A stretch of DNA of 64,000 nt from Setoptus koraiensis (lineage: Eukaryota > Animalia > Arthropoda), in contig CM106585.1 in NCBI GenBank assembly GCA_048013815.1, positions 18,290,001-18,354,000 of the forward strand. Direction: 5' to 3'. Position 1 is the stretch's first letter. Every line of letters begins with the position of its first letter. Below, piece by piece: positions 1 to 64,000 of this stretch. The position numbers were made by a program, and so were the translations under genes. Under the pieces are notes generated by a model that was not told the DNA's origin, made no database searches, and was given only the letters and a program-made list of their open reading frames with translations.

Positions 1-203
1 ATATTGGTCTGTGGTTACTGACAGCTGTGAGTAATTACTAATTAGATGATACACAATCGGCGTGGTTACTTGTCAGCCAATTCTGACATTGACAGGATAT
101 TGTGGCCGGCAGGTGAAATTCAGCAATAATATTACCAAGTACGCTTACAGCATTGATTTTCGTGAGTGCGTCTTCGTTCAGCGCTTCATCCAGTCTGCTG
201 CCG

Positions 204-446
204 GTGATCGGGGGTGGGGAGGGAGGAGGCGACCTCCCCAGCGCCGCGGGGAACTCCCAGCGGCCCCGCTGCCGGTCCCGGACCCCGCAAATTGTCCTAA
301 TCCCTCAAATTTTTCTTATATACAACAAGTACATCGATCTTTGATTTATTCTCTCTATTCTTTGCAATGCTAGCTGAGACCGCCCCAATCCCAGCTCGCC
401 AACCCGAAACGGGGAGCGGTAGGGGGTGGGAGCCTCCCCCGATCAC
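204..446. mobile_element. GC-rich bipartite element with 11-bp terminal inverted repeats (candidate MITE-like relic or structured element)
   Basis: GTGATCGGGGG (204-214) and CCCCCGATCAC (436-446) are exact reverse complements. Two GC-rich, hairpin-rich arms flank an AT-rich core (~290-372). No target-site duplication seen. Confidence 0.35.
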
Positions 447-464
447 TAGAGTCATCACTTATGT

Positions 465-470
465 TTTATT
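465..470 (-). terminator. Poly(A) signal AATAAA, probably of the F-box gene
   Basis: TTTATT on + at 465-470, about 110 nt past the stop codon at 579. Confidence 0.5.
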
Positions 471-578
471 ATTATTTAATATATTTTTTACAATATTACG
501 CTTGTTGTCCAAGAGAGAGTTGTCACATTATCACGAAATCGGGTAGAGAGTTTTCCTGGTGTGAGGGGTGGCACAATG

Positions 579-1856
579 TCACCATTTGCTACTGAAACGC
601 AAGATGAAGTCCTTGTTGAACTCCAATAGAGTTGGCCTGAGTCGATTCAAACTCGACTCAATGTCTTGATTGATAGACTTTGTTGACAGGTGTAACATTT
701 TCAAGCGACCCAATCGGTGCAAATGGTCGGACATTTGATCTGTAACTTCATCCAGGAACGAATAAGAGTCTATAGTGAGATATTTTAAACCGGTTAGATG
801 ATCCACCATGCTGAACAATGTGTCCGGCAGTGGTTCGTCAAACAACAAAGGCATATCACAGCTAGAATCATCCATGAAATGTAGTGTCTCTAAATTGATC
901 ATGTGCTGTAGGCAATACAATTGATCCTCATCTATTGAATTGTCGGCGTCTATTGCTCGACTGTAATGCACCTTCAGATCAACAAGTGAGGATAGGTCAA
1001 TTCGAGCCGCATAGTAGATCAAATCCGACAAACTGATTGATTTCAAAGTTTTAATTTGGGGACTTTGCTCCAGCAATGCTTCCGCTATCTCTCTAATGGG
1101 AGGATTTGATATATTTATCGTGTCCAATCGCCCTCCAGATGGCAATACTTCTCTGCAATCCTCTAGATGATCTAAATCATCGAATCTATTGCAACACAGG
1201 TTTATTCGGCGCAAATTTGGCGACCGCGATATCATGGTCCAAAAACAGCAGCCAGTAACATTGTGACACGACACCAGTTCTAAACGAGTCAGTCTAGGCA
1301 TAGTGTCGCTATCTAACAAATTGGCTGCGTCACAACAGCAGCCTACACTGGAGAAATCTATGAACCACAATTCTAATAGTTTTAATGTTTGACTAACACC
1401 GAAGGAACTCATCAAACTGTTTCGATCTATTTTCATGTACCGTCTAACGTAGATATTCAGGCCAGAGCAATAATAAAAATATCTTGCCAGAAACTCTTCA
1501 ATCAGTTGACATTCAGTTTTGTGTTTCTGGCGAATCACATTTGTGTCGCAATCGTCCAAATCATCTGTATTGTCCTCATTGTCATTCTGTGATTGTATTC
1601 TCAATAGCTCTTGTCTAAGGTGTTTATAGTAGATGTCATAGAAATCAATATTGTCAAACTGTTGAGTCATACCTTTGGTTTGTTCCTCAACATGCAATCT
1701 ACCTATGATGTCGTGAGCCACTTTTGCATGACCTTTTGATGTTACATAACGAGATAAATAGTACCATCTTTTGTTGACTAATGCACAACTCAGTAGTGTT
1801 GAACGATCCAAGTACTCAAATATAGTCAAGAGAGCGTAATCGTCGAGCTGGTCCAT
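579..1856 (-). CDS. F-box protein with a degenerate LRR/RNI-like C-terminal region, intronless
   Basis: N-terminal F-box motif LDDYALLTIFEYLDRSTLLSCALVNKRWYYL; LRR-like repeats (LTRLELVSCHNV, LRRINLCCN, LKYLTI); 425-aa ORF. Confidence 0.85.
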   Translation of the reverse strand: MDQLDDYALLTIFEYLDRSTLLSCALVNKRWYYLSRYVTSKGHAKVAHDIIGRLHVEEQTKGMTQQFDNIDFYDIYYKHLRQELLRIQSQNDNEDNTDDLDDCDTNVIRQKHKTECQLIEEFLARYFYYCSGLNIYVRRYMKIDRNSLMSSFGVSQTLKLLELWFIDFSSVGCCCDAANLLDSDTMPRLTRLELVSCHNVTGCCFWTMISRSPNLRRINLCCNRFDDLDHLEDCREVLPSGGRLDTINISNPPIREIAEALLEQSPQIKTLKSISLSDLIYYAARIDLSSLVDLKVHYSRAIDADNSIDEDQLYCLQHMINLETLHFMDDSSCDMPLLFDEPLPDTLFSMVDHLTGLKYLTIDSYSFLDEVTDQMSDHLHRLGRLKMLHLSTKSINQDIESSLNRLRPTLLEFNKDFILRFSSKW

Positions 1857-2259
1857 CTTATGAAGCTACTTGATGATTGATTGGGACTGGATTTAATTGG
1901 TGTCGATTGATTTGTCTCAAGATGTGATTATTTAGGATTATGGTAGAAGAGTTGTTGATAAGATGCCTTAGTTCGGGCATCGTATCTTGCATTATTTTTG
2001 TTTGCATCTAGAGCATTCGCGACATCATGTGACTGGTGGGGAGCGTCGAGTGTTGTGCAAAATAAGAACTTGTTTTGCTTGCAAGTCCTGCTCGCTTGCC
2101 AAAGAAGAGGGATATTTATATATAAGATCTACTCGAAATTCCATATCTTCAAAGAAATAAGAGAGCACAAAGAAATAATTCGCCTATGTGAAGACGCTTA
2201 CAATATTCACGTATGAATAGAGCGCAAAACAAGAGTTGTCGATATTTTTCAAATCAAAC

Positions 2260-2267
2260 TTTCGCGC
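2260..2267 (+). promoter_or_regulatory. E2F-like site TTTCGCGC in the divergent F-box/Pcf11 promoter
   Basis: Exact match to the canonical E2F 8-mer in an AT-rich intergenic region. Motif match only. Confidence 0.25.
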
Positions 2268-2669
2268 TTAACTTTTAACGCACGCGCATAAATTCATCGC
2301 GCATTTTATATTTATTTCAAGTTTACGGCCCAAATAAATCGCATTGCAGCTGCTTCCACTGTGTTGTTATTATTACAAATGATAATAATATATCATAATA
2401 TTATTATTATCAAATAATAATCATCATCGTATTATTACTATTATTATTGTCTTCACTTCAAACATCATTTTCTTCAATATAATGATCTCTGGCTAACGCT
2501 ATTTTTATTAATAATATTGTAACTACAACTATACCATCATTTGCAGTATAGCCACTTCAATATTGTCAGAGTGGTGCATCTGGGTGACATTATTTGGCAA
2601 TCGATCATCGCCAGTACAATTAATAAGCGTAATAATACAACAGTAATAATAATAATAATCGCATCACAT

Positions 2670-4301
2670 ATGGAGGGAGCTAGCAAGGAAGCATTGGAGG
2701 CGGCTGCTGATTACAAATCATCTCTAAGTGATCTTAAGAATGACTCAAGACCCGTGATAGATATTCTGACGACATTAGCTGCCGAGAGTAAAATATATTC
2801 ACCTCAATTAGTTTATACAATTGATCAACGACTCAAAAGTGCGCCCCGAAATGAAAAATTTCCTATACTATGTTTAATAGATTCCATATGCAAGAATGTA
2901 AAAGACTCTAATTATGTTCAATTATTTACCCAAAATATAGTATCAAATTTCTGCTACGTATTCAAAGAAGAAATGAACGAAACAAACAGAGTAACTATGT
3001 ATAGGATGCGCAAATCTTGGGAGACTCTTAAAATATTTCCAATGCAAAAATTAAATGCTATAGATACCAGAATTAGGAAAATTGATCCCGCTTGGCCAGT
3101 GTCTGCAAAAGATACTAATGCTAACAAAAGATATAATAACAATAATAATAATAATGCTCCTATAAATAAAATTGCCAAGAAAAATGCCGCAAACCTCAGC
3201 GAAACTAGGGTTGTTGTAGCGAAAGATACAAGCGTTCGCCCATTAGATGTATTACCTGTTCAACCTGTTCAACCGGTGCCCCAACAACAACAACCGCAAT
3301 TACCTCCGCCTTTAGTTACTACCAACGGTCAGATGGTTGGGGAGGCTTGGTTTTCAGACTGTGATTATCGTGTCTATCAAAATACACAGACAGACATGAA
3401 TGTTGCTTCAGCGCAACAATGCCCACAACCCCAACCACCACCTCCGCCGCCCGAACCAGCTGTTGTGCATGTAGACGATCTACTTGAAAGTCTAGTGCAC
3501 TCTGGTCTCATTAGAAGTCAGGGATCTATGAATAACGATTTCAATAATCAACCCACAAGTCCGATACAAATAGATAATATCCTCAGTGGTCATAATATGA
3601 TGCCGCCACCGCAGCCTCCTCCACAGCAACAACAGCAACTGCTACCCATAGTGCCACCCTCGTTACATCAACTCAAGATCGAAGAGGATCCTCCCATTGA
3701 ATACAAAGTTTCTTCGTTACGTATACTTCGCAAATCTCTTATCAATTCTTTATATGCCGGTAAACAATGCACAAACTGTTCAATGAGATTCGAAGATCAA
3801 GACAGCAAGCGTTATTCTATTCATCTGGATTGGCATTTCAGACAAAATTTCAAAAGTGAAACCACTGTTCAGCAACCTGCAAGAAGAAAATGGTATTATC
3901 CTCTAGAACTATGGTGTCAATTTAGAGAGATACACGATGAGGAGGCTGATAATCAAAATCAATTTAACAAACAAAATTCCCCATATAAAAATGATAGTAA
4001 TAGCACTTCCACAAATATCGATTCTAATTGTTCTAGTAATGTCAATGTTTCTGGTGTTGGTGGTAAACAGTCGTCGCGTTCTCTCTCCTCTTCTGAGAAT
4101 AGCCCTCCAACTGTTGTGGCATCTCAAGACGAAGAAAAGAATATCTGCTCAGTGTGTTATGAGAAGTTTGAAAAATTCTGGGCTGAAGATGACGAAGAAT
4201 GGCAGCTCCGGAATGCCGTTCGTCACGATGACAATGACAAAGTGTATCATCCTATATGTTTGACTGACATGTTACACAATAGTTGTCCGGTGTTCTCATG
4301 A
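2670..4301 (+). CDS. PCF11: Pre-mRNA cleavage complex II protein Pcf11 (CID domain plus two zinc fingers), intronless, 543 aa
   Basis: CID domain (YKSSLSDL...KFPILCLIDSICKNV); zinc finger CTNCSMRF...HLDWHF; RKWYY motif; zinc finger CSVCYEKF...YHPIC. First ATG is at 2670. Confidence 0.93.
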   Translation: MEGASKEALEAAADYKSSLSDLKNDSRPVIDILTTLAAESKIYSPQLVYTIDQRLKSAPRNEKFPILCLIDSICKNVKDSNYVQLFTQNIVSNFCYVFKEEMNETNRVTMYRMRKSWETLKIFPMQKLNAIDTRIRKIDPAWPVSAKDTNANKRYNNNNNNNAPINKIAKKNAANLSETRVVVAKDTSVRPLDVLPVQPVQPVPQQQQPQLPPPLVTTNGQMVGEAWFSDCDYRVYQNTQTDMNVASAQQCPQPQPPPPPPEPAVVHVDDLLESLVHSGLIRSQGSMNNDFNNQPTSPIQIDNILSGHNMMPPPQPPPQQQQQLLPIVPPSLHQLKIEEDPPIEYKVSSLRILRKSLINSLYAGKQCTNCSMRFEDQDSKRYSIHLDWHFRQNFKSETTVQQPARRKWYYPLELWCQFREIHDEEADNQNQFNKQNSPYKNDSNSTSTNIDSNCSSNVNVSGVGGKQSSRSLSSSENSPPTVVASQDEEKNICSVCYEKFEKFWAEDDEEWQLRNAVRHDDNDKVYHPICLTDMLHNSCPVFS

Positions 4302-4439
4302 GATTATATTCTCAAGAATCTAGCACACAATATAAGCGATAAACCAGAAGTTATCGAACGAAATAAACGACTGATGATAGTTAAGTTTTTATTAAATTAC
4401 TAGCAGTGATTCTCATTCAACAATATCTTTCAATATAAA

Positions 4440-4451
4440 TTTATTAATAAA
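4440..4451. terminator. Palindromic bidirectional poly(A) signal TTTATTAATAAA between Pcf11 and UQCC2
   Basis: 12-bp perfect palindrome giving AATAAA on both strands, inside the 187-bp convergent spacer. Confidence 0.6.
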
Positions 4452-4488
4452 GCTACCATAAACAAGCAAATGTTGACTACATATTGTA

Positions 4489-4872
4489 CTAATCTTTTTC
4501 TGGCTTCTTGAGACTTGTCATCTTGAGTGATTGTCTCAATCTATCCAATATTTGTGCGTCTTCCTCTTGTTGAAGTTCCAACAATGATTCTGTTGATATA
4601 ATATCTCGGCAAACTGTCTGTTCTAGTCCTGATGACGACGATTTCTTCACGTCGGGTCTCTGATTGAAGTAATGATTATCGGCTAGACGCTCAAGAGCAG
4701 CCAGTTGTTTTTCTAGCACCTTCGGATTTTTAATGGAGCTCATCTCGCCAAGGGGAAAGTGTTGTCCAATTTGATCACGCATCATCTGGCCGTAGTCTCT
4801 GCCTTTTTTAGTTTCGTCTAATGGCCATTTCTTGCATATATTTATGAATCTTCGATATAGTGAAGACGCCAT
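4489..4872 (-). CDS. UQCC2: Ubiquinol-cytochrome c reductase complex assembly factor 2 (Cbp6-like)
   Basis: YRRFINICKKWPLDETKKGRDYGQMMR and LERLADNHY match the UQCC2 family pattern; 127 aa. Confidence 0.8.
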   Translation of the reverse strand: MASSLYRRFINICKKWPLDETKKGRDYGQMMRDQIGQHFPLGEMSSIKNPKVLEKQLAALERLADNHYFNQRPDVKKSSSSGLEQTVCRDIISTESLLELQQEEDAQILDRLRQSLKMTSLKKPEKD

Positions 4873-5226
4873 GCCGACGAATTCACTGTCTCAATAGATA
4901 GATAGTGGTGACACCAGAGTTTGCTGAAGGGAGATAACAGTTGCATACTTTTATCTGCATAAAGCACATGTATGGCATCGAAAATGAAAGCTCGATTTTT
5001 GTCATTCAAAACAGAATCAGCTGGTCGCCAATCGAAGCGGTGAGTCATGACCACTCAAGCAACAGCAAAACTATATTTTCGTAATAAATCACCGAGTATA
5101 TTAGAACAGGTAAATAAATTTGAAACTAATAGACCTATGTATGGATTTATTTGTTACAGGGAAATAATGTCACTTAGAAATATACGTATATGCTCTGTTT
5201 TCTATAAGCGCCCAATGTGTGCAATC

Positions 5227-6564
5227 TCAATAGTTTAAGGCACCTGTCTCCTTCAATTCATTCAGTCTTTGCAATGCCTTCAAGGCTGTGATTGGATTAT
5301 CTTTTGCGGAGCCACTGGCATTCTTTAGAGGCGAAAACTCCAGCTCGCGATTCACCTCCCAGACGGCAAACTCCTGAGTAAACTCAAATACATCAAAAAT
5401 AAATTTCTCCAACTTAACCCCATTGGGCTCTATCGGCTTCACTATGTCACCCGTATCTAGGTCAACGTGCGGTATCTTCTTGATGGCCACATGATGCCTT
5501 AGTCCCGACTTATTGTAGCACACATCGCGTAGGAATGATACTCGAAAGAAATGGTCACAAATGTTTCCGGCGTCATAAACTAGACGTCCAGTGGACTCGT
5601 CCTTCTGATGAGATATACTCTCGGATACCTCACTATATTCAATTACTTTATATTGGCCACTGACGCGACAGATGATGCCCACAGATTCTGTTGGCTCTCT
5701 TTTTTGGACGATCTTTGCGCCGGCGTCCACCTGCTTGTTTATGCAATACCCTACAAACATGGGATCGCAAACTCTAACAAGTATATTGTCGACACAATAT
5801 ACATGGACGTATTCAATTCCGCGGTCCTCCATGTCCGTGATAATGTCGTGTTTTTTCAAGGCATCGTATAAGCCGCCATTACCATCCGGCGAGGTAGCAA
5901 CTTTATACTTTTGGCTGAGTAAAATTTTACCATCAAATGAGAAGCATGGTAATGTGTTTTGTTCAAAGAATACAACATCCTGAGGGTCCAAGCCAAAGTA
6001 GTTCTTTTGTTCGAAAAACTCTTTAGTCTGGGACTCCGTTGCTTCACTTGTCATAATATACCAGACAATACGGGCCCTCTGACCAGTTGCCATCTCTGTG
6101 GGCCTATTAAGTTCCAGAATGCGCTCGGCTTGTATTTGAAACAGTGTCTTTCCACAGCCAACATCGAACATACCCTTGGGATGGTCAACGCCAAGACGCG
6201 TTCCTTGTCCGCCCGCTAGCAGGATGGCAGCCACCTTACCCTCGCCTATTTTCAACAGGCCTTCTTCGCGGTATTTCTTTAAAATATCCGGATCACCTTG
6301 AGCGCTTTCTCGCACTTGTTGTGGTAGCGCCTCAATGAGTTCGTCATCGATTTGACGAGTGTTCTGGCATTCTTCTTCGTCTGAATCCTTTGCCTCCTTC
6401 TGGATGTAAATCCGTTTTAAATCACTTATTTTCGCCCAATCAATACTCTTCAAGTCATTAGATAGCTCTTCTTTTTTTGAATCTTCCAGTTCATGCCAAT
6501 ATTTGATGAGATGCTCTTGTTGTTGCTCTTTTAGTAGAGCTTCGATAGATTGCAAGTCGGACAT
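5227..6564 (-). CDS. UAP1: UDP-N-acetylglucosamine pyrophosphorylase (mummy-like), intronless, 445 aa
   Basis: LLAGGQGTRLG...PKG nucleotide-binding loop, SPDGNGG, YCVDN, KLEKFIFDVF, EFSPLKN. Confidence 0.95.
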   Translation of the reverse strand: MSDLQSIEALLKEQQQEHLIKYWHELEDSKKEELSNDLKSIDWAKISDLKRIYIQKEAKDSDEEECQNTRQIDDELIEALPQQVRESAQGDPDILKKYREEGLLKIGEGKVAAILLAGGQGTRLGVDHPKGMFDVGCGKTLFQIQAERILELNRPTEMATGQRARIVWYIMTSEATESQTKEFFEQKNYFGLDPQDVVFFEQNTLPCFSFDGKILLSQKYKVATSPDGNGGLYDALKKHDIITDMEDRGIEYVHVYCVDNILVRVCDPMFVGYCINKQVDAGAKIVQKREPTESVGIICRVSGQYKVIEYSEVSESISHQKDESTGRLVYDAGNICDHFFRVSFLRDVCYNKSGLRHHVAIKKIPHVDLDTGDIVKPIEPNGVKLEKFIFDVFEFTQEFAVWEVNRELEFSPLKNASGSAKDNPITALKALQRLNELKETGALNY

Positions 6565-8231
6565 TTCTGTTGGACTACTTAATTATTGAGATAAAATATT
6601 TAGCGAGTATCTGTTGTGCACAAACACACTTAAATATTGAATTTGTTAAAATTTGCTGGTTTTTGGAATATTAGCTACTAATTAGAGTAAATGAATCGAA
6701 TATTGCTCGAATAATTCTATTTGATGACTACTCCACTGATTGCTGTCGTTAGGTGCTTTCGCGTCGAAATCTGATTCTGGATTGGCACTTCGAAGCTTGT
6801 ATCACATACTAAAGTTGCATACCAGTAAGTATAGATTGTTATCGAGAAGGAGAGAGATAGTTTGTGAAGAAGATTCTCGTTCTCATTCAAGCTATACGAT
6901 TATTATTGCCGTGTATGTGTGCAGCATAACAGGTTGTCCAGTCTAAATCCAGCCACTGATGTTGTTGTTAGTAGTTGATGCTGTTGCTATTGTTGTTCTT
7001 TTCTTGTTCTCCGTCCATTTTCCAATTGTTGCACTCCAATTTGTAGAGTAACCTTAGTCAGTATTATCGTTGTCGTCATATTACTATCTTCACCTCGTTA
7101 GATCATGTAGTATATAATGGCAGAACATGCAGACTATTATGTGTGCGTTTAGAAAATAATGATCTCAAATCCAGCTCACTACTATCTATTCATACAAGTA
7201 CCACCAACGAAATGATAATATATTGTGCATCTATCTGGGCATCATATGGTGTAGGCTGAGGATTAATGTGAGCGGTTACGACAAACCGAAAGAATTTACG
7301 ATACTATAATATAATGTATAATAATAGATAATGAGAATAATGATGTTCAAGTCAGTTCAATCATCTTGCTGTTGTTACATGTACACGGAGCTCCATATAT
7401 AGAAAAACGGCTTGATCGATCGTGTTGTTAATCGATTCAAGTTGGGCTATTATTTCAGTTGGACATCGGCGTAGCAGCCGTGTGTGTCGAGGTAGATCTA
7501 TGTGGTGGTTAAAGCGTTTGATCCACCGGCTGGAGATGATTTATACTGACACTCATGGTAGTATCAGATATTTTCTATATTGGTCGTTTTGTCTGCAGAT
7601 TGAACAGCACAATAATTGGCCAGTGAAGATCCGAATAATAAACGTTTGCCTCGGCAAACAGGTTGGAGATTAACAACTTAGCACTCAATATATATTGAGT
7701 TGAGAATATTTCGCAGTTGTATAATTGCAAAGTATAACCAACCGGCCTCCTTTGTAGCGTCGCCTTTCTACCAGCAGAGATTTTTGATGAGATAGGTAAT
7801 AATTGCCGCTACTGATAACAGCAAGAGTTCTATAGTGTGAGAGTCCGGTGATGCTTGATTGACTAGATTATCGCCGCTATCGTTTGATCTCACCTCATTT
7901 TATTGGATTTGCATCACCATTCCTGCCAGTGCCGTCATTATATCGAGATAATATCGACAGCCAGAGTGACCGCACTGTTGCCACCGCTTTACTAATCAGC
8001 ACCAGCTGATTTGGTTAATATCGGTCAAATGTCACTAGGCGGCACCTCGAGCAATCTCCCTCATATTGCACGATCATAAGAGCCACTTATCCTGGATCGG
8101 ATATGATCATCGTTACATGTCCTGTCGCCGTTTATCTAATATATCCCCTATATTTTGGGTGTTTTTCGTTGCCTTCGTCACCATCTCAACCTCAAAAATC
8201 GGCCAAGAGTCCGGCCACTGGGGCCACCTGT

Positions 8232-8466
8232 CGAGATTGAGAGGTAATTGGCGCCATTTCATTTGAATTTTCTTCTTACGCCTGCGTCAAATTGGTGAAG
8301 AAGCCAAAGCATAACCAAAGGCCTGAATGTTACCGAAACTTATGCTTAAAACGAATGAAAAGTAAACATGTTCTAGTGCGGACTGCATTGTAAGAATCAA
8401 ACAACAACCGGCCACATTTATCGAGAACATTTAGTTTGTATCCATTATCAACATTCATTACTATTG
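8232..8466. repeat. Copy A of a ~230-bp direct duplication (upstream of PSMA3)
   Basis: Collinear with 10532-10758; shared blocks include ATTGGCGCC.TTTCATTTGAATTTTCTTC, CGCCTGCGTCAAATT, CGAATGAAAAGTAA.CATGTTCT, ATTTAGTTTGTATCC and CTATTG. Confidence 0.9.
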
Positions 8467-8572
8467 ATTACCCTACTGTCACACTATTTCTTCCTACTTG
8501 GAGTCTTGGCAACAGCACGGACTATTGATAATTTGAATCATATTGTAGTATCAGTCGATTACACTAGACATC

Positions 8573-9346
8573 ATGAGCTCAATTGGAACTGGCTACGATC
8601 TATCGGCGTCACAATTCTCGCCTGATGGACGTGTTTTTCAAGTGGAATACGCACAAAAGGCTGTTGACAACAGCGGAACTATCATCGCTCTTAGAGGCAA
8701 GGATGGCGTTGTGATTGCAGTTGAAAAATTGATAGTATCCAAATTATATGAGAAGGGCTCAAACAAACGTATATTTTCAATAGATGGACACATAAGCTGT
8801 GGTGTTGCCGGCTTCATGCCAGACGCTAGAGCATTGGTAGAGCAGGCCAGAAAGACAGCACAAGAATATCGAAAAGAATATGGCGTCCCAGTTCCAATGA
8901 AATACCTTAAAGAAAGAGTGGCCATGTATGTACATGCCTACACCCTCTACTCAGCCTTTAGACCATTTGGCGCTAGTCTTGTGATGGCATCTTATGATAA
9001 GCATGATGGACCTCAATTGTTTTGCGTAGATCCATCCGGTTTAGGATTGGGGCATTACTCGCTTGCCGTTGGAAAGGGAAAACAAGCGGCGAAGGCTGAA
9101 ATAGAAAAAGTTAAGTTTGAGAACATGACATGTCGTGATTTGGTCAAGGAAGCCGCCAAGATTATTTACACTGTACACGATGAAATCAAGGATAAAGCCT
9201 TTGAGTTAGAGCTTAGTTGGGTGGGAGAATGTACTGGCGGACTTCATAAGTTGGTGCCAGAAAATATCCATAAGGAAGCCGAACAGGCGGCCAAGGATGC
9301 CCTGAAGCAGGAAACATCTTCAGATGAGGAAATGGTCAGGGGTTAG
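8573..9346 (+). CDS. PSMA3: 20S proteasome subunit alpha type-3 (alpha7), intronless
   Basis: [27 protein letters not shown] signature and acidic tail; 257 aa. Confidence 0.97.
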
Positions 9347-9380
9347 AGCCTATGTAAAGAACATATGTAATGTGTAATAT

Positions 9381-9389
9381 TTTAATAAA
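9381..9389. terminator. Overlapping poly(A) signals: AATAAA (+, 9384-9389) and ATTAAA (-, 9381-9386) between PSMA3 and GPN3
   Basis: TTTAATAAA in the 76-bp spacer between the two stop codons. Confidence 0.55.
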
Positions 9390-9422
9390 GTATATACATC
9401 AAGTGAAATGGCTCGATAAATC

Positions 9423-10000
9423 TCACATGTACCCATCTAAGTCGGGTACACCGTCTAGATTCCGTGGCACGTCATTATCGGGATCAAAGTCCCTGATCTT
9501 TACGTCACGGTCTTCATCATATTGTAGAGCATCATCGATGGCAAATAATATGTCACTAAGGCTGTCTTCCTTGTAGATATTCAAAGGTACAAACTTAACC
9601 AAGCTATAGTCATCAATCACAGTAGATAGTGCTGAAGTCAATTCTTTGAATTTGTTTGACCACGAGGTGTTCCAATCGCCTTCCTCTATGAGCATGAAAT
9701 TGGTGTCTGGCTCTAGATATGCCTCCAATTTAATTTTGGCATCCTTGCCAAGTAAATCCGTTTTGCTTAAAATATTATAGAATGGTATCTCTAGATTGAC
9801 CATCGTAGATAGCGTCACTAGAACAGCACTAAAAAATTTAGACGCATCTAGAAAAAAGTTGGAGTCTAATATGAAGACACCGCATAACCTAAAGTCCATT
9901 GATTGTAACAAATCTACTAGTTTTTTGATTACATTGAAATGGGTATGAAGTTCTATCTGCCCGGGACAGTCAAAGAGAATATAATCGTCATCGTAGTCGC
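9423..10000 (-). CDS. GPN3: GPN-loop GTPase 3, exon 2
   Basis: DYILFDCPGQIELHTH and ILSKTDLL motifs; acceptor ATAAAG at 10001-10002; the phase-1 join gives LG-DYDDD. Confidence 0.93.
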
Positions 10001-10102
10001 CTTTATATTTATATGAAAAATAGAAATACGTAAGCATGCGTTAATTAGTCGAATTGGACAAGTTGACATCATTGAGATTTAATAATAGATTTCACCATTT
10101 AC

Positions 10103-10388
10103 CTAATTTCTCCCTTAGCCATTCGGTATCATCTAAAAGTTGTTCCATGGCAAAAACAAGGCCTCCGTTGGGTCCAAGCTTGAGATCTTCGTCCTGCATA
10201 ACCTCATCCACGGTTACGAGTTCTCTTACATCGACAATTAGACCATCTTTGCAGACATTTTCTGCTGCTGGATCAAGATTGACTACATTTATTTGACGAC
10301 CGATCGCCTCGCCGTGTTTCACCATTGCCTGACAATATGTCGTCTTCCCATGGCCTGCTGGTCCGACAACAATGTGTCCGTATCTCAT
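10103..10388 (-). CDS. GPN3: GPN-loop GTPase 3, exon 1
   Basis: GPAGHGKTT P-loop, NLDPA, LGPNGGL GPN loop; donor G|GTAAAT at 10102; 102-nt intron 10001-10102. Confidence 0.95.
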
Positions 10389-10531
10389 TGTTTTTTCCTT
10401 TGCCTTATTCGAATCTAGTTTTTAATCTTAGACAACCAAAAAACAAATCTTTGTAGTTGTTGTTGTTTATTAATTTTGTGAGATTGGTGTAAATATTGTG
10501 TGCAGTGATTAGGCCTGCTGTGGCCGCCCAA

Positions 10532-10758
10532 CGAGATTGGGAGATGATTGGCGCCGTTTCATTTGAATTTTCTTCGTGCGCCTGCGTCAAATTAGTGACG
10601 GAAGTCAAAGCACAGTCAAAGGCGTGAATGTTGGAAACTCATGCTCAGATCGAATGAAAAGTAAGCATGTTCTGATGCGAATTGTACTGAAGAATTCTAA
10701 TGGCAATTGACCACATTTATTATTTAGTTTGTATCCGTATCAACATATATCACTATTG
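10532..10758. repeat. Copy B of the ~230-bp direct duplication (between GPN3 and RPL7A)
   Basis: Aligns with 8232-8466, with substitutions and small indels. Confidence 0.9.
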
Positions 10759-10896
10759 TTAGATTATTTCGAGTCTGCCACATCTATTTGTAGACTTGAT
10801 AACGACGCCGACTATTAATAATTTAATTATTAATCTCACATAATAGATATCCTTGTATTTAAATTTTTGTATTGATCCATCACATCGCACATCATC

Positions 10897-12105
10897 ATGG
10901 TGGACGAAAAGAAAGGAGGCAAAGGCCCGCAAAAGGGACAAGGAGACAAAAAGAAGGCACCAGCGGCTCCTGCCGCCGCCTCTAAGAAGGAAAACACCAA
11001 ACCAACATCGGGTGGCGACAAAAAGGAGAAGAAGCAGCCAGCCCAAGCGACCAACCCCAAAGCTACAGCCCCATCAACTTCAGCCAAGCCGGCACCCCAA
11101 AAGAAGGACAGCAAGGCTGCTGCTACAGCATCAGGCAAGAAGGCTGCCAAGGTACCGGCCAAGAGTGCCCCAGTGGCAGCGGCGCCAGCCAAGTCTGCCG
11201 CAAAGAAAGGAGGCAAGAAGGAGATTTCTAAGCGTGCTAAAGTTGCTCCATTGCCAGAGGTGATTGCTGTGACCAAATCGGCCACTACAACAAGCCAACA
11301 GGCACCGGCGCGCAAATCGGCCGGTAGCAAAGGTACCGAAGCTGTTGTGCCCAAAAAATCTAAAGTCGATCCAATGATCATGAGAAGACCCAAGAATTTC
11401 GGTATAGGCGGAACTATTCAACCTAAACGTGATTTGACTCGCTTCGTTAAGTGGCCTCGCTACATCCGCATTCAGCGTCAACGTGCCGTCCTCTACAAGC
11501 GTCTCAAAATTCCTCCACCAATAAACCAATTCCGTAACTCACCTCTGAATAAGCAAACAGTGACACAAGTGTTCAAATTGTTACACTCTTACAGGCCTGA
11601 GACATCACAAGCTAAGAAGGAGAGACTGCGCAAATTGGCCGAAGCCAAAGCTGCTGGCAAGAAGGTACCAGTTGCCAACAGGCCACCAGTAGTTAGTTTC
11701 GGAACCAACGATGTTACTACATTGGTTGAAAAGAAAAAAGCCCAATTGGTAGTTATTGCTGCCGACTGTGACCCAATTGAAGTTGTTTTGCATCTGCCTA
11801 CCTTGTGCAGAAAGATGGGTGTACCCTACTGTATCATCAAAGGCGGCAGGCCCCGTTTAGGACATTTAGTGCACCGTAAGACATGCTCAGTAGTTGCATT
11901 AACTAAAGTCCTCCCCGAGGATAAACCTAAATTGGCCAAACTATTGGAAGTTGTAAAATCCTCATTCAACGATCGTTACGACGAAATTAGGCGCCAATGG
12001 GGTGGTGGTCAACTAGGTCCCAAATCTAAGGCAAGAAAAGCAAGACTAGACAAAGCTAAGGCCAAGGAATTGTCACAAAAAGTTGCAGCATCTGTGGCGC
12101 TTTAA
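10897..12105 (+). CDS. RPL7A: 60S ribosomal protein eL8/L7a with a long Lys/Ala/Pro-rich N-terminal extension, intronless, 402 aa
   Basis: [33 protein letters not shown] and [17 protein letters not shown] are unambiguous L7a motifs. The conserved core starts near residue 158. Confidence 0.97.
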
Positions 12106-12124
12106 TTAGCACAACATGAAAAAT

Positions 12125-12136
12125 AATAAATTTAAT
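12125..12136. terminator. Adjacent poly(A) signals AATAAA (+, 12125-12130) and ATTAAA (-, 12131-12136) between RPL7A and the Skp1-like gene
   Basis: AATAAATTTAAT in the 155-bp convergent spacer. Confidence 0.55.
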
Positions 12137-12260
12137 CCAAAAATTAATTGACTCTGCTGTTGCCCTTAGTAAATTTTGGTTATCCCAAGCCGCACCTGCC
12201 GCACTCTTATGAAAACTAATTGTGCTTGTTATCCAAGTCGTCTAAAGACGTACTGATCTA

Positions 12261-12794
12261 TCATTCTAGACCAATTTTGGCGCTCTCCATCTTTAGCTGA
12301 TGCTCCTCATCCTCCGAGAAATCATTCTCTATATTGAATCTCTCTCGGATTTCGCTGACAGAGGCCTTCTCGAGATCTTTGGCAATCAGACTACAACAAG
12401 CATTTAATAGACTTTTGACATCCAAATAACTAGCTGCGTTCAAAAGACGCTCAAGCTGTTGCCCTTTGAAGCCTCGTATAAAATTCTTGTCCCATTGAGA
12501 GAGTTCGTTAAAAGATGGCGTTTCATGTGACATACTTGTGTCATCTTTATGTTTCTTACTCCATTTTATAACTGCATCCAGTGTTTCTCCATCCACATTT
12601 GGCAGAAACAATGGCTCATTGGTAGTCATGGAATCATAGTTTAACTTGAGATTGTCCATCATGTCTTTAATCATGCATAGACAATGAACAATATCCTTCT
12701 CGACTATAAATAATTTTTTATCATTACTCATGAGATACAACTTTCCGTCTGAATCGACCTCCATCGTCTGAGGGACTTCTTCTAGGGAGGTCAT
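12261..12794 (-). CDS. Divergent Skp1-family protein, intronless, 177 aa
   Basis: LPNVDGETLDAVIKWSKKH, LSQWDKNFI, LLNAASYLDVKSLL, EIRERFNIENDF. Too divergent to call the SKP1 orthologue. Confidence 0.9.
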   Translation of the reverse strand: MTSLEEVPQTMEVDSDGKLYLMSNDKKLFIVEKDIVHCLCMIKDMMDNLKLNYDSMTTNEPLFLPNVDGETLDAVIKWSKKHKDDTSMSHETPSFNELSQWDKNFIRGFKGQQLERLLNAASYLDVKSLLNACCSLIAKDLEKASVSEIRERFNIENDFSEDEEHQLKMESAKIGLE

Positions 12795-12899
12795 TGTTTA
12801 GATTGAACCGAACAAGTTCATCTGAGAATCCAAGAATATTTTAACAAAGCAGTCTTCATTTATCTCAATTTAATGTAGTTGATTGCGATCAAAACATTT

Positions 12900-13058
12900 T
12901 ATGAGAGGTAGACTGGGCGTTGCAGTCCTGATCCGCGTGACCTCATCAAAGTAGATGATTTTTTGTCAGTTAGCCAAATGACTTACAGGTTGCAAGTTGC
13001 CGCCGACAATATCAGAAGAACAATACCCACGCAATGCATTCGAGATTTACCTCTCATA
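12900..13058. mobile_element. 159-bp element closed by an 11-bp inverted repeat with TA ends (candidate Tc1/mariner-type MITE relic or structured RNA)
   Basis: TATGAGAGGTA (12900-12910) and TACCTCTCATA (13048-13058) are exact reverse complements. Internal short stems GACTG/CAGTC and TCATC/GATGA. Confidence 0.3.
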
Positions 13059-13800
13059 CAGCGATCTATAATAAAATGGCCACTATACTAGACATTTGAT
13101 TTTAGCGTTATTACGATAATTAAAATGAGGTTTATATATGAAATAAGTTTGTTTGATTTATTTATTCAGGATTAAAAATTGATCACTATGCACACTGATA
13201 ATAATATAAAAAGCTAATCTATTTACTGGTAGTATTCAACAACAAAATATTGACATTATCACAATTGATTAAAGATGGACGATGTAGTCATCATTATTGA
13301 GCGAAATTAGTTGGCTCTCCCTAGGTGGTAGTAGTTCGGGTAGCTTTACGAGAATTCATGTAGCTTCTAAGTAGCTTGAATACCATCATGACGGACACTG
13401 TTGTTTATAGTTGATTGTTGTTATGCGATGGACCAAGGAAAAGATTAATCCCATGATGCAACAGTAATGGACAGCAATTGTGGGAAATAGCAAGTGAGCG
13501 ATATGGAAATAATTGCAATTGATTAGTTGACGTACATGAAGCTCTGGACGACTGTTGTTTATTATAGGCACAAGCAACTTACCTAAAGCGGACAATATTA
13601 TTATGAGTGAGGCTATTCCGCCAATTATGCCAATAATATTTTGATTGTTGCTAGTAACTGCGGCAGAATTAGTGTGCCAACCTAATAGTGATAGGAATTC
13701 GATGAATTAAATTTGTAGTTGATTATATTATCTTATGAATGCATGCATAGGTAAGTGGTTAGGATTATCGACCTTGGACAACAACAATCGGGTCTTCGCA

Positions 13801-13846
13801 GCTTGTTAGGTGGCAGCTTGTTAGGTGGCAGCTTGTTAGGTGGCAG
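13801..13846. repeat. 15-bp tandem repeat x3 (GCTTGTTAGGTGGCA)
   Basis: Three exact copies read directly. Confidence 0.95.
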
Positions 13847-14205
13847 AGCCATGACCGTTTTGTGTCTCTTATTTATCGGTATTTTGATTTCGTGATTGGT
13901 GGTCAGGCAATTAATTGTGATTAATTGTCTATGCGAACATCATGTCACTTTTTGACACTCACACACACAGTTAGTTGGTGGGCATGTTGTGTTATAAGTT
14001 ATTGGAGGCCATCGAAATTGGCCAGTTTCTCACTATTGTACCCAGTGGCACTGAGGAGTACGAACATCTCAGACTGCGAGCCAATCGCGTGTAGCAAGAT
14101 TTGACTACATCGGCTCGACGCGCCTTGTCGGGGGTCTCTTGTTTGGGTTCTTTCAGCGTGAGCTCACTTCCTCAAATCAATTCACTCCTGCTCGATGTAA
14201 ACATT

Positions 14206-14211
14206 TTTATT
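14206..14211 (-). terminator. Candidate poly(A) signal of the beat-like gene
   Basis: TTTATT on + about 400 nt past the candidate stop. Further candidates lie at 13157-13166. Confidence 0.35.
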
Positions 14212-14614
14212 GCGGACCACGTAATTAGCCGATACATGAGAGTTATTTGTGTGTGTGTAAGCGTTTCTGGAATTGGTTTGGATAAACATTTGGATAAACA
14301 AGCGCGAACACTGGACGCGATCTGATAGCGAGCACGGCACCGCTCAATTTGGCATTCATTTGAATAGCTTTGATCTGCATCAAGTTAATTGAGTGGCTTA
14401 TTCATTGATGTTTGTTGCGGAGCCATGCTAAAATCGCGAGCCAACAAAACATTCTTCAGTTTGTCATGTATCATGAGTTATCTCTCAATTGGAATGCCTG
14501 CCGGCCGGTTTGCAGCGACCGGCCAGCGGCGTTGCAGCGACCGGCCAGCGGCATTGCAAATTTATTGTCTCTCTGCGTGCGCCTACACTGCTCCAAATGC
14601 AGAGAGACTAACGG

Positions 14615-14838
14615 TCATCGGTCGGCCAATTGACGCCACCGACAATCTGACATGACCATCAACAGCGACAACCAGATGAGACAAGCAACAGATCGAAAGC
14701 GACAGATAACGGTCAAACAAGCCACGCGGACTAACTGAATTGTGATTTTGTTCAGCCATTTGGTGCCACCCGATACCTCGTAGTCGTAGTCGATATTCGC
14801 ATGTTTGACTGTTTGACTGTCGGACCCGAAACTGGTCA
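14615..14838 (-). CDS. Beat-like Ig protein, candidate exon 6 (hydrophobic C-terminus: TM or GPI signal)
   Basis: CAG acceptor at 14839-14840 is phase-1 compatible with exon 5. Encodes ...EVSGGTKWLNKITIQLVRVACLTVICRFRSVACLIWLSLLMVMS...stop. An alternative acceptor exists at 14870. Confidence 0.5.
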
Positions 14839-16483
14839 CTGGTCAGTGTGAGCGCGCCATGTGTTGGCGCTTTTGGGTATGAGTGCATCGCGTGGCGATG
14901 CAATTGGCCAGGTAATATAGTATTTATGGTACAGGCCATTTAATGGCTGTAACTGTCGCTTCAAGGACGAGCCTTAAATAGCGACACGGGCATCGATTGG
15001 TGTTGCCACTTGTCAGCTCGTTAAACAAGCAGACTGTTTGGCCAATTTATTATCTGAGAACATGGACCAAGACGGCCGGGCCGGCACACTAACAGACACT
15101 AACAGACACTAATAGAGACGTTGCGGATTGCAACCTGTTTGCCGCTCCAGCGGGCCACTTGGCAAAACTCGGCCAATTCGAAACGAACAAACCGCCGAAA
15201 AACGGCATAAATAAGTCGCCGGCTCGCAATCGATTTGGCCACTTGCTAACGATTGACAGCGGCAACATTAGCGCCAGTTAAATCACTCAAATGTATGCGA
15301 TATTAAATCATGCGACTGCGGGACTGGGCTACCCCCGGGCCCGGTCAGTGTCAACAAAGAAATGGCCCACTGGCCCGATGAGCGATGCGTGCCGTCGATT
15401 CTCACGCACTTGACCACTGCCGGCCGGAGCGGCCAGAGGGCGGCTAGAGGGCATCGCACGAGCGCCGGCGATTGCGAAGTTGCGCAAACGAGAAAATGCG
15501 AATGCGTTGTGAAAACGCGAAAATGAGAAAATGCGAAAATGCACTCGCGGTCCGCCGACACCGACGCACGGACTGGACAGTGCCGAGTCGACACAATGAA
15601 GCAAAGCAGCGAGGAGGCAAAAATGCAAATACGCAAATAGACAGAAATTCAGCATGCTGTTGCAAATGGTGCGGCACACGGGCACGGGCGGTGCCATATT
15701 CAGCAGGGCACCGTGTCCGAAAGTGTCTATCGGCCGGTCGACACGATAGACTCTCGGACAGGTAACAGCGGCCGATGATGACCAATCGAGGGCCTGTTGA
15801 CCAATGGATCGCGGCGTGGAGTGTTTATTTTGAGCGGCTGCCAATGGCCGCCATGGGCCGCCGATTGCAGCCGCTCGGCAATGAGCCATTGAGTAAACAT
15901 GGCGGAATCAACGGGCAGCGCCATTCGATGGTGTTGCTAATTTGCTTCGACAGTCATAACGCACCGTCGCGTTAAATCACGCGGCTCCGCGGGACACTCC
16001 GACAGCAACATTTTCACTCAAACAGCCGCTTGTTGCTAGTAACAATGCGTGGTGTTGCGGGCAATTCGCGCTGTGACGCAACACGCCCGGCGATAGTGGC
16101 AACGTGCCACTCGAGTGGCCACTTGCCTCTGGCCAATTTCTGGCCGACGGTTGACTGGTTTGCTGGGGCCAAGTGTCGGCCAAAAGCAGCCAGAAATTCG
16201 GCACCACCCATCGTCGGCAACGAGTGATCGATGGAGCGTTGTTTTGACCAGCAGGCGGCGCTGTCGGAACTGACCGCTCCTCGAGAGCCAGCGACAGGCC
16301 GGCAGTGAGCACACAATGACGAGGCGCAACAAGTGCACGACTCGCGAATTCCTGCCGGCTCCTCGAGTGACCAGCTCGAAGGTGTCGGCCGCAGTTCGGA
16401 CAGTTGGGCCGCTTGGCGCATCGTTTCGCGCTTGCTGCTCGGGCATTTGCATAACTGCTTACAGACTTGCCACGACATGTGCC

Positions 16484-16523
16484 AGTTATATAACAGTTAC
16501 GTGTCCGTAACTGTTATATAACT
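16484..16523. other. Perfect hairpin/cruciform, 18-bp stem and 4-nt loop, in intron 5
   Basis: AGTTATATAACAGTTACG-TGTC-CGTAACTGTTATATAACT. Confidence 0.9.
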
Positions 16524-16660
16524 AGCGCGTAGCAGCTCATACCCGGCCCGCGGTTGCGAGCGTCAGTTTTGCAAATGTTGTCGCGCCTGCATTGTGGCGC
16601 TTCTGTCGGGCGTGACGGGCCGCAGTCGGACACGGTCAGCCGGCCGGTCGGCGGTCAGTC

Positions 16661-16716
16661 GGCGCTCGGTAGTTGGTTGGCGCTCGGTAGTTGGTTGGCG
16701 GTCGGTAGTTGGTTGG
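16661..16716. repeat. 18-bp tandem repeat x3
   Basis: GGCGCTCGGTAGTTGGTT units. Confidence 0.9.
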
Positions 16717-18165
16717 AGGGCGTGCCGCGCCGTTGCAACGCAACGGCATTCGGACAGACGTAACTGTCCATGTGTCCAAATGTCCAAATGTCCCTGTGTC
16801 CAAATGTCCGAGCGGCCGAGCGGCATTCACCTGAGCGATAACGGTCACCCGAGTCCGTTGTCATTGCGAGCGCGGCTGTCCGGCATGCGCGTCGGGTGAG
16901 CGGGCCGGCGGGCCGCGGAGCACTCAGGCGCTGGAGTGGCTGTCAGCGATGGCCGGCGCGGTCGTTAAGTGGCCGGCGAGTTCTCACACACTTCAATTGG
17001 TCGGCGTGCATCGGCGCCCATTCAATGCCATTTCGAGCAGCAATATTCAAATGAGCCGTTGTGTGGCGAGCACGCCACTGGACGCCTTCGAAACATTGCG
17101 CCACTGGCCGCCGGTCGGCAGCGGAACGAGCGCCGGCCAGTCGGTCGCCCATCCATCAGTGGCTGTCACACCACAATACGTCCAGGTGAGACTCGGCTCA
17201 GGTGAGCAGCGGCGTGACAGCGCATTGGAGTGCTGCGGTAGCGTATAGGTGTGCGAATGCCGATGCGGCTCAATCAATTAGCGCTCACCTGTCGTGCGGT
17301 TGTTGCGCGGTTGTCGCGCGGTTGTTGCTGCTGGCTCGGAACAGCGTAGCGCGACCGGCCGTTGTGATGCGCATCGTGGGGACCCTCCACAAACTGTGCA
17401 AGGTGGCGCAAGATTGCGATGCACAATGCTCGGCACACAGTGCCGGTTGCGTCATACCGTTTCAGCTGGTCACCCACAACAGCGACACGACAGCGACACA
17501 ACAGCGATGCAACAGCGACAGCGACGGTGCCAGCGGCTGGTGCAGCGCTGGCGCCCCCGCAAATTAACAAATTCTCACAATTGCCAATTGTCAGCCAACG
17601 GAATTAATTGTGTGCGCCGGCGCGTAGAACAATAAAGTTGTGCGAAGCACAATTGGCGATTGTGCCAATAAACGAGCTCGCTGCAACAAGTGGCAGCAGT
17701 TGGCATGTCAGTGTTAATGTTAATGCAATTTGCGTTAACTGCCATTGCAATTATTATTGTGTTGCAATTAGCGATTGCCAGCGATTGGCCACAATTGTTG
17801 TTGCGGCCGCTGCCGGCGAGGAATGCGCGCAGGCTGCGACAAGGCGCCGATGCAGCCGCGAATCGCCCCTCGCCCCTCGAATCGTTCGAATGGCTCTCAA
17901 CTTGAGAGTGTCAGGCTGCCGGTCACAACAATAGGCGACCGTCGGTGAGCCCAGGCAATGGAAATAAAATGAAATGAGATAAAACGAGACTCGCGGCATG
18001 CCTATAGCATCATTGCACCCGATGCAGCCGATGCAAAGTGCAGCCGGCGCACCTCGACGTGGTCAAGTTGACGAGCTTCTCACACCTGTCGCGCCATCAA
18101 TTAGTCATGACCAATTGTCATGATCAATTAGTCATTGGCAGTGACCAGTCGGTGGCGCCACTATC

Positions 18166-18215
18166 GCACCATGTAGCACCATGTAGCACCATGTAGCACC
18201 ATGCAGCACCATGTA
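18166..18215. repeat. 10-bp tandem repeat x5
   Basis: GCACCATGTA units, one variant. Confidence 0.95.
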
Positions 18216-18286
18216 ACAGTATGCAAAATACCGCGATAGCTTGCGATCGAAAGACGCCAGGGGATAAGCGAAAAGTAGGTACGTAC

Positions 18287-18895
18287 CTCGTTGCAGGGCC
18301 AGGCTCTGTTGGCGCTTGTAGTGGGTGCCGGGAATTGTGAGCGAACACATGAAATTGGTGGCTATCTGACTGTTGAGGGTTTTGTCGTCGACAAAGGCGT
18401 GCGTTGTGACGTCCTGTTGGTCGCCCGGGGATAATGACGATGGGCTGTACACAGTGTTTGTGCGCGATTCTGGCATCAGTTCGGGAATCATGGCCGAACT
18501 GGATATCCAATTGGCGTGGTACAAATGATGCTGCCTGGTTGGTTGCTCGCCAGCCAGCTCGTTGACTTGACCGGTGACAGGCGAGTGGCCGCTCCTCAAC
18601 CGGAAGCCGCTGCTTCCGGTTGCGCGTGTCAACTTGCCGTAATTGGCCACCGTTGAGCTGCTGTCACCGACACCGACTGACAGCTCGTGCTCGCTGTTGG
18701 CGAGCTTGTTGTTGCTGTTTTGTTGGCGCTTGCTGTTGTAGGCGCCGCGATGCAGATGCACGTCGGGCTCGATGAACGACGACTTGTAACGGAACAACTG
18801 CAACTGGGGCCGGGGAAACAAACCAGAGGCCTTGCACGTCATGTTGTAGCCGCCCTTCACTTTGCTCACTTCGAAGCTGAACCGTTTCGCGGGCA
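18287..18895 (-). CDS. Beat-like Ig protein, exon 5 (second, C2-type Ig domain with a large insertion)
   Basis: YNMTCKASGLFPRPQLQLF...FMCSLTIPGTHYKRQ; acceptor GCAG at 18896, donor G|GTACGT at 18286; 609 nt, phase 1-1. Confidence 0.85.
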
Positions 18896-19730
18896 CTGCG
18901 CCGCGCATAACACAGCATATATCATGCACCATGCACCGTGCACCGTGCACCACGCACAATAACATTCACGTTTCGGGGCAAGTCCATTCAAGGGCATCGA
19001 CGCCGGCACCAGTATCCATGAATATTCACCGGTATTCGGGGGTGTTCACACATGGACATGGGTATTCGCGCGTAGTCATGGGTATTGACACGTCGACATG
19101 GGTATTCATGGCCAGTATTTAAATGTTCACCGGATGGTTCCAATTGCAGTCCACGGAATAGTTGAAATTCATATTATTGTCACATTATTCAGATCGATTA
19201 TCGCGTCATTTTTTGTGATCGTAGAGCATCGCGGGTTGCATTGGAGGACAGTGAGAGATTATAGAGAGATTATAGAGTCAGTCAGTGGGTTGTCAGCATG
19301 GCTAGATATGAATAGTGGATGCGTGGTAGTCGCGGAGGCCCCAAGCAGAGGCTCCCGCGCAAATTGGCACAATTTCTCGGCTCGCTGGCCGTCGTGTGCC
19401 TCGGTGCGGCACATGCGCAACAGGCTGTGCCAGACGGATATAGTGGATAAAATGGACAAAATGGTAAAGTGGATGAAATGGACAAGGTGGTAAAGTGGAT
19501 ATAGTGGCTCGACGTAGTGAATATGACGGGCCGTTAGGCGCTGTGAGCACTCAGGCGCAACCACTCGATCCGCTCGAGTCGAGCGTGATATATGGCTGGC
19601 AGCGAGATTGACAGACCGTTAGACGTTGGGTTGCATTGTCTTGTCTAGTTGTTGTGACAGTGGCGCCAGCGCCAATTACAAATCGCAATTTATTGATTTG
19701 ATACTCGCTCGGCGCACATCGCTCGAGTTC

Positions 19731-19807
19731 ACGCAACCGGACGCAACAAGACGCAGCAAAACGCAACAAGACGCAACTGGACGCAACTGGACGCAACTGG
19801 ACGCAAC
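19731..19807. repeat. 10-bp degenerate tandem repeat, about x8
   Basis: ACGCAACTGG/ACGCAACAAG units. Confidence 0.9.
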
Positions 19808-21190
19808 ACTGCGCCGACTGCAAGTTCCCCATTGGCCCTGTTCACCCATTCACCTGTCGCCTATTTAGCTTGGTAACGCTAAGCTGCGATTTTACGCTGT
19901 CAGCTGACAGCGATGAGCTGACCTGTCACCTGTTGATTGAGCAATGAGCGTGAGCAATTATTGTGTTGATTGCATGGCCAAGAAACGGTTACGCTTGTGT
20001 TGTCTTGCGCTCGGCGTTATCCGTTGATTTGTTGATCGTGTTGGCGATCGCCCGATGACAGGTATTTGCAACATAACGCCGGTGTGATCGCCGGCGCCAA
20101 ATGATGATGCGCTGCCATTTGTGGTTGCGGCGGCCGCATATCGTCGGGCCGCATGTAACAACAACTCTATTACTTCACACTTGTTTATTGTTATTGTATC
20201 TGGGATGTGTTATTCATTTGTGTGTGAAATGAATAACAATTTTCAGCATATATCACTGATGTTAGTGCTGAACACACACAGTTGCTTGTAGCTCGGATAG
20301 AGGGCCAACATAATGAACATAATGAATATGGCAGCACACAGACGGCGATAATCACGATTACGCAATAGCCATCATGATCTGGTCGTGATATATGGCTGCT
20401 GCTGCTGCCGGCGCCGCCGCCGTTGTGAATTGTGAGATTGTAGTGAAGAGGCGCACCAATTATTGCCAGGCGCAATCATATGGTCAGTGTTGGTATGATT
20501 TTCGTGGGCTAGTTGGGTTGTTGTTGCGTTTCGCAGTGGCCGGTTGTTGTTGCGTTTCGCAGTGGCCGGTGCCGCTGAATTAATCGCTCACTGACCTCTG
20601 CCACAAGTGGCCACAAGCGACCGAAAGCGGCCACAAGCGGCCACTGGATCGCCGTGATTCACTGGCCGCAAGCATCCCGTCAGGCCGTGCCAGCGCAGGT
20701 GAGCGCACAGGTGATGTAGCTATGTGGCATGCTGCAGTCGCCACCTTTTGTGTTTTGCACACTAACACCAGTTGCACACACACACACAATACGCAGATCC
20801 ATTATTCATATTGCGCAATATCCGGTGCTGGCCGCATCACACAACAACAATAGACCGAAACAAGCGGCGGCGGCGGCATTGAAAATTGGCGATGCACCAC
20901 AACAGCATTATTTAATCACCCGCCCAACACAGACAGCCTAAAGAGAGACCTTTAACAGGGGGCAGCGGCACTTTCTCGCCATAGGCCATTATTGGGCACG
21001 ACAGGTGAGACCAGTTCGCGGAGTTGGCGTGAACGGCCAACGAGAGCAGCAACAGCAACGCAATGGCCACTCAACGGCAACAACAAGCGAGCTAACAAGT
21101 GAGCTCGTTAACTCTTACGCAACTTGGCTCGCGTCGTCGCTCGCACTGTTACCTGTCGCCGCCTGCTTACGTGTGTGTGCTTGAGCGAGC

Positions 21191-21230
21191 TCAGGTGAGC
21201 TCAGGTGGGCACAGGTGAGCACAGGTGAGC
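21191..21230. repeat. 10-bp tandem repeat x4, each unit carrying a CAGGTG E-box
   Basis: TCAGGTGAGC TCAGGTGGGC ACAGGTGAGC ACAGGTGAGC. Confidence 0.9.
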
Positions 21231-21953
21231 AAACAAGCAGCCAGTCAAGTTCAGGATGGTCGTGCCGGCGGTGCCGTGATTGCGCCGGCCAACAGCCAAA
21301 TCGAGGCGCAATCTCAAGCGAGCGTCTCAACGAGTCTCAATTGTGTGTCTCACCGTGAGCACAATTGGATTACTATTATGCAATAAATGACCATCCGATA
21401 TGTAAGTGCAAAAATATCGCCGGCATGCGCCTAATGAGCTGGCCGGCCAACGATCGGCCGCCGGCACATCAGCCGAACAGCACAACACACATTGGCCGGC
21501 ACCCGGACAAGCGGCCCGACAGGCGGCCGACGAGCCGGCGAGCCCGACGAGCCGGCTGCACAGGTGAGTGGAACACTTGCCAGGCGGCGCTCATTGGCCG
21601 CTGGCTTTGCCATTTGGAGCAACGGTGTGCGCCGGCGAGTCGTGCACAGGTAAATGGCAAAAGTGGCGCACTGTGTACTAGCGCTAGTATGCGAATGGCA
21701 AGAAATTCTTGCCAAGAATCATGAATAGCGCTCACACGGGCTATTCACGGGCAAATGTCATGTTGTGGTTGGTCGCATGTAACGCGCCATTATTATTCAT
21801 TATCTAATCGAATCAATCCAGTCCGACGCGCACACAATGAACGCGCATTCGAATCGCTGCGTTCCGTGGTCGCTGTCCGCTGGCGCTGCCCCACAAAAGA
21901 AGCGTGAGTCGTGTGCGTGTTGGCGATCGCACACAGCCGTTGGAGCCTCGAAC

Positions 21954-22040
21954 GCTTCTCTGCGAGCCTCGAAGCTTCTCTGCGAACTTCGGAGCTTCTC
22001 TGCGAACTTCGGAGCTTCTCTTCGAACTTCGACGCCTCTC
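21954..22040. repeat. 20-bp tandem repeat, about x4
   Basis: GCTTCTCTGCGAACTTCGGA-type units. Confidence 0.9.
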
Positions 22041-23459
22041 TTCGGAGTTAGAAGGAAGCGAGCTGCACTAAGCGGGCGTGCGTGCGCTGTTCATTCACCG
22101 AATGCGATTCACTGGATGCGATTCACTGAATGCGATTCGCTGATGCCGGAGCGCTCGACACACGAGCCGGCCGGCATCACGCAACCGTCGGGCCGGACGC
22201 ACGTCGCGTTGCGTGCCCACTCGTGCCACCAGGCCGGCCCACCACCGTCACTATGACGCAAACAATGGCGCATGAAAATTCGGTGCTATTCGCAGTCGCA
22301 CAAGTGGGAGTGGACGCTCGCCAATCTCGCCCACCGGATTGCCCGACCGAGAGCCCGCATTCGAAACGGATCAAATGCGTTCGAAACGGAATTCGAACTC
22401 ATTTGGAGAACTCATTGGAGGAAAGAAATTTGATTAAGCTCGGCGCTGCGAACGCTTGCTGCTAGAGCGCGAAAAAAACTCTGTTGCAGTTTGTTGAATG
22501 AGGCACGCAAAATGCAAGCGCAATCAACAGCAGCTCATAATGGATCAACACTGGGCACTTTGGCCAGCGATGCCTCAGCGCGTCTCAATCAATTATGACT
22601 CACAACCAGTGTTGATACGCACTGGATAAATGCCAAGTTGTGCGTTGAAAAATCCAGATTCACTCTCAATGAATCTGCACAGTGAGCTCTGTTGTTTTGG
22701 TTTGTGTGCGAACCGGACCTCAATTGACCGCATACTGACTGGCACCTGTTACCTGTGCTACATGTGATTATGACGTGCACCAATCATCACCAACTCATCG
22801 CTAACATAAGCGTTAGTTAGCGTTGTAAGTGGACTGTTAATTATAGGCCGTCGACTGGCAGGGCAATAGTAGCTCGCAACAAGTTGCGTAACGCGCCGTT
22901 GATTGACTGTCGTGGCAACTGTGTGTGTAATACCATCTAATACCATTTAAATCAAGCCGCCGATATCCGGCCACGTGACCACATCGAAGCCGATGGAAAC
23001 TCAACTTGGGTTCAGCAATTCAATCGTTGTCGCTTCGCTGCAACTCTCGTTGACTAACCGAATCGTTGTGTTTATCAGCTAATAATATTAGCATTATTAG
23101 TAATGTTGTGGCCGGGCGCTGGTCACCTTTCAGTTATCTACGACGATACTTACTAGAAGAAATATTCATATTCTAACGCCTCAAAATATTGTAACATGGA
23201 ATTTCACTGTCAATATCACTGTAGTAACAATAATAATAATAGTAACAGCAATCACTATTATTATCACTATTTCTATTATCAATATAGTGGCCAAGCAACA
23301 AGTCGTGACCCATCAACCTGTGCACTCACCTGTTCACGACCTATTGCGAGAGCCTGTTGCGCAAAGCGTGCAAGTGATGACCAGCACGACCATGGTCACA
23401 CTTATGGCACCGTTCGCCAGTTGCACACAAACAGCGCACAAATTGGCCGCAAATTCCAT

Positions 23460-23460
23460 C

Positions 23461-23498
<38 letters not shown>
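23460..23498. repeat. (CAA)13 microsatellite
   Basis: Uninterrupted run. Confidence 0.95.
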
Positions 23499-23499
<1 letters not shown>

Positions 23500-24826
23500 A
23501 CAGCCGCCGGGTAACAACAACACCGTCAGGTTGTGTTGCGTCATTATGGTCATTAGCCAGTGGTCAGCTGTTAATCAGTGATTCCATAGAGCACTCGGAG
23601 TGAGTTTTTACCTTGTTGTTGTTTGTCTGCGCGCTGTCAGCTGTTGGCTGTCACATGTCAGCTGACAGGTGACAGCAACATCAGCTGACAGCACGCGCAC
23701 AGCTTGACACATCAGGCTTGTGAGGGCCTCCATTGGGCCACAATAGATGACGCAACAGCGAGCTGCGGCGGCCAGTGGGCATCATTGCACCTGTTGCCTG
23801 ATTTCTAAATGACCAGTGATCCAATCAATTCATTCGCAAAGTCAGCAAATCAATGCCGGCCACCGCAACAACAGATGGCGGCACCGGTCCGACAGCCATT
23901 CCGTGGCCAATCCTCGGAATCGCGCGGATTCCGTGGATAGGCGCAATGTGATAATTTGTGCACAGTTGTATCATTTGTGTGCAGCAGGAGCAGCCCTTGG
24001 CGTATGTTGTGCGAGCGAGAAAAAGCGAGAGGCCCGAGGCAATCGGGCCGCCATCATTATGATTGGTTTTGACAGGGCCGAAAGCTGAAAAACAATTTCC
24101 ACAGGTTGCCCGTTTCGCGGCAGCATTCGGCCGGGCGGCTTCGCCCGCTCGAAGTGGCTCGTTATTAATGATTGTCGCTGATCGTTGGCGATCAGCGTCG
24201 GTTCATTCACAATTTCGCAGAGAATATAGAGAGAGAGCCTCCATCGTTAATTGATTGCGCGCCGTGCCCGAATGTCCGGCCCGCGACATCCGTTGGCCGT
24301 GTCCGCCGTGTTTGTGGCGCTGTTTTGCGGCTCAGAGCCGCGCCGAAGCGGGCCATTGCGCAACAAATCGCCAGGGTAGATTATTTGTAGCAGGCAGGCA
24401 GGCCCACACTGCGAAAATATACTAAAAATAAACTAAAAATAAACGCATCACACTGCATACGCCATTTATGCATGATATCATCTATTTGTGCAAACAGTGA
24501 TAATTGCCCGAACGCATCGCCAATTGAGATGCGCCGCCGCCGCCGCTTGACATTGGACGAGCGGCGCTCATTGGCGAGCGATTCGCGGGAGTTACACCCG
24601 ATCGGGCGCACCCGCGATCGGCGCAGCCGATCGGGTAAGCTGGCGGGCGCCAGTTTAATCTCGATCGAGCCGCTTGAGCCGCTCGATCAATGAGCTGGCC
24701 GGGCCGCATCATTAGCGGCCGGCAGTTGGCCGGCAGTTGGCCGAGCCAGCGCAACGGCGCCGGCCAATTAGCCGGCGCTAACTATTTGGCATCGACTGCT
24801 CGCATCGGCACCACTGACGTGATGCT

Positions 24827-24923
24827 ATTGCGCAATTGCATAATACAGATTGCATAACACACATTGCGTAAAACACACATTGCGTACATATTAATAAATA
24901 TTGCGTAATACCTATTGCGCAAT
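24827..24923. promoter_or_regulatory. Homotypic cluster of C/EBP / PAR-bZIP-type sites in intron 4
   Basis: ATTGCGCAAT (24827, 24914), ATTGCATAA (24835, 24849), ATTGCGTAA (24863, 24900) and one imperfect copy (24879). Confidence 0.55.
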
Positions 24924-25188
24924 ACATGTGCGATAATATTTGGCCGGTCAATCACACTGGCTCACGCTGGCCAAATAATCTAGCAAGTGTCAGTGAATGG
25001 CGAGTGGCGTCGACATTGGCACAAATTTGCTCGCTCGATAACCTATCATTGATAATCTATCAATGACAAGTGGTCAGCGTGCAACAATGTTGCCAATGGC
25101 TCATCGGCATGTTATGTAATAATTATTGCATAACAACATTATTGCATCATGCAAGATTGTTAGATTGTTAGTTATGATGGGCACTTAC

Positions 25189-25682
25189 CGTATACTGTCA
25201 ATTGGGCCGACTTTGTGTCGTAGCTCTCCAGCGACGACACGCTACAGGTGAATTTTCCGCTCATTGCGCTGGTGGGTCTAATCAGTTTGAGGCCCCTGTA
25301 GCGGGTGCTCGAGTCTCTGGCCAAATTGTTCATCATAAACAAATAGTTGTCGTAATCGAGCTGCTGCTGGCCTGGCTGCGTCAAATTGTCCAATTGTGTC
25401 GCTGTTGTGGTTGTGGCGCTCAATTTGTTGTTGCCCTGCTGACCGCCAGAGTAACCGCCGTCAGTGCCGGAGTTACTGTCAGCGCCAGACTGACCGTCGT
25501 ACCCGTCGGCCAGGTACGCGAGCGAGGGCGCCGCCGCGGCCTCGTTGGCCGCCTTCACCATGTGCTCGTCTTGGCTGACGTCGTAGCTCTTGTCGAGCCA
25601 CGATTCGTATTTGTCCGAGTAGGTGCGGCTGTTTAGTTCGGGTATGTACTGGTAGATGGGCACCACGTCGTCCTCGTAGAAC
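25189..25682 (-). CDS. Beat-like Ig protein, exon 4 (body of the first, V-type Ig domain)
   Basis: FYEDDVVPIYQYIPELNSR...RYRGLKLIRPTSAMSGKFTCSVSSLESYDTKSAQLTVY resembles chelicerate beat-like Ig proteins; acceptor AACAG at 25683, donor G|GTAAGT at 25188; phase 2-1. Confidence 0.88.
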
Positions 25683-28028
25683 CTGTTGTCGATCAATGCA
25701 ACAATCGATGTAATGGTAAGTGTGACAATCGATGTGATAATAAGTGTGACAATCGATGTAGTAATCAGTGTAACAAGCGACATGATAATGGGTACAATAA
25801 TCAGTTTAATAATCACTATAATAATCAGTATAACAAGGGATAATATAATAATCAATACAATGGCCGATTGGTGCAATAATGAGCGGAGGCAGCGTTAATT
25901 GATTTGATTAATGACGGACCGATAATTGGCTCTGGTAGCGTGACCTGTCAGATATGTCCGCGCTCATGGTCGCCCATTGCGGACAATTGGCCGGCGACAA
26001 CGTATCGGCTGCAACTATTCTGTCTTGTTGGATATTATAAAATTTATATTATAAAATCCAGCAATGGCCAAGATAAAACCACTTTTATCAAAAAAGTGGG
26101 CGAGAAACACGAAAATATTCACCAATCTCACAAATATTCAGCCTGAATAATTCAGGGCCGTTCGAGCGATTGGCCGCCGCTCGCTATCACTTGTTAAACG
26201 ATCGCACGGAACGATGGCCGGGCCCCTGCTCACGTTTGACAGTTTGTGTGTCGTCAGACACAGCACCTCAGAGAGATCGAGCTTGCCGCGCCCGGCACAG
26301 TGGCGACCACGGGCCGGCGTGACGCGCGGCGCGGCCCTCCGACCGCGACCCGTCAGACTGTGGCGGTCAAACGGGCAGCTCCAAAGGGGCAGGCTCACAC
26401 GGTCGTACTCACACGGTCGTACTGTGACGGTCACAGTGTGACGGTCAGCGGGAATTGCGCGACGGTCGGGAAGAGCGAAAGCGGCCAGTGGAGGCCAACT
26501 GGCCGCTGGCCGAACGAGGACGAGCGAAGAGGAAAAATGATCGATGGGCAAGGGCGAGCGGAGGACGACGATCAATTAAGTTTGCGCTTTTTGTGTGTGA
26601 GTGTGCCAGTCGGGCAACCGGCCTTCTCTGGCGAGTCCATTGCGAGTCGTTGGCTTCTTAGATTCTTTCGCGATTCTCTTGCGATTCTTTCGCGATTCTT
26701 TTGCGATTCTTCGGCCAGCCAGCCAGCCGGTACGACACAATGCCCGGCCGCCAATTGTTCTTCGCTCGTTTGGCCGTGGCTCGTCGCTGTTGGCTCGTCG
26801 CTGTTGGCTGGTCGCTGTTGGCTGGTCGCCGTTGGCTCGTCCGCCTGGCTCACAAGCAGTCAGTGGATGCAATTTGCAAATTTCCATTTAAATTTCTCGC
26901 CCTCTCTCGGCTGGCGAGACAAGTGCGACAGGTGAGAGCGAGCAACAAGTGAGAGGCAGCATGCGAACGGTGGCTCGCTGGTCGCCACAACGATGTTGCG
27001 CTCGTCGCAGTTGTGGCGACCATTGCGCAACAGTACGCAACAGGTGAGTGAATGCGTAACAGTGTTGCGGTAACAGTGTTTCGGTAACAGTTTTGTGCAA
27101 ACAACCGCGAGTGGGAAGTGGCCCGTTTGTGGCGTTTGTTGCAACGAAAATAACAGCGCACCGTTGGAGATAAGCGCGGCCAATTGGCCAATCAACTGGA
27201 CGATCGCCAACCATCGATCATATATCAATTAACTTGCCATGGTGTTACGCTTTCGCAGTCATGCCATTCAAGCACCGACACGCCACTCACCCAAGCTTGT
27301 TACGTAACGAGCAACAGGTAACAACAGGTAAATAGCGACAGCCAACGGGTAACAGGCTGCAGAGGGGCAAATATGAATGGGGGGCAAATATGGGGGGCAA
27401 AATTGTCTCATACCGGCGCATCGGGCGCATAGCAAATAATTGAACGCACACATTGTCGCCGCATTCCGACCGCAACTTGTGTGGCTCTCGCTCACCTGTC
27501 CAATGGTCCAATGGTCCAATGGTGCAACTGTTCAATTGGGCACAATTTTGCGATGCGTAGCCGGTTGCGTCATCGGTGCTCGGTTTCACTGGTGTTGTTG
27601 TTGCTCGCAACAGTTTTGACAGATCGGCCATGGTGCTCGCAAGCTGCTCAAGTTACTCGAAATGAGCCACTTGTCGAGCCGAGTGTGCCCGGCCGAGCGT
27701 GACAAACCACAAGCGAAACCGTAACGTAACGTCTCTCGCTCTGCGCTCACCTGTCGAACCGACAATGTCGAGGCTTTGTGTGTGTGCTGTCACAAGAGGG
27801 CTCCTCGCTGCCTCTTGCTGCGTCTCGGCGCGGCCAAGCGGCCAATCGTTGGCATGATTCATTGAGCTGAACGGCGAAAACGGCGAAAAATCGGCGACAA
27901 TCGCCGAAAATCGTTCGCTCCGTTGACTTCGGCCGCTGGACTCAAGCGAGCGCTTCCTCGCCCTCCGAAGCGAGTTTGCACAGATAATGGCCGCTCTCAC
28001 CGCTGACCAAAACACACAACGGGCCAAC

Positions 28029-28103
28029 ATGCGACAGGTGAATGTGCGACAGGTGAATATGCGACGGGCGGATATGCGACAAGCGAATATGCGATAGGTG
28101 AAT
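28029..28103. repeat. 15-bp decaying tandem repeat x5; the first two units carry ACAGGTG
   Basis: ATGCGACAGGTGAAT and variants. Confidence 0.9.
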
Positions 28104-29584
28104 AGGGCGACACGGCACAAGTGGGGGCTCCTCTCTGGGACTGCATCTGAGACTCAGCCCGTCAGCCCGTCAGGCTGCGGCGCGGTGTCGGGCCAACTGT
28201 GCGGACAGATGGGTGGCGCAGTGTCGGGCCCGTCTGTGCGGCCAGATCGGTGGCGCAGAACGGAAGGCGAAATTGGAAATTGTGCGAAATTGTGTCGCCA
28301 ATTGGATAATTGTGCGCCGTTTGAAATTCCGTTTCACGTCGTTAAATTTGCCCGCCTGTGAAGACGATTCGCCCGACTCCTTGGACCCGGGACGCTGGCC
28401 CGCGGCCGGGCCACCGGGCCGCGCATCAACGGGCACATCAACGGGCGCATCACCGGGCGCATCACCGGGCGCATCATCTAGTGAATCAACGGGCACACCA
28501 TCAAGCGCACTAGCGGGCACACCATCGAGCGCATTAGCGGGCACACCATCGGGCACCGCGAGCCGCACATCACGCCGGGAGCCGGTGGCAGCTCGGTCGG
28601 GCAAATGGGTGCCAGGCGGCCAAGTGGCCAGTTGACCTATTGGCGACTAATCGAATATAATGTGTAGAGTGATGCGGAAATTGCGAGCCGCGAAATTACA
28701 AGTTGCGCACGGCCCGCCGGCTCTCAGGCCGGCCGGCGGGTCAGATTAAGTAAAGCGCGCACTTGCGCAACAGACTCGATCGTAACAGCGAGCAACTGTC
28801 AAGCAGCTTGAGAACGGGCCGACAAGACACCAAATTACGTAACAACTGACCGGCCAGAGTGACGCCTGTCAGTGGCACAATGCGCCCATCGGACACCCTG
28901 ACGTGTCCGGCTGTCATTTTGGTGTGGCCGGCTCTTGTTGCGCCCGTCCAGCGGACACACACACACACTCGGTCGTAATTTCTAATATACACACACACAC
29001 GATTGGCGGGTCTCGCCTGGGAGCATCCGCATTTTGCGGAAAATAAATAATGTCCGACGCGGCCGAGCCGCAGTGTCCGTCAACGCAAGCCGATAGATCA
29101 CCGCGGTCGTGCCAAGTCCAGTCGCAGCGAATCGCCGAGCCAGCAATTATCTGCGGCCAACTCTGGCCGCACACTTGTCCACTACAGACACACGCAACAG
29201 GCTGTTGGTCGGGCTGTTAAGCTTGATTTGTTGGTGTCGAGACCGATAAACAAGCCGCGGCAAGCGCCGCTGAAGAGCCGCTGTCCGATGGCGCCATTTG
29301 GAGCGACCCGCAGCCGCTTCTCCAAGCGCAAGATTCGGCCCGAGCGGCGCTTTTGCGCAACAAATCACGGCTCGCGGGTTGCCGCCGGCTGACGGCGAGT
29401 ACGCGCCAGTCGCCCGAGTGGCGACTGGCGCCCACTCACTGAATAGCCGAGCTCGTGTCAACTGCGCTCCGGCCAGCATGTCCCGCCGCCGAGACCGCCC
29501 ACTCCGCAACGCGTCGATCTCGGCTCTTGTCCACCGCCGGCCGACATGTCCGAGGGAGACGGGCGCACCGTCCCGCTGCGGACC

Positions 29585-29638
29585 CATCTTGCCGGCAGAG
29601 GAGGCATCTTGCCGGCAGAGGACGCATCTTGCCGGCAG
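29585..29638. repeat. 20-bp tandem repeat x2.7
   Basis: CATCTTGCCGGCAGAGGAGG units. Confidence 0.9.
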
Positions 29639-30707
29639 CGGCGCGGACACAAACCGGGTCGGGCGAGCGAGCGTCCAGATGGACGGCCAAGCGGCACTTT
29701 GTTTATTTATTGCCGTCCGTTGGCGTTGCATGCCGCAAATTAGATAAACAAACTCGGGCCGGACAACAAGGAAAATAATTAATGGGATAAACAATAATTA
29801 TGGTGCCATTGTTTCGGTGGCCGAAACGTTTTTCAGAGAGGGCGCCGTTTTCGCGCCGACTGGCCTGTGGGAGAACGAGACGATGCGCCGATTCTCGTTC
29901 TCTCGCAATGTTGCCAAGCGAATAGGCTCACAGGCTACCTGTCGCTACCTGTCGCTACCTGGCGAGCAGCGCCAGCGGTGCTTGTGGCTGCCGAATCAAC
30001 AGTGTTGGTGCGCCGCGGAGGGCAACATTCGCACTGTTCGCATCATTCGCATCATTCGCATTATGCAAATTGCATATTGGTGTGCGCACTGACTGTGTTG
30101 CGTAATAGTATGCGAAAATGCGCGAAAATGTTATTTATGTCTCCTATATTTCAGGCGGGTCGCACACAAGCCCGCTTGTCCAGTGACCGACCAACAGGTT
30201 GCAGCTGAGCATTATTCAATTGACTGCAGTGCGACTTGTCTCTGTGAATCTTTCTTCATTACGCGCATTGCGTAATGAACGACAGCAACATTGTTACGTA
30301 ACACAGTGTTGCGCAACAGTGTGCCGCATAGTGTGTGCCGGTCGCACTTGGCGCAGCTTTTTGAGTTTTTGAGTTTTGTTTTTTTTTTCAGAATTAAACG
30401 TTGCGATGCGTTTTTTACGCGAATTTGTTTGCGTTTGTTTGCCGTTGGCATTGTTTTTCACCTTCGGCCACACACATTGGCAACGCGGCCAGGCAAACAA
30501 ACAATGCATAAATGCTGCACTCGCTGCTGAAATAAACGAGCCCCGGCGCATAGATGCCCATTGTGTGCCGTTTATCACGTCGTCGCATGTTGCGCAAGCG
30601 TCCAGCAACCTGATGAGGTGAGCCGGCAATATGATAAGCAGCAGTATGACGTAACTATTATGTAACTATATGTTGTGTGGCACACAAACTGTCAGGCGAT
30701 GCTTGTG

Positions 30708-30792
30708 TTTGGAAAGAGAAGCCTCGTTTTGGAAAGAGAAGCTTCGTTTTGGAAAGAGAAGCTTCTCTTTGGAAAAAGAAGCTTCTGTTTGG
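30708..30792. repeat. 20-bp tandem repeat x4
   Basis: TTTGGAAAGAGAAGCTTCGT-type units. Confidence 0.9.
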
Positions 30793-31158
30793 CTACGTAC
30801 ACTGCTGCCAGTGGATAGTGCGCCTGTGGCCTAGACACTAGGCTCGACATGGCGCAAAAAACTGGTCGCCTTCAGTTGGCTGCCATGGGCTCCAATCGGC
30901 CAATTGGCCACCGCGCAGCTGACTGACCAACATTGTGCGAGGGGGGGGGCAGCACACGAGTGACAGCTGAAAAAAGGATGCATGCACCTCGGTTGCGTAA
31001 CGCTGCCGGTCAGCTGACACTGACAGCTAGCTGACAGCGATTGTGTGCGCTGTGCTGTGCGTTATGTCGATTATGATCGGTAATCGGCCATCACACTGAC
31101 GCAATAATTTGCGATAACCAACACACAGGCCATTGTGTTTTTGTGCGGATTGACTTAC

Positions 31159-31210
31159 CATTTAATTGTGAGCCCCCTATCGAAGGCCTTGTCATACTTG
31201 AGCAAACAGT
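31159..31210 (-). CDS. Beat-like Ig protein, exon 3 (52-nt micro-exon with the B-strand Cys and C-strand Trp; absent from the ORF track)
   Basis: CCAG|ACTGTTTG...ATTAAATG|GTAAGT encodes (D)CLLKYDKAFDRGLTIK(W). Phase 1-2 bridges exon 2 (...NVTM) and exon 4 (FYED...) exactly. Confidence 0.88.
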
Positions 31211-33389
31211 CTGGCACACATTGCGAGCGGACAGAGTTTGTTGGTTGGTTCGTTTGTTGATTGTTTGTTGTTTGTGCGGTTCCATTTCAGCGTCGGGCCG
31301 TCGGGCCGCCGGGCCGGGACATACGGGGGCGAGAGAGAGAGGGAGAGTAACGTTAAGAGCGAGAGTAACGTTAAGGGGGAGAGAAAAAAACGAGCCACCG
31401 ATTAGAATTGTTAGTGGGTAAGTGTGTTAAGGGAGCAATTGTTTTTGCGGTTGCACTCTCGCTGTGTGTCCGTTGTCATGGTTACTCGATACTGGCACTG
31501 GTCACATTTGAATCACTGCAATCATTCAAATGATGAGACACCGCTGCGCAGCTAGCGCCACTGGCGCCGGCAGTGGCCGAGCTCCGAATTAGATCGTTGG
31601 CAGGCTGCGAACGCTTTATTTTACCTGAAATTGAAATGGTCCCGCTGAAGATTTCAACTTTCAAGTCAAGTTCGCGGCGGCGCTGCGATGGGGCGCTGCA
31701 AACTCGGCTCACCAAACTTCAAAAACTCGGCTCTACAAACTGCCAAAACTCGGCTCACCAAACTGCCAAAACTCGACCGGCCAACACTAACAAATTGTAA
31801 GCTAACAAACGTAAATCGCAGCTTGTCCCGTGAGCTCGGCCGCGTTTCCATGGCGATTCAAGGTGGCGGCGCAACGCATCACGTAATTGCGTAATCGCGC
31901 ATTCACACAATCAGCTGATCATGTCATGGAATCGGACGTCTGGCGGACTCGACTGAAACTGCGTCCGAGCTCATTCATCAATGAGTGGCACTGGCCAACT
32001 TTTGTACTGGCCAGCTTTTGCGCAGCCCAAAATGCCCAGCTAATCGATCTCGATGTGGCAACGTGATGTGTCGATTGCGCAACTGTCAACGGCGCCATTT
32101 GTTTGTTTTGTCATCGGAAACGATCGAGCGACAGCGACAAATCGGAGCCCTACTAACAAGTTGCTAACAAGTTACTAACAAGTTACCAACAAATTGTTGG
32201 CATCGCGAGCCAACATGATGAATGAACATATACGAAGCCACCAATAAAGCCCGCTCGCCACAGCTGAAAAGTGCACTAGGGTCGCTGACCTCACCTGTCG
32301 GGCCGCTCGACGATCGCAAGCCGGGCCGCTCGACGATCACAAGGCGGGCCGGTGAGCCGGGCTCGTTGAGCGGCCAACAATGTTACGTGAACACTGTTGT
32401 CATCATTGGCATCATTGGTACACGTTGGCCCGTTGACTGGCAAGAGCTTGCGATGTCACCTTGCGAACGGCGCTCTTCGGCAGCCATTGCATAATACGAC
32501 GCTCGCTTGCATAACGCTTACGTAACACACGGTTGCGTTATTGCGCAATTGTGTCGCATTGCGCAATAGTTGGCCATGTCATGTTGGTACAAAGTGTGCA
32601 CTGTTTTGTTGCGACAGCGCAACATGACAGGTGCATCTGAATAATTTGCATTCGGGCCTTATATTTGTGTTCGCATTTGCATTTGTATGGCCAGTGGTTA
32701 TTTTGGGTATTGTGTGACACTCGCTGCCTGCACTCGCCAAACAATCTGCCATTTAATCTGCTATTTAATCTCGTATTTTTCTCGCCATTTTTCTCGCTGT
32801 TTCTCGCCATTTCTCGCCATTCTTGTCGCTATTCTTGTCGCCGTTTTTCTCGGCGCATTGCCCATTGAGCGGCTCAATTTGAGACGCTCTCTCGTTGGCG
32901 CCATCGCGCAACCAGCACACCTAATGGCATGAGATCTGGCTGCCGCCGATTATGTAATGAGAGCAGCTCGGCGAAACTTTTGCGCCGTCGCTTCTTTGTT
33001 CGGCCACTCGGCGGCGCACCCAACGAGCGCTCGGCGCAACCGCCTAGCTCAAGTCAACTCGAAATAGCTCAATTCAAGCCGATTGAGACTTGACGTACCG
33101 GTCACTCTGACTGTCAGAGTCTGACAGCAACTTGAACTGTCAGCTCGATGGCGAATGTCACATCGTCGGGCTCGGCCAAACACACAATGTGGCTCGCCCG
33201 CGCACATCGGCCGGCACGCTGACAGCCCCAAACAGCCAATCAATTATCCCCGACGGCGAAAACTGTGCCTGTGTTGGCACAGCCTCTGCACCAAATGCGC
33301 ACAGTGCCGGGTAAATATCATATAAGTATCAGGCAATCAGACACACAGCTTGCGAGTCATGATGAATGGTTGGGCGAAACAATACTCAC

Positions 33390-34616
33390 CCATGGTCACG
33401 TTGGCTGTGCCGTTTTCCACCGAGTGCGGCGCAATCAATTTAATTATGTGCACCCCAATCTGCGCGGCTTGTGGCTGGTTCAATTCGGGGGCCGGCGCCG
33501 TCGTCAGGTACGGCTGCATGTCCGGCTCGTCGGCCGACTCGTCGTGGTCAGCGGCCAGCGCCTCCGCTCTGGCCGCCAGGGCCGGAGCGGGCGCAAAGTC
33601 CGACGCGGGCGCAGACTCCGAGCGCTGCCAGGAGGAATCGCCAAGACCATTAGTGGCGGCGAGCTTGTTGTTGTCGTCGTCGTTTGCGTTGGCGCGCTGC
33701 TGCTCACGCTGATGATGTCGGCGGCGCTCATTTGCATGATTATGAACGGTCACCTGTTGCGGCGGCTGCCCCGTTGCCGCGGCCACCGCTCGCCGCTGAT
33801 GAGCCTCGGCCACGGCGAGCGGCTTGTTTATGTTTGTGCCGTCGTCGTTGTTGTTGTTGTTGTCGTTGCTGTTGCTGTTGTTGTTGTTGTTGTTGTTGTT
33901 GCTGTTGTTGTCGTTGTTGTTGTTGCTGTTGTTGTTGTGGCTGCTGTTGATGTCGCTGTTGTCTTGTCCATTGTGCGTCCCAGTTGCGTCATCAAGAATG
34001 CCCCTGCCAGCAGAGTTAGCGGTGCCCTTATTTGCGGTCATCATTAATTGTGTTTGCCGAGCTCGGTGGTGCTGCTGTTGTTGTTGTAGCTGCTGTTGTT
34101 GTTGTTGTTGTTGCTGTCGTTGCTGTTGTTGCGTCTCGACCGCATGCTGTTGTCGTTGTTGTTGTTTTTGTCGCGGCGCCACATCATGGTCGCTCGCAAC
34201 AACAGCGCCAGCGACCGACTCATCAACATCATCATCATGGTCGGCAACATTGTCACCAGGTGACGACCTTGCCAGGCGGCCGGGCGCCGCTGGTGGCTCG
34301 CCGGCCGACCGGGCGAGCCGAGCGCCATTAGCCGAGGCGCCCTCTTGACGGTTGTTGTAATTAATCATCAAAGTCGAGACATTGTTGTCGGTGCCGGCCA
34401 GTTGCGGCCGCTGTCCGCTAGTCTGTCGCTGTCCGCTGGTCCGGCGCTTTCCGCTGGTCCATCGCTGGCCACCAAACGGCCGCAATGACACAACTTGTTG
34501 CGCTTGCTCTAGGTGGCGCTTGCTCCTGATTTTAATGGTTGTATCGCTCAGTTCGGGTTGATTGGGTGCGGGCCAATTGTTGCTGGCTTCAATTTCGTCC
34601 ACTGCTGCCGCTGCTG
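33390..34616 (-). CDS. Beat-like Ig protein, exon 2 (Q/N/A-rich low-complexity region plus start of Ig1)
   Basis: 1227-nt open frame ending IGVHIIKLIAPHSVENGTANVTM with donor G|GTGAGT at 33389. The first AG after a long AG-free zone (AAG|CAG|CAG at 34617) is phase-1 compatible with exon 1. Confidence 0.8.
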
Positions 34617-34832
34617 CTTTAATTGTCCGCCAGTGGCGCGATTGTCGCGAATGTGGCGATTGTCGCGATTGTCGCGAATGTGGCGATTGTCGCGATTGTC
34701 GCGATAGTTTGACAAATGTTGGCGAGACAATTGTCGGGCAATTGTGTGTAAACGGTGTGCAGAGGGTTGTTGAGAAACAGCGACGAGATAGCGAGGAAAC
34801 AGAGAAGAAACAGCGGAGAAAGTCGCCAATTG

Positions 34833-34839
34833 GTTAGTC
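34833..34839 (-). promoter_or_regulatory. Candidate distant branch point GACTAAC followed by a pyrimidine tract (intron 1)
   Basis: Consensus branch point 217 nt upstream of the acceptor, within a 242-nt AG-free zone. Confidence 0.55.
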
Positions 34840-37800
34840 GTTGAGTCGGTTGTCGAGAGTCTGGGCAGGCCCTGAAATGGCCAATGTTGTAATGTCGTAA
34901 TGTTATAATGTCACTATGAATTGTGTGTATTGCGAGTCAATCAACAATGTGCGGGCAATTGCGTCATTTTGTCGTTTGTTTGTTTGGTCGCCAGGCGAGC
35001 TGCTGAGCGGCCTGAGCGAGCCAACGAGAGCCGACTTAATTAATAAACAGGAAACCCGATGCTACAATTACCTGGCGGCCGGTATCAGAACTTGTGATTG
35101 AGCGGTCGACGAGTGAATTGTCCAGTCTGATTGCATGTGACACAAAATCTGATATGCGGCCTGTGGAATGAGATGCCCATGTCAGGAGCTCGAATGGTGA
35201 GCTTATAGGAGCGATAATGAGAGCGGGTAATCCGATAACGGCGACGCCGACAGCGTCAGAAACGAGCTAATCCGGCCGACACATCGCGCCAACTAATATG
35301 ATGGTTTGGACAGGAGAAACACACACACTCACAGCTTTACAGGTAACGGCGCCAAAAAGGGCGCCAACAGGTAGGTCAGCGACCCGCTTGTCGAGCGGTG
35401 CCCGTGCGCACGGCGGACGGGCCGATGGGTGCGCCCCAGCCTCAGGTGACTCTAGTGGCCAGAGTCTAGTGGCCGGTCTTGCGTTCGTCAGCGGCCGGTG
35501 ACGCGAATGACAAACAAGTGACAAACGAGCGACAACAATCAAACAATGGGATCATCTTGTGCGCTGTCACTGAGTTTGTCATTGGACACTGGCAACAAAC
35601 AAACGAACGCAAACGCTCGAAAATGAAAAAACATTCAGACAAATACAAACATTCTGGCAACTGTCGGAATCGGACGCCAAAACGACGTCTGAATCATTCA
35701 GACTGAATGACGTTTGCCAGCAAACAAACAAACAAACAATTTCGCGAACAATGTAGAAACGCTAAACTGTCCGACGGCTAATTAGCCGATCGCGACACAA
35801 CTTGCGTCACACCGACAAGCGACCCTTGAACAGGTTAACCGTCGCTCAGCCAATCTAATTAGCATAAGATTGCGTCTCGGCCGTCCGACTTGCCAGCATA
35901 ATCTTGCCAGCGGAGCGCGGCTAATGGCCCGCTCGGACGGGGCCGGGCCGGCCCGCCGCTCGCACTGGGCCGTTGGTTGTCGGCCGAGCGGCCGACAACC
36001 AACGACAAACGACTCGCCAGCGGCGAGTCGTTTGTTTGCGCCAGAGTGCCGCCGATGCCCGAACGCCGCCGCCTGGGAATTTTTAGTTGGGCCGGACGTT
36101 TTATGTGTGCGATCGAAACGGCAAATAAATCGGCGCCGGCCAATCCCGGCCGAGGCGACAGCTGAGTAATTAGAGCAACACGACGGCGAGCTGTGAGAAG
36201 CCGCCAGTTGTCGCGCCGGTCGCCAGCGGGCCGCCTCGGGATCACATCGGCGCGATGTCAGCGCCGCGATATCGGCGCGTCACACTGGCGAATCGCTATT
36301 CGTTCGCGGTCCTTCGGACTGTCGCCGTCGCTGCTCTGGCCCACTTTTCGCAGCGTCTCGCTGCCAGCGAGTCACTGGCTTCTGACCGTCAGAATGTGAC
36401 GGCGCGTCGACGAGCATCCACGAATCGCAATCATATTTACGTAATCATGGTTGCTGTTTTGTTTCATTGCGTGTGCCTGTTGCGTCGATCGGGCCGCCGC
36501 CGCCGCTCGATCGGGCCGCCAAACAGCTCAATGGAGCACCAAAAGTGAAACTGCCCGTGTGAAGCCACTCGCTCAATCTGGCCAGTCGGCCGGTCGGACT
36601 GTGGGCCATTCACAGGCCCGATGGCGATGTGCCGTTGCGAGCGACTGTCAACGCAACCAGCTGTCAATGGAGCCAGCTGTCACAGAGCTGTCAATAAAGC
36701 GGTCAGCTGTTGGCGCCGTCACCAACTGCTGACAATTGGCGACTGTCAGCGCATAAATATAAATAAAAATAACTGTCAATGAGAGTGTCACGTTGACAGT
36801 TTTGTGTCGGGCCGCAATTTGCGGACAACAACAACGCAGATTACAGTGCCCAGTCAGCGGCGGCGATGAGACCAGCAATGGCGGCGACTGACTGAATTGT
36901 GACTGAGTTGTGATAGGCGCCAACACATCACAGGCCTCACACAATCTCAGCACAACAGGTGAGAGCGCCCTGCTTCTTGGCAAGCCACTTCCGGCGGCTG
37001 CCTGTGCAGGCCGCGAATAGAGCTTGCGCAGGCGACAACCCGACGAGTGCCCTAGTTCTCGCCAACGGCCAAACGACCCGATGATTGGCGATGCGGCCGG
37101 TCGGCTGCTGCACACTGAACGAGCTTGCAATTCGATAATAATGGCGGGTCTCGACTCGAGACTCTCGAGACTCGCGAGCGATGCCGCGACGGCCGGACAG
37201 CGTCAGCGGGGGCGCCAGTCACTGACGTCACTGGGCTCATCAGCCGATGCAGCGGCGACAGTGCGCGTCTCGCCCACTGGACAATGTCGCCCAAAACAAC
37301 AACAACGCCAGCCCCAAAACAGCAACAACGCCGGCCAACAAACACAAATTGTGTTTGGCGTGCCGACCGCTCGCATCAGCGCTCGTCTGTGTGAGCCGCT
37401 GACCACTGGCCAATGACAACTGACAACTGACAACTGACCACTGGCCACTGGCCACTGACCACCGAACGCTGGCCACTGACAACTGACACTCGCTTCAGGT
37501 GAGCTCACCTGTGCTCACCTGTCGGCCTGTGTGAATCGAGCTGAATCAGCTGTGCGCGCTCGCGAGTTGTGAGAGAGTGACGCAAGTAGAGCAATTGATG
37601 AATGAATGATGTCACAAGCCTGTTGCGCAACAGCAAACTGGACGAACCGAACGGACCGAGCAAACCGAACAAGCGGCCAAACTGGACAAATTGGCGCCGT
37701 GATGAGCGGCTAATCTAATGAGCTGATCGCTGGCTTTCGTGAGGCAGCTCGTCGTGAGCATTGTTGCGCAACTTGCGCCGCCAACCAATGGCCGGCCACA

Positions 37801-38166
37801 GCAGCGCCACCAGCGACGACGGCGCCCGTGACAGCCACAACTGGCCCACTTTGTCAAAACGGCCCTTCATCAATGATGAAGTTCATCGCATGTGTGCCCT
37901 GTGTCATTTGTCATTGACCAGTGTCCAGACCACTGGCCAGCCAGTTGCAACACCGATACTGGCCGCTAATTAGTGCTGCCGGCCCCCGCGCTGACCAGCG
38001 CTAATTAGCGGTCGGTCGTCGATGCAAGTTTGTTGTTACATAACATACGCATCGAGTGTGCTCGTCTGAGTGTCACGTGTGTTGCCACTCTGTCGTTTGG
38101 CATCACAGAGACTCTGTCAGAGAGCAAGCGAGTCACGACACGAACACGGCCGCTCGACTCCGCTGA

Positions 38167-38304
38167 GCTCATTCACGGGCCGCTCATTCACGGGCCGCTC
38201 ATTCACGGGCCGCTCATTCACGGGCCGCTCATTCACGGGCCGCTAATTCATTGGGCCGCTAATTCATCGGGCCGCTCATTCACGGACCGCTCATTCAACG
38301 GGCC
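38167..38304. repeat. 15-bp minisatellite (5 perfect plus ~4 degenerate copies)
   Basis: GCTCATTCACGGGCC units. Confidence 0.95.
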
Positions 38305-39185
38305 GGCGAGAGCCAAAAGAACGCCAAAAGAACGAAAGCCAGCGCGACCGAGAGTCGGCACTGAGCTACCTGTTGGCTGCGTGCGCAGCTCGAGCGCCAG
38401 CGGTCAGCGATACGATCTGGTCAGCGGATCGCTCGGATAATCGCTCGCTCAATTTATAGTGTCGGTGGTCACAGTTTAATCGCAGTGGCGGCCACTGGCG
38501 ACAAAAGCGCTCGGCGTTGTCGCGGACACAAGATGCGGCCAGCATCTTGTTGGCCGCACTGGTCAACAAAGGCACCAGCAACCACGGCGCCAACAACAAC
38601 AACGGCAACAACAACAACGGCAACAGCAACGACGACGCCATCATTTACAAAATCTGAGCGCACGCACAATGGCCACAATGGCACATTACGCAACTAACGC
38701 GGACAACGCCCGCTCTTCATTAACCTGTCGCTGGCGGCGCATCAACTGGCTGAAACCGCATCAACAAAAATTCAACGCGCGACGCACAACTCACCTGTGC
38801 TATGGGCTGTTTATGCGCCGCATAGTGCTACGCGGGCAGCCAGCAATAAATTACGTGAATATTTAGCCATATGAGCAGTGTCGTTTGATATATAATGGCG
38901 CACACACAGAACAACAAACAGGAAACGGCGCCAACATTGTCAGGTACGCACGGCTTCCGGTTTGCGCGCTTTATCTGCTTTGCTGTGCTGGAGGGCGGCT
39001 CTTGCTGCTCGTGCGTGTCAGTGCCGTGTCCAGTGTTGCTGTTGCGTTGCTGCGCACAGGTGAGCCACTGGCACCACCGGCAACCAAAACACTGGTCAAC
39101 ACTGGTGCGCCCAATGGAAGCACCAGCGGCAATGCGATGCTACAGCGACCGGCCCGTGAAAAATGAAAAATCCGCAGACGAATCG

Positions 39186-40586
39186 TGTCGTGCCGGTTCG
39201 GGCCGCTCGGGCGACACAACCGACGGCCAGCCGAGTCAGCGAACCGAGCCGAGCCAAGCCGAAATTCGACTGCACATAACGCCACTCTCGTCCAACAAGC
39301 GACACGGCAGACTTTTCAATGGTTCGCAATGGTGCTGGCGACAACAACCAGTCGCGTTGTTGTCGTTGTTGCTGTTGTCGTTGTTGCTGTTGTCGTTGTT
39401 ACCGGTGTTGTGGTTGTTGTCGTTCAAACGGCGACGACATTTCCAGCCATTTTAAGCCATTTTAAAATGGCACAAACTGGCAATGTTTTGACAGCGAAAC
39501 GTGCATCCAGATTCCAGAAGACTCACTTTTATCGCCAGCGTTGCCTCGTTTGCGTTGCTCGTCCAGTGGCCGCTCTCGGCCGCCCGTCCGGCCGCTGGCG
39601 CCCGACGCTGAGGCCCAAAATGCCCACGAAGCAGCACAATGCCCGTGTCAAACGGGGCCTCTCCGTCTGAGCGCCCGGCGCTTGAGCCCATCACGCAACG
39701 AGCGCAACACTGGCCGACAATATCCAATATCCGTCCGAATTGCGACCTGTTTGCCAAATTGTCTATTTGCCGATTTGTCTATTTGTCTATTTGCGATTTC
39801 TTGAATCATTTTGTGTCACTTTGCCCATTGCACAGTTGCATAAATATAGTTGTGAGCCGCACACCCGACCGCGGGCCGCACCGCAATCGGGTATGCGGGC
39901 CCGAAATGTGGGTATCGAATGGTGGCCACGCCGAAACGCGGGTAAGTGGGCTAACACGGCCCGTGTTACACGGCTAGCAAGTGGAGAATAATAGTGGCAA
40001 TGGTTACTCACCTGTGGAGGCTGACTTGCTTTTGCCCGAATGCTGGCTCTGCGATCGGTCGAGGGCGAGCTCGGCAGACCCGTGCAGGGCCTCGTAGTGG
40101 GGCGACGAATCTTGCTGCTTCTTCGGCTGGCTTGCTGCTGCCGCCGCCGCCGCTGGCGATAATTGAAGGAACTTTAATGGATATATTATTTTTTCGTCCC
40201 TATTTTGGACACGTGAATGCGCGGCTGTGGCGCTAACAACGATGATAACAACTATTTCGAGAACAACAATGGCGAATAATAACGAAGATGTGGATAATAT
40301 CGATGATTGCGGCCTCTTGCTGCTGCTGATTGGCGGGCTGCGGGCCTCATTGGGGCCATCGTTTCGGGCCGAGGTGGCGCTGGCGGCCAGCGCCAGGCTC
40401 TTCTTTTTCTTCATGATGCTCGAGAAGAACACTTTTCGCACTTTTTCTTCGCTCGCTGCTTCGCTTCTTGGCTGCTCGACTGTTCCAGTTGCTTATTTTT
40501 TGCTGATTGTCGCTAGTTTTCTAGTGATTAATAATGACATTAGCACTTATAATGATTGCTAGGCTCAATTCCAACTGATCACTGTT
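39186..40586 (-). repeat. Left arm of a head-to-head inverted duplication (5' region, exon 1 and start of intron 1)
   Basis: Its reverse complement aligns with 41135-43063, from AACAGTGATCAGTTGGAATTGAGC to CCGGCACGACA. Confidence 0.93.
40012..40414 (-). CDS. Beat-like Ig protein, exon 1 (basic n-region plus hydrophobic signal sequence)
   Basis: ATG 40414, MKKKKSLALAAS...LLFAIVVLEIVVIIVVSATAA...KSASTG|; donor CAG|GTGAGT at 40011, phase 1. The spliced CDS totals 3009 nt (1002 aa) if candidate exon 6 is correct. Confidence 0.8.
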
Positions 40587-40712
40587 TCGTCTGAAAGTGT
40601 CCAGCACGAGATGAATGCTTGCTCAAAATTGAATTGGTCAATTCTCAGCGCCAACAACCGCCGGCTAACCTGAACAGTGCATTGTTTTTTGCCCCCCTGT
40701 TCGAATGTCGTG

Positions 40713-40723
40713 TGCGCATGCGC
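40713..40723. promoter_or_regulatory. NRF-1/Erect wing-type site TGCGCATGCGC
   Basis: Matches the NRF-1 consensus palindrome; lies in the divergent spacer. Confidence 0.45.
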
Positions 40724-40999
40724 GCTCTTCCGAACTGCACCCTGCCAACTTTCGCGAATCCAGCATAGATGGCGGCACTGGTTGTGCGTCGCCCCAGCTG
40801 GGGCGTGTCACTGGCTTGCGACTAGTGGCGCCATCTCGTCGAGGCTGGACTCGACAAAATGGTGTAGAAAACGGTGTACAAAACGTTAGTAGGTAAAATA
40901 GCTAGACACTTATTAGGCAAGTGTAATAGCGAGCCTAACTAGTGGACTAATAAATAAAACTCTCCCACAGAGGGCGAAGCTGTAGCGCAACGCGAGTCG

Positions 41000-41010
41000 G
41001 CGCATGCGCA
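41000..41010. promoter_or_regulatory. NRF-1/Erect wing-type site GCGCATGCGCA
   Basis: Mirror copy of the 40713 site about the inverted-repeat axis. Confidence 0.45.
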
Positions 41011-41134
41011 CCGCAGAAAAAAAGAATTTTTCCTATGTGAGGTGTGTGTGTGTGTGTGCTCCTATTCGAACCGTTCGCAAACCGTTCGTTTGCGTTGCGT
41101 TCGTTCGGCCAACTTCGGAATGGCCAGCGCACAC

Positions 41135-43063
41135 AACAGTGATCAGTTGGAATTGAGCAACAGAAGAACAAACACACACGCACACGCACGACAACGCGAA
41201 AAATCGCAGCCAGCAAACGAACAGGTGAAAATGAGAATCGCTCACTCGGGCAACTTCACAGAGAAGCAAGATTAGCGAAAAGAATTGCTCGAGAATTGCT
41301 GAGAGGCTGGCCAGAGCGCCTCTTGAGAGCAACAGCAAAAGTCGATTAGAGTTAATTAGCTTCAACAGTGACCAATATCGCCCATTGTCATGATTGACCA
41401 TCACAGTTCATCGCCTTTTTTGGGGCCGCCTGGCGGAGCGGGCCAGCGACAGCCTAGCAATCATCGCAACTACTAATGTCATTGTCAACCACCAGATAAC
41501 TAGCAGAACCAGCAAAGAATAAGCGAAGAATCAGCCACGAATAAGCCAAGAATAAGCCACGAATAAGCAAAGAATAAGCCAAGAATAAGCAAATCGAACA
41601 GCCAAGCGGCCTCAAAGTGCAGCGGCCAAGAAAGAAGCAGCCAAGAAGCGAAGCAGCGTGCGAAGAAAAGTGCGAAAAGTGTTCTTTTCGAGCATCATGA
41701 AGAAAAAGAAGAGCCTGGCGCTGGCCGCCAGCGCCACCTCGGCCCGAAACGATGGCCCCACTGAGGCCAGCAAGCCGCAGATCAGCAGCGAGAGGCCGCC
41801 GTCACTGATTTTATCCACATCGTCGTTATTGTTCGTTATTGTTGTTCTCAATATAGTTGTTATCATCGTTGTTAGCGCCACAGCCGCGCATTCACGTGTC
41901 CAAAATAGGGACGAAAAAATAATATATCCATTAAAGTTCCTTCAATTATCGCCAGCGGCGGCGGCGGCAGCAGCAAGCCAGCCGAAGAAGCAGCAAGATT
42001 CGTCGCCCCACTACGAGGCCCTGCACGGGTCCGCCGAGCTCGCCCTCGACCGATCGCAGAGCCAGCATTCGGGCAAAAGCAAGTCAGCCTCCACAGGTGA
42101 GTAACCGTTGCCACTATTATTCTCCACAATTGCTACCCGTGTAACACGGGCCGTGTTAGCCCACTTACCCGCGTTTCGGCGCGGCCACCATTCGATAGCC
42201 ACATTTAGGGTCCGCATACCCGATTGCGGCGCGGCCCGCGGTCGGGTGTGCGGCTCACAACTATATCTATGCAACTGTGCAATGGGCAAAGTGGCACAAA
42301 ATGATGAAGAAATCGCAAATATAGACAAATAGGCAAACAGGTCACAAATAGCCGTCGAATCAGCGACGGCCACCACACCAGCGCTCGGGCTGGTCGTGCG
42401 CGCCGCCTAGTGGCAGGCGTCGTCGACTCGCCCTAGCAAGAGTTTGCGAGCCGACAACGAATTGCGCTCACGGGCCGCCGCTCCGACATAATTCAGAAAA
42501 ACGGAATTCAGAAAAACCGTGTTTCGAAAAACAAAATTTCGAAAAACCGAGTTTAGAAAAACCGAATTCAGAAAGAGCGAACGCATATCGGATATTGTCG
42601 GCCAGTGTTGCGTCATGGGCCAGGCGCCCGCACGGAGAGGCACCGTTTGACACGGGTATTGTGCTGTGTTTCGTGGGCATTTTGGGGCTCAGAGTCGGGC
42701 GCCAGCGGTCGGGCGAGCGGCCACCGGACGGGCAGCGCAAACGAGCCAGCGCTGGCGATAAAAGTGAGTCTTTTAAATGCACGTTTCGTCGGCAAAACAT
42801 GGCCAGTTTGTGCCATTTTAGAATGGCTTAAAATGGCTGGAAATGTTGTCGGTGTTGCAACGACAACAACGACAACATCAACAACAACAACGACGCGACT
42901 GGTAGTTGTCGCCATTGCGAACCATTGCGAACCATTGCGAATCATTGAAAAGTTTGCCGTGGACGAGAGCGGCGTTTTGTGCTGCCGAGTTTCGGCTCGG
43001 CTCGGTTCGCTGACTCGGCTCGCCGGTGGTTGTGTCACCCGGGCGACCCGAGCCGGCACGACA
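41135..43063 (+). repeat. Right arm of the inverted duplication
   Basis: Matches the left arm, with two extra blocks (41159-41453 and ~42345-42584). Confidence 0.93.
41697..42096 (+). CDS. Duplicated, intact signal-peptide first exon (paralogue of 40012-40414); downstream exons not identified
   Basis: ATG 41697, open frame of 133 codons plus 1 nt, hydrophobic core retained, donor CAG|GTGAGT at 42097. Confidence 0.6.
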
Positions 43064-45180
43064 ATGCGGCCGACTGCGACCGAGTGCGGCCGAGTGCGAG
43101 TTGCCCGGCGAACGGGAGTCGCCAAACGAGCGACAATGGCCATTCATTTTTACCTGGTTGGCCCGACTTGACGCGGCACGCCAGCGCACGGCCAAATGTG
43201 GCGTGCAAACAGCCAAACAGCCGACTGAAAACCGACCGAAAACCGACCGAAAACCGACCGAAAACCGACTGAAAACTGACTGAAAACTGTCTGGCGACTG
43301 GCAAACAACGCGACTGGCAAACATCGCGACTGGCGAGCAACGCGACGATTTTGCGCGACTCGTATGCGAATTCTCGGCGACTTTTCAGCGGCCGCGACCT
43401 ACAGTTTTGGGCAATAGTTGCGGTGACGCACGCTGACTATTGCGTAAGTGGCATAAATGGCACATATGAATGCCGAATATATGAATGCTGAATATATGAA
43501 TGCGACCATTGCGACAATGCGCGCCGCGCGCCCGCCGATAAACTGAACGATGAATGAAACTGTTGCAACAAGAGCGAGAGTAAAACTAAAACGACAACGA
43601 CAATGCCAGCCCAACGATGCGTACAATTGCGTAATTGTCCGCATCGCCAGCGCCAGCGTAAATTGGCATGCCGCGCCGGCCGCCAGATGAATTTTTGCGA
43701 TACTAGCGGGCGAGCCGGCCAGCGGTCAGTGCGCGGCCGGCCGGGCCGGCCGCGGGCCGGCCCGTGTGAGTGGCGGGCGGCCAGCAACGCGGCGACAAAT
43801 ATTGATATAGTTGCGCAGTGGTCGTAGCCGATGCTGTCGTGCAGCGCCGGCCCAGGTGAGCGCCGGCTAATTGTTGTTTGTGCGGCAATTAGCGGACGAG
43901 GCGCGCAGCGCCACTTGTTTGTGCGCTCGTCCATCATTATGCGTCATTGTTGTTGCTGTTGTCGTCGTCGCTGTTGCTGGTTGTTGCTGGTTGTTGCTGG
44001 TTGTTGCTGGTCGTTGCCGGTCGTTGCCGGTTGTGCGAGCTGTGCGACTTTCGACAGCGAGCAGCCGCTCGCTCTCGAAAGAACGAATCGCCGATGCGAC
44101 CAACAGAGAAGATTCCCAGCGAGCGAGAGAAGCGAGATTAATTTCGTTGCGCAAAGTGAATCACCTAATTCATTAGCATCTCGCGGGACAACAACAACGA
44201 CAACAACAACAACAACAACGTCAACAACAACAACGAAAACAACAACAACAACAACTCAAGTGGCCGTCGTCACACAAGAACAAGTGCGCTCCAGATTACG
44301 AAATGAATGGAGCAGAGCAAAGAAAAATCATCTTCACTTCCTCTCGCCGGCGCTCGCTCTCTGGCGTGCTTTTTATTTTTATTAAAAACATTTTATCAAA
44401 ACCAATTAGGCACACCCACCTGCCCACAGGGTATCCTGGCTGCGAGTCTTCGGCGCCCGGATGCCCCGCGCTCAACGCTCGCCAATGCGCCCATTTTTCG
44501 TCCCTAATTTTTTCCCATTTTGTGTCGCGTCGTCCCAGTTTGTGTCGCGTCGTCCCATTTTTTTGTCGCTCGATCCCATTTTATCCCATTTCGAAGCCAG
44601 TGGCACACTGTGTCTCCCCCTAATTAGAGCCCCTGCGAATCTCATCAGTCGCTACAGCGGCCGCAATGATAGCTCACTGGCACCAGAGCGCAAGCTCACA
44701 CTCTGAACATCGGAGCGACGCCAAAAGTGCCGAGACGAGTCTCACAAGTTGCGACGGCAGCCACTTTCGAGAAAACTTTTCAGAGTCGTCGGGCGACAAC
44801 TGGTTATATTAACTTTAAACCGGCGATATTCGTATCAAACCGGCGATATTCGTATCAAACTGGCGATATTCAAACTGGTGACATTAATTTCAGAGCGACG
44901 CGACGCTGCGATGTGAGCTGCATCCAGTTGTATCGTTGTATGCACAAGCCCGACGCCCACACCGATCGGCCGCGTCGCCGAGCTTCATCGGGGGCCCGTC
45001 TGTTTCGCGCGGCCGTGTGAGCCTCTCCCCTTCTGGTGCCAGTTGGCAATGGAGTTGCCGGGAGGAGGGCGCGAGAGGGGCCCGAAGAGGCCCGAGAAAA
45101 AGCGGCGCTCATTGTGCGAATCGTGAATTATGAATATGAAACAGGCCGATTTGTCGGAATCTAGGTGACACGACAGCGCC

Positions 45181-45300
45181 AACAACGGCAGCAGCGGCAA
45201 CAACAGCAACAACAACGGCAACAGCAACAACAACGGCAACAGCAACAACAACGGCAACAGCAACAACAACGGCAACAGCAACAACAACGGCAACAACAAC
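45181..45300. repeat. 18-bp CAA-rich tandem repeat, about x6
   Basis: AACAACGGCAACAGCAAC units; the source of spurious poly-L and VVVAVA ORFs. Confidence 0.9.
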
Positions 45301-46400
45301 AAAGGCCCTAATGGTTGCGGCCATCATTATTGTTTGAACTCGGGCATCGCGGGCCCGCGTTCGCCACCAATCACTGGATTTGTGCGCCAGTGTTGCGATA
45401 CTCGCCACAGTGTGTGTTGGTGCCAGCCGCATCAAACGAACACCGTAATGGCAATACGCGGCTCGCTGTTCCTTGGGGCCCCGAGAATCGCGACCGAGAA
45501 TCGCGCTCAAGAAACGGGCCCCAACGAGATATTTGGCGGCGCGGCAGGCAGCGCGGACCCCACCTAGAGCGCGCTGCAGCGGTGTTATTATGCAGCCAGC
45601 GAGGCCCCGCGAGAGCGGCGCCTTGCTTGGCCGGGCTGGGGGCTTGTGGGGCGTCTTGGCGGCGAGTCGCCCAGTCGTTTTTGCCAAGTTTGGCGAGCTC
45701 GACACGAGCGCCTGTAGCATGCACAGGGGCGCAAAGAATGCTCGTCCGAGCCACTGTGCAATTTCTGCAATTTTTCTTTATTCTCAATTTTGGCCGGCGA
45801 GACAGCCAGCGAAGGCAGTCAGTTGCACAACCGTATACAACCGCACAACTGCATAACTCGGTATAACTGTAAATATCCATTCTTTATACAACTGGGCGAC
45901 CGTATAGATATTGGATGTGGAGAACAGTGTGCATGGGAGTGTGCATGGGAGTGTGCGCCCATGAACGATACGTCCGCTTCTTCGGGCCGGCGAGAGGCCC
46001 GACGAGGGCTGTGGTCGACAAATTGAGCGGCCCGCAAACCGGGCAACCGACAAACTCGTGCGGCCCGCCAGTCGAGCGGCTCCGCGAGCACCGAACGGGC
46101 AACGGCGAGCCCGCTCTTTTGGCAGCCGAAGAACGGGCGGCCGCCAAAGAACGGGCAGCCAGCCAGCGGAGAGCCAAATATTAATGATCGCGCTGCCATG
46201 ATGTAATCATTTGGCCGCCAACTTTATTGTTTGATTATGTAACAACAACAATTGTCTAGCTCATTGTTGCTAACTGTTGGGGCGCCATTTGGGCGCGCGC
46301 TGCGGCCCCAGTGGCACAGAGTCAGTGCAACTTGTTTCGGGCCCCAAGTTGCGCCAGTCGTGTGCAGCTATTGCTCCCGTTGCTCCAGTTGCTCGGGCGC

Positions 46401-46477
46401 CAACTGGATATAACTTTACAACTGGATATAACTTTACAACTGGATATAAGTTTGCAACTGGATATAAGTTTGCAACT
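46401..46477. repeat. 18-bp tandem repeat x4.3
   Basis: CAACTGGATATAACTTTA x2, then CAACTGGATATAAGTTTG x2. Confidence 0.95.
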
Positions 46478-47008
46478 CGGTGTGCGGATAAATGCGCTGT
46501 AAATAAGAAATAAGAGGCAATTCCGCTGGGTGCAACTGGGCTCCTTGCTCCTCTAACTGTGCGAGTTGGCGCTGCCAATTCTCTGACAGATGATCGCGCT
46601 ACCTGGCGCCCGTCTGTTGCGTGGGCGCGCGTGTGAGATATGGCAATCGGTAATATTGTAATCGGTTGTGATGGGCGCGTTGCCAGCGGCGAGCTACGCG
46701 CCAGCGAGGGACAAAGGAATCATTAGTTTCGTTTCGGCGTGCTCGCAATCGTCGCTCTTCTCGCTCTTGGCAATTCTCGGTCCCCACAATCGTCGGGCCT
46801 CGCAAATTGTGAGCCACAATCGTAGGTCTTTGCAATCGTCGGTTGTCTTGTTATTACATAATGGGCACAACCGCTCGCCGCTGTCAAAGGGCGCTGCGAA
46901 CGCGCCCTGAAACTGGTCCAACTACCGACTATTTCTCGCCTCGCATCGGGTGACTCGCATCGAGTCGCCCGATCGTTGAGCGATTGCCTCAAATCGCCAC
47001 CAGAGCGC

Positions 47009-47097
47009 GACAATCAGCCGGCCCGACAATCAGCCGGCCCGACAATCAGCCGGTCCGATAATCAGCCGGCCCGACAATCAGCCGGCCCGATAATCAG
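47009..47097. repeat. 16-bp tandem repeat x5.5
   Basis: GACAATCAGCCGGCCC units. Confidence 0.95.
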
Positions 47098-50000
47098 TCA
47101 GTCGGGCGGGACCGTGATACGCACGCACTCTGTCGCAGGCGCCCCGCTCATTCGTCGATGTTCACACACGATTGTTCGCCGACTGCTGTGCGGCCCGTCG
47201 AAATGTCACCCGCACCAAACATTGACGCGCAACCCGTACCAAACGCCGATGCGTACCCTGTACCAATGTTTGGCACAGGTGAGCTTGTCAGAGTAACAAA
47301 TTGTTAGTAACAATGTTAAAAGTATGGCAAACGTGGCGCCCACTGTTGTCGCCGGCGCGCAACCCGCTTGCCCGGCACTCGGGCTGTCAACGTGCTACGC
47401 GTCAACGTATTACATAATAGCTTGACACGGGCTCGGCTGTGTCGCTGTCCCGGCGATCGCTGTCGCCGGAACGCTGGCTGTCTGTGGATGTCGGTGGCCG
47501 TCGGTCGGCCCGTCGCGCGATGCGGCCCGCGCTGAGCGAGCCCCGAAATCGATCTGGCGGCTCGAAACGACAGAATAAATAAATCAATTTCCAGTTTCGT
47601 CGACCGCGGCCGGCGCAGTTTCTCGGATTGCGACCGGCGCGATTTCTTGGCCGCTGCCCCGCTCGGGCAGTGCGCGGCCAGAACAAATCACCGCGGAGAA
47701 AGCGGGCCTCTGGCGGCGCCCAGCGGGCCCCGCGGCGGCTATTTGCAACTTTGTCGGAACTGGGCCGAATCGCGCACTTGCCCGCGAGAAGGCCGGCCGC
47801 CAGCGAGAGGGCCGCCAGCAAGAGGGCCGCCAGCGAGAGGGCCGCCAGCGATAGGGCCGCCTGGCTCAACTGTGTCACGGCCGCTGTCCGGCCGAATGCG
47901 GCCGGCAGCGAGCCCGAAATGGCCCAATATATATTCATGTGGGCCCGGCGCGGATATTTTACATACAAGATTGGCTGTTATTGTTTGTTGCGAGTCGGAT
48001 GTGCCTATGGGGGGCGCATACATGGCCGGCGAGTGGCTCAATCATGGAGAGCACCCATTTGGCGACACAACCCATTGGGGGCCTCACAAGTTCTGAGTCA
48101 GAGCTCTCACATTTGCGGGGCACATCGGCAAATGAATACATTTGTATGCCGCTTATTATTTATATCCAGCCGCTGGATTCCGGCGCTGTCGCGCGCAACG
48201 GCTCGGCCCCTTCGGCCGGGCCCCCGCGCCAGCAGCTCTAGTTCAGTGGCTGCGCGAGAGGCGATCGCTTCATCGTGGCACGCGACACGCCGCCACGAGC
48301 GCCTATCATCACCGAATCACGGCCACTTCGGGCCTCCGGCCCGACAGTCCATTCTTTTCTCATTGGTCCGTGCGGGCGTGTGCGCCCTTTATTGCGCAAT
48401 TGTTTCCCGTCTGCAGCCAGTGTCTGTTATTTATGCATTTTGTGCGCGTGTCGGGCGCGCATTGTCGGTCGGCCGCTCGGCCGCTCGCTCGCTCGCTAAA
48501 TTCAATTGCGTAACGCGCCACCGGCGCCATTTGTGAGCCCGCGGTGGCTCGGTCAGCCGTCGTTTAAAGTCGGGCTCGCCGACAACAACCGCTCAATGAG
48601 TCTCGCAGTGCGCGCCGCCAAAACGAGCAGCGGACGCAACAAAACGCGCGCAAGTTATTCCTTCGATCATTGACGGCAGGACGACGGGAACCGGCAGGCG
48701 CCAATTCCAGTCACGTTTGCGACGCAGACGGGCGCGGAATTATGGCATTATCCCGTAACGGTTAACCTTACGATTTGCAAGCTGCCACGGATGTGCTTTT
48801 GGGCCCGACAGGTGAGCGGCCCGATGTCCGCGGGACTGTCGGGCCTGATGTGCGTGACTGTCGGGCATGTGCGCGAGCCGATCCGAGCGGCGCCGCCCAG
48901 AGACACGCCTGCCCGGGACGGAGACGTTGCGCAGAATTGATATATCCGAGCGTCGACGAGCTGTCAATTCGTCGGTGTCTCGCTGCGCGATCCGTGCAAT
49001 GATGGATATGAGCGCCGCATATTACGAGCCGCATATTACACAAGGGCGCCCAATCGGGCCCAAAGTTCCAAATGCGCACGTATGCAAGTATTCAAATGAG
49101 CTGCAAAAAGCGCAAAATGATAAGAGGGCCGCTCGTCACGTACGCTCGATCGGAGGGCTTCGGCGCTGAAAAATGCGCTCGTAAATCGTCATCTGTTTCG
49201 CATGGCGGCGCTCCGAATCTTTCGATTCTTTGGCCCCTTCGACAGTTCGCGCGAGCTCGCCGAGGCCGCCGACTGGCGAATCGGCGGCTGGCTGGCGAAT
49301 CGTCGGCTGGCTGGCGAATCGGCGGCTGGCGAGTCGCCTTGTAAGAGAATCGGGCGCCTATTGCTCGCTCGGCGCGCTTATTTGGCCTCTTGTCGCCGTC
49401 TGTTCGGGCCTCCAAACTCGGCGACTGCCGAGTCGCGAGGTACAAACAGGAGTCGCGACTGTTTATTCAAGCGCCGGCGAAGCGTCTGCAGTTTATCGTT
49501 GCACGAATATTTATATCAGGACTAGAATTTAAGCTGGCGAACGGCAGCCAGGGGCGCAATGTCGAGCGACAAGCCGAGCAAGTCACTATTGGGCGCTCAT
49601 CAATCGGTCGGCGCGTCTGAGAATCTCAATGAGCGATTCTCAGACGGAGGAGTCGCTCGGCGGAAAGCGCCTCTCGCGGGCGACTTACGACTTGCGATTT
49701 GCAGACGTCAAAATACTTGACGCTGCCAATTTGACAGTCAGCTGTTTTGCGTCACTCGCCCACGACGGACGACTCAGACAGCGTGAGTCGGGTGCCGCCG
49801 TCTCACAGACTGTGAGTCACAGTGGCGAGACATCGACCGACCGAGCGGCTGGCTGAGCGGATTACAAGCGCCGTTGATTGTATGCGTATTACGTAGCCAT
49901 TGTGTATTGGCGGTTATTGTAATTTGCGATACAATGGGGCCCGGCGCTCAGATTAGATTAGATTAGCGTGGCCAAATCGCAATGTAATCACTGTGTGTCT

Positions 50001-53000
50001 ATGTGGGCCTAGATAATGTGGGCCAGCCGAGTGGCAGCAATTAGCCGGCGAGAGGGCGAGCGGTAGCGCTGCGTCACAATGCACCCTGGCGGCCACAATC
50101 TGCCATGCCACAAATCGGATCTAGCTGACAGCCGAGAAAGCGCCAAGACGCCCAAAGGGGCCCCACGGCCGCAGGCCTCATTATATCCATATATTACGCA
50201 ATGCCGTTCGAATAATACCGTGTTATTAATACGCTTTTGAGCCATGATGAGCCCATATTATGGCTCATTTATGCCGATCTTGATCGATGATTGAGTTGCC
50301 GTTTTTAACCGAATTGGGGCCTGCAAATCAAACCGTTCGAGTCGGACAGCCAGCACCGGCATACATTGGCTCACCAAGATCCCGGCCAACGGTGCCAGAT
50401 GCGAGCAGAGCGCCCTCTCTCCTCGAAACCCCTGAAGCGGCCTTGGCGTGGGAACGAGGCCACCCGAAACGAGATCTGGCGGGCCGATAATCAGTGGATG
50501 GCATTATCCGCCGACGACTGGCTGCAGTTCGGTCAGCCACTACTGACTCAGTACTACTGACTCAGTAGATTGATTCAATTGACGCCCCCGCGAACGCTGT
50601 CCATTGTGCTGGCCACTGTCAGCCTCGCACGGCCGCCGCTCGCCAGCACCGATGACAAGAGATAAAGAGGGGCCCCAGCGAGCCCACAATGCGCACCGAG
50701 ACGCACAATGTTTTCCCGTTCATACAGCTTGTATCATACAACTTGTATCATACAAGTGTGTGTGAATCATTATTTCTCGTGGGGCTGCCTGCTTAGCTGG
50801 CTCGACAGCTCGGCCCCCATTCATGCCGGGCGCCCGTCAATCGGCGTCTACGCGCCGCTCCATTCGACTCGGCACGGCTCATCAAACTCGCCGATCGAGC
50901 GCACACTCTCGGGCCCCATTTCGCACCCGCTTCGTTTCTGTCGAGGGCCAGTCGGCCGGCGATACCATCGAGTTGATAGAAAAAACGCATATAATAGCGG
51001 CCGAGGCGCGCTGAGAGTATTTAGTTTGGCTGGCAAATGAGCCAGAGCGGGCCCCGTGCGACTGTATTATGGCATTGGGGCCTCCAAATCGACGCACAGC
51101 CGATGGCACCCTGTTTGCTTTCGGTGGCGCACCGACGGACCAAGTGCAAATGTAATTATAGATTAATGACAGGCCCACTGTTGCGCCTGGCCGGGCTCCC
51201 TGGTGGCGGGCCCCGGCACTAGCTTCAGTGCGCCATCACGGTGAAATATGGCCAGCTGTGCCGATACCAGGCCGAGCTGTGGCGCTGTTCGCGAGCCGGC
51301 CCGGCCGCCATTTACCTGTGGCACAGGTAAATTGCTGGCTGCAGTTCGGGCCGGCGGTATTTATATTGTGTTTATATGCTCAGAAAAATACCCATGCCGA
51401 TAAGAGCGCGCACAGATCGCGCCGGCCAGATAAGAGCGCCACTGGGTGCTTGTTACGGACGCCGGCCCGACTGGCGCCCGCAACAACAACACCGACGGCA
51501 ACAACAACACCGACGGCAACAACAACATCGACGGCAGCAACAACACTGACGGCGACAGCGACGCCCCCTGCGCCAGCGCCCGCACAAACGGCAACATCGG
51601 CAAGAAGGGCGGGGGGAAGCCACCGAACGGGCCATTGTGATATCTCTGTGCCGCCGAAATCACTCACCTGTGAGGAAAGGGGCGACAAAATTACGATTGC
51701 GCGATTTGTATTTGTTATTTTATCCGCGCCGCGTGCCATCTCGCCTCGTCTATTAGGCACCTAACAGGTTACCTCTGGTGGCAATTTTCAGTTGCTGGCG
51801 CTCGTTGCGGGCCGGCCTGACCTCTGGCAGCTTATCTCGGGCTCTTTGCAGCTCGTTACTGTAAATGGGCCCGTCGTTTTGCGGCCCGTTGGTCGCCGTT
51901 GGCCCCATTGATGGGGCCCACGACGAGCGTGCACCGCGCGCACAGCGCACTGTGCGCTGTGCACAGTGCACACCGGCAGCCTCGCTCGGCGGAAGAAACG
52001 GAAGCGGCCCCTCGACGCGGCTCTCGCCGCTTGAGCAATTTCGATTGGCGCGCAGTGCTCCGGCGACTGGGCCCCGTTTATAGGCACTTGAGGTCCCGAG
52101 TCGCGGGTCCCGAGTCGAGAGTCGAGAGTCTCGAGAGCGAGTGTTTAACATGACAAATAAAGATAAGTCTTTTGTTATTATTTTTATTGCTGTCGCGGCC
52201 CGATGGCGGCGCGTCTGGCGAGCGAGCGCCGTTCGGAGGGGCCCGCTTCGCGCTGGCCGCCCGCGCGGCCGAGCCGCGGCACGACGCACGCGGCGGACGA
52301 CACACTCACAGGGCGACACACTGGGCGTACTCAGACAGACAGAAGTGCGCGCGATTGATTTAGCCGGAACGCGGCGGCTTGTCGGCTTGGCAATTCGAAT
52401 TTCGAAGGGGGCGCGCGCGATAAGCGCCGCGAATTTTGTGCCGGCCATAAGTACGTGTTTGCCACGTACAAACATACGCACTCAGAACAGTTTTATAATG
52501 AGCTTGCCACTGCGAGCGCCAGCTGCTCGCAAAGGTGAGTGGGTATTATTCGCGGGCGGCGGGCGCCGGGCGAATATCCGATGGCGGCCCGGCCAGACGG
52601 TACCTGTTAGTTGTGTTTACTGTGCGCTAATGCGCGCTATTCGCGCCCTAATGCGACTAACTGTACAATTGTTGTCTTACTGGCGCTGTCATTATTATTA
52701 TTATTGTTATTATTATTATTATGTAACGGCTTGTTACTGTTTCGTCGTGCGTGTGTGACTGACCGTTGGTTTGTTTGATTCGCGCGCTCAGTTTGCTCAG
52801 TCTGGCCACATTCGCCCACTCACACGCGCGTCGCGCGGCCCCATTACGGCCCGCAAACCCGCCAGTCCGACAGCCCGACAGGCCGCCGTCGGCCCGCCAG
52901 TCGGCCCGAACGGTACACGTGAACCGCTGATAAGCGGCCTGCGCAATGGGCAGGGAGCCGCCAAGCGCCGAGCCCATGCACAAAAGTGCAGCCACGGACA

Positions 53001-55065
53001 TATTATACACAATATAAAGTAATGGCCCCGCGCGCGCAGGTAATATTCGTCGTTCTGGTCGCTTAATTCGAGTTATCGTTATCGCTACGTTGCGTAACAC
53101 TGTTACATAACTGGTCAGTTTGTGTGCGGGGGCCAGACTGATGGCCAGTGGCCGCGGCGCATCGACAGCCTGCCGGCGAATACATAAACACACACAGGTG
53201 AAGGGGGCGCAAACAACGGTGTGTCTATATATGTCCTCGTTGTGATGTTTATCTTGGGCCTATTATGGGCCGCTCGGTTGGCCGGACAGCGCGCCACGAC
53301 CATTAGCCGGCCCGGCGGGGTATTTCACCGAGCACACCCACCAGTGGAGACAAAAAAGTCAAAACGGTAGTCAAAAGAGGCTGTCAATTTCCATTGGCCC
53401 GGCCAATCTCCATTGTGATTTCCGTTGTGGGGAAAATTGTCGCAATGTAGCGACTCAAATCATTTGCTACGAGATGCAGGGCGCTCTGAATCAGCGCCCC
53501 TGGCGGTCAGTTGAGCAGGTCATTATTTTTATAATTAGTAGCACCATGACAACTGGTCGAACACGAGCTAACTGGCTCATTTCGGACATGTTTTGGACTG
53601 GCCACTTTCGCATGCTAAATAATAGTATGACAATATAATTATTGTGATGCGTAACGTGCTAATGATAGCGCGTATGTGCCGGTCATAATTGAATATAATT
53701 GAATATTTCTCACCGATGTATCGCAACGATTCGATGGCACCAAACGCGACTAGCTCGACGCAACCCTTAATTAAAGGTGTCGCACGTGCAGTGCAAAATT
53801 ATTATATTATGTAACGCGGCCATTATGTATTATGTAACTTTGTATGTGTCGTTTGGCGATTGTGACAATACACGTGTTCAGTGTACGTGCCAGAGTCACC
53901 ATGTTGTGCGACTATGTCGTGTGACCGCCGAGCTGGTCATAAGTCTCATGAGTTAACGAGTTCATAGGCACCAGACTGCGGTGACCGGAGGCACCGACTG
54001 CGGTGACCGGAGGCACAGATTGAGCCGCCACCGACGCGCTGGCTCCATCTGCGGTCATGTTAATTTACCAGCTTACATAACATGATAATTTATACGCCGC
54101 CAGCGTATAGTACACGCCGGCGAGCACGGCATGACGCAACTTCCGCTGGTTTGTTTTAGGTTGGTTTCAGCAGCGACAACAACAAGCGACTGGCATCAAC
54201 AAGCGAGCAGTCGCTGCTGTCAACTGTCTGCAGTATGACGCCGCGACAGCAAACAAACAGGGCCGGTCGGAGTTAGTCAAGTGAAGTCAATCTTACCATT
54301 AATCACACACACACACACACGAGCAGCGAATTTCGCTCGCTTCGAAAGTTTGCAAACTTCCGAATCTTTCGAAGCCGCGACTCGGGCCCACGAAGCCGCG
54401 ACTCGGGCCTCCGAAGCCGCGAGCCGGGCCGCATGCGACGCGACTCGGCGCACAAAGCAAGCCGAGTGTCGCTAACGAACGCGCCGGCCCCAAACGGGGG
54501 CCCCAACGAAAACCACCGCCAACACAATAATAGATTGTGCGCGCTGTGTTGTCGTGTGTTTCAATCGGATTGTTTCAACTGATAACTCGCCTCTTGTCAC
54601 TGGCCTTATCTAGATCAAACAACAACAACGGCACCAGCACCGTCCTAATGATCCCGCTTGACACACGGGCATGTCATTGTTTGCCGCTCAACTTTTATCC
54701 CTCTGGCCGGGGCCCCACTCAGGCTAATATCACTCATGCTGGCTGGTTGCTGCAACGCGAGCTTCTTGAGCCGGCCGCGCCGGCCAATCTCGGGCCCCCA
54801 TAATATGGAGTCCATATCACACTGTAACATTGTTATGTTTGCAATGCCGGCGAGACACTCCATAATGGCGTCTCCATTCCAATATAATGTATTATTGTAC
54901 TGATTTATGCTCGCTCAATGGCCACTCGCAAACATATATGCATTTATTTGCCATATATTTTATTATCAATCTCATTATCAGTGCGGCGCTTCTCAGCCAC
55001 CGAACACTGGATTGGCTCGTCGTGCGACCTGGCCAATATCGGCCCGGCCAAGTTGCCGTGACCCC

Positions 55066-55096
55066 AGTGGAGCCTCTCGCCGCGAGAGGCTCCACT
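55066..55096. other. Perfect 15-bp inverted repeat with a 1-nt centre
   Basis: AGTGGAGCCTCTCGC-C-GCGAGAGGCTCCACT. Confidence 0.9.
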
Positions 55097-57892
55097 AGCG
55101 TCTATCTTGTCGCCGTGAGAGGCGCTCACTACTTGCTACTTGAGCCTGCCGATATTGTGCCCGTTGGCGCAGGTAATACGGCCCGATTTCGGCCGCCCAA
55201 AGCTTGGGCCGGCTGACCCGTGCGCCACACCCGGCCGCTGCAGTGAAGCCGGCCGATAATTGTGAGCAATGGTCTTGGCGCGGATGCGAGATTGGCAAAT
55301 CTTTCTTCAAATCGAATGGACTCGTGCGCCGAGATTCGACTCGAATCGTTTGAGGCCCGAGTCGGGCCACTCCGCTGGCTCGACCGGATCGATGACTGGG
55401 CGTGCACGAGGCGCTTAATAGACCCGCTCCGCTAGACCAACCAGCAGACTATTAAGTGGTGCACGGTGGCTTTGTACGGGCGCCATCGTTGGCCACAATT
55501 GCGGTCGGCCGAGGCCGATTTTCGCCACATTCGAGCCACTATCACGGGCGCCAATAGTATCGCCAATAGCGAGGCCGCAACTCGCTGCTCGAATTCGCAG
55601 CTCGAATCCGATGGTCGAGCGGACGAAACGGGGGGCGGCAAGAAGCGACGAACGGACTCGACGAACGGACTCGGCGAACAAAACCGACGACAGGAATCTA
55701 ATCGAACCGACAACAAATGGTAAAGAATTGCCGGGCGCCCATTCTTCGCCCGCTGGCGAGGGCCCAAGAATTTATCATTTGTGTGCCACTTTTATATAAC
55801 TGTTATAACAGTTATAACCGTTATAGCTGTTTGTACGAGTGTCTATTATGTAATGGCTGACCACAGCTCGAGCTGATGATAGTCGGAATCAATGCTGCGC
55901 TTCTTTCTCCTCGCCGCTTCTTCTCTGGCGCTTCTTTTCTGGCGCTTCTTTTGGGGCGCTTCTTTTCTGGCGCGGCCCCCCGTCCGAACACTCGACAAGC
56001 TCTCGTTGGAGCTCGCACTTGCCGCTGCTCGCCAGCCCACAACAGCTGCAACTGCGCAAATTGTCCGCCCGTCCGTCCATCTTGTGTGCAATCGCCACTA
56101 ATGACCGACGGGGGCCACGCACCGCGGGGGCCCGTGCCTCATTAGCACCACTTATTGCGGCCAGCACCAGGGGGCGTCTAGTTAATTTTGGCCGGTCGTC
56201 TCTATTGGGTGTTGCGCAACGGTTTCTTGGGTGTTGCCAGAGTTGTCGGCGCGGTCGGTGCGGCGGGCGCTGTTCGCGCTGGCAATGGACCCGATGGCGG
56301 CAATTGTTCACATTGTCTCGGCCAATGTGTCGTCCAGTGACGGCCCCCGCGACAAGCCCACTGAGACAAACCGCACAAAATGGACTCAATACCGCACCGA
56401 ATCGCTGTCGTTTGCGGGCCATCTTTTGCCCGGCGCGACGCTCCAAAAACGAGCCAAAAGATAGCGATTCTCACTGGCGCCCTCGCGGGATATAGGCAAA
56501 CCGTTCGACCGCTAATGATCGGCCCGTCGGCAACCTGACCACCGACACTGACAATATATAACAATGATAATAAGCAGCACAATGACTCGACGGCAATTGT
56601 TTCACTCGCAATTGTCAGTGGGGCCGAGGCGCAGTTCGTGCGCCGATTCCGGCACAATTCACACAACTTGGCGGCACACTGGCACAACTGGCACAACTCG
56701 CACAGCTCTCCGTTTCCGTCCAGCAATATCTGGCCATATCTGCCAGTGGCCACGGCGGATAGTGTTGCGCATCGGACAATATTGTTCTAATAGTCGCTGA
56801 TTGGATCGCGCACACGGCGCATCTCGTGCGGGGATAAATTGATTGGGGCGCCGTTGAGCGGCGCGCCGTTTAGCGCGGCTCGCTCATCGTGGGCGAGCTG
56901 ATTGCGCTGATTGGCCCGCCGTAAACGGGGGCCCGAGCGTGAGCGGCTGCAAATAAGACCTGACGCGCCAACAATCGTGAGCCAACGACAGCAACAACGA
57001 CAACAACAACAACGACGACAACAACGGCCGAGCGAATGCACGCTCGAGCGGTCTCGAGACGCAGCTACTTGGCCCGATGGGATTGAGCACTTGTCACTGG
57101 CACGCTGTCGCGCGGCCCGCCGATTCCGCGCCGCGCCGCGGTGCGGATTCCGTAGACTCCGTAGAGTCTGTAGTCTTCAGAATGTAGCACGGACTGCAGT
57201 TCGGGTTCGAATGAGTTGTGGTTCGGGCATGGGCGTGGCGCCCCTTCGGACTGAGATGCGTCATAATTTGCGCGCTGCAACATTGTGCTGCTGCAACATT
57301 GTGCCGCCGGGCGCGCATTTGGGGCCCGTCGCAGCCAGCAATCGCAAGCAATTGTCACTCCGCGGGCCGCATTTTCCATTTTCGAGCCGGCCAGCGAGCA
57401 CGTGAGGCCGCGCGTAGTTGCGGAGCACGGGGCCCCACGCACAGCACTTTGTTTTGTGCTCATTCCAGTTGGCTGGCTCGCCCTCGACGCTCTTACGCTC
57501 GGCACGCTTCGGGTCTTGGCGGCGCGCTCGTCTGATTGGCCCCCTAATTCCGGCCGGACTGTGCGGGCCGCCGGGCGGCCATTAGCCAGTTTCGGGCGCC
57601 AACTCTCGACTCGCGACGCTCGACTCGCGACTCTCAACTTGAGAGTCTCGACTCTACGCTGGCTCACTCGTTAGCTCAGTCGGCTGTGCCGAGCTCGCCA
57701 ACCAGTAACGCGACTCGACTTGACGGCGCGCCAAATCAGTGCGCCCTAACAGTTGTGACTCACAACTTGCGACCGTCACGCTAGTCGCGATACCGGGCAG
57801 CGGACAGGTGAGCAACTTCCGTCCGGACAAAGATGATTTCGCTCGACGTCAGACTGACTGCAAGCTGGCCGCGTTGTCGGCCGACAACTGCA

Positions 57893-57946
57893 AGCCAATG
57901 TGAGCCAATGTGAGCCAATGTGAGCCAATGTGAGCCAATGTGAGCC
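57893..57946. repeat. 10-bp tandem repeat x5
   Basis: AGCCAATGTG units. Confidence 0.95.
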
Positions 57947-59446
57947 GCCTGTTTGTTTGTTGCCTCACCTGTCCGCTTGGCGTGTCAAGAGCGACGTTTG
58001 TTTGCCAAGCGGGCAACTGGGCGCCTGTGTTTGCAACGTTTGTTTGTTTGTTTGTTTGCTCGCTTGGGCAGTTCATTGCGTGTGGCCTTGGCTCATCACT
58101 TGGCCGACGGTCGGCCCGCTACCGGCCAAGTGCGGCCCGTTGCACTGTGCACAGTGGATAATATATGGCTCACGGCCGCCCCTGCAACCGTGAGGAATTT
58201 CCGCGCCAATCGAGCGCGGAATCGCCAAGAATTGAGCGAGGAATCGCCGAAAATCGAGCCGAGAATCGCCAAGAATCGGTGGGCTTGTTTGGCCTTCTGG
58301 GCGCTGGCAGCGGTCAGTCGGACCGAGTCAGTTTGCGCTTCGTTTCAATTTGCAGTTTGTCGGTAATTGCGCGACCGTCGGGCGCCCTCTGGCCGGCCGA
58401 GCGGCCATGATTGAATGACATTTCAATGGAGTGCGCGTCGTCGCCGCCGTCCGCCCTCATGAGCCGCGCGCGGTCCGCTCACACACGACTCACAAAACAA
58501 GCGACCGTCGGGTGGCAAATTTTGACGGCCCGCGACGGCGCGTAGGCATGACACCGCACAGCGATAGCAGGTTGCATAGGTGTCTCGCCAATTACTGCAA
58601 TTTGTACATCGCAAAACTCTGTGGGCATGCCCGTCGTTGCGCCCTGGCCGGCCAATTATGCGGCTGTAATTCCCGATTTGAATAATGGGCCCGTTCAATT
58701 GAATAATAATCCGACTCGCAATGCAATAAACTCTGTGGCCGGCTCGCAGCTCGTCAGCTCGACCGCTTGGCGGCTCGTTGACTCGTTGGCTCGTTGAGTC
58801 GGCGACTCGTTGGCTCGGCGAGTCGGCGATTTGCTGGCAGCGCGCGCGTCCAAACAAGCAAACAAACAACAATTATCGTCAGTTATCCCTGTCAGCCGGT
58901 TATTGTTTACATTTAATGGCCGGCGGTTTGTTGTTGGTTTTATCGCTTCGCGGTGCAAACTTTGCACTGACCGCCGTGTGTGCCGTCTGTCACTGCGTCT
59001 GGCTCGAGTGTCCGTTTCGAAGCTTCGAAACTGTTTCGATTCGAATTTCGAAACAGAGCGACTTTCGAGCGCGCACACCGGCCAGAGACGCCCTCGCAAG
59101 GGGCCGCCACTGCGAATCGGCCACTTCGAAGCGGCCACCAGTTGTGCATTCCGGCGCACTTTTGTAACGGGCTCGCTCCAGCGCGGGGCCCCATTTAATT
59201 TGCGAGCGGCTGTCCGTTCATTTGTTTATCAGTTCATTCGTTTATCCGTTCATTCGTTTATCCGTTCGTTCGTTTATCCGTTCATTCGTTTATCCGTTCG
59301 TTTGTTTGTTCGTTCATTTGCTGGCGCCATCGGCGGCGTGCCGCTCGTGACGAGCGCCTCGTCGAGCCAGTTGCGCTCTCAGATTTCGGCGCGCTATTCG
59401 ACAGTTTGCGCTGTCTAAACTTCAGACTCCAAAGGCGCCACTGTTC

Positions 59447-59502
59447 GCCGTTCGACAGGTGAGCCGCGCTTGCCGTTCGACAGGTGAGCCGCGCTTGCCG
59501 TT
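59447..59502. repeat. 25-bp tandem duplication carrying ACAGGTGAG
   Basis: GCCGTTCGACAGGTGAGCCGCGCTT x2. Confidence 0.95.
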
Positions 59503-61039
59503 GCTGAGCGCTGTGTGTGCCAATGTTGCCTAACCACGAAATGTCGTGCCGACGACGCCGAGTTGCAGTGGCGACTCGCGAAATTCTTCGCGCGGCCGCG
59601 CAACGCGTCACCGGCCGGCGCTACTGGCATTGCAAACACTTGACCTGCGAACCACAAGTTGTGAATGGAGTTTTGATGCGCGCCGCCAATTAATTAACTG
59701 GCCGACAATTCAACTGACCGACAACTCGACTGACCGACAACTCAGCTGACCGACAATTCAACTCGGTGAATCCGACAAAGTGTGAGCTGCCAAGTGTTGC
59801 CCGGCGGTGGCGCGCCGCCACCGAGCCACTCTGAAACTTGCAGACCGACAGGCAACGTCGGGCCGGCGGCCGGCGGACGCGCACGCTCGGCGACGGTCAG
59901 CGGGAGCCGAGATTGAGATGGCGAAATATTTCAAAAATCTCAATCTCGCAAGTGTCGTTCGTTTGTTTGCGTTTCCTGTCGCTGCTCGCCGCTGGCTCGC
60001 TGGCTTCTTTTGGTCGCTGGCTTCTCTGACTTCTCGGGCTCGCTGGCTTCTTTCGGTCGCTGGCTTCTCTGGCTTCGCTGGCTCGCTGGCTTCTTTCGGG
60101 CTCTCGGCCAGCTGTAAGTCACAGCTATAAGTGTCATTGTTTTAATTGCGCCCTGGGCCGGCGGCGCGAAATTGCCGTCGGTTTATTTTGCGCGTCGGTC
60201 GTAAACTCTCGTAGCTCATCTGTCATCTGTTTGTTTGTGCACTCGCTCAACAACCTGTTTGCGATCCTGGTGGCGACTCACTGAATGAATGTCAATTGAA
60301 TTGACTGTGTTTGTTTGTTTGTTTGCTGCTCGCCGTTGCAAAACTGGGCGCGTCCCCTGATGATGATCATGACGCAGTCGCCGTGTTTGGCCGACAAAAA
60401 GAAGCGATTTGGCCGGATTTTTGTCGCTCACAATTGGCCTGTGTTTTGTGCAGAAAATTTTTGAAAAGAAAAGAAAAGAATCCAGACAAATTCTGCGGCA
60501 ATTTAGTCTAAATTTAAACTCCGCCAACGGCCCGACAAACACAAGCGTCCAGCGCAAGTTATGAATAGAGCTCTCTATGAATCGCGCTCCTCATTCGGTC
60601 TCATTTTCTTCATTTCTTCTGGGCTCATGGTCGTGATTTTGCGCAACTTGGCTCGCTGCTACCGCCCTCTGCGGACCGCGGCCAAACAAATTTTCTAACA
60701 AATTAAATTTCAACAGCGACACTCATTGCGGCGGCAAGGCAACGCTTGGCATCATCGTGTTGACAAGTGTTGCCAATTGCGTAATTTGTGATATATTATC
60801 GCACTTTATTTTATTGCCACTTGGCGCGCTGCCGCTGCTGACAAATGGGACCATTTGGCGTGCCGCTAATCATCAATTTGGCGCCTTTCACGCCATCAGA
60901 ATCCTATTATACACATGTTACACATGTTATACTAATCACGAGTCTCGAGTGGCGAGCAACCTGTCGGCGATCGAACGCAATCTTCGATTTGCATTCCGCT
61001 GTAATGATTCCAGCGACAGCCGCAATTGGCCACCGTTGT

Positions 61040-61077
61040 GTTACATAACTCGTGTTACATAACTCATGTTACATAAC
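61040..61077. repeat. 14-bp tandem repeat x3, each unit carrying GTTACATAAC
   Basis: Copies at 61040, 61054 and 61068. Confidence 0.95.
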
Positions 61078-63762
61078 TCATGTATCAGTCGCGCTCGCCG
61101 CGCCGAATCAGGCGTCGGGCACCGGAAGCGGCCGATGAGCGGCCGCTCGATTCACAGCCGCTTGCGCGGCCGTCGGGCTGGCCGGCCGGCCGGGCGTCGC
61201 GTTCGGCGGCCCGGCGTCTCATTCGGCGGCCCGGCGTCGGCTTGGGCGGCTGGTTTGCGCGCATTTGGAGCCGCAACTTGGCACAATTTTTCATTTGGCC
61301 GGCACGGTGCAGTTCTTTTGGTGCAGCGGTCGCGTTTACGCAAACACGCCAACAGCCAAACAGGGTGACGCAATAGGCCCGCCACAATAATGACAGGCAG
61401 CCTAATGGCCTGCAAACATTCAACAGGTTCCATGCGTGCCGTTCGCTTCTCTCGATTCGCTCGATTCTCTCAATTCTCTCAGTTTTCTCAGTGCTGGCAA
61501 TTCTCGCGATTCTCGCAATCCTCGCTGTTTTCTCAGTTCTCTCCGTGCTGGCAGTTCTCGCCGTTCGCTGTCAGTTGTCGCGGTGCCACCGACGAGCGCC
61601 TCTGCGCAACAGGTGAAGTGGTCATCGGGCACATTAGTGGCCGTGGTCATGACATGAGCAGTGCAGCGTCTCGACGTTTGAGTGGCGAGCCGTTAGTGGC
61701 TCGCCATGCAGCGCTCGTCGTGTGCAAATGCAACAAACTAATTGATGACACTTACCTGGCCGGCAATTAATTTGCGTCGTGTCCTCCATTTTCGCCGTCT
61801 CCTCGCCGTCTCTTCGTTGTCTCTTCGTTGTCTCTTCGTTGTCTCTCGGCCGTCTCTTCGTTGCCTTTTCGCCCTCTTTTCGCCCTCGTTGCGTTCGCCA
61901 GCCGTCCGGCCCGACGCTCGTTCGGTGGCTTGCCGCGTCGGTCGGTCGCGCACCGGGCCGGGCCGGCGACGGCAAGCGACCGAACGAGCGTCGGGCCGTC
62001 ACGGCGAATGTCGCGGGTCGTGTAGCGAGGGCGTGACCAGGCTTGCGCCCGCTTGGCCTTGCCCGCCGACAGCCGACAGCCGCTCGAATGGCTGCCGAAC
62101 GCAACGTTACGTCACGCTCTTGACACTTGTCGACAAGCAGCCGCAGGAGTGCATCTGCAAACAAGCGGCCATTATTATTTGTTGGCACTGCTTATTATGC
62201 AATGGCCAGTGTCAGCCATCATGCAAAATTGCATAATAAGCAGAGGCTTGCAGGCGAGTATGAGCACAAGCAGCCAGCTCAGATGCGGCTCACAGGTAAA
62301 TATAGAATCAGGTGATTCATTGTGCCGGCCACGAACACACACAACAGAGAAGATTCGTTGCCAACAACTGCTGCGTTCCAAGTTCGAACGTTCCAAGTTC
62401 GAATGCGCTCACAAAGAACAAAATTAATTCTTTTCCTCGACGACACGCCAGCCATTTAAGCCATTCGAACAACAAGTTGCAACTCGCTCAAGTCTTGCCA
62501 CTTCCTCTTCATCATCAGCACACAGTTTCTCTGTCAACCGGCCTGTCAACTGGTGTGCGTGTGTGTGTGCGTGTGTCAGGTGCCCGCAACAAACGCTTCT
62601 GGGCCACCCATTGGCATTGCGCAACTTGCGGAGCTTGTTTCGAGTCGCTTCTTGGCGTCACTTCATTTGAATATCGCCCATTCATAGGCTGCCGTTCATG
62701 CGCTGCGTTCATCTCACATTCATCTCACTCATGACGCTCGGCCCGCGGCCCGCATCCGTCGCGGTCCCGCGCGGTCGGTCGACTGTCGGGACAGCGACAG
62801 ATGCGGACAGTGCACTCCGACGGTCGCAGTCCGACTTCGCACTACACTCCGCACAACACCCCACACAACACTCCGCACAACACCCCGCACAACACTCCAG
62901 ACAACACCCCGAACAACACAACACTCCGCACAGCCGCACCGGCTGCTCGGCGCGGGCCCGGCCCGGCCCGCCCACCTATCGCGTAGCAACCAGTGGCGTC
63001 TCCAAGCGGCTCGTTGGCGACTCACTGACCCGACTTGTCGCAAATGTCTCGTCGCAATCTGCAATTGCGTGCCGATGCGGGCAACTTCAGCTAACAAGTC
63101 CGAAGCCATGTTCGGCCGGATCTTTGCCACAAAACTTGTCGCGCTGTCAGCTGGCTGCGGTCGGCGCGGTCGGGCCGCGGCCGGCCTGACCCGAGGTCGG
63201 TCTGGTTTGAGGCGGCGGCCGGTCTGCTCGGGCCGGCCCCAGCTCTCAGAGCTGAGCTCATGTTGCCAAGACGAACAATGGGCGCCGATTTCGGCGTCAT
63301 CCAGCGGCCAGAGGGAAATTCGAGATGTCACACGATATTTGTCGGCGTGCCAATCGGCGCAAAAGTTGTTGCTGGGTCTGCGCTGCACAATCTAAACGGC
63401 CGAAACATTTTGTATTCTTTTCGGCCGCTCGATGGGCACTCGCACGACAAGAATACCAACTACATAGTGTTGCGCAATCGGTTCGGTGGCCATTGTTGTT
63501 GTTTGTTGGCTGGCGACGGAGAAAGTGAGCCAGCGGAGAGCAAACGGTGAGAGTTGCTCCGCTTCTGGCCACTTTTTCTCGCGCCCAAATGCATAATACT
63601 GGCAGCAGTTAGACGCCAGGTGAGCTGGTGAGCTGCCTGTGTGATACATGTGATTTTTGGATTTTGGCGCCGAAATTCATCAGCCAATTCATTACTTTCA
63701 TCGCACAAAAATGGGCCAACCAGACACAATCTCTGTCGGGTCGCACAAGCGCTGGTTAGACA

Positions 63763-64000
63763 ATGGCGTGGAGCTATTTCCCTTCTCATGCGACCAGTGC
63801 TCGGCATCGCCGTAAACGGTTCAAGCAATCACAAGAGTTCGTGTCGCCGCAACAGCAGCAACAACACCACCGACAGCACCAACAACAGCGACAACACCGG
63901 CAACAACAGCAACGACAACAACAACAACAATCGAGTCTCACATTCATTTTGTGTGTCATCATCATTAGCGGTGGCGCAAGTGGTAGTAAAAGTAGCGACC
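63763..64000 (+). CDS. Partial ORF running off the window: basic/Q-rich N-terminus then a hydrophobic segment (probable first coding exon of a secreted or membrane protein)
   Basis: ACAATGG start context directly after an in-frame TAG; MAWSYFPSHATSARHRRKRFKQSQEFVSPQQQQQ...QSSLTFILCVIIISGGASGSKSSD. Confidence 0.45.
   Translation, partial: MAWSYFPSHATSARHRRKRFKQSQEFVSPQQQQQHHRQHQQQRQHRQQQQRQQQQQSSLTFILCVIIISGGASGSKSSD

Follow-up and report, generated by a model that had tools for sequence, protein, structure and literature searches.

The stretch of DNA analysed here (the window, 64,000 nt; C1:18,290,001-18,354,000) belongs to the 48.8-Mb, two-contig assembly of the mite Setoptus koraiensis. 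Positions 1-16000 have a GC content of about 40%, compact and mostly intronless housekeeping genes, and 3-4% tandem repeats; at a sharp shift the sequence passes into a second part (positions 16001-64000) with a GC content of 50-60%, long introns, and 12-22% short tandem repeats built from units of 7-27 nt. On the minus strand of this second part lies a gene that was rebuilt as five exons and is predicted to encode a two-domain Ig-like membrane protein. The exons, together with intron 4 and the acceptor of exon 5, are as follows (a slash marks the splice junction):

40414..40012, minus strand: exon 1 (proposed), with an ATG, a hydrophobic anchor and the phase-1 donor ACAG/GTGAGT
33390..34616, minus strand: exon 2, 1227 nt, coding for a Q/N-rich stretch of low complexity, followed by the first strands of the predicted Ig domain 1; donor ATGG/GTGAGT
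31159..31210, minus strand: exon 3, 52 nt, containing CLLKYDKAFDRGLTIKW; donor GTAAGT; 72% identity to F. setiger
25189..25682, minus strand: exon 4, 494 nt, with 2 nt carried in at entry; donor G/GTAAGT
25188..18896, minus strand: intron 4, 6293 nt, ending in a 404-nt AG-free zone
18896..18897, minus strand: acceptor AG of exon 5, phase 1, frame-consistent and homologue-matched
18287..18895, minus strand: exon 5, 609 nt, coding for a predicted Ig-like domain with a disordered insert of ~95 residues; donor GAG/GTACGT

Each exon of the model was checked separately, by reference and with phase arithmetic. In-frame stops are absent from every exon, and the phases match at all four junctions, across introns 1 to 4 of 5395, 2179, 5476 and 6293 nt. 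The lengths of exon 2 and exon 5 are multiples of 3, and those of exon 3 (52 nt) and exon 4 (494 nt) are not; skipping of exon 3 would therefore shift the reading frame. In a HMMER search the best homologue of exon 5 was KAG9510377.1 from Fragariocoptes setiger, an eriophyoid. When this protein, itself an automatic prediction, was used as a tblastn query, the boundaries of exons 3, 4, and 5 fell exactly on the AGs of our model, with the junctions ..TIKW/FYEDD.. and ..VY/VPAKRF.., the latter at the exon 5 acceptor. In more distant homologues, too, the domain begins with EPAK(S)F (e.g. EPAKSF), and PAK(R/S)F..F is kept at the domain start in 8 of 9 aligned homologues. For the exon 2 acceptor, phase is the sole support. 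Exon 2 opens with tandem AGs of the CAGCAG type, the acceptor being followed by CAGCAGCGGCAGCAG (34602-34618, minus strand); because several of these AGs are in frame, NAGNAG-type variants differing by single alanines are possible.

The preliminary description had drawn exon 1 elsewhere, with a donor near 35071. That exon was rejected, as no open frame starts from its ATG, and it is probably wrong; the better first exon is 40414..40012, which is open from its ATG, encodes the anchor, and joins the unchanged exon 2 acceptor in phase. The first coding exon occurs as a near-identical inverted duplication (40004-40441 on the minus strand and 41658-42104 on the plus strand), the arms of which carry MKKKKSLALAAS.., the hydrophobic anchor, and a GTGAGT donor. 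The minus-strand arm is the one that joins the gene in phase, and no splice partner of the plus-strand copy was found in the window.

The AlphaFold model of exon 5 consists of six confident beta strands flanking the disordered insert, with the first strand at residue 4 and a pLDDT of 86-96 at both ends. The top Foldseek matches of this model all belong to the Ig superfamily and are weak (E 0.1 or worse), and the sequence matches in the PDB, to butyrophilins, are likewise weak (E about 0.09). Pfam gave no match for exons 1, 4, and 5 or for the F. setiger homologue, and nothing meaningful for exon 2. A search of the mite's own genome with the exon 5 protein returned the self-match only, so that there are no paralogous acceptors to compare. 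The only metagenome relative is a single locus, on a contig that ends before the acceptor.

The 3' end of intron 4 is free of AG for 404 nt, and neither strand of the window has a longer AG-free run. The runners-up on the minus strand measure 243, 242, 193, 181, and 165 nt; the plus strand reaches 195 nt at most. The 3' ends of the four introns carry the following features:

18898..19301, minus strand: AG-exclusion zone at the 3' end of intron 4, 404 nt, bounded by AG 19303-19302 and AG 18897-18896
19277..19297, minus strand: candidate branch sites CTGAC, CACTGAC and GACTGAC, with putative branch A at 19293, 19282 and 19278
19238..19276, minus strand: pyrimidine tract following the intron 4 candidate branch sites, CUCU-rich, 70-72% pyrimidine
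25685..25815, minus strand: AG-free zone before exon 4 (intron 3), 131 nt, with no clear CTRAC or pyrimidine tract
31213..31455, minus strand: AG-exclusion zone before exon 3 (intron 2), 243 nt, with ACTAAC, whose candidate branch A (31411) is 200 nt away from the acceptor
34619..34860, minus strand: AG-exclusion zone before exon 2 (intron 1), 242 nt, with ACTAAC, whose candidate branch A (34834) is 217 nt away from the acceptor

The composition of the 404-nt zone is balanced (A108 C104 G88 T104). GA occurs 28 times and all other non-AG dinucleotides at least 12 times each, and AG is found 0 times against 23.5 expected from mononucleotide composition. None of 20,000 mononucleotide shuffles of the zone was AG-free, and the run ranks first, after correction for composition, among the runs in the window that lack any one of the 16 dinucleotides. 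The candidate branch adenines lie 397, 386, and 382 nt from the acceptor, in motifs that start 5-20 nt into the zone, and the tract behind them is at the 99th percentile among this strand's 40-nt windows. Pyrimidines make up 47% of the last 40 nt of the intron (44th percentile), with no more than 2 in a row; no yUnAy followed by a pyrimidine tract was found in the last 60 nt, in which the longest pyrimidine run is likewise 2 nt. The preliminary description had reported the 404-nt minus-strand zone, a CACTGAC with its branch A at 19282 and 386 nt from the acceptor G, a pyrimidine-rich tract at the far end with none in the last 40 nt, zones of 242, 243, and 131 nt in introns 1, 2, and 3, and plus-strand AG-free runs of about 190 nt. 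The analysis reproduced each of these values, the plus-strand figure being 195 nt exactly, and two more CTGAC motifs were found beside the first.

RNA structure that would shorten the 386-nt distance was considered and rejected, since the zone folds no better than its shuffles (z = -0.76); with no stable structure over 386 nt, the second step of splicing would need an unusually long reach. Two TGCATG elements (RBFOX-type) are present at 18935 and 18928, 32-39 nt before the exon 5 acceptor, inside a fourfold GGTGCAYG tandem repeat (18928-18940, minus strand), and a related repeat containing GCATGG follows the exon 5 donor (18166-18215).

Introns 1 and 2 are laid out as intron 4 is. In intron 1 a tract with 85% pyrimidine (34821-34782) comes after the ACTAAC, and the rest of the zone is a 9-nt/27-nt tandem repeat; in intron 2 the ACTAAC is followed by a tract of 80-85% pyrimidine at about 31400-31325. 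ACTAAC has only 13 copies on this strand of the window, yet the 242-nt and the 243-nt zone each have a copy no more than 50 nt from their start. The tracts behind the motifs are at or above the 99th percentile in introns 1, 2, and 4, and the last 40 nt before the acceptors are 47-57% pyrimidine (44th-84th percentile) with longest runs of 2-4 nt. Intron 3 is the exception: a distal branch motif and tract were sought in its zone, which is 86% tandem repeat, and none was clear. A single AG separates this 131-nt zone from a further 112 AG-free nt upstream. A distal motif joined to a tract is thus present in introns 1, 2, and 4 and missing from intron 3.

Within the span of the gene AG occurs 1,054 times, and the median gap is 10 nt. 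Among these gaps, ranks 1, 2, and 3 end at the acceptors of exons 5, 3, and 2, and rank 7 ends at the acceptor of exon 4. Four independently placed AGs would all land among the seven longest gaps with a probability of about 7e-10; for the three longest gaps to end at three independently defined acceptors the value is about 2e-8. Tandem repeats make up 37%, 46%, 49%, and 86% of the zones versus 18-23% of the introns, about twice as much, and this share of 37-86% reduces the effective sample size behind the zone statistics. For the 242- and 243-nt runs about 9 AGs are expected, and other dinucleotides show runs that are equally extreme once composition is corrected for; the two lengths are therefore unexceptional by themselves, and the weight of these zones comes from their context. 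When 528 kb of strand were scanned blind for CTRAC followed by a tract and at least 90 further AG-free nt, exactly three sites emerged, those of introns 1, 2, and 4, and the CTRAC, tract, and AG-free signature did not recur in a 200-kb random block. An annotation-free count was made in the window plus the 200-kb block (264 kb) with complexity-filtered runs of at least 200 nt. It gave 9 AG-free, 2 GA-free, 2 AC-free, and 12 CG-free runs, a weak AG-specific signal, and CTRAC lay within 50 nt of the start of a long run in 17% of cases vs a base rate of 9%. The block also holds a 421-nt AG-free run (C1:2,090,758-2,091,178, plus strand) that is antisense to a 1570-codon low-complexity open frame and does not sit at an intron end; long AG-free runs thus also have causes unrelated to splicing.

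Short introns were located through Pfam domains that they split. Seven were found in three genes: one in a GPN-loop GTPase gene in the window, and four in a GH18 gene and two in an RPTP gene in the block C1:2.0-2.2 Mb. These introns (about 100-340 nt) look conventional, with AG-free zones of 42-104 nt and with a branch-like motif (ACTAAT, ACTAAA, CTTAAC, or TTAAT) 20-50 nt upstream, behind which comes a pyrimidine tract. That the layout tracks intron length is thus supported in silico, by zones of 131-404 nt in 4 of 4 long introns as against 42-104 nt in 7 of 7 short ones. One of the RPTP introns (C1:2,046,100-2,046,240, plus strand) contains a perfect ACTAAC with three AGs 36-45 nt further on, all of which are bypassed; the bypass keeps the phosphatase domain in frame, and the acceptor lies ~100 nt from the ACTAAC, behind TTAAT and a pyrimidine tract. 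An ACTAAC with three unused AGs indicates that a strong hexamer alone does not define a branch site.

The genome was searched for the factors that act at the 3' splice site. U2AF2 is present (424 bits vs a cut-off of 310), as are SF1 (SF1-HH, 144 bits), U2AF1 (E = 1e-66 to S. pombe U2AF23, with two CCCH zinc fingers 138 aa apart), and the genes for both Slu7 and Prp18. PTB/hnRNP-L-like matches were obtained at two loci. The second of these (C1:2710144-2711941, minus strand) matches in two pieces with one TAA inside, and may contain an intron or be a decaying copy. SF3B1 gave two inverted matches ~32 kb apart, C2:9084760-9085185 (plus strand) and C2:9117232-9117657 (minus strand), with identical scores of 111.1 bits and open frames of 1067 aa; the pair stems either from a recent inverted duplication of this gene, whose product is a core branch-site factor, or from an artefact of assembly. 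The suggestion in the preliminary description that U2AF or SF1 use is altered in this genome is unsupported, genes for U2AF2, U2AF1, SF1, SF3B1, Slu7, Prp18, and PTB-like proteins having all been found, and with a complete factor set the pattern is not accounted for by the mere loss of a factor that acts at the 3' splice site.

We consider it probable, judging from the sequence, that the 404-nt stretch is a real AG-exclusion zone maintained by selection, with a distal branch site and use of the first AG. AG-free intron ends that open with a motif and a tract suggest that recognition of the intron probably takes place far upstream and that the cut is then made at the first AG. In introns 4, 1, and 2 the 3' end would be set by a yeast-like branch site (ACTGAC or ACTAAC) and the adjacent pyrimidine tract; this signal, 200-400 nt ahead of the exon, would presumably be recognised by SF1, U2AF2, and U2 snRNP. 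The first AG downstream would become the 3' splice site after the first catalytic step. An intervening AG would be used and would break the frame, and such AGs would be purged. The spacer itself would be devoid of splice signals and would be expanded by local tandem duplication of AG-free units, which arise readily in this repeat-rich DNA. The repeat content of the zones suggests that they grew by AG-free duplications: a slippage duplication between the tract and the AG would be tolerated when its unit has no AG, and the spacer would ratchet outward. We infer branch-site use, scanning, constitutive splicing, and growth by duplication from these patterns. The exons of the gene look constitutive; exons 3 and 4 encode frame-critical parts of the predicted Ig-like protein, and the layout accordingly seems to be the ordinary end of a long intron and not a regulatory switch. 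Against this reading stand intron 3, whose zone is 86% tandem repeat and has no good branch motif or tract, the absence of the signature from the 200-kb random block, the bypassed AGs behind an ACTAAC in the RPTP intron, and the modest excess of AG-free runs of at least 200 nt over GA- or AC-free ones (9 vs 2).

The distant-branch-point layout is rare in animals, and in vertebrates it is both rare and tied to regulated exons. A vertebrate distant-branch-point exon with an AG-exclusion zone is alpha-tropomyosin exon 3 (Gooding et al. 2006, PMC1431707). In the same study, PTB exon 11 has a 381-nt zone with the branch at -351, nPTB has a 438-nt zone with the branch at -389, and HTR4 exons 3-5 have zones of 149, 291, and 221 nt; about 1.2% of human introns have zones of at least 100 nt (PMC1431707). 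The mite introns resemble these cases in that the zone lies directly upstream of the exon with a candidate branch motif and tract at its 5' end, AG density is normal upstream of the zone, and there are no signals near the acceptor. The candidate distances of 200-397 nt are in the vertebrate range, and HTR4 also has several such exons in one gene. A short second exclusion zone upstream is a hallmark of distant-branch-point exons (Gooding et al. 2006, PMC1431707), and the second zones in the mite gene measure 48, 0, and 9 nt in introns 4, 2, and 1, and 112 nt in intron 3. Unlike the vertebrate cases, the mite layout is found in 4 of 4 long introns, two of them flanking frame-critical exons, its spacers are largely tandem repeats, and the host is an intron-poor arthropod.

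A second comparison is with yeast, where, according to Meyer et al. (2011, PMC3239191), introns with a long distance from the branch to the 3' splice site depend on RNA folding, which shortens the effective distance. As in these yeast introns, the candidate site in the mite is strong and of the ACTAAC type, and the 3' splice site would be chosen downstream of it and not through an adjacent tract and AG. In contrast to them, the mite zone has no more tendency to fold than its shuffles do, and the distances are several times as long. The mite genome is intron-poor, and its candidate branch sites are near the strict yeast consensus (ACTAAC, ACTAAT) in long and short introns alike. A published study reports convergence on a constrained branch-to-AG distance; in the long introns of the mite, by contrast, the distance appears to be very long and variable.

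Several other explanations were weighed. The strongest of them accepts the distal branch points, and so overlaps with the main reading and differs from it in purpose only: the zones would mark regulated exons that are repressed through PTB- or RBFOX-type factors, in place of a constitutive default. The experimentally verified distant-branch-point exons are all alternative and PTB-regulated (Gooding et al. 2006, PMC1431707), the intron 4 tract is CUCU-rich, PTB-like genes are present, and exons 2 and 5 are multiples of 3. Exons 3 and 4, however, have lengths not divisible by 3 and code for core strands of the predicted Ig domain 1, so that skipping either would destroy the protein, and the layout is common to all four long introns; on this evidence we regard regulation as an unlikely purpose. 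We consider it similarly unlikely that the true branch point of intron 4 is proximal and non-consensus, with the AG-free stretch being kept for another reason, e.g. as repeats that bind a protein regulating exon 5, and with the distal CTGAC being incidental. The UGCAUG pair 32-39 nt upstream of the exon, the AAUACCCAUG repeats and several other repeated motifs inside the zone, the lack of a distal signal in the zone of intron 3, and the existence of PTB-like genes would all fit such an arrangement. It is opposed by the last 60 nt, which offer no yUnAy with a tract and no pyrimidine run longer than 2 nt, and by the opening of three independent zones with a branch motif and a tract; moreover, binding sites would leave unexplained why AG is absent from 404 nt of mixed sequence in which GA occurs 28 times.

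A misplaced exon 5 acceptor, the true one being an in-frame AG a few codons downstream (e.g. ..cgaag/TGAGC..), is very improbable. Two further phase-1 AGs do lie 27 and 36 nt inside exon 5 and the F. setiger model is automatic, but PAK(R/S)F..F is kept in 8 of 9 homologues and the first beta strand is predicted with high confidence at residue 4, and a downstream acceptor would in any case lengthen the distal distance and leave the zone in place. Chance or composition, i.e. tandem duplication of AG-less units with no link to splicing, is the least credible explanation: repeats do make up 37-86% of the zones, runs free of other dinucleotides can be similarly extreme, and the 421-nt run in the random block is unrelated to splicing, but ~17 AGs are still expected after the repeated third of the 404-nt zone is discounted, the coincidence of the three longest gaps with three acceptors has a P of about 2e-8, and the placement of ACTAAC and tract would go unexplained.

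Returning to the main reading, the conclusion that this gene provides a new instance of a known intron architecture, probably a constitutive one and in an animal where it is possibly systematic, is well supported. Four consecutive long introns share the AG-free layout, and two of them adjoin exons that cannot be skipped without destroying the protein. The evidence comes from a single gene (4 of 4 long introns) and from the contrast with short introns, and the literature that could be searched contained no publication on eriophyoid splicing signals. A wider proposal is that eriophyoids end essentially all of their long introns through branch sites hundreds of bases upstream and the first AG, constitutively and with the full canonical factor set, the spacer being free to grow by AG-free tandem duplication; we offer it tentatively, with the balance tipping slightly against it. 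If it is true, a whole class of introns would for the first time in an animal lineage be spliced from distant branch points as a rule, and these mites would be a natural system for testing the reach of the second catalytic step. If the layout is confirmed by RNA and found genome-wide, predictors trained on proximal pyrimidine tracts would misplace acceptors in these mites, and one new AG within hundreds of bases would amount to a splice mutation. The limit on the distance to the 3' splice site would also be open to study in an animal that has U2AF, SF1, Slu7, and Prp18.

More AG-free gaps occur on the minus strand within introns 3 and 4, at 27003-27195 (193 nt), 23403-23567 (165 nt), and 29019-29150 (132 nt). 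These could precede unannotated small or alternative exons, or could be due to chance; the 165-nt gap opens with CTRAY motifs.
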